A DNA stretch of 64,000 nt, from positions 29,139,504 through 29,203,503 of the forward strand of contig OZ037765.1 of NCBI GenBank assembly GCA_964035545.1, written 5' to 3'. Source of the DNA: Bugula neritina (Eukaryota > Animalia > Bryozoa). Positions within the stretch are counted from its first letter, which is position 1. Each line of letters opens with the position of its first letter. This document shows, piece by piece, positions 1-64,000 of the stretch. The translations under genes were made by a program, and so were the position numbers. The notes under the pieces are model-generated. The model saw only the letters and a program-made list of their open reading frames with translations, did no database searches and had not been told where the DNA came from.

Positions 1-1780
1 TCTAGAATAATAATTAATTAATTCACTGAAAATGTCAACTTTTCACAATCTACTAAAACAGCATTATATTTAAATGTATATCAATATAGCCTGTGCACTT
101 AAACAAAACTATATGAAAAATTAACATGGATTTAGAGAAGTATAGTCACTAATGATAGGCCTGCTATTTGGTAATGAAGCCCACTTATGCTCCAAGATAA
201 AGCATATAAATAAAATTAGTGAATTTTAGGCTTTAAAGCACATATGTAGCATGTAATTTCAACCTGGGCTATACTGGGGATAAACATATTTACATACTAA
301 TACAGGCTAATAAAATTAGGCATTTTGATGGCACCTTTATATTATTGACTGTAATAAAAAGACAATTCAAATCTCATTATAAAATTAAATTTAGAAATTA
401 TGCATTGATAGTGATACTCATAGAATAATTATAAGACACTAGTAACTGTAATGAAGTTAAATTACTGTTTAGCATTGGCATTATGATTAATATTACTATG
501 GTGCATGACTGTCCCTATATGCACACTCATAATGTTTAGCAAACGATTAATAAATGTATGGAAAATAGCGTTGTGGCTTAGTGCACTCCATAAGTCATAA
601 CATAATTTTGCAAGTAATTCGAAACATTGATATATTATGAAGTTCTCGAATATAAAGTTACTCGCTGCTCATATGAAAATAGGACATGTGCTCTTTTGTT
701 TACATCTCCTTGACATATAGCCTAAAATATTTTATTTAACCGTCATAACAAAATGTGACGCTATTTAACCAGCTCTCCATTCCGGTGATGTGTTTAGGAA
801 TCACGGCTTAGACTCCATTCTATGAGAGTTCTATAAATAGTTCAAAAACAAAATCTTTTATCAATCGCAATGATTGCTGAATGATTACTCAATCATTCTG
901 TGACAGGTTGCATTCGAGGCTTATGGTTTGGAACTGATTTTTTTATGCGTTGTGTAAATTGTTTTAAAATTTTATTTAGACATATCTGAAATGCATCTTT
1001 TGCATACATTTTAGATAACGATCAAGAGCTACTCAGTCTCACTCTCAGTGAATCTGAATTTCCAATTCAGAGTAAAACTAAATGTAATGCTGATTGCAAA
1101 ATTAAATTTTCAATATCATTATGGTTATTAATATTAAATTATGATTGTTATTATAAAATTAAACACTATTTCATACAATAACAATTCTGATTTGTATTAT
1201 AATTATAATAACTAACTACTACTAGTTTAATTTAAATTATTATTAATAACTAATATTAATAAGTAATAACTAATAAGTAATAACTTTAATAATTATAACA
1301 TTAACTAATAGCTGATAGATATAACAACTAAAACAAAATGAAAATAAAAGTTCACCTTCAACTTTCAGTTTCAATTTTAACTTCAAGTTCGGTTATCAAA
1401 TATGAGATAAGACTTATATAATCATGGATTTCAATGTGAGTCACTGTGAGTGAACTAAATTTAGTCATTAAATTTAATTTATAAGTTATTGTGTAATTTA
1501 ATTTTATATTGCTATACCTATTTATATAGATATTGATTAACTTTAGGTTGAATTTATAGTTTACGCAATAAAATTAAATAGCTGATATAATAAGTTAAAT
1601 TAAATCTTAAACCTCAGATTTACTAGTTTTTCATCAAGAAACTAAAATACTCTTCATTTTATCTTTGTTAAACAAATTCAAACTGCATTCATATATTTAT
1701 TATGTTTGCTATTTTACTAATAGTCTAATATAAAGTTTAATTTGGATTGCTTGCTTCTTTTACAGCTCAATTTTCCCAAT

Positions 1781-4700
1781 ATGGCAGAGTGTACCAGCAA
1801 AGATGAAATTATTCTAGAATGCGATGATTTACATCGAATAATCTTAGAACTGAATGCCTTCACTCCAGGTATGTTTTGTAATTTGTGTGAAACATTAAAA
1901 TTGTAGTACATAAATATGAGATGAAATATAAACATGCCTTTAAACTTTTTAATTTTTTTAAGATACTTAATTTGTATGAAACTGTAGTTCATTGAGGGTT
2001 TCTGTTCAAAAAATTATAATTTATGTTAGTGGATGTTTTATTGAAACTAAATTATAATGGGTAAATATATACTTTAAAACTCCTGTCAATCATCAAACAT
2101 ACTGTTTACTCTTATTAAACTTTTACTGCTGCTAATCAAATCTATGTAATCACTAAGCCACTGAAGAATATGACGAAGCTGTTGAAAAGCTAATTGTGTC
2201 CGGACAATTACTCGACAGATTGCAAAGCTTGCTAATTCTTCCCATTTCTGATAACTCTAAGGGGCATGTGGTGGCTGCCCAACTTCTCGCAGAGTTAGCT
2301 AAAGCAGGTGAGTTGATAGTAAATTAAATACCATTTGACTATGAATTCAACTGTAAATGTTTATAGGTTTATGTATTAGAATAAGTTTAATGCAGTGTTG
2401 CTTGTTTGAAGATTTTGCTTTGTGTAGAATTGTTTTCAGGTTTATGCATCTTATGTTTTTGCTTTACTGAATTTTTGAAGAAAATGTGAGGCTAATTCTC
2501 CAAAAAAGAGGTTTGATACCCATCCTGATACCCCTACTTTCTCACCAGCACCAGGAACTCTGTCTACAAGTGATTAGAGTACTTGGCAATCTTTGCTATG
2601 AACAAGGTTGGTGCTGTATGAACATGTCCGCACATCAGTTGCTTAGTAGAAACTCTGGCTATTACTGTCTAAGTTATCATATGTATCATAATATCAAGAT
2701 TCTTAGGATTTCTTATTATAGAAAAGTATAATTGCAAAACTTTATTGTTGCACCAAGAAATTATCTTGGGTTGCAAACTATCTTGTAGCTACATAAATAA
2801 CAATAAAATATATTCAATATTTTCCATATTTATTATGCAATGATGTAAAGTTATAAATAAAAATGAAGAGAAACTCATTAAAAGTTATTTTCTTGACAAA
2901 TCAAAAGTTTCTAAATTTATTAGTTTGGAATTACTTAAATTAAATTATCCATTATACCAAGTATTCATGATGATTATTCTATACTTAAAATTGCAATGAT
3001 GAAAATTTTTCTGCTACTTTTTGACAGAAAATAACTTGTTAAGTGAGTTTTTTTGCGTTCATACATACATGTAGTAGTGGAATCGTTTGCTCTCCAGATA
3101 TCTGCAGAGAAGAGATTGCAGAGTGTGGTGGTGTGCAGAAAATGGATGAACTTCTCAAGTTGTTCCTCACTCATTCCACGTCCTCACTTGATATAAAGAC
3201 TCTCTCCTGTGCATTCCTTCATAACCTTCTCAATGGAAATGGTTGGTGCCGGTTGAAATTGTAATTTTGACTTTGCTAAAAAAACTTTGACAACTGTGTG
3301 TCTGGAATACATTGGCACAGCCACACTTTGTAGATGTCTCAAGAAATGTTTGAAATTCTGACTGACCTTTAATATTACTAAATTTTCTTTTGAAATATAG
3401 CGTAAATAACCATCGAGTTTTTATTTAAGATGTTTATTATGCATTTTTATACATGTTGAATTGTTTTTATCATGTTCTTGTAGAAGTGTGTGTTAAAGCT
3501 GTTTTAAAAACTAGCATAGTGGACTCGTTGAGAGACCTGCTAGAGAACCACGCCACCGTCAGTCCGCGCATTGCCTACTTTTGTGTTATGATATTGACTA
3601 GTATTGCAGAAATAGGTAGGTTTGTCATGATTATGCAGGTTTTTTTAAATTTAAATGGCAAAATATTATGTTAAACACAGATTGCGTAAAAATAATCTCA
3701 CCATATGCAAAACTACAATAAATTAATTTAAAGAAAATAAATTTTATTTTCCTGTTGAGATGGTATAAAAGTTCTATGGCGTAAGTCTTATGCAAATTGT
3801 TTTTGCCAATAATTTGAATGTTGCATCAGTTTTTATCATTCTACAGAAGGAGGAAGGGAGATGCTGTACAAATCATGTATACCGGCTGTTCTAGTGAAAG
3901 TTCTTATCAATGCACCAGTAAGACCTGTAGATGACACCAAAGAGGGGGTTTTTGGTCTGCTGTCTACTCTCACAGCTGACTCTGGTAACATAGCTTTGTA
4001 CTTTGAACTTTCTGTGTTTTGTTGTTATTTAAATAAGAAATATGAGATATGGAAGTTTAATTAAGAATTGCATTGTTGACTTCAATTATGCAATAGTTAG
4101 TACTATAGTCTCTTTCAATTATTTTATACATACAAATTTATTTTTATATAGCTTGTATCTTGCCAAAAAAGTTGAGTGATATGTAATGGAAATGGCAGCC
4201 TTTATTATTGAATTTGAAATATAAAACCTTTTGTGCACATTGTATTGGTTTAGTGAGGGAATTTACCCTAACCTATCATTATAGTGGTATGTGAATAACA
4301 TCATCATATGAAAGAGGGCAGGCAGCATATTAATATTTCTATGTATTATTAAAAATCATCCCATGTAGCTGACAATAGACTAATCTTGGGGCCTAAATTT
4401 TTTTAACCAAGTATACTACTGGTTTATAAAACATATTTGATACAAACTTGTTGCTTCTGTCTTCGCCTCGCAGCCACCTCTACTTCTGTATAGAGTACTT
4501 GGTAGCGATTGTGATGTATTTGTGCTGCACTTGCAGATGAGGTGAAAGTAATGCTAGCAGAATCTACTATAGACATGTACCTTCTTAGAATCATCAGCAC
4601 CCTCAGCCCTAGTGAAGAGGAAGACGAGATTGAACTGGTCAAGTTAGCCTCAGAGCTTATTGTTCTAGTCCTTACCGGAGGTATGCATTCCCCTCGTGTC

Positions 4701-7700
4701 TATTATGTATATCTGCTTACATAGGTTATATCGAAATTGAGAAAAAATTGCTAGTTGGCTGTCAATAAATTTTAGCTAAATTTTCACTTGCCATTGGCAA
4801 TTAATTGACCAGGTGGTACGGCTGCTAGCAACATCCTATTCATAAATCTTACTCGATATAATTTGATCTTTACATATTTACTAAAAAATTAATCTTCTAT
4901 TGCTTCTATTTCCTTTCTTTTTCTTGACAAAACAATCTTTTTGTTTAAAATTTTTTTAGAAGTTATTTAATGGTAACCAAAATTGCAAATAAATAAGGCT
5001 TTCTAGACAAGTTGTAATAACAATCCATGCCAATGTATTTACTCTAAAACATTAAACTCAAAAAAGAAAAAAACTGCCTCATAAGTCCTTGGTTTTCTCA
5101 CCTTGCTATGATTTGCTTAAAACTACTCTTGAAAAAAGAATAGTTTAGCCTTGCAGCTTAATGCTCAGCTCACACAGATGTGCCTGAGATATTGTGATGA
5201 TGTCTACTAGATGATGCCATGAAGATCTGGTTTGATGGTGGAGATGGACTGGTGTTCACCTCTGTCAGCGAGTGGTTACAGAGTAGTAATGGACAGCTCT
5301 TGCAGTCTGCTGCCTTTGCTCTCGGCAACTTTGCCAGAGATGGTGAGTTGAGAGCAGTTATTCTGAGTGAATATATTTAGTGTTTGGACATGGTTATGAG
5401 TTTTATATTGTGTTGTATGTATACTGTGCTGTATGTATACTGTGCTGTATGTATATTGTGTTGTACGTATACTGTGTTGTATGTATATTGTGCTGTATGT
5501 ATACTGTGTTGTATGTATATTGTGTTGTATGTATACTGTGTTGTATGTATATTGTGCTGTATGTATATTGTGTTGTATGTATATTGTGTTGTATGTATAT
5601 TGCGTTGTATGTATACTGTGTTGTATGTATACTGTGTTGTATGTATATTGTGCTGTATGTATATTGTGTTGTATGTATACTGTGCTGTATGTTTATTGTG
5701 TTGTATGTATACTGTGCTGTATGTATATTGTGTTGTATGTATATTGTGCTGTATGTATGTTGTGTTGTATGTATACTGTGTTGTATGTATATTGTGCTGT
5801 ATGTATATTGTGCTGTATGTATATTGTGTTGTATGTATACTGTGTTGTATGTATACTGTGTTGTATGTATATTGTGTTGTATGTATACTGTGTTGTATGT
5901 ATATTGTGCTGTATGTATATTGTGTTGTATGTATATTGTGTTGTATGTATATTGCGTTGTATGTATACTGTGTTGTATGTATACTGTGTTGTATGTATAT
6001 TGTGCTGTATGTATATTGTGTTGTATGTATACTGTGCTGTATGTTTATTGTGTTGTATGTATACTGTGCTGTATGTATATTGTGTTGTATGTATATTGTG
6101 CTGTATGTATGTTGTGTTGTATGTATACTGTGTTGTATGTATACTGTGTTGTATGTATATTGTGCTGTATGTATATTGTGCTGTATATATATTGTGCTGT
6201 ATGTATACTGTGTTGTATGTATACTGTGTTGTATGTATATTGTGCTGTATGTATATTGTGTTGTATGTATACTGTGTTGTATGTATACTGTGTTGTATGT
6301 ATACTGTGTTGTATGTATATTGTGCTGTATGTATACTGTGTTGTATGTATACTGTGCTGTATGTATACTGTGTTGTATGTATATTGTGCTGTATGTATAC
6401 TGTGTTGTATGTATATTGTGTTGTATGTATATTGTGTTGTATGTCTATTGTGTTGTATGTATATTGTGTTGTATGTATATTGTGTTGTATGTATATTGTG
6501 TTGTATGTATATTGTGTTGTATGTATACTGTGTTGTATGTATATTGTGCTGTATGTATATTGTGTTGTATGTATACTGTGTTGTATGTATACTGTGTTGT
6601 ATGTATACTGTGTTGTATGTATATTGTGCTGTATGTATACTGTGTTGTATGTATATTGTGTTGTATGTATATTGTGCTGTATGTATATTGTGTTGTATGT
6701 ATACTGTGCTGTATGTTTATTGTGTTGTATGTATACTGTGCTGTATGTATATTGTGTTGTATGTATATTGTGCTGTATGTATGTTGTGTTGTATGTATAC
6801 TGTGTTGTATGTATACTGTGTTGTATGTATACTGTGTTGTATGTATATTGTGCTGTATGTATACTGTGTTGTATGTATACTGTGCTGTATGTATACTGTG
6901 TTGTATGTATATTGTGCTGTATGTATACTGTGTTGTATGTATATTGTGTTGTATGTATATTGTGTTGTATGTCTATTGTGTTGTATGTATATTGTGTTGT
7001 ATGTATATTGTGTTGTATGTATATTGTGTTGTATGTATATTGTGTTGTATGTATACTGTGTTGTATGTATATTGTGCTGTATGTATATTGTGTTGTATGT
7101 ATACTGTGTTGTATGTATACTGTGTTGTATGTATACTGTGTTGTATGTATATTGTGCTGTATGTATACTGTGTTGTATGTATATTGTGCTGTATGTATAT
7201 TGTGCTGTATGTATATTGTGCTGTATGTATACTGTGTTGTATGTATATTGTGTTGTATGTATATTGTGTTGTATGTCTATTGTGTTGTATGTATATTGTG
7301 TTGTATGTATATTGTGTTGTATGTATATTGTGTTGTATGTATATTGTGTTGTATGTATACTGTGTTGTATGTATATTGTGCTGTATGTATATTGTGTTGT
7401 ATGTATACTGTGTTGTATGTATACTGTGTTGTATGTATACTGTGTTGTATGTATATTGTGCTGTATGTATACTGTGTTGTATGTATATTGTGCTGTATGT
7501 ATATTGTGTTGTATGTATACTGTGCTGTATGTATACTGTGTTGTATGTATATTGTGTTGTATGTATACTGTGTTGTCTGTATATTGCAGATAGAAACAGT
7601 CTCATCATTATACAAAGGGGGATCAGCTCAGCCCTATGCAAGTGTCTAGACCAGTTACATGACTTCTGCAGTGATAATCGCACGGCTCCCACTATACACG

Positions 7701-10589
7701 CCCTACTCAGTGCTCTTAGAAACCTAGCTATAGCCCGTATGTCTAACTCTTGATAACTCAGTCAGTGTTTGCCCTGTATAACATGATGAATAGCATCAAA
7801 TACCTTGTTCCTTGTTTTAAAATTTGAGAAATAATATTTATGTTATCATCTGTTTTATTTTTTGTTACTTTAGCAGGCTATCTTCAAATGAGAGCCCAGC
7901 AAGAAAGTTTTGAAGCATGTTTTTGTTGTTTGTATTTGCTGTAATTGAACTGCTGTTAAATTATGATAGTTATATTGAATACTCTCCTTTCCAGCTAGCA
8001 ACAAGCAGCAACTGCTGGAACAAGGTATACTGAAGCATCTGCTGCCCTACATAGACTGTGAGAATAGTATAGTGACCAGCAAACTAGTCGGGGCTATTCG
8101 ACTTCTTATCGACGGCCGTCGTAAGTTGTAAAATGTTAAATATTTAAGCAACTATAAATTAGGAGTTATCTGTCTATTTCTAATTCTTTAACTTCTTTGC
8201 TAATTGCTTTCATTTGAAGTATAACTAGACTGTTTAGATTTTTATTGTCTTGTTTATTGAACATGCTTCGCGTATGTTTACAATAATGTTTATAATCTAG
8301 CTATATATATATTATCACAATAAACAGCAGTTATGTGAAAAAGGCAGGGCAGGCCAAAGTTTTATTAAGTGCATAAATTTTATACTGAAAAAATCTTTTA
8401 ATTCATCAAAATTATGTTTCAGTACAGCAAGAGATGGATGGAAAAAATTGATTTTGAGTCTTATACATTTTTCTTTAGCTTTTTGTAAAATGATTTTAGT
8501 AGTTATAATATGGTTATAATATGCCATTAAACCCCTGCGGTGTCTTGTAGTAGAATTGTGTGCCAAATAGAAAATCTGTTGGTTGCTGAAATGCTGCGAA
8601 TAGTCAGAAAATGAAGAATGTATATATTTAATCAAAAGTCATTGAAATAAAGAGAAAAAATATTTTCGGAACTGTGTATATACAGTTTATATAAGAAAGT
8701 AGCTTAGGCCCTACATATAAATAATATTGTTATGGAGGTATATTCGGTTGTCATTATTGGTTGTAATTAATATAATATGAACAATTACAGCATTATTGGC
8801 GCAATAAAATTAGCAAATGAATTCCAGCCTCCCTCCAACCAACCTTGCTTTGTGCCTTGCATTAGGCCTTAACATCAAAGTATTAGAATTTATATTACTT
8901 TGCAATTTAATATACACAATATGTTGTATGTATTAACATACAGTAATTCATAGGGGGGGTTGTCTGATCATATTGATACTGATTTTAGCTGTGGAGGCAA
9001 GTTATGTTGGTGAGATGGAGATAGTGATAGAGAAATTGGTATTCCATGGTGACAATGAAGCTAACATGCTGTTGAAAGGTAACACCATCCAAATGAAACT
9101 TTTGAGACAAAATGATATTAATAAACTGTGAAGAGAAATTCTAGTAAACGTTATTCTGTCATACTGTACCATGTTTTAAGTATGTTAAAAATTGATTTAT
9201 AGTTTAGCTGACTTCATCACAAGTGATGACCCAAATTCAAAGAAATAGGTAAAAGGTCAGACTATGACACAATAACACTGTGACTGACTGAGAAACTTTA
9301 TACTGTCCAAATAACTGGTATAGTTATTTGACCGTTTGGTGCTAAGTTTTAGACAGAGTTTTTTGAAATGACTTGTATTGAGGGACTCTTGGCGAGTCCC
9401 CCCTCTAGAATTGTAGAGTGGTCACTTCACTGCTTGTAGGAGAAGCTACCAGATGTTTAGCCTGGATAATAAAGAACAGCAGGCAGAAGAAGGTGCTGCA
9501 GAATATCATTAAACACAATGCATTCAGACACCTGGTGTTCCTTGTCAACTCAGAACATGTCATCATGCAAAATGAAGGACTGATTGGCATAGTGCTGTTA
9601 GTCACTACATTACCAGGTGATATGTTGTTCTAGTAGTGATGATAAAACATACTTGAGTTAGTACTTTTAGGAGTTTACTTCTCTTGAACACACGAAGTCT
9701 TGAAGTATGAAAGAAAAACAAATATCAGATGTCTTGCTTAAATCCTGTCTGCTTTAAGATTTTATGTGTTGAGGGAAGGCATCTACTCCAACCACTAATT
9801 TATGTATTATAATTATTATGATTTGTGGTAGCTTATTAATCGCTAATAGCTGTATTTCTCACTCAAGTCTACACTGTAATACTTGAACCAAATTTTAGGA
9901 GCTGATGACTCCACAATTTTACTACCTCTACTCACAGTTTTAGTCAATTGCCGTCTATTGCCTGTAATTTTATTTTATATTACTGTATTACAGCATATAA
10001 TCTGTATTATGATATACCAGTGGCATATTACATATATATTACTGTATTACAACGTATATGTATTGTGACATACTAAAAACTTTCGTATAAATTGATTTGT
10101 AGAAGAAACGAGAAAAGCATCATTAGAGCATAAATTGCCCCAAGTTCTTACAGATTTACTAAATAAAGAAGAACCACCCGCTAAAGAAACTCTTCTCAAC
10201 ACACTAACATTGCTTATGGAACTCATCAACATTGGTATGCATTGCATTCTTACAGCTTACTGTTTTATCTCTCTGATTAGTGTATCCTGCTGTCAGCAGC
10301 ATTACTCAATCCACCGATTCCTTCTCTTCTCTATATCTTCGTTATTACAAAACTGTAACTGTTAGTTGCGTCAACTATAAACGAAACATAAGGCGTTCAG
10401 CCTTGTTGGTGAATAAATATTTTACCTGCAGACTATTCGTATTTACTTGCAGGTATGCTAGATGAACTGGTAGAAAGCAATGCAGAAGCAGCTCTGGTCA
10501 GTTTAGGTAATAAGATAGTAGCGGAGCAAGACCAAGGGGAGAAAATTACTGAACTTATAAATGCTGTTAAAAGCTCATTGCATTTATGA
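1781..10589 (+). CDS. RAP1GDS1: Rap1 GTPase-GDP dissociation stimulator 1 (SmgGDS), ARM-repeat protein, multi-exon
   Basis: Phase-compatible GT-AG exons include 1781-1868, 2158-2307 (AAQLLAELAKA), 2481-2606 (QVIRVLGNLCYE), 3098-3241, ~4537-4680 (LASELIVLVLTG), 5211-5342 (AAFALGNFARD), 7590-7736 (HALLSALRNLAI), ~9440-9616 (GEATRCLAWIIK..LVNSEHVIMQNEGL) and a last exon ending TGA at 10589. These motifs match SmgGDS as recalled. Confidence 0.88.
5404..7586. repeat. 16-bp minisatellite (TGTGYTGTATGTATAY)n, about 136 copies, filling a RAP1GDS1 intron
   Basis: Unit read directly; the 16-aa periodicity in all three + frames equals 3x16 nt; lies between donor 5343 and acceptor 7589. Confidence 0.97.
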
Positions 10590-11367
10590 TGTGCTGTTAT
10601 GACATAGCAAGACGTTATTAGAGTATATATAGCAGCTAGTGTAAATGGTGCTAAAGGATGTGTCTCTCAGTCTACTAAGTGACATAGAAAGCTGAATGTT
10701 TGATGTTGACACACATATATCTTACCTATGGATTTAGTTTATTGAGATTTTATATACTAGTTGGAAGAATATCTATTCTGAGTGGCAGAATACTTGCCTT
10801 TTATTGGGACTTGGAAAAACTTTTTACTTCCAATCCATTGTTGTATGTCAGCTGTTGTTTACATGTTTATAAATACTGAACAAGTTTACAGCTTTTCTAT
10901 GATTTGATGTAAAGTGTATAAATCTGAACACAGTTTTTATTTAATTTAATTTAATGTTTTGCTTTACACAAACTAATATCTATATTTCACTGAAACACAG
11001 ACTTGCTTTGTACTGTTTCTGTATTGTATTATACTACTGATACATAATGCAAGCTACAGGTTGCCTGTAGGTGATTAAAACTCTAAATTACTCCCTAGTG
11101 AATACTTCTTGATTTTTGTTAGCTGAAATGTTGAACTACATAATCATGCATAAAACAAGCCATGTTAGTGAAACTGCTTATTTATAGCTAATGAAATGTT
11201 TTTACTGACTTTTTAAATAAAATTAAGATGATTTTTGAGTCAACACTAATTTGTATTGCTAATACAACTATGGAATTGTTTTAAACACTTTATTATATGA
11301 AATATGTTGAAATAAAAAGAGTAATATTTTCTCTGATGAATTGTTTAGTCATTTTGTTAGTATATTT

Positions 11368-11369
<2 letters not shown>

Positions 11370-11438
<69 letters not shown>
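11370..11438. repeat. (TA)n microsatellite
   Basis: Read directly. Confidence 0.98.
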
Positions 11439-11446
<8 letters not shown>

Positions 11447-12838
11447 TTGTGACCAATTTGCAGAGTAATTTCTTATATAATAATGGCTTTTCTTAAAACA
11501 TACTAAATCTAGTTTGTAAATGTGCAAATTCTCATCTGCTATTATGGTATAAAGTGTAATTAAGCTTATGTATATATAGATGTAGATTTGTGTAGCTGGT
11601 CACAGAATACAGTGATGCTTAGCAATGCTCTCATTTAACTGCTAACTTTTCATTGCATGTGAAACTTGCACCAAAAAGTAATTAAACGTATTGATTCAGG
11701 AACTCAGCTTTAATTAAAGTTTACAGACAAATACAATTTATCGGACATTTATAATAGTATTCAGAATAAAATCATTGATAACCAATATATTTTATTTTAC
11801 TGAGTATTATATTTGTTTAAATAGGCACTTGCACTCGATAAAGGTTAAGGTGTATTGTTTACTAGATTTCTTGTAATAATACGAACCTACTCTATCTTTT
11901 GTGCTATCGTTACATAGGAGCTGTTATTATTATTGGCTATGCAATAATTATAAGTTCATACTGAAGTGTTTGCTTGCATAGTTACCATTGAAAAGCTAAG
12001 GGCCGAGATAGCATATTCATAACTTAAACTAGTACTCAGTCATAGAAACCTTTTACTTACAGTATGCTGGTTTGTCTTACCTAACCATAAAAGGTAAGTT
12101 CTGACATACATTACAAATTTGAAATTTCATACTAACTTGTAGTTTTTAATATATTTGTATTATGAAGCTAAAACTGATACTTTAATAAAATTTATACAGA
12201 TCAAAATATTATATAACAAAGTAAAAAAAATGAAGCTTGCAGCTTTCTAAGCTATTTTTATGGCATTTCACTGATTTGTGACATGTAAAAACAATTAATT
12301 AAACCAATACAAACTTAGGTTAAAGTAGCAAAAATATATTAACAATCACTAGATTTTGAGTTACAATATTATAACTTACAAAACTATATCTAAATTATGT
12401 ATAAACTCATATATTTCAAAAACATGCTATATTAATGTTTAGGGTGTTGAAAAAACGCCTGAGCCGATATAAACCGTTAATCTGTATATAGACATTCAAT
12501 ATTTTCAGCTTGTCTGTAAACATAGCTATTTGCATTAAATGATCAAATAACAGCTTTAGTATACAAACTCAAGTTAGCTGATATAATTTATTGATGGCTG
12601 TATAGATCTGAGAATGGTTAGCAGTATAGTCTGTATATTTAAGTGATTATTGTTTCATGCATTTGAAATGGGCTGATACATATTGTTATGTGCTCATTAC
12701 AATCATTTGCAAAACTAAAGTTCCTTTCCGTAAGAAAACCTCTAGCAAAAATTATGCTATATAATGTTTTCTGTCAAAAACTTTAACATAAAATTAAATG
12801 TGATATTGTATATTGTCCAAAGTTACTATAATTAATAT

Positions 12839-13064
12839 TGTGCGTGTGTGAGTGTGTGAGTGTGTGAGTGTGTGAGTGTGTGAGTGTGTGTGTGTGTGTG
12901 AGTGTGTGAGTGTGTGAGTGTGTGAGTGTGTGAGTGTGTGAGTGTGTGAGTGTGTGAGTGTGTGAGTGTGTGAGTGTGTGAGTGTGTGAGTGTGTGAGTG
13001 TGTGAGTGTGTGAGTGTGTGAGTGTGTGAGTGTGTGAATGTGTGAGTGTGTGTGTGTGTGTGTG
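12839..13064. repeat. (GTGTGA)n/(GT)n microsatellite
   Basis: Read directly. Confidence 0.97.
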
Positions 13065-13128
13065 TTAGGTTAGTGCTTACCAGACACCATGTTACTAATG
13101 GGCTGATGGCTGTTATACTACCAGAACA

Positions 13129-15816
13129 ATGGAGGAGCTGGAGAAATCATTTGACTTTGGCAAGAGAAGCTCATTTGATGCCACAAAAAGCTTATCAAGA
13201 ATCAGGAGCAGCCGTTATCAACGCCGAAAGCACCCAAACCGGTATTCGTCATGGAACAAACCAGCTCCTGACCTCACCATGCAACTCTACCATCCACAGC
13301 CACTTCCAAGGAATAGCAGGGAAGCTATTCAACCCTGGAGATATAAAGCATCCTTCGATACAGCTGAAGTATGTCTTATTGGTCAATGCACTGAATGAAA
13401 CTTTTTTAAAGCTAACGGCAGCTGTAAATTTTGAATATCAAATTTTTCAATTTTGTAGTATATAATATCCGCAACTGCTGCTAACAGTTTCTTGTTTGTT
13501 TTATGAATGAATGTATTATAGATGTATAAAGTTAGTAAAATGCAAAAACAACTACATGAAGTACAATGAATTGTGACATATAACTCTTGTGTGTACGAAA
13601 TATATTTTATGTTGGCTTTTATGGTAATGCAGGTTTGAGAGATGAAGTTCTATATGTAGTAGACTCAGACCCATATAGATAAGGTTATGTAGCAGTGATG
13701 TATTACTACATATGTGGTGTAGATATGTGTATGAAGTATGTTTCAAAGTTTATAAAAAGTAGTAAAAGAATATAGTTTATTTACATCATGCGTGAACTTT
13801 CATAATACCATAGCAAGATTTTAACGATAACATTATAATGAAGTCCACTAAATGTTTGCAGGTGTCCAGCCATATCGGCATAGAGTTTTATGTTAAGGTT
13901 GGTTTTAAGCTCTCCAATAATGATTATAATGTGTATTGATATTGCATGCTGCAGTCAGAAGAAAGGCCCAAAACTGAGACTAAACTATTACCTCAGAGTA
14001 TTCAGAGAGTATTGTTTGGTAAAGAGGAAAAAGAACCTGAAATAGTTGTCACTCCGAGAGTCCTTCGACCTTATGAGGCTAAGATACTCTTTGTTAAAGA
14101 AGGAATGCTGCCTCAGGGCACTTACAGCAACCCCAAACCTCATGACCACAGAGCTGTATGTGTAATATTGTGTTCTTAGAAACATGAGATAAGAAGATAA
14201 TATTCATTTAGATCAAGAGTTGTTCAACCTTGACATCTCTTATAATTATTGGTCAGTGCAAAATGCCTGTAATTAAACTCCTATATCCAATCAAATTGAA
14301 TATATATTGAATAAAATCAATAATAATTTTATAACATATAATAATAAAATCTGTAGTGCCTGCTAGATTCATATCTTACGTGACAAGTTTACAGCTCGTA
14401 AAATGTTGCAAGAGTTTAAAATTGTATAATAAAGTTAAGACAAACAGTTTGCAAAACTGAGTTAGTATGCGTTGCTTCAGCTGACATCAAAAGGTTTTAG
14501 ACATCTGTAGCCCATAACTGCACTGATGACGTAATGTGTAATGTCCGTAGGGCAATTATTGAGACTATATGGTATTCTCAAGGGATGATGTGATGCAAAT
14601 AATTATTGTTCTACTGGAATCATACTGATCAATTAATGAGAACAACAGTTAAAAATTTACTTTTTAGCAATTCAACATACTTACACTTATATGGAAAGTA
14701 TAAAACAAAATTGTTTCTTTTTCAAAATTAGAACGATTTCCTCAACATTTGTGTGTGATTGGCTCATGTCATACAGGAAATGAACTTTTGTGTCGTGCCT
14801 GTCTTTGTAGTATCCATCGTTGAAGTCACTGGGACTACCAGAATTTCAAGTGAATTATGAAAAGGATCCTTACAATCTCAAATTTAAATCAAATAATTTA
14901 GATCAAGGTATTTACTTTATTCTGGAGTATACTGTCTATGGAACATGCAGTCTTGTGATGTAGTAGAGGAGTAGTGCTACCTCCGTAGCTCGTGGGTCCC
15001 TTTCCCACGAAAGACCATAGATCACAAAAAAGCTTGAACTTCGGTATCGTGGCTTTTGAAATTTTCTATAGGGACAAAATGGCAGAATTTAACCAGGGTT
15101 AAATCTGGTATTATGCAATGTCCCAAATTGAGGTTTTGAAACCTGCAGCTTAGTGAGATACGGAAGGAGCACTGCACTTGCTGTTAGCAGGATTTCCTTT
15201 AGTATTCATATTGCTTAAAAAAATCTTAAGCTATATTCATGAGATTGATCAGCTATACAAGCTAATAGTCTGGGAATACATCCACACGTATATATTTTAT
15301 TTCAGCAAGTTTGGGAGCCAAAGTGCATCCAGACTATTTATAGCTTGTAGTATTTTTATTACAAAAGTGAGCAAGTGGAATACATTAACACTAACATTTG
15401 TTGCTATATATCACCACTGATGTTTGTTTCTAGCTTGGGAATGACGCTATCAGTATAAAATCATACTGCTACATTTTCTTCATTACAAATTGAATGCATG
15501 AGTTAAGCAGCCTTGCTTGCAATGTTTATACCGTATTACAGTGTTTGGACTACCAGTAAGTGTTCGAGATATAGCCCCTGGCAAACAACTAGGAGACTCT
15601 GTCTTAAGACAACCACCCAAATGGGAGAAGAAACTGCACCTTCCACATCCCTCATATCCTACTAGAATAATGAACACTACTAGACATCGGCCTTTGTACC
15701 GCTCCCCCCACAGTGCATTTATGGAAAGAGTAGAAACTAAGCTAACTAAAGTTTGGGGAGAAGAAAGAGCTAATGTCAATACAGCTCCAGTTGTAACTGT
15801 GCATAGGACTTCATAA
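13129..15816 (+). CDS. Uncharacterised ~270-aa protein, 4 coding exons; tentatively C7orf78-like (from memory, unverified)
   Basis: Exons 13129-13368, 13955-14155, 14811-14907 and 15542-15816 total 813 nt and splice in frame at GT-AG sites. Motifs: ILFVKEG..YSNPKPHDHR, LPEFQVNYEKDPYNLKF, RSPHSAFMERVE. Confidence 0.7.
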
Positions 15817-16996
15817 ATGCTTTCTTGCTAAATATTTTCCTTTAGTCTACTACTGATGATCCATGACATTTTCGTGCCTGCAAGTAATTCCTTACATCAC
15901 CCTTAAACTAGATATTGCGTGGGAGATAATGTTTATTGATAACCCCTTGATATTTCAAGTGTTAATATTTGGCATTTTTAGTTTGAATAAATTGAGGCCG
16001 ATAAGGTTTGTACCCTTACAGCACCATTTTGTTTAGTACTGTTAAGCGAGCCCTTATCTACTAGTAGTATAATGTATGTAGTGTTGTGGATATGAGCTCC
16101 ACTCTACACCACGGAACAAGTTGGTGCTGTAAGATTTCAAGCCCTCTCGCTGGCATGCTATTTTTTCTCATAAGACTTGTAGGTAAATTAAATAATTCAC
16201 TTATACCATTGTCAATGTTATAAGTCTCAACGTTATTTTCAGTTCCAGTAGTCAAATACTCAGAATCACAATGTATTTTTTTAAGATGTCAAATCTCCAT
16301 CATATATAATTTTGTACAAAACATATTATTTTGTTAAAATAATTTTCCAAAGCCATTTATAAATGTAAATCAATGTGAATGTGACTTTTATTTTGTATCT
16401 AAACATTTGCGAAAACAATACAAAAGAGGTGTATCAAATGATGCATAAACTTTTTATTATTATTGTAAGCTTTATATTTCCCGAGTTAAGTAGAAGTATT
16501 TGAATAGGAGACTGATTTACCCACTGGAATAAATAGATGTGATACAAATTGTAGGCATAACAAGCATATTGCATATAAACAAATTGGGTTTAATACGAGC
16601 ATAATACTATCACTGGTAAAAATATCAATGATTAATTAAAAAACTCACCAACACTTGGGCATTAATTTAACTTTTTATAAATAGGTATTAACTCTGTCAT
16701 CACATTAAAGATTGTCTAAATTAGTGCAACACAGTTAGCAGAATGGAACATAAGGTTAAGCAGAGTATATAGCAACGCCGCCATGAATAAACTGCAAAGC
16801 TTTTAGAATACAAAATAAAAATAATAACATAAATAGAGAATGCAATATCATCCTAATCACAGAATGGAAGAACTCTAATAGCCAATTGAAGCACAGGCCG
16901 TCAGCAAGCAGAATAAGTAAAAACACTGCTCATCACATAACAAACTGAATCTGGAATGTAAACTATAATCTCAAAGTAAAGTGTGAGTATATAATA

Positions 16997-19900
16997 CTAT
17001 TTCTTCCTCAGTGATTCTGAAGGAGACTTCTTAGTTTTAAGAAAAGTTAAACTTTTCATTTTATTTCTCCAGGTGCCCGTCATAGTGTCACCTAACTGGT
17101 GCATGTCATTGCTGCTGCTGCTGCTGTTCATAGATCGAACTGTACCGCTAGTAGTTATGTCTATAGTAGGTTTAGAAGTGGGTGCCATCGGAGTGACGAG
17201 TGTTAGCTCAACACTGCTTCCTTCACTCATTATTAAAGCCTTTATATCCTTTAATTTCTTACATTTGACGTTCACTCCATCAACGGCCACTAGAATGTCA
17301 TCCACCTTCATCCCTTGACCCTGTTACAACACAAAATTTCATTTATATATACCCTAGAAGAGAAAACAAATCCAACTTTTCTACAAAAAATGATATCTAC
17401 TGGACTAAGTTGCATTGCAGATATACATACAGCGCTGTGAAAGTGCAACATGCAGTATGGATGCAAAGACTACAAAAATAATGAGTATTTGTTAGTAGGT
17501 AAGAAACTTAGAAATAAAGAAATTTAGCTGTAAACAGGGCTGATGCTAACCACCTTTGAAAGTTGACAAACAAACTACTACTTGGCAAGAAATATTATTA
17601 GATGACATCCTGGTTAATCTTTGTGACCTGCAACAGCCTGAATCTATCCAGCAAGAAAATGCATGTTTGTACATATTATTTCTTAGTGCGCAGAAAAGTG
17701 TGTAGCTACGTGAAATTATGAGGGTGAACTAGCAGCGCTACTATATCTACCACCACAGAAGCTTAGTAATATATACCGTGGAGTCTAGGATGGCATTTGT
17801 CTGTCACAGAAAATAACAACATATAAAACCTTTAAAACATCTAGTAGAAAACATTTCTATGTAGCTGATAAGATTGTGACAATAACAACCATTGCAAATT
17901 ATAGCTTTTTATCAGTTCATTTTAGTTAATTTTTACACATCAGCAAATTATGACCAAAAATTGAAGTTAGCTCAAAATTTATGAAACTTTACTATATAAA
18001 GTAGTTTTATGTGTCGATTCTAACTATGCATAGCAAACAAAGGCTGAGAGGGGGTCCTGCAACGTCATTGTCATATGAGTGAAGTATATCTATATGGACC
18101 GTGATGAAAAAACCATCATGTTCTATATATACAAATTTACTAAAACATCAAGCAAACCATAGAAAATCAAGCAAAATTAAAAAAAAAACCTTGACTATTA
18201 CTCGTAAACTAGAGATAGCGAGTGTGTACTAAATTAGCGAGTGTGTACTAAATTAAGTAAAATCATCCATTAACTATCACAAGTCTAAATGTAGGCTAGA
18301 ATGGTGAGCATATAACCAGAAATTTGACAGGATGTAGTAGCTGTGCAGAAGCGAGTGCAATACCTGGGCAGAGCTATGTTCTTCAACCTCAATCACCACA
18401 CTTGGTACGTCACCTTTAATCGTGAACCCAAACCCATTCTTCTCATCTTTAGTGAGCTTCACAGTGCGAGGAGATGTCCATTCATGTTGAGCAGAGAACA
18501 CCGATATTGGGCCCTAAAACCAAGACAGATTTTGCTTTATGATCAACACATATCTATATATTTCATTAGAAGTAAATAAATGAAAAATACTTTTTGTTTA
18601 TCTAATTAAATAAGTTAACCTTATATTTCAGACACCACTGCATTCATCTCCACCTCTGAAGATGGATATAGTAATATTTGAAAAATCAGGTTACTAGCCC
18701 TGTAAGCCTATATTTAACCTACATGTTTACATTTATATTAATACTGCATTTAGACTAATGTGGTGCTCTACGGGTTTAATGCAAAATATTTTTATTTATA
18801 TGTAGTGATGATTGCAGTTATAGATAATGATTAAACGTAGATATGTTGTAGAAGTTGTATTCTCCTGTCTTCTAATGTAGCATCAACAACTCCAAATATT
18901 TACCACATCAGAAATCATTCCTCTATGCAGACGGCAACTGTCTAGACAATTATGCTTACCAAATCAGCAAAGAAGTCTTCAACTTTAAACTTTGAGAAGT
19001 CCGAAACCGTTATTTGAACAAGCTGCGTCGATTTGGGTACTATTGGCGTCGCTGACACAAAGATGTCTTCGAAATCTCGTTCATCGCTGACTTTATCCAG
19101 CAGCATCTGTGCACTGTTATAAAGCAATAATAGTTAGTGGATTGAATTTAGACAAAACTGTGAACTAACTGAGGGAACTGGATTATACCACAATATTGTT
19201 GAGATAAAAAATAAATCAATGACTATGAGACGAGGGATAATCTAACACAACTGCATGCAACATTTTCAAATATAACACTTGCAATGGCAAGAAGGTTCAC
19301 AATTTTCATTTTTTTGTATATTCTCCAACAAAATATTTCACAAATTATAAATTTTCATATTGTACGTTGAAGACAACAAAGGTCCACACAGTAACTTACT
19401 TTTCCTGAGCTGTATGTAGCACGTTGAGAAAAACGTCATCATTTGACCTGAGCATACGACAGAAGCTGTAGTCTTTCTCTGCCGTTTCGTTGAGAGAGAT
19501 GACATGATTGAGGTGTGACCTGCAGTACAAACGCTGTCTGGCCTTGTCTTCTGTGTATTGTATGTGCTTGCTGGACTTGGCATCTCTCTTGGTCACCTTC
19601 TCTAACATCTCAACAATCTCATTGAATGAAGGCAGCAACTCTGCATATAACACAAGTATTCGATGAACAAAGCTTATAAAAACAGTCCATCCAACAGCTC
19701 AAATAGTAATTCTATTGATATATAAAACAATAATTATCACACTGAGAAAGTTTCACAACATATAATTATATGGAACTTCAGTAGTGTATCAAAATAAAAT
19801 TACCGGCATTTATTCTAAGCTTGAATAAAGCAAATACAATTTCAATTCAGTATAAAACATGCATAGTCCAAGTGTGTTTCATTGATATACACAGCATCAC

Positions 19901-22900
19901 ATCTAGACATACAAACACTTGAGTTTATAAGTGATTGGTAAAATAATATGAGAAACACAGGCTAGTATCAACACATAATTTACTACTTTTTGCTTTGATC
20001 CACTAAATACATGATTGAACAAAAGAAGACAATAACTAAATTACAGAATTCAAATTTCAAGAGTAATGGCCAGTTCAGACTGTTGCTGAAATAAATTTAG
20101 AAAAAAGATATAATTTAAAAAGTACTAGAAAGTTGTTCAATAGCTGCAGTGTGAATAGGGCATAAGGCTCACCTTTACTAGTTAGAAGAGCTGAGGCCAA
20201 GTAGTAGTGCGCCATAGCGAGATAGTGATTGCACTTCATGATAGTTATAGTGAGCCAAGATGCGGGGACGTCATTCCGGACAGACTTACTGGAGACTGCG
20301 TTGTGCGTCTCCTCGTACATGCTGGCAACCATAGCAGCTTCTTGCGAGAATACAACACAATCCGAAAACTTTGTTGACGGTCCCAAGTTTAGAATCATTC
20401 TCTCATAGACGCATTCCTGGGCTTGTGACTGCAGATACACAATCATATGCACAGATAACATCTTACTGATAACAAAGGCAGCCACCATCCACTCATTGAA
20501 TTGACGGAAGTAGGCGCAGCTAAATAGGTGCACGATTGTGAAATCATCTTTTTGTCATGTGCATTAGAACCACAAAGCAAAATATTTTAGTTGTATATAC
20601 ATGATGTAATAGCCTTTTATTACTTATAAAATACATTTTAGGGCTAGTTAAATTACCTATAATATAGAAATTTGTATACTCCTAGGAAGTATTCTTGGGT
20701 CTCGAAAACAAGTTGAATTATTCAACTAGATCACTAGACAACTATTATATTATCTAATGGCTAATCATTTTAGGTTGTCACAAATCCATAGCCACATTTT
20801 TCTGAAGTGAGTCAATTAAAAGGCTAAAAGTGCAATTATTACTAAAAGCAAGATAATAGCTAAAGTTAAACTTTGATGTTTAAATTTCTGTGATTTAGAT
20901 TTAATTTATTTTTAGAAAATAATTACAAAACATGAATTTGCACGAGGTTTTATTCAAATAGCCTAACTCTAATTGACATCAAAGGCAAGTTAGACCTGTG
21001 ACGTGTGTTAACCCTAATGTAACAAATGATCCTAGGCTATAACTGAATACTAGGGCAATGCTTGTATTTTGTAATGCAAATATTAGGATGAAATACAGAT
21101 CAAACACAGAAAACGCATTGTATAAAACTGATAACAGATACAAAAAATATAAATGTATATTTAGCCATTTATAGTAAAAACAGGAAAACATATCTTATGC
21201 ACATGTTGACAAATAGGAAGATTATCTATGTTTGATTGATTGAAAGCATACAATTTTATTGGAGATGTGATTATTTTACATGTATGCATGTCTATTATAT
21301 CGTAGTATATCGATTACTACACTAGATATATTCATTATTAAAAACTGGAATGGAAAGTAAAATGTTAAGTGAGCAGTATGAACATTGAATAATAAAACAC
21401 AAAACTTCAGCACACCTAATACAGTAGAATGTAGAGTACATACCAACATTAGCTGAATGAGCAGTGTCAATGTGTCTGTACTCATGTCTCTGCTAGGGGC
21501 GTGTGTAAACCTGTCCCGCAGATATTTAAGTACACCCGCAGATCTTTGGTAATAATCAATTGCTTTGTCTAGGCCAGACACTGAGCCTCGATCCTAAATA
21601 TAGTTACAAATATTATTACATATATTATATTCAGTGAGACAGGAGTACACAACTCTCAACATCACGAGGTATACATGATAATATATTAGATATGCGATGT
21701 CAAGACAAATTGGCAGAGTTTCAACATGACTAACAAAGCACACAGTGTAGGTGTGCACAGTAAAACTTCGTCTCACACTGCCATCACTGTTATCTCTGAT
21801 AGATACAAAACTGTACACTTGAGGCTGTTAACTGTTTCTATAGGCAGAAGATAAGGGGTAAATGGACCCCTGCTATGGCGTTGGACAGTAGAGATAAGAT
21901 CAGTTGAATATATTACAAGTCTGTATGGCTGTAATAAGTGGCTATAATAACTGCATGTTATGCAGTAAAACTCTTAGCTCAGCAAACTTGAAGTACTTGT
22001 TTAACAGACAAGTTACTCTTAATCTTGTCATAGCAATGGATAGAAAGAAGGGGGGGGGGTGTCACACTATGAAGTAAGCACAGTGGAGGCCAGGCTATGG
22101 AATGTTTCCATAGAAAAAGCTATAACAGCCATATTATATTAATTTATAAGTATAATGACACAATAGGATCCTTTATACGCACCTGAGCAGTACCCAGCTG
22201 TGAATATAAGGCACCAATGTTGAAGAGCACACTACCTTTCTCATAGCCCAGTGTTTTCTGAGTTATATGCACGCCAGTAAGAGAGTCGTACCTGGAGAAC
22301 ACAGGCTATGCATTATTATACAACACAGCAGTTGCCAGATTATATAATAGTTTATATAAGCAGGTAAAAATAATAAATCTTCCAGTCTTTACAATGACCG
22401 AAAATGTATCATTCCAAAGTATGAAAGCAGATAAATTGGCAAAAGTTAAAGTGACACAGTAGTCTATGACTACCAGCAATGCCAATTTTACGAAATAGAA
22501 TTAAACGTTATCGGATCCAATTCTGCCAATTTACAGCATAACTATTAGATGTTAGCAAACATACTACCAAACAGCTATGAGTCACTTCATATTTCTCTTA
22601 AACTGCACAGCATATTATACATTAAACTGTAGAGTATACAGAGACAGGCACACACATGGGTATTATACACTATCTATTACAAGATGTGCTATTGCAAAGG
22701 CTTCCCTATCAATATTATTATTCTACAATCAAATAGGGAAGGGATTTTGCGAGTTCAGGTTTTGTAGTGCATCATTCATAAAATGAAAGAGCGAAATTTC
22801 TATTAACATAAAGGTTGCTATTCTATCAAACATGTAATTCATATTGAATAAGCTGTTATTATAAAGAGCTGGACTAGCCACTAATAACCATGTCTTACTA

Positions 22901-25900
22901 GCATACCGCTGCATCTATTACTGGTTACAGCATTCCCACAGCATATTAACATTCAAGGCATAATTATAAACACAGTTGTTGATCATCGCAAACATTCCTC
23001 CAAGAAATCACAATATTGTTGTGTCATTTCTACTAGATATTATCTGAGTTGTCTCCACATAGTCACATGACCTGTCTGCCACACTCTACAGTCAATACAC
23101 TGGACAGCTTACCAGGTGAAATACACGGGAACAGATCTGCCTGGGGGGTAGAATCTCTTCTGTATGAGACCCAACTGGTTGTAGTAAGTAATCAATAGCT
23201 CTATGCCAGCTTCACTTCTCTCTGGTGTCCGTATGGCCTACAAGGGAGGTGGTGTATTTATTGTGCTGTCAGAATATAGGTGAGTTACTGCATGAAGTGG
23301 GCATATCTAACATAACTCTGACAAACTGGCTAAAATGATCACCTAGCCATTGCAGTAATTTACTCTAAGAAAAAGATACACTAACACCCAGAGAAAGTGC
23401 TATAAAGGAAAAAAACTTGCATTTTAAACTTTGGTTGTTTAATAATAAATCTTCATTGGTTAAAAGATAATTAAATGTAACTTCAAGGTTTCTTTAACCA
23501 TACGAGTTATTTGAAAAACATGTATGAAAATATATATATTCATATATTTAATATCTGAGTCCCATGGAACATTACTAGAATAGAATCATGATTCCAAGAC
23601 CCTATACTAGTACAGGGTAGTGAGAAAAAGTTACCAAATTAAACAATTTGAGCTTAAATAGTATTCCTTTACAGTTTACATACTATATTTAAGAGGTTAA
23701 ATAAATTTAACAACTTAGAAGTAATAGTTAGGTAGCCAAGCCAGTTTGTACTACAGGATACAGAAATGAGACACTATAAGACACTGACAAGCTAACTTCC
23801 TGGTTAATTGTATAACTAGCTGGTGGAATGAACCAACCAGGTGAGTTTACTAGGTGAGTAAATAGCTAGCTACTGACAGTTGTATTGTATAGATATAGAT
23901 AGAATATATGCACAGAGTAAACATATGAATCACCACCAAGTCAAATCCAGGAAATAAAATTCACCTATTAAAATATTTATAATGGCAGATTTGTATAGAA
24001 TTTTTAAACAAATATTGTAAAATGAAAAGTAAAAGGCAAGTATAATGAACCATAATATTTACAATATGTAGAGTTCTCCCATAGGGAATTATAGCCATAT
24101 GTTCATTAGATACTGAGCGCAGAGGTGTAAATCCATGCATAATTATGTAACTGTATGTATAATCATTACTATACAATATATTGCAGTCACTTATGTACAT
24201 AATATTAATATCCATACATTAACTATGTACACAGAAGGACTCAGTGCACTGAATTTGCACACACTGTGTGATCATACAGAATGATAAGATACTGTGAGGT
24301 AGTCATGTACCAACCTTTCTCAGGGCATGCAGTTTGTCAATATGCTGTGAATAGAGACTTCCAGACTCAGAGTAGTGTTCTTCTATGTAGTCCTACATAT
24401 ACAATGAAACATAACACAATACACTACAAACTTGACACATCCTCAGAACCAATTGCACACATGGCATGCATATAAAATTCAGAAATGAATTTGCTTTATA
24501 AATGTTATAAATTTTAAAACATACTTTTAGCAGCTTTAACCCAAACAATCAATGAGCCATCACTAGAGATGTCAAACATTTCATGATGGCTCATTGAGCA
24601 AATATTTTAAATACAAATTTTCAAAAAATAACTTTCGGTCATTGAGATGAAAAATATTATTCTGAAGATGTATATTACATGCAATATGATGCTGACTTAA
24701 GCGATCAATAGTGCTGACCTAACAGATACTCAAAACACCTGCATAAAAGTTGAGTGTACTCTGAGGTGAAGCAATTAAAACAGCTGTTCAACTCAACTTA
24801 CCATGAATACTGTTTGAAAGTTGGTGTCGTTGGTTTCCTTTAATCCAAGAGTTATCATTGGTACACTCTGACTGCTGCTGCAAGGTAAGACATCAGTAAA
24901 TTAGATGCTCAAAATATCCCACAGGATTTGCAATAAAGAGCAAAATAGGCGTAGGGCCACACAAAGTAGAGTTCTGCACAAGTGAAAAGTTGGTCTACTT
25001 TGTGCGAATTTCATGCAGTCAAAATGCTGAACGAACATTGCGGAAAGTTTCTTGGGCAGTCATTTAACTGGCTGTTTGATAATTAGCGAGCCCTCTGTTC
25101 ATGTTTCAATTTTACATTGCTATTCCAAGCAATTTTGCAGTATTGAGAATAGCGAGTGAGATTTAAAAATGAAATAATTTATATTGGGGCAGTAAAACTT
25201 GAATTTCGCTTCGGCTGACAATGGATGTAGCTTTCGAAGCAAATTTTCACGTATGTAGAATTCCGCTTAATGCGACCTTCCTATGCTAAATTGATTTTAT
25301 ATCATTTATGCCTCAACGGTTTGATGAATTGTTTTCTATTCGAAAAATTAAATAAAATACCAGTAAAACAAGCGATATATGAGCTACGAAAAGAGCAACC
25401 ATGTAAGATCAAAGGAAATGATGGGGTGAGTGAACATGTATAATAACACAGGCAAATATGCAGCTTTATTGCATAAACCACTATTATACTGAAATATAAT
25501 ATAAACATGATACAATAATAAACATGATGAACAGAGTAATAGATATTTGATATAATAATACATACTGCACAATGATATAATATCAAATATCTATTACAAT
25601 GATCAGCTTTCTCAAGAGAGTTCTTAACCTTGAGAGATAGATATTATGTTGATGGAATGATAAACCAGATGAGTGATTTGACATACACACATCCTATAGC
25701 AACTGACTTAGATGTTAGACAACAAAGACAGCTATTGTGTCATAACACATTTTTATCTAATATTCTAATATAAAACAAATGTTTGGCACTTCTTCAGTTG
25801 CCTGCGAAGCACCTGACTTTCCTGTCAACATATTCAGACAAGCTTTGCTATGTTGAAAACACTACTTCCAACTTTTCAGGGAAAATAAATACGAAAGCAA

Positions 25901-28004
25901 AATGGTTGCCTAACAAAAGTAAACACAGGTTATTAAAGTATAGAGAACAACCTAATGAGCATTAAATAAGCCAAGAGAATGAAGGACTATGAATATTATA
26001 TTGACAATGGGTTATCATGACACAGAGCAGGAAATTCCTGATTATTGTTGACATTTTATATCAATTTGAAAAGAGTTTTATACAAAGTTATACATCTATG
26101 TATAATTAAGCAATCTCCAGGTAATTGTAATACCTATAAAATTACAGCCAATACATTAGTATAGAAGACAACTAGTGATGACAATTACTATAATAAACCA
26201 GTTTACAAGTTCAAATGTAGTGAATCACAACGAGAAAGAGCGACTAGAGTTCTACATCGCATTCCTACGCCCAAAGAGAATCTGAAAACATGAGCGATAG
26301 TGAAATCTAGTGAGTCAAATTTAGACACATAAGCCGACAACTGATACAAGCTAAGGCCGAGAGAGCTGTAAGCTACACAACTGTGAAGGAGCTGTTAAGA
26401 TAAGGGATACATGTGTGATGTGGGCACAGATAACAATCAACAGCGTATATCAGAGTGAAGGAAAGAGTGGAGATAAACAGGTTTGTATCCTCTACCAGTG
26501 TGTACTATACCAGTTAGTACAGATCATGTGACATAAGTGTAGCACTTGGTAGTACTTAGCCTCACTTACTTTTCATTCTGATAAGTCTTCACAGAGCTGT
26601 TCAACTCCGCCAAGTCACCTTTAAGTACTTCTAGTTTAGACTTGACAAAACCAAGTTCAATTAATACTTTCTCTTTGATTTCCTTGTTACCAGTAGCTCT
26701 AAAATTAGAAAGCTGATTAATTAATTTGATTTCCACTATAAAATCAGAGAAATCTTATACAATACATTTGAAAGTTAAAAATTTAGATTAAATTAAAGAT
26801 ATGCTAGCACATTGTTGATGCGATGATACATCATGAGAGACGATACCCACGCTTGTTGTAGATATACCAGATTATCACCTGAGCAAGTTTTCAGCACCAC
26901 GACGCAATCTCAACTCCTTAATGATGTCATCATTGAGTCGGCTTCGTTTCTGTTGCAGTTTGCTTCTGGCTGTCACATAACTCGGGTTGCAACCCTAAAA
27001 ATCAACCAGCGAACCAATAAATAGGCAGAACTATTTGTCTAACATAGATTCAACAGCTGGAACTGCATTTTCTTACGTTTCAAGTGTGGTTGAGCAGATG
27101 CTAGAACTTATTAATTAGTTACTTTGCATTGTTTTAAATAATGAAAACACTTAGTAGAGATTGTTTCATACTGAGGTTTTATTTTATATTCAAAGAGTTG
27201 CGACTAAAAGATAACTACTTTTAAAAACAAAGATGCACTTCAACATCAATGGAGACCCATTTCAACAGTTGAAAAAAAATGCGAGTACATTAAAAGTGCT
27301 GTTTTCTACAATACATGGTGAGGTTTGATTCATGTCAACTCTATTGAGGAATACATTCACGAGTGATATGAATCATCCATGCTCTCACACTGCTAAGTGT
27401 GAATATCGAGTGTCAATGAACAATAGAGTTCATCTAAAGACGGTAGTGCGGCTGGTATATATGCGTATGTGTGTATATTGATTTTCATGATATTTACTCT
27501 TTTACTCATGGGAAATGATTACAGTCTCCCTAACTAATGGTGACTCATTACAGATAAGATTATCCACCATACAAAAAACTAATTATTAATCAGAAGTTTC
27601 ATTACCACTGTAATCTTTTTTGCAAAAACATAAAATTATGCCATTTACACGAGGTACATAGCTTATTCCCTGAATAAGATGGTGTTTTACATAAACCAGA
27701 CAATCTAAGTAACAGTTCCATAGTGCAAACTCCCAAAGTGAGCGGTGCAAGAATGGAATGGCCATAAACTATGTTAGAGTTTAAATAAAAACATACAAAT
27801 AGTGAACAATATTAAGGCACAGGAAATGATAAAAGGAGTTTACTACCACAAGCAATAAACAATAGCGCTAGAGTTAGGAATTTAGCTAGTAAAAGCTATT
27901 TTTATTTAAAAAATCAAATTATTGAACTAATAACGCATGCTTGCCTTTTTGAATGGATTGTCCCCTTTACTATGCTGTCCATTGTTGTTCACCTTTTCCT
28001 CCAT
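16997..28004 (-). CDS. RHPN: Rhophilin (HR1 + Bro1 + PDZ Rho effector), about 13 coding exons
   Basis: N-terminus/HR1: MEEK..PFKK|[24 protein letters not shown]. Bro1: [60 protein letters not shown]: [23 protein letters not shown]. Confidence 0.92.
24954..25278. mobile_element. Degenerate MITE-like element in a rhophilin intron
   Basis: Left end GGCCACACAAAGTAGAGTTCTGCACAAGTGAAAAGTTG aligns with the reverse complement of the right end, GGTCGCATTAAGCGGAATTCTACATACGTGAAAATTTG; differences are mostly transitions. Confidence 0.5.
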
Positions 28005-28799
28005 CTAAAACCGGCACAATAATTATTAGGTAGTTTTATATTATAGATATAGACTGTGACAAACAACTTCCCTTTCTAGATAAACAACAGGTTAGAAACA
28101 AATAAATCAAACACACACTTTTTATGGAGAAAAAAGTTTGAAATACAGACAATGATATGAATCTACTGAATTGATACAACTTTTCATATGACTCAGAGAA
28201 CAATTTACAATGACTCCTCCCTCTTGGCAATGCTCCCCCCCCTCAACGCAGTAAACACAAACAATAGTCAAACAACAGACAAAACTATTTTTATTTTCTA
28301 CTTCAACTCATATTAAATCATATGTTTATGTAACTCGTAATATGCTGCCAAATGTGATAACCATGAAAGTGTAAGCATAATTTTTACTGTACTAGCTTCC
28401 AGGAATAGAAATGGTGAATTGTGAAAATATGTTTTTCTGTTAAAATCTTTGCTTAAAAATAATTAGGCTACAATAAAAATGACTACTCTCCTTAGGTTTC
28501 TCAGCAAATCTGCATTTATGATAAAAAACACAGTGAAGCTAAACAGTAACTGGTAACTATTATCAGGTTGGGGCGAAGGTGTTGCATTCAGTTGTTTATG
28601 AATTACAGCAATGCACTAATTACAATAAATATATATTAGCTAATTTGTTATTGAATATCATAATATGTAAATATAAAGTTTTACAAAGCATGGCTGAAAT
28701 TGTATTAAAGTTCCCAGAAACATCAAATTTAGTGATAAAAAGACACTGACAAGCAAGACCTGGTTCTACACTAGTATTTTTATTATAATATGCCATTCA

Positions 28800-31050
28800 A
28801 TACCAGTAGTAGTACCTGTCTGGCTGCCCATTATCCTCATTTTTAGTAGGTAATGCAGTATCAGTATGACTGTATCAGTATGAGTATGAGTAAGAGTATA
28901 AGTGACTATAACTATAACTATAAGTATGGGTATTACTCAGTCTAATAAAGTAATTGGTAATACTAATAACAATTGTCATAGCAATACTAACAGTAATAAA
29001 AAACATCAATATGAATAACAATATGGATAGTCATAGCATAACTATTAATATAAGTAGTACTATTATTAATCACTATTACTATTAGTAAATGTAATGAGTA
29101 TTACTATTACTTGTTACTCAACTTGTTAGTATTATAATTATATTTTATAATGTTAGTGCAACTGTATTTAAATTACTTCTATTACTATTAGTATTAGTTC
29201 AACAATTTATTTAACAAAATACAAATACTTATGTCAATGAATAAACTATGATTATCAAACTTAACCATTTAAATTATTTTAATTTTATTTATCATAAATA
29301 AAATAATAATGATTGATTAATATCATATTCAGCTTATAGCTATTAATAATAACTATAAGCTGAATATAATAATTAATATTATATAAATATTTATCATAAT
29401 GATTAATGATGATATTGATAATAATATAAATATTAATAATAATTACAATAAATATAATATGAAAAATTATAATAAAATCACAATGATTTATTAATATTAA
29501 TATTAGAGTATTGAGTGATTGACTATTACTATTAGAATTGCTAAATATCACTGTTGGTATTAGTATTACTATTAGTATTACTATTAGTAAATATTAGTAT
29601 TACTATTACTACTACTACTAGTTTTAGTATTACTATTACTGTATTAATGAGTATTACTATTAGTATTACTATTAGTATTAGTGTTACTATTAGTATTAGT
29701 ATTAGTATTACTATTAGTATTACAACTTAAAGTAGTCAATTTCATTTTGAATTAGTATTAGTATTACTAATCAATTTGTATTAATTATTATACTATCAGG
29801 CTTAGTCAAGTCAAGTTGGTAACAAACCTTTACTTATATTATTTTTAGCAGTTATAGTAATTGATGTGCAAAACACATGCTGTCTTATAACAATATATCA
29901 CTATAACGCTTTAAAATCAGAGTACGAATCCGAACTTTAATTCTGCTTTGCCACACCTTTCTTTTTGTGCAAGTGTGTGTACATAACTACTAATAGATAT
30001 ATTATTATAATGTTGCCGATACCCGAAGGTAAAAGGTCAATGTCAAAAGTAACCAGCAGAGCTAGTTTAGATTTTTAGATTCTCAAAAATTATACGCAGT
30101 GCCTTCATCGACCGACGACTTCATAAACAAATCTTTAGCTTGAAAACTTAAGCTATAAAACTGTAACTCCGCAGATAACCAAATAGTAGCTAAATCACTT
30201 TCACTTTGCAGGTGATATCTAGTCACTAGAGTATTCTTACAGTTTTAATTATTAATTATCGAAAGTCATAGCAGCTACACTTAGGTAGTTGTGAGTATAA
30301 TTAGATTACTTAGCCTTGCTAACATTTCAGTTTCATAAAATTGGCTTTCGAAACATAGTAAGTCAAAATGTAACAACTAACAAGTACGACTTTAGGCTAT
30401 GTTTAGTTTTACTTATAGTTATTGTGAGTTATTACTTATTAAATAAGTTATTAGGCTGCTATCAGTGTCTTACTCTTAGTCTTAGACCTTTGTAATACTA
30501 CTACTTGGTCTAGTACTAGTAGTAACAGTAGCCGTAGTAATTTAATTTAACCGTAGACATAGATAGCGGCTAAGTCAGTTAGTCACTAAGTTTAACAGTT
30601 ACACTTACACGTACAGTAATCTAAATGACTACTCAGTAATGAGTAATGCAAGTAATGCATTTAGTGATTTACTTTTACCCATACTCTTAGTAATAGTCAC
30701 TAGTCATGCGGTAGCTGTTCAAGAGTCGCCAGTCGTGCGTTATGTTTTGAATTTAATACTAATAATCGTAAACCTAAAGTTGAAGTCAAACTTGATACTC
30801 AAACTGGAGTGAAAATGTAACTCATACTAAAAAGTAAATTATTTAATCATTATCATTAATGTGAGTAAATATAACACTGTATTAGTACACTGATACCTTC
30901 TCTTATACTTAAAGCTATAGCAATAGTAATACTACTAGCGTTGGTGTTACTGTTGGTTTTAAATAGCAACACAACTTTAAAGTTAGCACTATTATATAAA
31001 ACCAATTATTAATTATAATTACTAGTATTCACACTGATTATTCATGTGTA
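28800..31050. promoter_or_regulatory. Probable bidirectional promoter region between rhophilin (-) and LIG4 (+), core about 29900-30250, flanked by periodic low-complexity tracts
   Basis: Divergent genes whose ATG-containing exons are each preceded by splice acceptors; CpG-containing central segment; (TATTAG/TATTAC)n-like tract at ~29560-29770. Confidence 0.5.
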
Positions 31051-31774
31051 TGTTGATTGTCATAAATGTCTCTGGTGTGTTACAGGAAATTACTTATTAC
31101 CAAGTTTACTGTTTTTGATAGCATTATAAGAATTATATATTTGTACAAGTTTTGTCTTATAGGTAAACTTACTTATGTTGATGTTTATATTGCTATTTTG
31201 TTTATGACTAAAAACTTAAATTATTATTGGTGTTGTTTATTAGCTAGGTTTCACTTTTTACTGCAAACAAAGTGAAAATTACAACAATGATTATGATTTT
31301 TGCTTTTAAGGGAAAATGAAATCTGCACAACTACTTTTTATAATCGATAAGAAAAAAATATTTTAGCTGGTATCTATTATTTTGGCTCAATTGGGGATAA
31401 AGAGCATATATAATTCAGATATAAAAATAATCATATGCTTTAGCAAAGTAATAGCTTTACTGTCACCAGATTCTAGAATGTTAGATATTTAAAAGCTTTT
31501 GTTACCCCGATGTTGACAATGCTTCATAGGGCTAAATTTTCACAGTATCTTTAGTTATTGAAACTTTAAAAATTGCTGTGTGCTTCAAAAAGTTACTAAG
31601 TATAGCAGATCTTCTTAATTCCTTGAAATACTTCAGTGTTTGTTGCAATATGTCTAAAAAAATGTTTATCATTAGTCTTATATAATGTATTCTTCACAGT
31701 TTATTCATTCGTACTAACCTTAATGTTTGGCACATTAAATAACGTGATGCCGTTTGTTTAATTTTAGGCTAAAA

Positions 31775-34700
31775 ATGCTGCATTCTGCTTCCAAGATACC
31801 TTTCCTGGCCTTGTGCCAGGTTTTAGAAGGAATTCAAACTAAAAAGACTGTGACTGAGAAACGTAAACTGCTTACAAAATTTGTAGAAGAATGGCGGAGC
31901 AAGTCTTTCGATCTTTCTAATGCGGTTGGTTTATATTCCAACTAAGATTAATGAGTATTTTGGTGATAAATAAGTTTAAATGCGCTGCATGATTTGTGTA
32001 TAGTCAGTATTCTGGTATCTTAATCCTGTTTGTTGTATTTGCAGGATGACAGCTTCTATCCCATGTTAAGATGCATGGTACCTCAGTTAGAAAAAATTAC
32101 TTATGGTATAAAACAGGTTAGTCTATTTTAATGTCTTTTTACTTAGAAAAACTTGTTCAACTGGATTTTTTATATGTGTTAGTATTCTTTAGCAAACTTG
32201 TCATTTATACTTCATATCAACTTGAAACAAGTTGTTGCATATTTACTAGAGCCATGACCACTGCCAATAAGTTTTGAATTTTTCAATTTGTTGAAACAAC
32301 TATTAAAAACTTTACCAACAGGATTTAATGAAGTAACATAGAGTATTCCTGAATTTATTGGCACCAATTTTTATGATTGTTCTGCTCAAGTGTGTACTGG
32401 ATTCTTGACTGCTCTGGTGTTGTTGACAGCTCCTCAAGTGTTTAAAATTTCTATTATATATAGTGAGAGGAATTATGGGTAGCTATGTGTGTAGACGTTA
32501 GATTTGTTGAAGGCGAATTTTTTCAAATTGACATTTTTGTTTGAACTTGTCGTTTTCATATTACAATGTTGAAGGGTTTATGCTATTTTAATAAAGATGG
32601 GATGGAAGGGGGGGGGGGGGGGGCTCGATCTTTTTGACTGCTAATTTACTTTTAGTAAACCCTTCACAGATAATGAGTTATTACATTTAATTGAAAAGTT
32701 GAGACAATTCTTTTTTGCCTTTTATAAGTGCATCTTTATTTTGTACCCTTTATTTCCAGCATTCGCTTGGCAGACTGTATGTAGAGGTGATGGGTTTAGG
32801 TAAAAAGAGTGAAGCTGCAACTATATTAATGAACTATAAAGATCCTACGGCCTCAAAATCAGTTAATAAGGTAACCTTATACTGTCTCATTCCTTCTTTT
32901 CATGTAAAACCTGCAGGATATTACTTTAAAGTTTATAAATCTGCCTACTTCAACAGGATTAATACTATTTACTAATTGTTATATTTAGTAATAAAGCAAA
33001 CAGTTTGTTTAGTATTGGAAATTAGTAAGCTTTTGTTTTCTCAAACGCAATCGGCAAGGCAGAATATGTCTACACAGATGAGTAATGCTTTCTGTGATAT
33101 TTTACGCAGAACTTGGGGGACTTTGCGGAGTGTGCATACAGTGTCATCAAAGACAGGTGCTCTGTCAAATCGGAGCTCTCCGTCATGCAGGTTATTGAGA
33201 AACTGAATGACCTTGCAAATGGCTACACTGGAAAAGACAAGATACTAGTCAAGTCAACCCTGGAGTTCCTCATACGCCATTTAACTGGTCTGGAAAATAA
33301 ATGGTTCATTAGGATGCTTGTAAAAGAGATGAAGCTTGGTAGGTCTACTATCATTATATGCCTTTCTTATCATTCCCCATAAACATTATGGATATGCGGC
33401 TGTTTCTAGATGTATGATTCTTTTGTTAGAATGCAAGTGTTCTTATCAGATCTGGTTGTCTTCAGGTTTGGGTCAAGACAGTATATTATCAGCTGTTCAC
33501 CCCGATGCCCCGGCTCTGTTCAATGTGGATACAAGTCTAGAAAGGGTGAGGATTCGTTACTTAGCAAGGCTGTTCACACAATTCTCTCTGGTACTCACTG
33601 CTGTTGCTAAAGCGATACTTAATCTTCTCACTACTTCTGGGTTATTATCTTAATTTTTTGTTGCTGAAAACCTGTTTATAATCTTGCAGCAAGTGATGAT
33701 ACTTGCCTCCATATACAAACTTTGCCATCACTTAGAATGAGGAGCGTTTATCGTTTAATATACTTCTATGTCTTGATTGCTGCAATCAGCTTGCCATGAA
33801 ATGGTATTCATGTTCCAGTTTTTCCCGTAAAAGTATAGCTTTGATTGCAAACTTCAGTAATTTTTAACCACAGCAGGTGATGCATGTCTTGGCAATGCTA
33901 AAGAATGTTATTATATTATAGAGTTGGTAGAGCTGAGTGTTCACTAGTAGTATTTTTACAGGTTTGTTTAAAGTTGAGAGACATAACCAAGAGGCTGCAT
34001 GAAGTGGAAGTCAGTTTATTTGCCCCTCTCAAACCCATGTTAGGAAAGCAAGCTAAGCCCAATGAGGTGAGAGTTCACTACAACTTCTAGATTGTTCTAG
34101 AAATAATGGCATTGACCAGTTTAATACAGACACCTTCAACAGCTTTACCTAAATCCCTGTATGAATATTGTATATATATACTGCAACCTGCGAAAGGTCT
34201 TTAAAAACGTACAGTGGTATCACCAACAGATGAGTAGTTGTAAGCTATACTATTGACCTAGAATATTAAATAGATCATGTTCTTTGTAAGCAAGCTGCAT
34301 AGCTCACTATTGTAGTTATTTATGCTATTTTATATAACAGGTTGAGGGGTTGTTGAACTGCCCAAACTTTATTATTGAAAGAAAGTTTGATGGTGAAAGA
34401 ATGCAGCTGCATATGGATAAAGGCGAATATAAATATTACTCCCGGAAGTAAGAGTTACTTTCCCTTGTTTTCTTAGCATGACATTCAAGTCTTAGTCTAT
34501 AAACCCATACTTTAAATGCATTCGCCGATAACCCATGTTATGAAATAATGTGTCATTAGCAACTCTATTGCTACCCTTATTTTTCATTGTATATCAGTCA
34601 AGCTTACTATAGTTTGTCAAGGTGTTTCATTAACTAGTAAACGCACAACAAAATTTTATTTTTAAATTCATTTAGTTTACGATGTAGTCTAGCACTTTCA

Positions 34701-37700
34701 AGTGAGTTAGTATGTTTATTAGCGTGCTGTATGCTGCAGTAGGTAAACATCTGCTCTGACACTGTTTCAGTGGGTATGAATACTCGTCTACGTATGGGGC
34801 TACACAGTTTGACGGTAATCTCACACCTCGACTACACGGCAGACTGAAAGGAGTGAGAAACTGTATATTAGACGGAGAGATGTGCGGGTATAACCCAGAA
34901 CTGCAGGTCTTAGGTATAACAGAGCTTTTGTTTGCTATCACATTCACTTAGGAGCAGTAGTGGAGAAATTGAGATAGCCTAAGTTCTTTAATTTTATTAT
35001 TTAATTTTGGTTTAGGACGCGGGTTGAAATTTTTGCGAGAGCATAACTTCTTTTGCTACATTTTTAATCTAGAACACAGGTTTTTCTCAATTTCTCTATT
35101 ACTGTACCAACCTCGTCACATTTGCCTTTGAATTTCTGCACTCGAATAACGATAGTTTAATAATGTTGCTAGAGTAGCTGCGTTAGGTTTACAATACAGT
35201 TCCCTGTAGTTATGTTTAGTTTGAGAAGGGTGGTGGTGTCTGACTCATTTAACTTACTGTATCTTTAGGTACTAAGGCTATGAACTTTGACATTAAGTCA
35301 GCCAACCTGACAAGCTACACTCCATGTTATGTTGTCTTTGACTTGCTCTATCTTAATGATGAGGTTCTCACCAACAAACCTCTAAGGGAACGACTCGAAA
35401 TGTTGAAAGATATTATAGACAACCAAGAAGGGTTGATATTCACCTCTTCTTATACACACGCCTCAACAAAGTAAGCTTATAGGTATCACTGCAGTACCTG
35501 AGTTGTGTCGGTGTGTGCCTCACTTTATCTAGCTTGGAGGCAGATTTAACATACTGTGTTTGCAATAATTTTTGTTGATTTGTAAGCTGGAAACCACTGT
35601 TGAAATTCAGGTCTCCTAAAATAATTTGTATAACATTTTCTGTCTGTAGTAAGCAGTGTATAGATGCATTGAACCAGGCTATAGACAGGTATGAGGAAGG
35701 TATAATGGTGAAACATCCTGGATCTGTTTACAAACCCAATTCTAGAAGTGCAGGCTGGTAAGTTTTATTATTACTTCTTTCAAGTTGTAGCAAGAAAGGA
35801 GAATTATGGGAAGGAATTTGCATCTGAATAAGAATCATTGATATGTTTTTGCTTTTGCTTCTTCAGCAATATATAAAGTTTAGATACAAGTTTCACTTAC
35901 ATATGATTGATAATTTTAATCCTTTTAAATTAGAAGTAAAAAAGTTTTTTATTTTAAATCTACTTGCTTATCTTTCTCTCATAGTTCATTTTTTTGCATT
36001 TTTGTGAAGAACAAAACATGTGGGTATATTTCAGGTATAAAATAAAACCCGAGTATGTGGATGGGCTAATGGATGAATTGGATCTGGTGATAATTGGAGG
36101 CTATTTCGGCAAAGGAAGGAGGGCCAATATCCTCTCCCACTTTCTTTGTGGAGTTTTAGATGATTCCAGTTCTACTGCTCAGTTTCATTCTATGACAAAG
36201 GTACAATAGTCTTATGACAGTAAACCTCAACACTTGATTCATGAAAATAACTTTATTTATTGGCGTGAGTTTTAATTCAATCAGGTTGAAGTTGTTTATA
36301 TTATCTTCTAAATGGTGGGCTATTTTTTCAGTGTTGTCCCCCCATGATTCCACGACCTGTTATATGCATCAGTTGATTATCCTATTATTTGATTGCTACG
36401 TTTAAAATGGAATATTGGTGTGTGGGGAATAAGGGGTATGAGGCATTGTCGAAGTTGATTAGGGAAAATATTCCTAATGTCAATAAGGCTATTTGGCTCA
36501 AAATCTTCTAGAAGTAACTGGGTTATAGAATCTCTCACATGGTTATAGATTCTGCTTGTCACCTACAGGTGGGATCTGGATACACTTTCCAGGAGCTCTT
36601 AGACTTCAACATAAAACTCAAATCTTGCTGGCAGAAAACTCAGCCATCTTGCGTGATGGTGACGAAAGAGAAGCCAGACATCTGGATTGACCCGCTCAAG
36701 TCTGCTATTGTGCAGGTTTATTTTCTCAGCTTTTTCAATCACTATTCTCTAATCAGTCCATGCAGCAGTGAGATGTATAACTATTTTAATATTGTTATGT
36801 AGATAAAAGCCACAGAAATTACGGAGAGCTCATCGTTCTATACTGGCTACTCCCTGAGATTTCCTCGAGTAGAGAAGATTCGAGATGACAAACAGCCTCT
36901 AGACTGTCTGACAGTGAAGGAGTTTCATGAGATGCGTGCTGTAAGTTGTTAAAGCGTCACTATCTGAATCAGGCTGTCACTATGACTACCAGTATGATTA
37001 TCAAAATAATCGCAATGAGAATGTCACTGAAAGTTAAGGTGAATAACCTGTTATCTTTCTTTACGCAGTGTTTTGCTGAACTTAGTTTCTGTAGTTCTTT
37101 TGGCTATTTCAACCCATCTGATAATATTTATGTTTCAAAACGTCTGTTATTACTTATCTTAATATTTTTTTATACGTGATAATGGGTATTACTGCTTGTT
37201 GATTAGTATTTTATGTTCAGAAAAGATCTGGTCAATTGACATCAGCTCTGGTGACAGAGGAGTTGCTAGATGAACCCAAGCGTAAGAAACGACTTATTGC
37301 GCCCCGGTCTGTGGCGCCTTCGCTGCCTCAGCAATTTCAGGCTGCCGACACGTCTTCTGTGACAAAAGTAAGACAACTCCTAGATGATATTATAATATGT
37401 CGTACCATTTATGTTTTTTTTTTTTGAATTGATTTAATAACATCTCCAATATATATACTTCACAATGTAGGAGTTGGATACGTTTGATAAGAAGGAGTTC
37501 TGCATTGTGCAAGGCTCAAAGAGTTATTCTAAGCAGCACCTGGAAAAAGAGATTGTTCGGTTGGGAGGCAGCATTGTACAGAATGCCAGTAAGTTATGTC
37601 TTTTCCGAAAGATTCAGTCTATGGGGTGTTGTAGCTCAACCTTTTTGTTGCATCACAATACCTACGATTTCAGCAGAACATATACATTATTTTGTTACTA

Positions 37701-39786
37701 TAAAGTTTATATGGAGGTTAGGTGATGACCTGATATAATTTTAGGTAGTGAAACCTACTGCATAGTCACTGACAAGGTTACTATTAAAATAAGGAACTAC
37801 ATGAAGGCTGAGAGATATAATATTGCGAGATTAGAATGGCTGATAAAGTGTTTAGAAGAGAATGCTCTCTTACAATGGTTTGTTTACTTAATACTTTTAT
37901 GGAATATTTGAAAAAATTTTGTTTTTGTAGTATGGGAAGTATTGCCATCACTGAGCTAATAAGATGTTATTTTTGATAGTTTGAGCAAACAGCAATCTTA
38001 CTGTGTTGAATAAACTACAGATACACAGCTTTAAGTACGTGCGGAACTCTATTTTGGGAATTGTCTACTTTTAAACATTGTTTATGTAAGGGAAATACTA
38101 TAGTGTTTCTTGACATGTAAAACAATAAATTATAAATTTATGTGATTTTGTGAAAAGTTTGTTTAGAAAAATGGAACTACTGAGAATTGGATTTGGTTAA
38201 AACCAGTTTGAAATAGCTAGTAAAGAGATTTTTGAAGTAATCAAAGCATGGTTGATGAAGCAATCAATGCTCATTTAAAGTCGCTTATCATATTTATCAT
38301 CCCATTAAAAATTGTTTTGTGTTACAAATATTAATTGTCCAGTTCTCATGGAAAAAACTTTTCTGCTTGTAAAACAAACTATATAGCAGACCTCAGCAAT
38401 ATTTTGTTAAATAAGATCTTTTTATAGATATATTTTTAAAAAGTTCTGTGACTTAGCACAGTATTTGAGATTTGGTTGCGAACTTTGTTACAAATACACA
38501 TTTACCTGGTTGTATTTCAGGACACCATCAGACATGATATACGCATCTCCTGCTCTGCAGAAAGTATTTGATGTCCGATATGATAGGTTTGGAGATGATC
38601 ATTCTACCAACACAACCACTCAACAGTTGAGGGAAATATTTAGTCTTATCCCTCAACGCAAACGGGTAATTTGTAATTTGTAACTGAATTATTTGATTAA
38701 AAACCTTACTGTTGAAAAATGTACAAAGCTCACAGCAATCGCAAAAAATATGATTTACAGAATAGACTATTTAGTGGACTTTGGCCATTAATCTGCATAT
38801 AGCATAGCTAGTTTACTTCTGTGCTACTATACCCGTATTATGTTTTTAATGTTATTTTATTAGAATATCTGTTAGTTTTCTGTTTGTTCTGCTAATTGAC
38901 TCCATCTGCAATATCTTTTGCAGACGGATCCGTTGGTAAGTCATGAAGAAATACAGGAAATAGAGGAAGATTTATCTACTCAAGAAGATTATGCGCGAGC
39001 TCTTTTTCGAAACTGTAGGTATGGTGAGACAACTTCTAATATTTTTACTTTTCAGTATTGCTGCCGCAGTTAGCATCTTACATTATCTTGTTATAATCCA
39101 TTACCTATAGATCATTGGGGGATTTTTACACTAGGTGTGTAGGAGTTCTCTCTCCTTATTTTTCAGTACAGTTTGCAAAGTTCTGATGAAATTCACCAAT
39201 AGAATCATCTTTTATTAGGAATAGTGTATTTTGGGAGATACTCTGTTAAATGTATGCAATCTCCACAGTTAATTCTCTTCAGACTATTTGATGGCGATGG
39301 TGGTGAACAATCAAGGACTACAGTGAATATTATACAATCAAAGTTCTATGGTTCAGCTGTAGCGCCTACTCTGGATGAAGCTGTAACTCACTGTATTTGT
39401 AATTCACAGTGAGTAAACTCTATGTAATTGAGCTGTGGTATTATGTTGTCAGAAGTTTTATATATTCATGCTTCGATATAAGCAGAATATGTAATAAATA
39501 ATTGATGCAGCATTTATTGCTATCCGTCACTAACTTGGCTTCAGGACTTCGAAATTTTGTACAGGTGATTTCTTTGGAAGATTACTTTGGCAATATATAA
39601 ATTTGACTGGTTTAGCTGTTGACAGAATTTTTAACATTATTTACTTTTAGAGAAAACGTGGAGGTATTGCAGAAGAAAAATAGGGAAAGAGAAAGAAAAT
39701 ATTACATTGTCTCACCCTTATGGATACAAGACAGTATAGAATCAGGCAAACTGCTTCAAGAAAGAAGTTACCCTGTGCAGACTTGA
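31775..39786 (+). CDS. LIG4: DNA ligase IV, about 20 coding exons
   Basis: Adenylation motif [15 protein letters not shown]; CILDGEM; VFDLLYLN; EEGIMVK; [28 protein letters not shown]; [15 protein letters not shown]; two C-terminal BRCT repeats with a YDRFGD linker; TGA at 39784-39786. Confidence 0.95.
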
Positions 39787-40313
39787 AGAAAGTAGATTTC
39801 CCAAGGCTGTTTTGATTCTAATTAGTAGCTTATTATCTGTGCACAACTCACAGGTAGCAGTTAGTTTAAAACTTCATTCCATATTTTCAGGTTATAAATG
39901 TAGCTCTGGCTATGACCCGGAGTTTAAACGGTTTTCATAATTTGTACTCTTCCATTTCCTGAACTTTTTTATAAGCATGTAGGATATTGTTTCAAGTTAC
40001 ATTATTTTGTTGAATAATTTTTAAATGTTTTTTAAGCCACATGTTTCACTAAAGTTAATCTGTATAGTTTATATTTCGAAAATGCTGGACATTTCAAATT
40101 CTATTTACTATAGCTCAACCCTCCGATTTAATATAATTTTAGATTTTTCCATAGTTTTACTGTTGTACAAGCAAATATTTATTGTTTTTGAGCTATTAAA
40201 TTTTAAAATTATAATAGTAAATCTAGCAGTGTTGACAAATCAATATTTTTAAAACAACCAAATTATTTATTGTATATATTAAAATTTTATTAGTTGATAA
40301 AAACTAAACACAA

Positions 40314-41715
40314 TTATAAAAACTGGAGCACCTGATCAATACTTGAGATTGTTTGACTTTGCTTGCAGCCGTTATGACTATCAGGGGATAGCAATAAAGC
40401 ATTAAGTCCAAGAGATGTGGCAGGCAAGAAGTCATTAGTGTATGAATCACCTATGTGCATAATTTGATCTCTAGGTAACTCTTTACCACCAGCTGCTTCA
40501 ATAGCTTTTAGAAATATCCTTTCATCTGGTTTACAGAAACCTGTTAAGCAAAAATAAAAATATTTGAGTTTAATATTACACATAGCGGGCACATACTATG
40601 TTCATTTGTGTTAGAATAAACTAGAATCACAATTTATTATCTGAAAATCTCAAAATAACTGTTACCAATGACTGCTTACACTAAACATTTTAAAAAGATC
40701 AATCTAAATACACTTTTTCAGGCCAAATTTTGTCTCAGAAAAAAGTCTTTACAATTTTTAAAAAATCACATTTCATAGAAGCTTAGATTAGAGCTCCATA
40801 TTTTGCCAATAAAACATGTAGCTCTAATCTAGCGCTAACAGGTTTTCCACATTACTCCAATTGCTATTTTGAAAAAGGGGACAACTTTTAACACTACAAT
40901 AATAGGTTGCACAATCATGAAAAAGACAAAATCCTCTCACCTTCTTCATTCGAGACAATAATTGCTTTCAATTCTACGGAAGAAAACAGCTCTTGCAAAA
41001 CATTGCGTATTCTTGAATCATTATTGGTTAAAACCCCAACATCTATACCTAAAACATGAAATATTATACTTATTATATACACTTCCAAGACACATAATTT
41101 TTAGAATGCAAATTTAGTAAACAAAATTAAAAAATCATTATTAATCTTTATTCTTCTAAAGCCAACACCATAACAATAAAAAACTACAATACTCACAATC
41201 CTTCCATAAAATAGTCAAACTTACATTCACAAAGCTTTCCAACTGTTTCATTAGCATTAGACATAACTTCATATGCTGCACCTGTTGAAAATCTTTCATA
41301 CAAACTATCACAGAAGTTGTTTGTTTCCTCCTTAGAAGTGTGCAATGTAAAAGGTGCTATTGTCTCCATAGTAACACATTTCCACCAATCACTCGGCTGC
41401 AACACAAACAATTGTGCATATTCAGAGATTTTCTACAATCTGCCGTTCAATGCTTGAAATCCGCAGTTATATTAAAATAATTTAGTTGTTGTTTAAAATA
41501 GAGCTTACAGGCATTTTACCATAACCAAAGTTGGGATATTGTGACCAGTGATTAGAAAACGCCATTTTAAATCTAGAGTTAATGATTTCAGTGTCAGCTA
41601 ATTTGAAATAATTCAATTGCATGTCATTAGCCAGTTGCCTGTATACTCCTCCGACTCCACCTTTGACTTTTATTATAGTGTTTGTGACATCCAGCAAAAC
41701 CAGCTTTGTCGCCAT
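40314..41715 (-). CDS. HDHD3: HAD-like hydrolase domain-containing protein 3, 4 coding exons
   Basis: LLDVTNTII (motif I), YPNFG, WW, GVLTNNDSRI, KPDERIF, HIGDSYTNDF; exons ~41509-41715, ~41224-41397, ~40941-41048, 40314-40539. Confidence 0.85.
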
Positions 41716-43882
41716 GTCTCAGACTTTACTGTTGAAGATACCAATATTCATCTGCCACTCTGTCTGCTACTCTTTGCTGTGCAGAATTGTTCTCGGATGA
41801 GCTGAAATGATAACCTAGTAAAATGCATTCAACATTTTATTTTTTGACTATAATATCAATATAGGTACCCAAAATGGTTAGTACTTAAAATGACTTTCTG
41901 ATTTTGTACTGTGTTATCTATTATATGATAGTAATCAGCATTAGCCTTTAGTCAAAATATATAAACAGAAGATACACTAAACTTAAACTACTGAAGCTAT
42001 AGCTTTTTAGATTATACAAAAGCATTTATTTAAGTTTGTTGCCTTATAAAATGGGTCAACATTCGCATTTGGGTTTTAGGGAGTGGTTGAAATTTACAAC
42101 TATTTTTAGCATGATCATGATGTTCCATAACATCTGTTTTAAAAACTATTTTAAGTTTTAATCATTTTTTTCGTAATTTGGTTGTTACAAGTAAACTAAT
42201 TATAGTATTTCAATTTGATTTCGTAGATCAGTAAAGCAAAAATTAAGTGAACGTGCCAAGTAAAAATGTATGAAAGCAATAAGTATTATACTTACTTAGT
42301 ATAGAAAATTTTTATTTTGAGCAACATAAAAAAATATTTAACATTTCTTAGTCTGATAAAATTTAATTTATTTATTTATGAGTGTATTATTCTAACTTAT
42401 ATTATGATATTCTAGCCTTTAAATTATAATTATTGCAATAAATCAAAATCAAAATGTAATACTAATATTAACTATAGAATTAAGTATAGAATTAAAGTTG
42501 ACCTCAGAGTCGGTAATTACCGACTCTGAATAATCATAATGATAATAATTAGGTCTTAATCTAATGAATACTTAAACTTAAAGTTAAACTTAAAGTTGAA
42601 CTAAAATTTAAATAAAAATTTAAAGCAATAAGTTTAACTGATTAAGCATACCATAACCAAACCATTACCTCAACCTGTCACTGTCTTGTGGCTATTGACC
42701 ATTTTGGTGGCCCCAGCATAAGAGACACTTCACTTTAATTGAAATTAACATATCAATGATGCAATGTGATTATAATTATTTAATTTGAAGTTGTAGTTTA
42801 ATAGTAACAAAAGCTATAAGTATAAGTACAAGATTAAATACTAATAGTAATACTAATAGCTAGTGCATCTCTAATTTGGTCCCGGAAGTGGATTTGCAAA
42901 ACACACAAAGCATCTTATTTCATTCGCTACACCAAAATGTTGTCACACAGTGCGGGGGAATAACTCTGTGTACAGAGCTAAAACAATTGCAACTGGCAGC
43001 ATTGAGAATAGTACATAACACAGTATAATATTATATACATGCATAATAATAATAAATAATTACATACACGATAAAAGCGTATATAAAATATATTCATGCA
43101 ATAAACATAGCTATTATGACTAATGACAATTATAAATATAAACAAATCATTCAATATTTAATTTGCAAAAGTGTCACCAATGTAGCTTCATAAATTGAAG
43201 GCTCTAAATGCATATATGAAGATCTAGTTTCATGCAAAAAGCAACGGTAGAGTTGCTATTCCAATAAATTGTAGCTTATTTAAGAATTCTTATATTTTGC
43301 ATTATGCAATCATTAACAATCCTTCTCCAAATGCTACACTGGTTATTTAATGAAGCGTAGTTATACATATGCTTTTTGTGCTAGAGGAAAAAACAATGCA
43401 ATTTAACCAGTTGGAAATGGCACTCATAGGTCAAACCAATTTACGCTTTATATAGAAAGTTGTTTTGATTATTAAGCTTGCACACTTCCTATTATTTGTG
43501 TTATATTTTCAGTTGTGCTGTTTTAAAAAAAGTTCTTAACAATACATAGACTATTGTTTTTGATAACCCTTTTTTATTGATATATTCATGTAGATTAAAA
43601 TATTTACACAATAATATTCTAACAATATTGGCTATTCATATTACTCTTTCAAAAAATAAGTTAGCTTAGCCTAAGCACCCATGAGAGCGAAGGCTACTTG
43701 CCTTTGCTAATTTCTCCTCTTTCTCTAAAGAACCAACACTATTGCAGCTTTAAAATACTTTTATTGAACAGCCATAAATAATTTATCACAGACAAAGAAA
43801 CTAACTTTTCAGGTTTATAAGCTATATCAAATATAACCTATGGGTTCCTATATTCATAACACAATTTTGTTGAAGAAAACAT

Positions 43883-46808
43883 TTATTTTTTCGATTTTTT
43901 ATTTCCTTTGCCTTTTTTCTTCTTGTTTTTCTGTTTAGTTTTAAGTTTGATAGAAGTCCTAACTTTATAAGCTCTCCACAAAGCCTGTATGATCACGACA
44001 GCATGCGTTTGACGCTGCCACAATCTGTTCTTCTCTTCAGCTTGCTGTCGCTCCTGCAGTTTCAACTTCATTATTTCTTTGTACTCGCTCTGCAATTTCA
44101 CAGAAGTAATTAGCTTAACACTAACACATTAGACTCTACCATAAATAGCTTAATTTGAAGTAGATATGTATATTTTCACATCTCAATGAGACATAAACTC
44201 AAAAATCAAATACTAGCAGGTATCATAACATACTGTGAACTTAAATGAATTTTGTATATCCTATATCATATTAGCAAATTTGACTATTTTACACAATTTG
44301 CGTACTTATTTCTATGGCACTAAATCACAATAGAACTGTATCTCAGCATGGTTCTTACATATAAGTATTGATTATCATAATTTCAGATTATAATTTGCAT
44401 GGAAAGATAACTTCTGCAACAATTATTTACAAAAATTTTCTTATAAGGCTATATGATTGCTTTTGGTAACAATGAGTGTGAGGCAACCATGTAAATGTGA
44501 CAGAGTAATATTACTAAGCTTGAATATAATTCAGATTTATTATTACATAGAAGACAACTGCTAAACATGTAGTAGGAGAAGCTCTAGAGTTACTAGTAGA
44601 TATACACTCTGTTTTACCTCCAGGGTGTTGAATCTCTGCTCCAGCTCAGTCAGCTGTGCTTTCTCTTCCTGGTATGCAGCATCAATTTCTTCATACTCTT
44701 TCTGCTTCTCAGTCATCTCCACATCAAACTTCTGAATCCAATTTTCTATCTCGCACTCAATTTTATACTTTTTCTGCAAAAGTGCAAGTGTGCCTGTGTG
44801 TGTGTGTTTGTGTGTGTGATATGTGTGCATATATGTGTACACGTGTGAGTGTGTCTGTGTGTGTCTAAACGTGAGTGGCATGTGTTTCGAACAACAAATA
44901 CAAACTCCAACTACAATGAAGCTCCACAATATTCAGCAAGAGCACTTGTTAGAGTTATTACTAAAACATCTATATAAGCTATCTCACCCTACAGTATTCA
45001 CGACCAACTCAAGTTATATTCTACAAAATCCTGTCTACCATTCTCAAAAGGCGCTCTTCTTCTCTGTGCTCAATCACATCATTATCCAGAATATAAGAAA
45101 GACTTTTCAGCTCGGTTTGCATTCTGTCCTTTCTAACTTGACTTGCTTTGTTATCAGCATGCTTTTGCTTGTCGGCTTCATTATTCACTCTTTTTATATC
45201 TTCATCAGTTGTCTTTTCCAACATTTGAAGATTCATCTGCAAATTATCACCAATGACTATGAAATAGTTCATTATGATAGGAATTGAATGCAAATTGTAA
45301 GTTTAAAACGATTTCATGGTAAAATACTCCATTAAAATTATTCATTGTTTTAATACAGATGACTCACTCATGTTACAACTTATTAAACAGTTTCAGCTTT
45401 TGCAACATTTCATTAGCCACCAAAAGACTGACATTGACAAAGATTATACTAATTTCTAGGTTTAATGACACTATCGCAACCAACATGAAAGTTTTTTCTT
45501 CAAAATGATGTTGTGCACTTGTTTAAATTTTCAAGATGTAATTGCTTCCCCTGTCAAGCACGCAGCCTCTTACACCATCATTTTCATTTGAAATTGCACC
45601 TTATTGCAAATTTTACACCTGCTTCACACGTAGGAGAAAAAGAACAAGAGCAGACAATTACCAATTTCAGAATGTTGAACAGGTAAACCTTATCAAAAGA
45701 AAACTTACTTGTAGATGATGAATGGTATCATTTCTTGCTTTAACTTCTTTATCTCGTTCTGCTATGCCTTTTTGCAACTGTGCTTCCAATTGGTCGATTT
45801 CACTTTGGTTTATCTTCTGTTGAGCAGCAATCTAAACAGGTTTAGTAGTTTGAGACCAACAGCTGATTATGAAGAAAATTCAGCACCCCCCCCCCCCCAC
45901 TATAATGCAGTTTGACTTTAAAAAGTGTCCTTTGTATTAGGTTAAACAAGTTCCGTCTCATCAGTGCAGTAGAAATAATGCATACAGTTACTCACCTGAG
46001 ACAGGTAAACCAGCTTATCATTTTGTTCAGTTGGGGGAACCAGTAATCGCTGCAAGATCAATTCTTTTAAATCAGTCAAGCAATGCATGAAAAAAGCTCC
46101 TTCCCGGGTCCTGCCTTGGCTGCACTCGGCTATCAATCTCACCATTGTCTCCTCCCGGCTTCTAAACTCTCTTAGAATGTTTCGCACACTGAACTCCAAG
46201 TCTATTTTAAGTTTATTAAGCTCAAGCACAGTCTGAGTGACACGAAGTTTAGAATAATCACTGTGAAAGTTTGAATCAACTACACTAGACCTTACACTGC
46301 CATAACCCGGCAATACCATTGTATCCAACTGATCCTTTACTCGATCTAGGATAAAGGGGTTCAGCAGACTTTCATCAACTCTGGATGACCGCCGAGTGTT
46401 GACAGATGAAGACACTGCTGAAGCTGCTTCACTTTGTATAGGTGACAAATCAAGATAAACCTGTTCTACAGAATGAAAGTGGCTCAAACGCTCAGCATGT
46501 GTTCGGAGAAGTTCTGCAAGATCCGGACCAAGTAGTGTCTCAAACTTCGTGAGGTCTTTCATAACATACCGCAAAATTATAATTAAACTGCACTTGAGTT
46601 TAGCTTCATCTAATACGCCTATGATTCTTTGTGCTTCTAGTGAGTGCAACTTTTTTTGACATGGCTCTAGAACCTTTAGTGGATTTAACTTTAGCTTGGG
46701 ATTAAACTTTTTGGCAGACTTGGCAGTTAACTTACTGAAAAAATCATTTTGATTATCCATAACCAAAAAGCTTTTATTTCTCTCAAGAGTGGGTAACTTC
46801 AAACTCAT
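43883..46808 (-). CDS. IQCD: Dynein regulatory complex protein 10 / IQ domain-containing D
   Basis: [41 protein letters not shown]-terminal IQ motif [12 protein letters not shown] and a Lys-rich tail; 5 exons. Confidence 0.85.
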
Positions 46809-47728
46809 TTTGACTTCGTAAACAAATCGTCGGTTAAGTTTGGTTCTCCTTCCTTTAATTAAGCAAACAGCAATGTGCTATTTAACAAACTTCCTTTTAA
46901 TATTAATCATTTGCACACTATCAAAATTATTGAATAGGCAAATTTGTTTTTTTTAATTTCCAATATTTTGACATGATGAAATACTTAATGAATTACATAA
47001 TGTAAACACAAAGTGTACTGTACTAGCATTCAAATAGTTATTGATAACAATCAGAATTGTAATACTATTCAACAACAAACGATAATATCTTTGAAATGAT
47101 ATGATATTCTAGTATTAAGTAAATTGAAACAACTGGCAACAACAATGCTTTAGAATAATATTATTGTTATTTCAAATTTATAACACAATATAAAATGTAA
47201 ATTTGTCTACATGTATATAGAAATTATTAAATAGATATAAATATGTATATACTTAAAAGAAATATCTTTATAATCTAACAGGACGAAATTACTTTTAGGC
47301 ACTTTTAGGTGCATAGAATAAACATCCACATATATCATAAATACTATAAAATGTAGCTCAATTTTAAATCCCTGAATGAAGCTTAGGCTACACAGGGTCT
47401 ATATTAACTATAAATATAAAATGAATATCAAAAACAATACATTTGTACTGATATAAAAATAAAAGTCATAGGGTAACCACAGAAAACACTGCTATCCCTA
47501 AGTAAACAATTATTGCCATATTCTGATCTAGCTGAATTCTCAATTTAACTGGTTCTAAAAGAACTATAATAAATACTGATTTTAATTCTGTATCAACAGA
47601 TTTGAGTCTTTTAGGTCACAATAATAGTGAAGGCTGAGCCACTTCCCTATCAGAATATTAGGTTCACAGACTACAGGTAGACTATGTATGATGAGTTAGC
47701 ATTGGAAGAGTTACCTGCGAACAGGTAG

Positions 47729-50700
47729 TTAGTTGTTTGAGAGTAGCAATTCGACAGCTTCAGCTAAGTTGTCAACATATCCATCAGGTGTTATTTCAGA
47801 ATGAGGCTCATCGCAGACGGCCCTGATGGAAAGAGCAACATTGCATAGTAGGAGTATGTAACTGCTTACAAGTTTCTATTGTTTTCATGCAATATTCTAT
47901 ATAAACTTTATTTTATAAGTTGGCTTGATTAGGAAGCTGCTAGCTAATTCAAATTGCGTGATTGGCTTGACAGTTTGTCTAGACAATGTAATGACTTATT
48001 TTATCTATTGATTTAAATTCTGCCTAGCTCTGGCCACACAATTTATTGAAAAAATTAAAAATATAATATATTTTTAATTTAATTTAATAGGTATATATTA
48101 TATGCCTATTGTACTGTCTGCACACAATATGATCACCTAACATTAATTCAACATTTGAAGAAATAAAACAAAAATCTGGTCATAGTATACCGTAACTATA
48201 AATGGCAAAATACAACTACACCCATAAACAGATATGAATAATTTATTACTTTTTAACTTTCAAGTGCATTCATTAAATAAAGCCTAATGCTTGTTTATAA
48301 ATGCAGGTATGTTTAAATTTACCTGTATTTGCCAGTCCTAACTTGTACCCCCTTCATACCGAGAGCCTGGGCACCCCCTACATCGCTGATAATATCATCT
48401 CCTATCATGACACACTACAGGAAAAACACACCAGAACCAGTAAAAATCAGCAACTTATATAATCAGATAAAAATTAAATTTTAAAAAATTTCTGATCCTT
48501 GAGCTTTGAAATTGTATAACAAATTAATATTAAAGGGGGAGGGAGAGAGATGGAGAGGGAAAGAGGGGGGGGAGCAGGAACGTAAAGGAGCAAGGAAAGA
48601 AAGATGGGAACTATAACACGGAGAATAAGTTTAGCATAACACCTACATCCTGTATGTTGACTCCAAGAAGCCGAACTGCTTGATCATAAAATAGTTTGTT
48701 TGGCTTCCCACAGACAATCATCTTGCAGTCACACGCGAACTAAAACATAATTTACAAATAGAAAAAGAAGCATAAAGATGTTCTAAAATTAAAAATATAT
48801 AATAATAATAATAATAATAAAACAGATGGGGGTTCAGAGTTAAAATCTTACCTCCAAAGCTTTAGCATAAGCACCAACATCTAATACTAGATCATTGCCT
48901 TCCTTGTAGTATTTCCTAAAAATAGCAATACTACCATATCATCATAAGTTATACACCAAACAAAGTTGTAGCTACTTTTCAAATCCTCAAAATCAGTAAA
49001 ACCTGATGAAACTACATTACTCCTGCTTGGCCAACCAAACCAGCAATGATTGCAATCTAATATTAACAGCTATGGCAAACAATAATAAGTATTTAGAGAG
49101 GTGACTGTTGAAGACAAATTCAACCTTAATTCTGCTGGAATATCTTTTATTCTGTTTCTGACCAACAATAAACAATCAAATCCAATTGTATTAATGATGA
49201 ATGAGCTTTTATCACTAATTTCTGTTTTCTCTATAATTAAGCAAAAAATAATCTTATAATTGCAACTTTTAGGTGAGCAATGTATTTTCATATTATTTGG
49301 CTTCTAAACTTAACAATGTTCAGTTTGCTATATTTCCGATATATTTAATGACATACGTAATGAAAATAACTACAAAAACCAATGGCTTGCACATTTTATT
49401 GTACCTATGTAAAAGTGTATTCAAATGAATAATTTTTCTAAAAGAAAGAAACTATTTTCATCGTATTATAGAAAACTCAATAAAAATATTTCTTAGAATA
49501 AATTTGCTGAGTAGATTGTTACATTGCTCCATAATATAGTTTGTAGCCTGTGAACTATTTCTTTACAACTCACCCTCCCCCCATAGAGTACAACTTCCTG
49601 TCCTTGGGACTCATACTAAGTAAAGTATTGAACGCAGCATTCATTGCAGAATACGTGAAATGGGTATTGCAATCCCCCATAACCACACAGTTTGGATTCT
49701 CAGTAGATATGGAAGCAAATTCAGGAAGTACATCTGTAAATGACACAGAAAGAGAAAATAAAAAGCAAGAAACAATTTTTGTATCTTTCTTACCAAACTG
49801 TTTAGTATCATATAAAAAAATATCCAAGAAAACACGCAACACAATAAGTAGTTTACCTGGTGCTTCAAGAAGTCTATTAAAGAGGTCTTGTTGAATTATT
49901 ACTAACAGGCTTGTAATGTATAAAAAGGTTAATAGGAAATCAATAACCTAATATAAATACATGAAGCACATTGACATGATCCAAGGGGTCACAATGTATT
50001 TGGTATACTTACACAAAACTCACTAACTCTGTGAGAACCCCTAATAGAAAAGGTTTTAAGCAGCTAAGGACTTGTTTTTATGTTGTGGCAAAGGAGTAAC
50101 TATGATTGAATGTCCTTCCTAACATCACCAATAGCTCTATTGGGAATCAAACCACTGACCCTGTGCTTACTAAGTCGGTGCTTTAACCCCAAACCACGGC
50201 TGCTCCATCACTCATACCATAAAATATCTCAACAGTAGGTGGGTTTCCAGTTTGAATGATTCTAGTAAGAAATGGGTGCTGGTTAAAGGTTTAAACTGAC
50301 ATTGAAGCTGCCTGCCATCATGTAAATTTTCACCTGGTAATAAATCAGGAAACTTTCACCTCACCTGGATGAACCAGTAGGTGTGGACGCAGATTCTCCT
50401 GCTTTAGTAGCTCAACCATTGCAGGAGCTGGGCAAACTATATCATCAGATGTTATATTAAATCCGTGCTTGGTAAGTTTTGCAGCGAAATTATCTCTTGT
50501 TTCTGTAGACTCATTCGAGCAGAGTTTAAAAGGAATATGGCTGGCTTTCAATCTAGAATTTTTGTTAATTTAAACAAAATACACTACACATTGAAATAGC
50601 AACTTAGATAAGACGGAAAAGTTAGCTATACTATACAGTAACTTTGCAAAATATGTAACGCTCAAATTATTAGCCCAAAGTAAATAGAATTTAAAGATTA

Positions 50701-50910
50701 CCATTAAAATAGTTATTTATGTCAGTAGACCTAATTATCAACTTTTAATTTTTAAAAGTTTTAATTAATTAATAATATTGCTGCAAATATTTTTTACCTT
50801 TGTATAGCATCAATAGAACCTTCAATCGCTGCACCACCAGTTGGGCCACTGTTGTACAAAACTCCAGTAACATCTAGCAGTACCCCTTTCACACCTTCAT
50901 ACCATGACAT
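47729..50910 (-). CDS. LHPP: Phospholysine phosphohistidine inorganic pyrophosphate phosphatase (HAD IIA), 7 coding exons
   Basis: MSWYEGVKGVLLDVTGVLYNSGPTGGAAIEGS, CSNES, LRPHLLVH, NPNCVVMGD, VCGKP, MIGDDIISDVGGAQALGMKGVQVRTGKY, PDGYVDNLAEAV. Confidence 0.9.
50030..50208 (-). mobile_element. tRNA-derived SINE-like copy in an LHPP intron
   Basis: The minus strand has an A-box-like GTGGTTTGGGGTTAAAGC and a B-box-like GGTTTGATTCCC, then TATTGGTGATGTTAGGAAGGACAT, which is shared with the copy at 50984. Confidence 0.55.
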
Positions 50911-50983
50911 GATTGGTTTGTTTTCAGTTCTAAAAAAATAGATTTTCATGCAAATATAATATTTTCGAACAATAAACCTAATT

Positions 50984-51200
50984 GAGTAGTCGTGGATTAG
51001 TGGCTAGAGCGATGACCTAGTGTGACTCAGGCCTGTGAGTCTAGACTCTAGAATATTGGTGATGTCAAGAAGAGCATAATATGATCATAATTGCTCCTGT
51101 GCTTTGCAAAAGCCCTTAAACCATGTCAGCATGTTAAAAGGCACAGTCGATAATCCACTTATAAACCCTTGTAACCAGAGGTTCTCACAAAAATGAGTGC
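50984..51200 (+). mobile_element. tRNA-derived SINE-like copy, same family as 50030-50208
   Basis: A-box-like GTGGATTAGTGGCTAGAGC; shared blocks TATTGGTGATGTCAAGAAGAGCAT, ATCATARTTRCTCCT and GGTTCTCACA. Confidence 0.5.
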
Positions 51201-51296
51201 TCTAAACTAACATGAAACAGAATAAACCCAATTGAATCAAGTAACTTCCAATTGACTTGTGAGTTTTAAAAGCAAATATGTTGAGTATAGATATGG

Positions 51297-51649
51297 TGTA
51301 GTGAGTCATGCAAAGTACAAATACGGGAATCGCCCTCTCTCCGTTCTGGGAATACTAAGGCCCTTATGTAGCAACCAATTAGCAGCACCGGAAGATATGC
51401 TTCCGACTTACGTGACACTTCCCGGGCTATTGACAATTGATCACGTTGTTGTAAGCGGAGGCTTGAAGTAGAAACATGTGTTAGTAGTTGACTGATGTAT
51501 AGGATAATTTGATGTAATGTTTGCTTTGTGTTTTATTGTGGATAATAAATATAATTACTCGACAGCTACCCTAGTAATTGCTAGTAGAATAGCCAACTAA
51601 GTATAGGCAAGTAGATAACTCACGCACAGTAATTGCACAAATTACTACA
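51297..51649 (+). repeat. 5' LTR (353 bp)
   Basis: TGTAGT..ACTACA terminal inverted repeat; AATAAA at 51544-51549; matches 56309-56661 except at 2 positions. Confidence 0.97.
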
Positions 51650-51650
51650 G

Positions 51651-51668
51651 TGGTAGCAGCGGTGGGAT
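51651..51668 (+). promoter_or_regulatory. Primer binding site, probably tRNA-Leu
   Basis: TGGTAGCAGCGGTGGGAT begins 1 nt after the LTR; 17/18 match to the complement of the metazoan tRNA-Leu(AAG/TAG) 3' end as recalled (TGGTGGCAGCGGTGGGAT). Confidence 0.75.
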
Positions 51669-51684
51669 CTTGCGTATAGCAGTC

Positions 51685-52632
51685 ATGGCAGAAGACGGCA
51701 CGGAGCTACCCATTCCACTGAACGAAGGTGAGAGAGATAATGTTGATATACCTGTGGAACCAGTAGTGTTGGAAGAAGTGAGAATTCCTAGAGAGCCTGG
51801 TGAAGACAGATACCGGCTGAAGGCGCCCACCTTCACAGGCGAAGAGGCAGTAGAGCAGTTTATCCAAGAATTCCAAGATGTGATGGAAGTTGCACAGTGG
51901 CCACCAAGGGTGGCGTTGCTCAAGCTCAGGATGGCGCTGACGGACAAGGCTAAGCCGTACGGAGCGGGACCTGACATAGACGGAATCTTTGCTTCTCTGC
52001 GGGCCCGTTTTGGCATCTCCCCCATAGATGCACGGGCCCGTCTACAAAGGCTGCGGCGTGATCCTCACACGTCGCTACAGGAGCACGCTGCCACGGTGCA
52101 CCCACTAGCGCAGATCGCGTTCCGCGATCTGCCTCCAGTACACCGTGAGAGATATACTTATGATGCCTTCGTGCAGTCCATCAACGACTTGGGGCTCCAC
52201 CATCAATTCCAAGCGAGGGGAGTCACCACGGTCGAAGATGCACTTGCGGTGGGAGAAGCCTACCTCATGGCGACTCATATGCACCGCAATCGCGTGGCCT
52301 CCCGCCAGGTGGCCACGGAGCACACTACTGCTCATACTGAACCAAATGCGGAACCCTCCGCGGTGGCTAATGTGAACCACATGTCACTAGCATCAAAAGT
52401 CGCACAGATGACTGACATGCTAGATAAACTGATCGCCGCATTAGCTCCCCCAAGCCAGGTAGATACCGCCCGTGAGCCTTGCGGGCCGCAGGTACAATCA
52501 CCAGGCATGGGGCATAACTTCTGCTGGGGATGCGGAAGGCCAGGACATTTCCAAAAGAACTGCCCTCAACTCCAACAAGGGTTAAACTACCACGGCCCGC
52601 AGATGTTCCCACCTCCTGCGGGCCGTCTGTAA
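51685..52632 (+). CDS. gag: Retrotransposon Gag (315 aa) with CCHC zinc knuckle
   Basis: First ATG after the PBS; capsid-like start KAPTFTGEEAVEQFIQEF..W; knuckle CWGCGRPGHFQKNC. Confidence 0.9.
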   Translation: MAEDGTELPIPLNEGERDNVDIPVEPVVLEEVRIPREPGEDRYRLKAPTFTGEEAVEQFIQEFQDVMEVAQWPPRVALLKLRMALTDKAKPYGAGPDIDGIFASLRARFGISPIDARARLQRLRRDPHTSLQEHAATVHPLAQIAFRDLPPVHRERYTYDAFVQSINDLGLHHQFQARGVTTVEDALAVGEAYLMATHMHRNRVASRQVATEHTTAHTEPNAEPSAVANVNHMSLASKVAQMTDMLDKLIAALAPPSQVDTAREPCGPQVQSPGMGHNFCWGCGRPGHFQKNCPQLQQGLNYHGPQMFPPPAGRL

Positions 52633-52646
52633 ATCACCCAGGGAGG
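52581..52646 (+). promoter_or_regulatory. -1 programmed ribosomal frameshift signal (G_TTA_AAC plus stem-loop/pseudoknot)
   Basis: Heptamer in gag phase at 52581-52587; perfect 11-bp stem 52592-52602/52616-52626; the pol frame is -1 relative to gag. Confidence 0.75.
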
Positions 52647-52721
52647 ACCGCGCGTCTGCCGCCCCGCTGGGCGCCGCGCGGAGATGCTGTGAAGTGGCGA
52701 CCCCCGCGGCAAGTAGGATGA

Positions 52722-54729
52722 AGCCACTCGCCGCCTGGGTCCTCTACGCCACTCCAACACCAACACGGATCCGGCAGACGGTTGATCTCAGAGCCTGCGA
52801 GGGAAACGGTACAGGCGCCGCAAGGCGTACCGCCCCAACCTCGGCAGCTGGTCAATAGTCGTCGCCAACCGTGGACCCCTCGACCCACAGCGAGGGAGGT
52901 GCAACCACGGCACACACAGCTGCAGCCACACGGAAGTAGCTATTTCCTGCCAGGAAAGCTAGCCGGCAAGCCTGCCAACTTCCTCCTGGACTCAGGCTGC
53001 ACCACCAACCTCCTTAGCCGTCAATTCTTTGACACCCTCAGCGCTAAGGTCAAGGACGGGTTGGCACCGTATGAGGGGGATCATGGCACCCTGGCAGACG
53101 GGTCGTGCATTCCCTTCTACGGCATTATTGAGCTGACTGGTTACATCCGTAACCAGGCCATCCAAGAGACGTTTATCGTCGGGCAGCTCAACGAGGACGC
53201 TATCCTCGGGATGTCATTCTTACGACACGGATATCGCATCGATTTCAGTAAATCTGCGATGATCATGGGCGACAGGGAGCTCGCTTGTGTCGATAAGTTT
53301 GGTCGTCCTCTAGCGGGAGCAGTGCAGGTAGTACGGAGCTGTACGATACCGGGCCACTCCCGGGCTACCGTCCGCTGCAAAGTAGACGGTGGCCAAACCT
53401 CTAAGTTGGGAGTTGTCGAAAGTACGCACTCAAGAATCCAACTTGCCCATAGCTTTAGCCGGCTTACGGGACAAGGAGAGATTTCAGTGCAGTGCGTCAA
53501 CCCCTCCTCAGAGACAGTAGACCTACCACCCAGGTCCATGCTGGGCCGCTTCCATCCTGTCCAGGAGGAAGCCATTGGGCCGTCGTCGGGAGCTACGACG
53601 GAAGGTCCTCAGCAGAGCCCGTTTCAAGGGCGGAGGACCGTCCCAACCCACGCCTCCCATCTTCCAGGGACGCGTGGCTACACAGGCAACGGAAAGCGCC
53701 AGGCTATGGCTAGGTTGCCACATGGGTGCAGTGAGGCGCTCCGCCACACAGACCACGACGCCCGCCTAAATAGAGCAGGCCGTCGTGAGGTACCACGGGC
53801 GGCGAAGACCGCCCCTGCTCAGCAACTCCAACAGAGGGCTGACACGCCCCCGGAGGCTGTCCAGAGCCTCTGCGCCAAACCTGTATGGGCTGGTAACGTT
53901 AGGGAGCTGCCGAAGCTCCAGGAAAGCCTTCTTGGGGTGGTAGCCGACGTGTACCGAGCGAAACAGGAAGGGCGACGACCCAGTAGTAGACAACGGCGAC
54001 AGGGATGCGCCGAGTTACGGCTGTACTGTCAACGTTGGAACTCTCTGCGGGTCGGGCCAGATGGTCTGCTGACCATGACCTTGGCCGCCAACAGCAGACA
54101 ACCAGCCAGGAAAAGGATCGTCTGCCCAGCTGCCATCCGCCGGGAGTTGATACAAGACACCCACGAAAAGACTCACGGAGGAGTCCAAGAGGTAGTCACC
54201 AAGCTACAACTCCGGTGGTACTGGCCCAACATGGAGCGGGATATCCGGCGCAGAGTGAGACGGTGCGAAGTCTGCCAGACCAACAAGCATAGCCGTCTCC
54301 CTGGTGAAGCGGGGCGGCAGACGCATTGTGCGAGGAAGTCTTGGCAAACGGAGACTGTCGTCCTGGCCGGAAATACCTCCATGACACCTCAGGAAGACTT
54401 GGCGAGGCGAGAAAGGCCACTTCCGTCCTTGAAAGTGCGCCCACCGCCCCCAACGTCAAGCCTGCCATCACCACCACTTCCGGAACCAGAAACGGGTCCG
54501 GAAGTGCAAAAAACCCCCCGTGGGAGGGGCTCCGCAAGGAGATACCAACGTAGGAACAACCGTCACAAACAGGCTGGAAAAACCACCCGTGAGACATAAC
54601 AATCCACGGGTGAGCACACCGCCTCCCACAGTGACGACGCCTCCAGGACCACACACTAGGCAACCCCCAGCGTGTCTCAGAGACTGTGTACGTGACTGCG
54701 GTACAAGCGGCAGTAGGCGGAAAGTCTAG
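52722..54729 (+). pseudogene. pol: Internally deleted pol: aspartic protease, spacer domain, integrase HHCC finger and C-terminal tail
   Basis: FLLDSGCTTNL and AILGMSFL (protease); THEKTHGG..WYWPNMERDIRRRVRRCEVC (integrase Zn finger); no YxDD; tail motif RQPPACLRDC in a shifted frame; in-frame TGA at 52719-52721. Confidence 0.85.
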
Positions 54730-54949
54730 CGAGGTCTCGCATGGGAAAACAGGCAAAGAGACGTGGGAGTTGTGAACACCACGGAAATCTCAACTTTTGC
54801 CTCGGCGGAATCTCACACGAGATTCATCCGCTGGAAGTGAAAAGCCCTAGTCACGTTTCACAACCACGCTGCCCGGTCTTTTCCTACGTTGATGCAGTCA
54901 AGAGTAGACGTGCCACTAAACAGTAATCATTTACCGCTCTCATTCCAAA

Positions 54950-56007
54950 ATGTCTTACTATTCTGGATCGAAGGGTGAGTTAATTATGTTTTTGGTACGA
55001 TAACTAGACTGCATCAGTCAGCTTTAGCTACACTAGCTAGCGAGCTGGAGATTCGATAATGATAAACAGTGGTGGGAATACACGTCGACTTTGATTTTAA
55101 ATAATCTGCCATAGCGAGTGTGTTCTCCATCAACTATTCATTAGCCTGAATCTCACGAGTGTAACTGAACAGAGTACCTGTCAGGCTGTACACGCCGGCG
55201 GTACCTCAGTGTATAATCTTTAACACTGCTACTCTTTCAGATCACACTCGAGTGACCACCTCCCGGTCACGGGACCAGCCAACCCCTCTACCTATGGAAG
55301 AAGAACCTGTGATGGAGAATGGCTTACCCGTGGTGCTTCGTCGACGACACCGCTGGGTGTCACCCACGACGGAAAGGAGAATTGAGGAAGCCTGGGGACC
55401 TAGCGGACCCCACCGGACCTGCCAGGTCTGCTTCGAGGAGTGCCCGTCACACCGCTCCCTGCGTCTGCATGTAGACGCCCATTTTCTACTCCATTTCTGC
55501 CCATGCGGGTTCCACGATGTATACCCGTATCCTGTGATAGTCCACAAGTTGAGCTGCTTCGCCGGAGAGGGCCATATTGTTGATGAGGACAGTTTCCCCC
55601 AGTACCTAGACACCATCAAGCCAGTCATCAAGAAGGCTATCACCCTGGCCGCACTAGCGTCAGGGTTCCAAGTACTGCTGTTATCCGCCCGCCATAAGTC
55701 CCCTATGGTTCAGGGCCCGTCTCCTACCCCCGTCAACTCTAGCAACACCCCCGAATTAGAAGGAACAACAATACCCCCAATAACAGAGACTACTACAACC
55801 CCACCAAGGCCTAGCCGGCTGGCTAATGTAGAAGAGCGGCTTGTAAAACTACAAGCCGAGTTTACGCAACTGGCCCCTGACCTGCTGGATACGACAACAG
55901 GTCTATACCAGCTGAAGGACTCAGTGGGGCGACTGAAGAGGCGGCTACGTGCCCGACAGGCTCGACACAGAGCACGCTCGCTACAAGAGTCAGAGTCCAC
56001 CCAATGA
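54950..56007 (+). CDS. Spliced accessory gene of the LTR element (exons 54950-54974 and 55241-56007; 263 aa): C2H2 and C2HC zinc fingers, leucine heptad, Arg-rich tail
   Basis: CAAAATG start; donor G|GTGAGT at 54975; branch-like CTTTAAC at 55218-55224; acceptor CTCTTTCAG ending 55240; the phase-1 join is in frame with ORF 55252-56007. Confidence 0.75.
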
Positions 56008-56294
56008 GTATGCCTGGGGTAGGCACCTTTCGTTGAGCTGTATTTCGTCTGGAAAGTGACGAGTGCTCCGACATTGGCCCGCGTGCTGGTAAGCACCCTC
56101 TCTCTTTATAGCTGACTAGATGTGTGTGTTCGATCACCCTGTTTACTTCTGTATATAAATGTTGTCGTACTCAACTATTTCTCTTCTCCCTTTTTGTGGG
56201 TTTACTTATGTATGTTTTTCTTTTTGGATTATTGTATTGTTTTTCTTTATATGTGTTTTTTGTATTGTGTTATCAGAAAGTAGGGCTTTCTGCT

Positions 56295-56308
56295 GGGGGG
56301 GGGGGCGG
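56295..56308 (+). promoter_or_regulatory. Polypurine tract
   Basis: GGGGGGGGGGGCGG directly before the 3' LTR. Confidence 0.85.
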
Positions 56309-56661
56309 TGTAGTGAGTCATGCAAAGTACAAATACGGGAATCGCCCTCTCTCCGTTCTGGGAATACTAAGGCCCTTATGTAGCAACCAATTAGCAGCAC
56401 CGGAAGATATGCTTCCGACTCACGTGACACTTCCCGGGCTATTGACAATTGATCACGTTGTTGTAAGCGGAGGCTTGAAGTAGAAACATGTGTTAGTAGT
56501 TGACTGATGTATAGGATAATTTGATGTAATGTTTGCTTTGTGTTTTATTGTGGATAATAAATATAATTACTCGACAGCTACCCTAGTAATTGCTAGTAGA
56601 ATAGCCAACTAAGTATACGCAAGTAGATAACTCACGCACAGTAATTGCACAAATTACTACA
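56309..56661 (+). repeat. 3' LTR (353 bp)
   Basis: Direct repeat of 51297-51649. Confidence 0.97.
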
Positions 56662-58080
56662 ATATTTATACTAACTTTATTATTATTAAAATGTTAATAG
56701 TTATTATTTTTATTGTTGATTACAATATCTGTGATGATAATGGCCTCTATGACTAAAAAATATGTATGACAAATTTATTAAAAAATGAAAAGTCACAACT
56801 ATTTATTTTGATGAATATTTGAGCATAATTAAACAAGTGAATGAGTGCATGTATGGTCACTCATTTTAACTTTATGACAATAACAGTATATCCACAATAA
56901 TCATAATGACAACATTCAAACTTTGGATGCAGCTGAGGTTTGTTACTAGTAATATTAGTATTAGTACAGCAGAGCAAAATTACTGCACCTGTAGTAATTT
57001 AGTAACTAAAATACTAATTCACAATCACTATCAGTATCACTATTCACGAGTAGTATTACTATGAGTAGTGCTGATCAAGCATTGGTGATACTGATTTGTC
57101 TTACTCTTAACCCTTAGGCAACAACACTGTTACTGCAACTGACTGTTAGTGCTACACTTAGTGCCAGTGTCACACTGACAGTAACACTAACTGTGCATAT
57201 CAATTACACAGTAAATGACAACTATATTTCAACATCACAAACTCAAAAGAAAACGTGTTATACTCATACTGATTGTTTAAAGTTAAACTATAATTTAACT
57301 TAAATTTAAGAGTCAAGATGAAGAGGAAGTGAGATTTAAACTTAGTGAATCATAGAAATTGAAAAATATTTGTTGTTAGATACTTATACTTATATTGAAT
57401 TTGATATTGTATTTCAATCTGTATCTGACTGAAAAGCCAAAAGGTAAACCTAAGATGAAGATGTAGTTTGTTTCAAACCCTAGGGCCTAGGTATATCAAT
57501 GGGAATATGATTATCGCATTCATAATGATTATCAGTATCCTTATGATTGTGAATATCGATTTGAATTTGATTTATCAACCCATAATTAATATTATGATTA
57601 ACCATGTTAAACGCGAAACACTCAGTCACTCCCAACGGCAACTCGGGGTTTCCTAAACTTGTAGTTAGTAGTTACAGCAAATTTCAGACCATCATGATCA
57701 CCGATCATGATAAACGAATAACCTCATAAAGGTCACCACTCAGAGTCACTCTAAGTTCTAACTCTCAGTCTCAATCTTTGCTAAGCCAAACTGAAACTCA
57801 AAGGATAATCAATATCATAATCATAATGATAATCATAATGATAATGATAATGCCAATGGCAATGCAGAAGTTTAATAGCTTCAGTACAATAGGTTACGTG
57901 AATTTTGTACACTTAGGAGAAATAAATAATGTTATGTCTATGCAAATGAAAAAATCAGATAGCAATAGTCATACTCATTGCGATAGTACAATCCTATGGT
58001 GATGCTATCGCTTTAACTACCTCTGCAAAATTCTTGCACAACGATAGGTGTAGGAATAGTGCGCCTCTCCGAATGGTTAG

Positions 58081-58485
58081 TTCTATATGCAGTAATCTGG
58101 CTCGACATCTAGTTCGCTGGATATTGCCTGATTGGCTGCTTTGCGCACGTGCTATTGTTGATGTCTGAGATTGTCATTGCGCACTCCAACTCTAAGTACA
58201 CAATATAATATATCGCTGCATACCCCAAAAGTGGCCATCATTGCAACCATACTTAGTTCTACTTTAGATTTCAAAATTGTCTATTGCTTTAGAAGCATCA
58301 TCAATTGAGTCATAGTAAAACGCTGTAAAGGTTGTAATGACTTTATCATTTTAATTATTGAGTTGGAGAGCACTTGTACGCTATGACAGTCGAGGGCATT
58401 AAAATAATCTCGTGCGTTTTCAATTAGTAAGCCAATCAGAAAATATACAGCAACTGAATATCGCGCCAGATTACTGCATATAGAA
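58081..58485. mobile_element. MITE-like element with ~56-bp imperfect terminal inverted repeats
   Basis: 58081-58137 (TTCTATATGCAGTAATCTGGC..CTGATTGGCT) aligns with the reverse complement of 58430-58485; the outer 21 bp are identical. Confidence 0.7.
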
Positions 58486-61400
58486 ATTTCCTCCCCGGAC
58501 ACTCAAAATAAAGAAGAAAAACTTACTCGCCAAACCTAAAGCTTATAATTATATTATTATATAGTTATTCGATAGCGCATTTTTTACAGCAGGCGAAGCA
58601 AGAGTGATGTATATACCCTTTAACCTGTCGAACGAAAATATAATAAAAATATATATATATATATATTAAATCATTTATTAAAATGAATTTTCTAATTAAT
58701 AATTAATTGGTTGGAATTGATCAAAGGAGTTAATTAGTAATTTGGATATTACTTGACAATTTTGCTTTACCACAATTACTTGTATAATACCACAATTACT
58801 TGTATAATACCACATTACTAAGCATATTATATTTGCATTATTCAAAGAGCTAAAAATTATATGTTTGGTATATTAATGCATTTCTTGTTTAAACCAATTT
58901 CCATGTAGCATAATGGCGCCTAGCTCATTTAAATTTGCATATTTCAATTTCAACTGTACTCAAGTAACAAGTCTATTGCTTTCAGAATATGTATTCTATA
59001 TTCTTTCTTGGATGTTGTTATAGATACAGTGTAGTCTACATACTGTGATGGAACAAATATAATAATTTATAGTTACGCCAACCTGTCACAGCAGTCATCT
59101 CACTGAAAGTCTCAAGGGGACAGGCAAACCTCAGCACCAATGGCGCCATATTTCAGCGAGCTGGTGGAATATCTTAAATGTATAACTTGTGAAATACAGA
59201 AGTAAGAGTTAAACATAAAAAAAAGAAAACCTCATACATCTATAATTATTTACTGCCTCAAGAACAGCACAATTTCCAACAACTTTGAATTTCTGAGAAT
59301 TAAATTATAATTTACTACCCCTGTATCAGATTACATTTACTCGGTAAATTATTTACCACACATAGCCTACTCAAATTGCTAACTCTACTATAATCATTAC
59401 CAGCATATTATTTTCTGTAAATATATTACGTCATTGCACACTCAGTACAGTGTCTACTCTGCAAAAACACAAAACACCATATTTTCTCTGATCTGACAAA
59501 CCCATTGGGCGAAGCTAGCAAATGCTCATTGAAAACACATTGATAAGCACCTAATGACTAATCAGTAATTACTGATCATAATTACTGGTAATCGATATCA
59601 GCATCTTAAAATCCATAAATTTCAAGTTACCAACTAAAATTGTCCATAAAGCCAACTTAAATAATCTAAGCTTCCATAATAATTGTAATTATATAGCTAG
59701 CTTTCGGTATATTTGACTTGATCAATTTTTTGTTCAAGTTTATCTCAAGAACTGTAGTCTAAAAAGTAAAACAAAGTAGCAGCCGCTCGTTAACAATGAA
59801 GCTATTGTGCAGCTCAAAGACAAAGTGACCTTTTCAACTTTCACTTCTGACTATGATGTTACCCTCAGTAGAACTTTACATTTACTCTTAGCTACATGCC
59901 TATCGATATCTTTTATTCGCACCTCTCAGTGTAAATCTACAAGTTAAGTAAAATTCTGCTTGACACTTATAAGATTAAGAACAGTGTTTTCTATAATAAT
60001 GGTTATTTTAATGATCAGTTACACAACTTCAGCTGTCCAAAAAATGTTTTTTTCACCTTTCACAACTATATCCTGATCAGGTGGCAGGCAGCTATATGAG
60101 AAATAAACTGTTAAAAACATAATATTCTGGCAACGTTCCAAAGTGCTAAAGCTTTCTACGTGAGAAGATAACTTAACTCCCTCAAGCTAGCTTAGGGTTT
60201 GACAGTGGCCAAAGGTTTTAATTGCCCGCGGCAATATCTGAAAGACAAAAGCACAGTTAACTTAGGGGTTTGCTTTTCTATTAGCTGCACTGGCCTAATA
60301 TTGATCGCTACACAAACATTTACTACTTGGTCTTCCTCCAGCCCTCTATCTGTGTCCTGAAGCCATTTTCACATGAAGCTAGTTTCAATACACTTCTTAT
60401 AACCTGATTTGACTCCATATGACAGCTGCTGGTACACTGCAAATGCTGGTCGAATCACAAAAATTAAGATAAACAAAACAGATAGGTCTGTAGCATTTTG
60501 TAGATTTGCACCAATTCTAGCAATAAACACCGACTTTAATCTTGTAGTATTTTTCTGACCATTCAAGTCTTAAAGGATGTTCTATAGAATAATATGCCGT
60601 ATGCATATCCAGAATTTGTCGTTGCAACTTTGGCATTATAGAGTTACCCATTCATGAAACCAATTGTTGTATTTAATTACTTGAGCAGAGGTTTTGTTGC
60701 TTTTTGGTTGGGTATTTGTTGATCACCAAAAGTTAAATTATTAAAAATTTTACCATGCTGAAAGAGTTTTGTAAAAAGCAGCTACTAAAATTGGTTGTCA
60801 CAAAAGTGAAATTGTAATAATAAATACATTTAAAAGGCATTATTACCGTAAATGAAATAAAGGAATAGACGGATCTATTTCAAGCTTATAGAAATTTGTT
60901 AAAACTTTGTCTAAAAATGAGTTTGTAGACACTAAGCTGCCTATGAACCAACCAGAGTATGCTGACTTTGAAAAATTTGGCTGTTTGTCAACATGCACCT
61001 TTTACAGATCTTAATAACATATCGTTGTTATTCTAAAAATATAGGTTATGCAAAATAGCTATGTTTTTAATACATAGGTTTCAATTTAGTCATCATGGTT
61101 TAAATATTTATTTATAGCTTTTGATGTTATTTATGGGGCTTTTAGATTTTATCAGTAGCTTACATTGAGCAGCTAGGATGCGATGTACGTGCTTTGATTG
61201 ATAATAACATTTGAGCAGATGAGTAAACTAAAGCTAGTAATGCCTCAGATTTTTAATGATCCTTATACACAACCTTATTGGTTCCGATTGCAATAATTAT
61301 ATGCTTTGTATACTAGGCTGCTGTCGCTTTAATATTACAATTGCATCCCACATGCGTTGCGAACTTATCATGTTCTCTTTGTTTACAGTTGTGCATATAT

Positions 61401-62038
61401 TAATGCGCAATAAGGTCTTTTTTCATGTAAGGAAAAATAAATAAAATTACTGTTGAAAAATCCTAAATCAGTTTTTGCAATATAATATAATTCTAAAAGT
61501 TTTTGCTAGTTAACTATTGACAACTTAAGGATCAATGATAAAAATTTGAATACCGGTTATTTTCTTTGTAATAAAAATAAACAGTTTCCTTAGCTCTTTA
61601 CACAAAAACCGCTTACATGCTGTGTGCATATGCACCTTGCATATTTGTACAAGTTGAAGATTTTTGCATAATATAGTTATAAAACTTGAGAAATTTTCTT
61701 AAAACTCCAGAGTTTAGTTTTATCACATTTTAAGAACTCTCGCGAAAATATTATATATTTCATGTGTTCTATATACAGTTACAAATAGAATGCAAATCCC
61801 ATATTTTGATACACAAATTATGAACATGCAGTTATATACTGGGTGTTGTTCCATTAGTGTTATTGGCTTAAAGCTTGATCAAGTAACCACTATATGGAAC
61901 TTTCGCAGATATAAAAATTTAAATACTGGCATTTTAACTTCATACTATCAGCACGTGCTGAGGTAGATATTATACAATACTCACGGATGCTAGTAGTCTT
62001 AACAGCGGATTTAAGCGGTTTTACACTTCTTCTGTGAT

Positions 62039-63760
62039 ATGGAGCCGATATACTTTAGTTGGCCGGATTATTTGGTAGTAGCTATTGTGTTAGCACTTTC
62101 TGCAGGAATTGGGTTCTACTATGCATTTACTGGAGGAAAACAGAAAACTACTAAAGAATATCTTCTGGCAGATAGTGGAATGCACTGGTTCCCAGTGACA
62201 TGCAGCCTTATTGCCAGGTAAAGGGGTTATTAATACTTTAAATACATAATCAAAGATGCTATAGTTCAAGTAAACATTTTATTAAAGGCTTTTTGAATTG
62301 TCAGATTTTGTGTCTTTCTTTCAGTTTTGTGTCTTCTCTAACACTCCTTGGCATGCCAGGAGAAATCTACACCTTTGGAACAGTAATTATGTATAGTTTC
62401 TTGTTCAAACCTGTAGGGGTTGTTATTGGTACTACCCTTTTTCTCCCAGTTTTAGGGAAAATAGGAGGACTCAGTCTGTACAAGGTAAGATTTAGGCTAT
62501 ATACTACATGCTAGTATTTCAAACTGAATTATGAACAATCTCCTAAATAAAATGTACCTATTGGCTTTATCTATGACTAATTAGCACCATAATAAAGCTA
62601 TTTTAAAGCAAATATTACTATATAATTAATGAGCTTATCTTAAAAAGTTTGGTTCTTAAGTTTATGCGTTGTGAATATATTGCTATATAACTTATAGCAG
62701 TGTATTGTAAACTTTGATTTATAAGTGTTAGTCATTATGCAGCATTAACCTTACACTTCTGGTAATGTTAGCTGCCAGTGTTCCTTCTACACTCTTTTGT
62801 TCTGGTCAACTCCTAGCTGAAAAGAACTAGATGTAGCAGATCTCTGCTACCAGCTACTTAAAAATACTGTATATATTCAGCAAAACTGTAAACTAAGCTC
62901 CGAGTAATATATTGCTCTGATTCAAAATAATTCTATATAAACAATGTCAAATATTTTTTACCTAAAAAGTTGGCCAATACAAATAAACAGCTCTTTTAGT
63001 AGTATTAGGTCTAGTAATATTGCAGTTTTATTTATAGTATGTAAGAGAAAGATATGGAATAGTACTGCAAATGCTGATGCTAGTAACTGGCACGTTTCAA
63101 ACGGTAAGAGGGATTTGCTCTTCTATATGTATTTTTACTAGTTTCATTAGTTTACGCTAAATCATGATAGCATCATTTACAGTGCTGCAATAGCATACAT
63201 GCATTCTTTCAAAGTATAATTTAATAGAACAATGACACAAATAGGCCTAAAGCTTATATTTCACAATTGTTTAGAATTGAATGACTTGTACGTGACTTTC
63301 ATCCTGTTGTACAATGCACTGTAACATAATACAATATAACATAAAATAGCATAACGTCGTATAATATAACGCATTACAAAATATAATCACTGCTTTTATG
63401 ATGCAATTGCTAGTTTTAATAGCAAGTTGAAATTTCGTTGTTGAGTAATTCTGTCACATGAATGTTTATATTCCGTACATGCATCCAATAAGATCTTTCT
63501 AGATAATTAAAGCCAAAATATGTTTAATTATTTTAAAACATAGAATGCGATTCTGAGAAATGAGACTATTTTATAGCTTGAGGCGTTTAAAATTGTCAGA
63601 AAATACAGTTTAGTTATTAATAACAGTTTAGCTAAACATGATGAATGTGATAGGAGCTGGTAGTTGTAAGAAGTAAAAATATTCTTCTAATATAATAATT
63701 TGTTGTAGATGGTGTTTAGCTCTTTGATCATGTACGGACCTGCCCTATCTATATCTGCTG
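62039..63760 (+). CDS. SLC5 sodium/solute symporter (SMCT/SMVT/NIS-like), 5' partial; continues beyond the window
   Basis: Exons 62039-62217, 62324-62484, 63038-63103 and 63709-63760 encode DYLVVAIVLALSAGIGFYYA..KTTKEYLLA..SLIASFVSSLTLLGMPGEIYTFG..YVRERYG..MYGPALSIS. Confidence 0.88.
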
Positions 63761-64000
63761 GTGAGACAGTTTTAAGCAAATGTTTAAATTCCGTTAATTT
63801 AATTCAACTCTTTATTATATATATCTATAAAAGATGAAATAAGCATGCTTTCTTTGGCAGTATTTTATACAGCTATATATTCAGAGAATATACTGTTTAC
63901 ACAGGTTGATAGAATGGAAATAGTTGCATGCACAGTTTTATATTTAAATGCACGCTTTTAATTGGACATTTGCTAGTAAAAAAGAAAAGGGTTTACCTAA

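Follow-up and report, generated by a model that had tools for sequence, protein, structure and literature searches.

How can a retrotransposon that encodes neither a reverse transcriptase (RT) nor an integrase core have inserted recently into an animal genome? The question is raised by a Ty3/Gypsy element of 5,365 bp at positions 51297–56661 of the window, the stretch of 64,000 nucleotides of Bugula neritina DNA analyzed here; all features described lie on its forward strand. Members of the Ty3/Gypsy superfamily are recognized by TG..CA termini and a target-site duplication of 4–6 bp. The two LTRs of the element (51297–51649, with AATAAA at 51544, and 56309–56661) are 353 bp each, run from TG to CA, and are mismatched only at 51409/56421 (T/C) and 51606/56618 (G/C). 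The primer binding site (51651–51668) starts with TGG one base after the 5′ LTR and may be tRNA-Leu-like; no tRNA gene was found in the 64-kb window. The polypurine tract (56295–56308) reads 11 G, C, and GG. Primer binding site, polypurine tract, and termini are all intact.

The 5′ flank ends with ATAT followed by GG (51291–51296), and the 3′ flank begins with ATAT (56662–56665). Both target-site copies were recognized by flank comparison and by the empty site in run X1, which comes from another individual and joins 51292 to 56662 at flank depth (123). The GG between ATAT and the 5′ LTR also stands directly before the 3′ LTR, an agreement with a chance of about 0.025, and is likely the retained end of the linear cDNA. 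A GG before both LTRs could also be left by 3′-to-5′ conversion, and at least 32 internal sites of the window copy differ from the majority of the X1 depth, as would suit an old insertion whose LTRs were made alike by gene conversion or by assembly collapse. This is nevertheless highly improbable, given that the empty site in X1 is as deep as its flanks, that the LTRs still carry two differences, and that non-autonomous copies take internal differences from their source copy. CpG decay was rejected as the origin of the window-specific changes, only 3 of 21 such transitions being in a CpG context. Because the LTRs are nearly identical and X1 carries the empty allele, the insertion is recent, as the original prediction held; the LTR divergence (2/353) is below the 1.6–2.5% that separates the window flanks from those of X1. 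The element is situated upstream of an LHPP-like gene's first coding exon, at a distance of about 390 nt, and hence not inside a coding intron of that gene.

The gag frame (51685–52632) is open and encodes 315 amino acids that are capsid-like with one CCHC knuckle. Its product gives Atlas values of 0.95–0.97 to Retrotrans_gag/Ty3_capsid/PNMA clusters, and this feature-based, not structural, match points to a Ty3-type capsid Gag. A −1 frameshift signal is predicted at 52581–52626, with the heptamer G-TTA-AAC in the gag frame and an 11-bp hairpin at 52592–52626 (z −1.77; 11 of 200 shuffles were equally stable). This region forms the highest-depth bin in X1. The changes in gag amount to only 3 silent and 3 replacement.

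The pol remnant (52722–54599) contains a protease with its DSG motif (about 52950–53228), a beta-rich post-protease domain, a decayed RT N-terminus, an integrase N-terminal extension with the HHCC finger (about 54126–54293), and a proline-rich tail. Pfam matched the frame to protease (E 2.5e-5) and Integrase_H2C2 (E 1.4e-15) and to nothing else; RT, RNase H, and rve had no match there. Alignment against full-length relatives placed one deletion near 53823, where the pre-RT segment passes to post-RNase H sequence, and another near 54390, where the start of the integrase core passes to the C-terminal tail. Both keep the frame, so the two in-frame deletions that had been predicted are confirmed, as is the loss of the first catalytic Asp, AVDLVGP of the relatives being TVVLAGN in the window copy. 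The protease was likewise said to be kept, which holds for the domain and its DSG and fails for the window copy as a supplier of the enzyme. A stop codon (52719–52721) lies between the frameshift signal and the protease, and therefore the window copy is predicted to be unable to make protease by simple frameshifting. Besides this stop, the window copy has a one-codon gap in the protease region and a frameshift near 54508 that ends the homology to the tail of the relatives; all three, together with the ATAT-GG flank, had been overlooked. The 35 differences listed between the pol of the window and that of X1 comprise 12 silent and 23 replacement changes, against a neutral expectation of 0.32 for the silent share (p 0.43), and thus the recent pol changes of this copy look neutral.

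Were these deletions made after insertion, in the window copy alone, near-identical full-length copies should exist. Such a private origin is practically untenable: nothing was found in its favor, and shared junctions refute it. The relative P0001 (92% identical) has both junctions in the state of the window copy. Copies with the same junctions, whose counting had been proposed as a check, also appear as bridging contigs in X1, X2, X4, and X5. For instance, in X1 a contig with a depth of 4,535 spans the integrase junction (rows 54342–54388), and a contig of X5, a separate study, spans the RT junction free of gaps (53710–53859). Only 2–3% of the X1 records compared continue into unlike sequence, and the long Pol sequences found reach at most 51% identity. 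The family depth in X1 is about 50–100 times the flank depth in this one run, whose library type is unrecorded, and depth of this kind does not give the number of copies.

The deletions have been inherited along one lineage. Seventeen RT-deleted proteins, 54–92% identical, fall into one clade of 20 rows (support 100/96) nested within 32 RT-bearing rows, in a 56-row tree that was built without the junction columns. The clade is recovered from the protease only (12 labelled rows, SH-aLRT 94) and from the N-terminal integrase region (12 of 13 rows, 91). Its members can be arranged in ladders of growing deletions, which for the RT junction run from P0014 through P0009/P0029, the P0002 type, and the P0042 type to the window copy and P0001, and for the integrase junction from P0053 to P0002 and the window copy. 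A protein search detects long open frames only and so is biased to in-frame junctions. By these alignments the deleted lineage is of single origin and old, in agreement with the long-lived non-autonomous lineage first proposed.

Divergence within this clade is uneven. The internal branch sums are 0.35 for the protease, 0.72 for the beta domain, and 2.41 for the RT N-terminus, and thus the orphaned RT remnant has evolved about 7 times faster than the protease; the same regions give 2.02, 1.84, and 2.29 in 12 RT-bearing rows. Similarly, eight deleted rows give 0.50 for the N-terminal extension and 0.45 for HHCC, against 1.28. All 15 deleted rows retain 23–26 of the 27–28 protease columns that are conserved in distant autonomous elements, and the four zinc ligands are all present in 9 of 11. 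By comparison, 16 deep rows keep 3–8 of 11–18 conserved columns in the RT N-terminus. Constraint, as inferred from protein comparison and not from dN/dS, has therefore been kept on protease and HHCC at the level of the lineage.

Alternatively, the element may be a passive hitch-hiker that is mobilized in trans, its pol remnant never having been functional and its slow regions representing RNA signals or recombination with helper RNA. The window copy fits this well, with its stop before the protease and its neutral recent changes. The 40 X1 differences listed all have a share of at least 0.67. As the stop is not among them, many X1 copies may carry it too, and 59% of the X1 depth has the window state near 54508. 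Nevertheless, we consider this somewhat unlikely for the lineage as a whole. The deleted rows stay together in the protease tree, and therefore helpers have not donated their protease. In 15 of the 17 relatives that align near the stop, the frame reads open across it. Relative to P0020, the changes in the window copy spare protein-conserved columns (1/27 changed against 20/71 elsewhere, p 0.011; for HHCC, 3/19 against 18/42, p 0.047); the column tests for the post-protease and N-terminal-extension regions were not significant. Cis-acting RNA signals could slow some regions too.

The enzymes would have to come from elsewhere. Autonomous relatives (P0020, P0047, and P0182) have a Ty3-like RT and the pol order PR-RT-RH-IN, and their best PDB match is Ty3 Gag-Pol (E 8e-123). 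The remnant has PR followed by the IN N-terminus, and judged by sequence the element is Ty3/Gypsy by descent. Of the long intact Pol sequences found, the nearest reaches 51% identity; closer RT-bearing matches (53–66%) are fragments. The 6 loose ends listed, of 168 in X1, include none at either junction. Such fragmentary close relatives, with no helper among the sequences found, would suit a dead family whose copies arose through segmental duplication or through a helper since vanished. This reading is quite improbable, as the target-site copy, the unique flanks, and the empty allele mark a real recent integration, and a working RT and integrase were needed at that time. Two traits expected of a satellite-helper system are present: a recent insertion although no catalytic domain of RT or integrase is left, and a deleted structure passed on by descent. 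The third, an intact partner in the same genome with matching LTR ends and primer binding site, is a prediction.

ORF3 (55294–56007) encodes 237 amino acids with a C2H2 finger, a CxC-x12-H-x3-C finger, helices, a variable Pro/Thr linker, and a coiled coil with a basic tail. It is preceded by a 266-nt GT..AG intron (54975–55240) with a GTGAGT donor, a pyrimidine tract, and a TTTCAG acceptor. The intron is missing from some contigs, with an exact excision in one of X1 that has a depth of 843, which suggests that spliced RNA was reverse transcribed. The autonomous relative P0187 carries the ORF3 module fused at the end of Pol, and hence ORF3 is ancestral, inherited from autonomous relatives and not special to the deleted form. 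The same fusion, and the absence of a transmembrane segment by eye, rule out captured host cargo or env. The window protein has no Pfam match and no PDB sequence match below E 0.3. Its predicted models are weak (pLDDT 61 and 66) and retrieved nothing from PDB or BFVD with Foldseek, and its Atlas leads reach only 0.88–0.90; from its motifs it may be a regulator. Pattern matches were never confirmed in metagenome contigs (0 of 166 for ORF3, 0 of 72 for the H2C2 region) or in viral contigs scanned for the element (0 of 82). Four of 61 pol matches, all of the deleted type, pair with 4 of 120 ORF3 matches on contigs of equal size, 0.8 being expected by chance, and this pairing is suggestive only.

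The explanation we prefer, at a probability of about 80%, is that the window copy inserted recently, is still polymorphic, and belongs to an old Ty3/Gypsy lineage of single origin without RT-RNase H or integrase core, which likely multiplies by having its RNA packaged and copied while intact relatives provide RT and integrase in trans. The observations beneath it are the LTR age, the empty site, the shared junctions, the single clade, the high family depth, and the uneven divergence. Over most of its history the lineage would have made Gag, a frameshifted mini-Pol of protease and integrase N-terminal/HHCC domains, and a spliced zinc-finger ORF3. These products would aid its own packaging or expression, which would explain why purifying selection maintained them and let the orphaned RT N-terminus decay. 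The stop ahead of the protease, the tail frameshift, and the neutral recent changes suggest that the youngest subfamily, including the window copy, may now be losing mini-Pol to become a gag-plus-ORF3 element. A bolder and rather doubtful extension is a semi-autonomous invertebrate satellite that long built and matured its own capsid with a purpose-kept mini-Pol. The integrase N-terminal/HHCC part of this mini-Pol would serve as an adaptor, recruiting the helper RT-integrase or assembling together with it, its spliced tandem-zinc-finger/coiled-coil protein a regulator from an unnamed Gypsy accessory family, and all steps of reduction, from full Pol to gag-plus-ORF3, would exist among living copies.

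By analogy, the element may work like several known systems. The wheat Fatima subfamilies famc1.4 and 1.5 have proliferated with gag and protease ORFs and without RT or integrase, for which a division of labor with an RT/INT-bearing subfamily was proposed (bioRxiv 10.1101/363192). They resemble the Bugula element in being gag-protease LTR subfamilies that lack both enzymes, and differ in being of plant origin; they are not reported to carry an integrase N-terminal remnant or an accessory zinc-finger ORF, or to form a graded deletion series. Mouse IAP 1Δ1 likewise is a non-autonomous animal element with an in-frame internal deletion, of 1.9 kb, and out-transposes full-length IAP with a remnant fusion protein that helps in cis (PMC6466679). 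IAP 1Δ1 is betaretrovirus-like and very young, and its deletion fuses gag and pol, whereas the Bugula element has a whole gag, a kept frameshift signal, two deletions, and 54–92% identity within its lineage. Zebrafish Bhikhari-1/-2 form another recently active animal LTR family that has Gag yet no RT or integrase, its partner unfound (PMC12067270); it is Lokiretrovirus-related with a single gag ORF, and neither a protease nor an integrase remnant nor a third ORF accompanies it. TR-GAG elements, described as shorter than 4 kb, with one ORF, filtered for no similarity to protease, integrase, RT, or RNase H, and mobilized in trans (PMC4350172), share LTRs, primer binding site, polypurine tract, gag, lack of RT, and multiple copies, which for the Bugula family are indicated by an X1 depth far above the flanks, not by a count. 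The TR-GAG label first applied to the element does not fit, since it has 5.4 kb (5,365 bp), three ORFs (gag, pol remnant, and ORF3), and protease and HHCC matches (E 2.5e-5 and 1.4e-15). Autonomous Ty3/Gypsy elements (yeast Ty3; P0182–P0195) share gag and, in the relatives, the PR-RT-RH-IN order from which RT, RNase H, and the integrase core are gone here. The openly accessible literature that was searched yielded no paper on such an architecture in an invertebrate or on the ORF3 family, which is not proof of absence.

Non-autonomous LTR elements that keep gag or gag-protease are thus familiar from plants and vertebrates, with their origin and required parts mostly guessed. The family described here provides a dated, nested deletion series on one tree, in which the decay of the RT N-terminus serves as an internal control for protease and HHCC, and it allows testing on which parts of a retroelement selection acts in cis once the enzymes are provided in trans. 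A family of Gypsy accessory zinc-finger/coiled-coil proteins, of the ORF3 type, is indicated as well; it has no Pfam family and counts 110 representatives at 50% clustering.

The Ty3/Gypsy element spans 51297–56661 and is bounded by LTRs of 353 bp that start with TG and end with CA. A primer binding site begins at 51651 and a tract of 11 G lies before the 3′ LTR. Gag (51685–52632), a pol remnant (52722–54599) and ORF3 (55294–56007) follow one another in between. Pfam recognizes a CCHC knuckle in gag and a protease and Integrase_H2C2 in the pol remnant, and finds no match in ORF3. Gag also resembles retrotransposon capsid clusters in a feature-based match (0.95–0.97). The gag stop codon (52630–52632) has a different letter in 70% of the depth of the public sequencing run X1, with the stop preserved.

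The insertion is young, as originally predicted. The LTRs indeed differ at only the two sites originally noted (0.57%; 95% interval 0.07–2.0%). When public contigs were aligned to the region including both flanks, X1 matched the flanks of the window at ~98% with a depth of ~100, and the LTRs are thus closer to each other than the two host alleles are. X1 also contains the empty site: one contig (depth 123) runs straight from 51292 to 56662. The surroundings are rich in introns and have 32% GC. An LHPP-like HAD phosphatase gene occupies ~49570–50910 on the minus strand; the insertion sits ~390 nt upstream of its first coding exon and could alter the expression of the gene.

ATAT is found at both ends (51291–51296, a following GG included, and 56662–56665), at the centre of an AT-rich palindromic target site (AGTATA..TATACT). 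The GG between ATAT and the 5′ LTR is identical to the two letters before the 3′ LTR (chance ~0.025). We infer that the GG is a linear cDNA end retained as if incompletely processed; conversion from the 3′ end would be the rival source of the same two letters.

Compared with the full-length Pol P0182, ~455 residues comprising RT and RNase H are missing, together with roughly 290 more comprising the integrase core and most of the C-terminal domain. Searches gave 61 relatives of the pol remnant of similar length and 16 long ones. The RT junction is common to P0001 (92%), P0002 (64%) and 14 more, in graded states: in P0014 the RT start runs directly into post-RNase H sequence, the loss is slightly larger in P0009 and P0029, and the extra residues at the junction number 29 in the P0002 group, ~20 in P0042 and 0 in the window and P0001. 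At the integrase junction, P0053 retains a longer state, and P0001, P0002, P0006, P0007, P0041, P0046 and others share the state of the window. In DNA, one X1 contig (depth 4,535) crosses the integrase junction and a contig of X5, a separate study, crosses the RT junction. The sample S2 (runs X2 and X4) contains a ~5% diverged relative at flank depth whose RT junction has some 60 bases more. Both deletions originally noted are therefore common to relatives and not private to this copy; they are real, family-wide and old.

Other deletions were also observed. X1 contigs of depth ~4,000, and likewise P0001, skip 87 nt at 54555–54643, an additional in-frame tail deletion of a sister subfamily. P0054, joining early RT to late integrase, appears to be a separate deletion, and in P0151 the pol tail is fused to ORF3. 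P0055 has a bigger loss, from the protease end to post-RNase H sequence; it is placed outside the deleted clade and is a separate event by the trees.

The main tree was built from the post-protease region with junction columns excluded, for the 56 of 78 proteins that were sufficiently covered. It unites all 17 RT-deleted rows, along with 3 unclassed ones, in a single clade (100/96) nested inside the 32 RT-bearing rows; the earliest branches of the clade are P0014, P0009 and P0029. Quick trees agree, both for the protease (33 rows; SH-aLRT 94) and for the integrase N-terminus (20 rows, most distant ones left out; SH-aLRT 91). The single clade and the graded junctions uphold the proposed long-lived deleted lineage. 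The depth of the family in X1 is mostly 5,000–10,000 or more per site versus ~100 in the flanks, which implies tens of copies or more, depth itself not being copy number. X2 and X4 bear the same organism label as X1, yet their flanks are ~5% diverged with gaps; they have the subfamily of the window at flank depth only and related families very deep. S2 may be a cryptic sister lineage that did not undergo the burst.

Constraint within the lineage appears uneven. In protein-level proxies from a search biased toward open frames, the internal branches of a fixed tree sum for protease to 0.35 in the 13 deleted rows versus 2.02 in 12 RT-bearing rows, for the beta-rich domain to 0.72 versus 1.84, and for the RT N-terminus to 2.41 versus 2.29. 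Eight deleted rows give 0.50 for the integrase N-terminal extension, 0.45 for HHCC, 0.43 for the beta domain and 1.28 for the RT N-terminus. Among columns conserved in distant autonomous elements, deleted rows keep 23–26 of 27–28 in protease; for the RT N-terminus, 16 deep rows keep 3–8 of 11–18 and three basal rows 12–14 of 18. The column test reaches significance in neither the beta domain nor the N-terminal extension, and for HHCC in just 1 of 4 pairs. All four HHCC zinc ligands are present in 9 of 11 deleted rows. Protease and HHCC are thus kept at the lineage level, and at the protein level the protease and integrase N-terminus appear constrained while the RT N-terminus has decayed.

The element combines intact cis signals, lack of catalytic RT and integrase, recent integration, descent from one long-lived deleted clade and uneven constraint. 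RNA transcribed from the 5′ LTR would be packaged partly in its own Gag, together with helper Gag-Pol, and copied and inserted by the helper RT and integrase. The protease and integrase N-terminus may have been retained because they helped particles to mature or assemble in cis. The partner would be a helper element within the same genome; the RT-bearing close relatives (53–66%) are fragments only, from unknown hosts, and identity to the best long Pol is 51%.

The window copy has decayed further. Near the end of gag lie a G-TTA-AAC heptamer, which we take to be a putative slip site, and an 11-bp hairpin (z −1.77). A stop at 52719–52721 separates this site from the protease; the position is open in 15 of 17 relatives aligned near it. 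The pol tail changes frame near 54508, a point at which the X1 depth splits 41% to 59%. Among the 40 of 83 window–X1 differences listed, 12 of 35 in pol are silent (neutral expectation 0.32). Every difference listed has an X1 share of at least 0.67, and the stop is not among them, a hint that many X1 copies carry it too. Given the upstream stop, tail frameshift and neutral changes, the youngest subfamily may already function as a gag-plus-ORF3 element.

ORF3 has 146 close relatives, and the family counts 110 representatives at 50% clustering. Across 126 relatives, 87–99% of covering rows preserve the eight putative zinc ligands, and block scores are 0.42 for the linker and 0.88–0.90 for the coiled coil. 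The two-finger pattern recurs in 26 of 31 distant relatives checked, several with weak C2H2 matches. The whole module lies at the Pol end of the autonomous P0187 (E 3.6e-20; hhalign 95.5%), the only scorer among the pol proteins searched, so ORF3 is inherited from autonomous relatives. By eye, P0193 also seems to contain the zinc-finger module, and P0226 and P0282 have it in duplicate. Predicted folds of ORF3 and structure searches (PDB, BFVD) gave no informative match; the product is a predicted nucleic-acid-binding regulator.

A 266-nt intron with consensus ends (54975–55240) stops 53 nt short of the ORF3 ATG; one X1 contig (depth 843) lacks precisely this segment. Many other deletions within this stretch spare the acceptor. 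Host introns are evenly covered in X1, which therefore looks like DNA, so the intron-less contigs would be retrotransposed spliced copies.

The TR-GAG-like label originally suggested does not hold. As defined in PMC4350172, TR-GAGs are <4 kb, carry gag alone and show no similarity to protease or integrase, whereas this element spans 51297–56661 with three frames and protease and Integrase_H2C2 matches. Closer in working are subfamilies of Fatima in wheat whose only ORFs are gag and protease (10.1101/363192), IAP 1Δ1 with a cis-acting fusion protein (PMC6466679), Bhikhari (PMC12067270) and bovine ERVK, in which defective elements out-compete the competent (PMC10924933). Sunflower elements encoding a single protein (PMC9784723) and non-coding Culex elements (PMC3286476) have also been described. 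No report of such architecture in invertebrates was found in the literature, Repbase, closed papers and supplements lying outside the search. The preserved deletion series, constrained mini-Pol (protease plus integrase N-terminal/HHCC part) and unnamed ORF3 family set the element above a routine defective copy.

Elsewhere in the window, a minisatellite at 5404–7586 (16-bp unit, 136 copies) has several open frames and strong GC skew. Minus-strand exons at 20075–20554 resemble a BRO1-domain gene; those at 44561–46877 we take to resemble a DRC10/IQCD-like gene, and the plus strand at ~62040 presumably resembles an SLC5-type transporter start. Inverted repeats of 57 bp at 58081–58137 and 58430–58485, 86% alike and ~400 bp end to end, are possibly a MITE.

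Follow-up and report, generated by a model that had tools for sequence, protein, structure and literature searches.

A spliced zinc-finger and coiled-coil gene that occupies the env position of a young Ty3/Gypsy-type element of Bugula neritina, with a plausible regulatory role

The window analyzed here is a 64,000-nt stretch of the Bugula neritina genome (GenBank assembly GCA_964035545.1, contig OZ037765.1, positions 29,139,504 to 29,203,503, forward strand), and all coordinates are positions within it. A GC-rich island of 5.4 kb, set in AT-rich surrounding animal genome, holds an LTR retroelement. The host genes of the window that we noted are on the minus strand: exons at 17000 to 21593 that encode BRO1 and PDZ domains, presumably of a rhophilin-like gene; exons of a coiled-coil gene at 44564 to 46877 that have no significant Pfam match and that we take to be IQCD/DRC10-like; and a HAD-hydrolase gene at 50348 to 51003 (Pfam Hydrolase_6), which we assume to be LHPP-like. 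The element begins a few hundred bases upstream of the HAD-hydrolase gene, is divergent from it, and could affect its promoter. Positions 5262 to 7760 are a tandem array of ~150 copies of a 16-nt unit that yields spurious long ORFs. The parts of the element are as follows:

51297 to 51649, plus strand: 5′ LTR, 353 nt, ending in TG...CA, likely promoter for genomic and spliced RNA
51651 to 51668, plus strand: primer-binding site downstream of the 5′ LTR, called from sequence
51685 to 52632, plus strand: gag, 315 aa, intact, with one CCHC knuckle (zf-CCHC E value 9e-4, below the Pfam cut-off)
52722 to 54729, plus strand: pol remnant with protease and integrase H2C2 domain (Pfam Asp_protease_2 and Integrase_H2C2); the pol ORF is 52722 to 54599 and the tail is in another frame
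56295 to 56308, plus strand: polypurine tract upstream of the 3′ LTR, called from sequence
56309 to 56661, plus strand: 3′ LTR, 353 nt

The LTRs with TG...CA ends, the primer-binding site (presumably of the tRNA-Leu type), the polypurine tract, the CCHC gag, the aspartic protease, and the Gypsy-type integrase zinc domain are those of a Ty3/Gypsy element. A Pfam search of the element's pol gave no RVT, RNase H, or rve match, and the absence of reverse transcriptase, of RNase H, and of an integrase core suggests that the element is unable to move alone. The two LTRs differ at 2 of 353 sites, in agreement with the youth claimed for the element in an earlier reading of this DNA (the sequence-only reading below). 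The element is thus a young, non-autonomous Ty3/Gypsy-type LTR retrotransposon. Sequence searches found no relatives with full-length pol or longer gag, which is weak evidence. An empty insertion site, with a joint from 51292 to 56662, was seen in sequencing run X1, which makes it likely that the element inserted recently and is polymorphic. The target-site duplication is an imperfect 4 bp with two extra G residues on the left flank (51291 to 51296 and 56662 to 56665). The GG to the left of the 5′ LTR is identical to the final two bases of the polypurine tract, and the empty site in X1 has AT at this place; the GG may be a terminal dinucleotide of the cDNA that escaped removal. Two further candidates within the element were set aside: a suspected dUTPase-like segment after the protease had no Pfam or PDB sequence match, and a 61-codon ORF at 54741 to 54926, between the pol stop and the mini-exon described below, is more likely decayed pol tail than a second accessory gene.

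The accessory gene that is the subject of this work occupies the env slot, after pol and before the 3′ LTR (ORF3), and its parts are as follows:

51685 to 51727, plus strand: initial coding exon of the mRNA for the accessory protein (14 gag codons plus 1 nt), ending at donor D1, whose GT is at 51728
54950 to 54974, plus strand: 25-nt mini-exon starting with ATG 54950 and ending at donor D2
54975 to 55240, plus strand: 266-nt intron, strongly folding, candidate cis element; its acceptor is common to both donors
55241 to 56007, plus strand: last exon, 767 nt to the stop
55318 to 55701, plus strand: compact domain around two zinc fingers (C2H2 and CxC-type C2HC), with no Pfam family
55702 to 55812, plus strand: Pro/Thr linker, poorly conserved (32% identity among relatives)
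55813 to 55977, plus strand: predicted coiled coil running into an Arg-rich tail (80 to 82% identity among relatives)

The sequence-only reading had proposed a two-exon gene in which ATG 54950 and the mini-exon are joined across the intron (donor GTGAGT at 54975, acceptor AG ending at 55240) to the last exon, and all of these coordinates check, giving 263 aa in frame. The motifs that it described are likewise present: finger 1 (C-x2-C-x12-H-x3-H) at residues 60 to 80 and finger 2 (C-x-C-x12-H-x3-C) at residues 86 to 105 of the last-exon product, a heptad series (L,L,F,L,L,V,L) at residues 193 to 235, and an Arg-rich tail at residues 229 to 245 with 9 K/R and no D/E. Eight NES-like patterns match, several of them within the heptads. 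The protein has no signal peptide, no Pfam match, and no transmembrane segment (its highest Kyte-Doolittle mean over 19 residues is 1.55, and a value of 1.8 is reached by none of the 42 relatives checked), which upholds the earlier view that it is not an env protein.

What the sequence-only reading missed is a second donor, D1, located after gag codon 14. D1 and D2 have the same phase, and both can reach the acceptor at 55240. Evidence on splicing comes from contigs of seven of the 14 sequencing runs listed, of which X5, X6, X7, X9, X11, and X12 are likely RNA and X1 is probably DNA; the RNA nature of the runs is guessed, the contigs give no strand or start, and none of them is this copy. The kind of run X1 is unrecorded, and we regard it as DNA because it covers the flanks of the element and its contigs total 309 million letters. 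Five of the six likely-RNA runs (X5 and X7 from study P2, X6 and X9 from study P3, and X11 from study P4) contain, at depths of 41 to 444, a joint that leads from 51727 into the last exon; it is missing from X12 and from the X1 joints listed. The reported ends of this joint are 51727 and 55380, the intervening letters being unknown, a placement that we attribute to the contigs belonging to a sister subfamily that is mostly less than 90% alike. In an X12 contig, a loose end of 163 letters precedes 55380 and resembles window positions 55350 to 55379 by eye, and 163 is the sum of 139 exon letters and 24. In addition, in the relative P0016 the gag start runs in frame straight into the first residue of the last exon. 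Based on the X12 loose end and P0016, we infer a junction of 51727 to 55241 and a product of ~269 aa. We rejected 55380 as the true acceptor: an exon starting there would not be in frame in this copy, and exon-like letters continue upstream of it in the X12 contig. Splicing from the gag donor is very probably the main route to the protein, which would carry a 14-residue gag leader, a conclusion carried over to this copy from sister-subfamily data.

Use of D2 is seen in a different setting. One X1 contig (depth, 843; one side, 28 letters) lacks exactly 54975 to 55240, which is the only joint with GT..AG ends among the 14 X1 joints listed, beyond which there are 41 more, and the relative P0003 keeps the D2 donor at its start and reads across an intron of roughly equal length. 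The earlier claim that this intron is spliced is borne out by the X1 contig; the 54974/55241 junction stands in this one contig of a probable DNA run, and no D2 joint is among the RNA joints listed. D2 is thus used, likely on RNA that was then reverse transcribed. It could serve a start of its own at ATG 54950, end an internal exon, or make a 3′ splice in genomic RNA; an AG at 54923, which is a weak acceptor, would give a 51-nt in-frame internal exon ending at D2. The acceptor itself is conserved in the relatives described below: among 120 relatives there are 31 pattern matches, and in 29 of these the first exon residue is preceded by S or L, which a YAG acceptor demands; the two exceptions are P0016 and one spurious match. 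Among stored relatives, the gag start is present at the N terminus of one (P0016) and the mini-exon peptide at that of none. The U-rich 3′ untranslated region (56089 to 56277) has a donor-like site that matches the U1 consensus at 7 of 9 positions and a possible acceptor before the polypurine tract, with no joint seen.

The intron and its borders are predicted to be highly structured, with one hairpin in particular covering the mini-exon:

54890 to 55016, plus strand: predicted long hairpin burying ATG 54950 and D2 (pairing probability, 0.93 at both)

Folding of 54975 to 55260 gives a z score of −5.0, and 0 of 200 shuffles are as good; among 17 non-overlapping 286-nt segments the one with the intron is the best, and the next has −4.6. 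D2, ATG 54950, and the acceptor tract are paired in predicted stems with a probability of 0.85 to 0.93, against a regional value of 0.68 and a value of 0.64 at D1. However, the intron is not unique, since the internal region folds well overall (150-nt windows reach −5.5 in the pol tail). Other strong folds are at 54372 to 54671 in the pol tail (z score, −5.5) and at 52272 to 52421 in gag (z score, −4.6). When 16 relatives were mapped back by codon, definite changes were found at 80 of 787 paired sites versus 109 of 417 unpaired sites. There are four two-sided compensations, three in P0003 and one in P0131, and among distinct changed pairs, 19 are kept and 18 broken, which is near the 0.36 to 0.43 kept under a transition-biased null. 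Rfam has no match to the folded region at E ≤ 1. These values hint that the intron may be a conserved cis element, and we treat it as a candidate only. Several deletion joints in X1 end near 54765 to 54771, as though the sequence downstream were retained.

A search with the last exon found 132 relatives at E ≤ 0.001 among 1,851 candidates; the 120 listed are 49 to 90% identical to the query and come from JGI, ENA, and Logan contigs. Other copies tie the accessory ORF to gag (P0016) and to the pol tail (P0095), and this linkage indicates that it belongs to the element family, so that the earlier claim of a real, conserved, element-borne accessory gene stands. Identity to the query is 75 to 76% in the fingers, 80% in the coil, and 82% in the Arg tail, and only 32% in the linker, and the eight zinc ligands are kept in 83 of 87, 77 of 87, 79 of 93, 88 of 95, 92 of 95, 90 of 96, 97 of 99, and 113 of 119 aligned rows. 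This regional pattern fits selection on the protein, among relatives that were chosen by similarity. All motifs are present in only 29 of the 120 relatives as called, and the other calls are incomplete through truncation at contig ends, late start calls, or decay. The proposal that the gene was kept intact while pol decayed therefore holds in part: the residue pattern of the family favors it, but this copy is too young to display selection, its gag is intact as well, and the full set of motifs is limited to those 29. A search for DNA of the relatives gave no match in viral contigs or genome contigs, and the single locus from a metagenome contig search was a bacterial false positive.

In a search by profile, 1.84 billion representatives yielded 136 matches. 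Beyond fragments of the close family, these include a distant family that is 22 to 42% identical in the domain and likewise has a Pro-rich linker after the domain and a coil at the C terminus. All of the 89 rows aligned share the C-x-C pair; conservation of the remaining ligands is 90% or higher, apart from the last Cys (61 of 75). AlphaFold2 run on the 89-row alignment predicts a compact domain of 125 residues (pLDDT, 95; pTM, 0.88), in which a conserved flanking Trp/Thr helix and a V-D strand pack both fingers into one unit; an earlier fold from 50 close relatives had given the finger region a pLDDT of 62, and the diverse alignment raised the quality. The profile and structure searches of the protein proposed in the sequence-only reading returned weak tandem C2H2 matches only: the query has no Pfam match, C2H2 is matched weakly by 6 to 8 of the 89 rows, and finger 2 (C-x-C...H...C) departs from the classical C2H2 pattern (PF00096). 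The best PDB sequence matches are Krüppel-type factors, a group to which Kaiso, SALL4, HIC2, and CTCF belong (best profile E value, 9e-6), and the best structure matches are the DNA-binding C2H2 pairs of Kaiso (Z score, 4.1) and SALL4 (Z score, 3.8), which are weak and cover residues 24 to 82. A best Z score of 4.1 in a wide structure search is evidence neither for a match nor for novelty of the fold, and Foldseek against PDB and viral models returned nothing at E ≤ 0.001. Finger 1 and its spacing to finger 2 thus align with Krüppel-type fingers by profile and weakly by fold, whereas the second finger differs from that of Krüppel-type pairs in being shortened to C-x-C. The helix of finger 2 starts with Y-P-Y-P in this subfamily versus S-R-D in distant members, and Y-P-Y-P would be unlike the start of a base-reading helix.

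Of 30 relatives looked up, five have a taxon, and all five are bryozoan (two from Watersipora subatra and three from Bugula neritina); all of them fall outside the close family, and they are annotated bryozoan genes. Two of the Bugula neritina members have adjacent locus tags, and in some distant relatives (P0132, P0176, and P0203/P0254) the finger domain is duplicated. A quick tree was built from 93 rows, with P0108 omitted as too short; in it, the 13 close-family rows form one clade with a support of 99 on a long branch, and its sister is P0144, whose N terminus is like a pol tail, together with P0154. The tree gives no direction of transfer between host genes and elements.

An element that splices its LTR transcript must still export unspliced RNA. 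In HIV-1 this is the task of Rev, an Arg-rich nuclear protein translated from a spliced message, and of the RRE, a structured intronic element. Lentiviral Rev differs from the present protein in having no zinc-finger domain and a proven NES with CRM1 use, whereas here there are an Arg-rich tail, which is a candidate RNA-binding motif, and NES-like patterns. Published accounts supply further parallels in arrangement. In equine infectious anemia virus, Grev is made by a single splice that puts 18 N-terminal residues of Gag in front of a regulatory exon from the 3′ part (PMC9769392). The closest precedent is CERV, which is encoded by the Ty3/Gypsy element Cer1 of Caenorhabditis elegans and is required to export unspliced RNA; it is a 517-aa protein from 5 exons with H, M, and G domains and a C4-type loop, and reportedly has no homolog outside nematodes (PMC10309623). 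As described there, CERV is, like our gene, a non-env ORF that lies after pol and before the 3′ LTR, expressed from a spliced mRNA with a gag-frame start, and it has a leucine zipper, a cysteine-rich finger, and an essential arginine where the present protein has a coil, fingers, and an Arg tail (PMC10309623). Compared by description, the logic is alike, but our product is ~269 aa with only 14 gag residues, a C2H2/C2HC pair, and a C-terminal coil. The literature searched holds no Gypsy-encoded export protein besides CERV. Expression of ORF3 from spliced messages is stated as a general rule for LTR elements (PMC5408684), and the position in the env slot is also that of errantivirus env (PMC13524379) and of bdelloid ORF3s (PMC5408684), although here there is no signal peptide or transmembrane segment. 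The env-slot products named in the available portions of these two sources are fusion proteins, esterases, and exonucleases, and zinc-finger ORFs have no mention in the available portions of PMC13524379, PMC5408684, or PMC8220671. A spliced ORF in the env slot and a regulatory precedent in CERV are therefore already known, and no account of this gene or domain was found in the open-access literature searched.

A regulatory role for the accessory protein is plausible. The reading that we put first, tentatively and at somewhat below even confidence, is that the product is a Rev- or CERV-like nuclear factor that would free unspliced genomic RNA from splicing or nuclear retention. It is suggested by the near-invariant Arg tail that follows a coil, by the prolines with which the finger 2 helix begins, and by the structured intron. 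In this model, splicing of the LTR transcript would link D1, within gag, to the acceptor at 55240 and so yield the message for the accessory protein; predicted hairpins that bury the 3′ donor and the acceptor would make splicing inefficient and leave part of the RNA unspliced; and the structured intron, found only in unspliced RNA, would be a selective target. The protein might oligomerize through its coiled coil, bind the intron through its Arg tail and finger domain, and promote export in a feedback loop, a step that we hold with the same reserve. The present copy, which lacks reverse transcriptase, would presumably be moved in trans by an autonomous relative. Against the Rev- or CERV-like reading are the best structure and PDB profile matches, weak as they are, to DNA-binding C2H2 and Krüppel-type factors, the fact that the named relatives are annotated bryozoan genes, the strong folding elsewhere in the internal region, the near-equal numbers of kept and broken pairs in the intron, and the overlap of the NES-like patterns with the heptads.

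The derivation of the domain from C2H2 fingers makes a DNA-binding regulator of the LTR the main rival. Such an activator or autorepressor, Tas/Tax-like in role, would read DNA with its fingers and dimerize through the coil, and the Arg tail would serve as a basic region or NLS. The helix of finger 1 is still basic, the distant members combine typical S-R-D helices with an equal layout of domain, linker, and coil, and the named members are, again, annotated bryozoan genes. However, only two fingers are present and they are packed in a compact domain, the finger 2 helix of this subfamily starts with prolines, and the LTRs appear to vary between subfamilies while the protein tail is nearly invariant. 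We consider this alternative unlikely. An anti-silencing or chromatin factor, VANC-like in role, would bind element DNA or host silencing proteins and keep copies active; non-autonomous, still-mobile copies keep the gene, sister copies occur in likely-RNA runs of three studies, and the best structure match is, weakly, a methyl-CpG reader. The protein has no enzyme or reader domain and a Z score of 4.1 is within noise, so that we consider this role improbable.

The sequence-only reading had instead taken ATG 54950 as the main start, preceded by an Inr-like TCATTC at 54940 to 54945, which amounts to an internal promoter near 54940 and a two-exon mRNA as the main source of protein. The precise loss of the D2 intron from the X1 contig, the retention of D2 in P0003, and the in-frame ATG speak for this route, but the evidence runs mostly the other way: the RNA joints start at 51727 and none listed uses 54974, the mini-exon peptide stands at the start of no stored relative, the window has 40 occurrences of TCATTC over both strands and this occurrence lies within the predicted hairpin, and the ATG and D2 are themselves predicted to be paired. 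Moreover, an intron-less DNA copy would imply splicing of packaged, LTR-started RNA, and D2 could instead end the 51-nt exon from AG 54923. The TCATTC thus loses its significance, and we judge an internal start as the main source to be quite improbable. Least probable of all is a particle-associated helper (in the assembly of Gag, entry into the nucleus, or the targeting of integration) or a host gene that was captured and does nothing for the element, since, despite the N terminus in common with Gag and the host-annotated genes in the domain family, just 14 residues are shared and the strong region-specific conservation over 120 relatives and the long-branch clade of its own argue against recent or neutral capture.

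Whatever the function proves to be, a domain family that has no Pfam entry and is common to mobile elements and annotated bryozoan genes is now defined. Returning to the Rev- or CERV-like reading, we put forward in its widest form, as an unlikely proposal, that a bryozoan Gypsy lineage may have built its own Rev/RRE system from a host tandem zinc-finger domain, independently of lentiviral Rev and nematode CERV, with a gag-spliced protein that would recognize a conserved structured intron and control two competing donors, and that the undescribed 125-residue domain family may fill the env slot in Gypsy elements of other marine invertebrates. The means by which intron-containing genomic RNA is exported are settled for few envelope-less retrotransposons. 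If the proposal is true, a second, unrelated compact protein with a candidate RNA element would mean that the regulation typical of "complex retroviruses" arose repeatedly.
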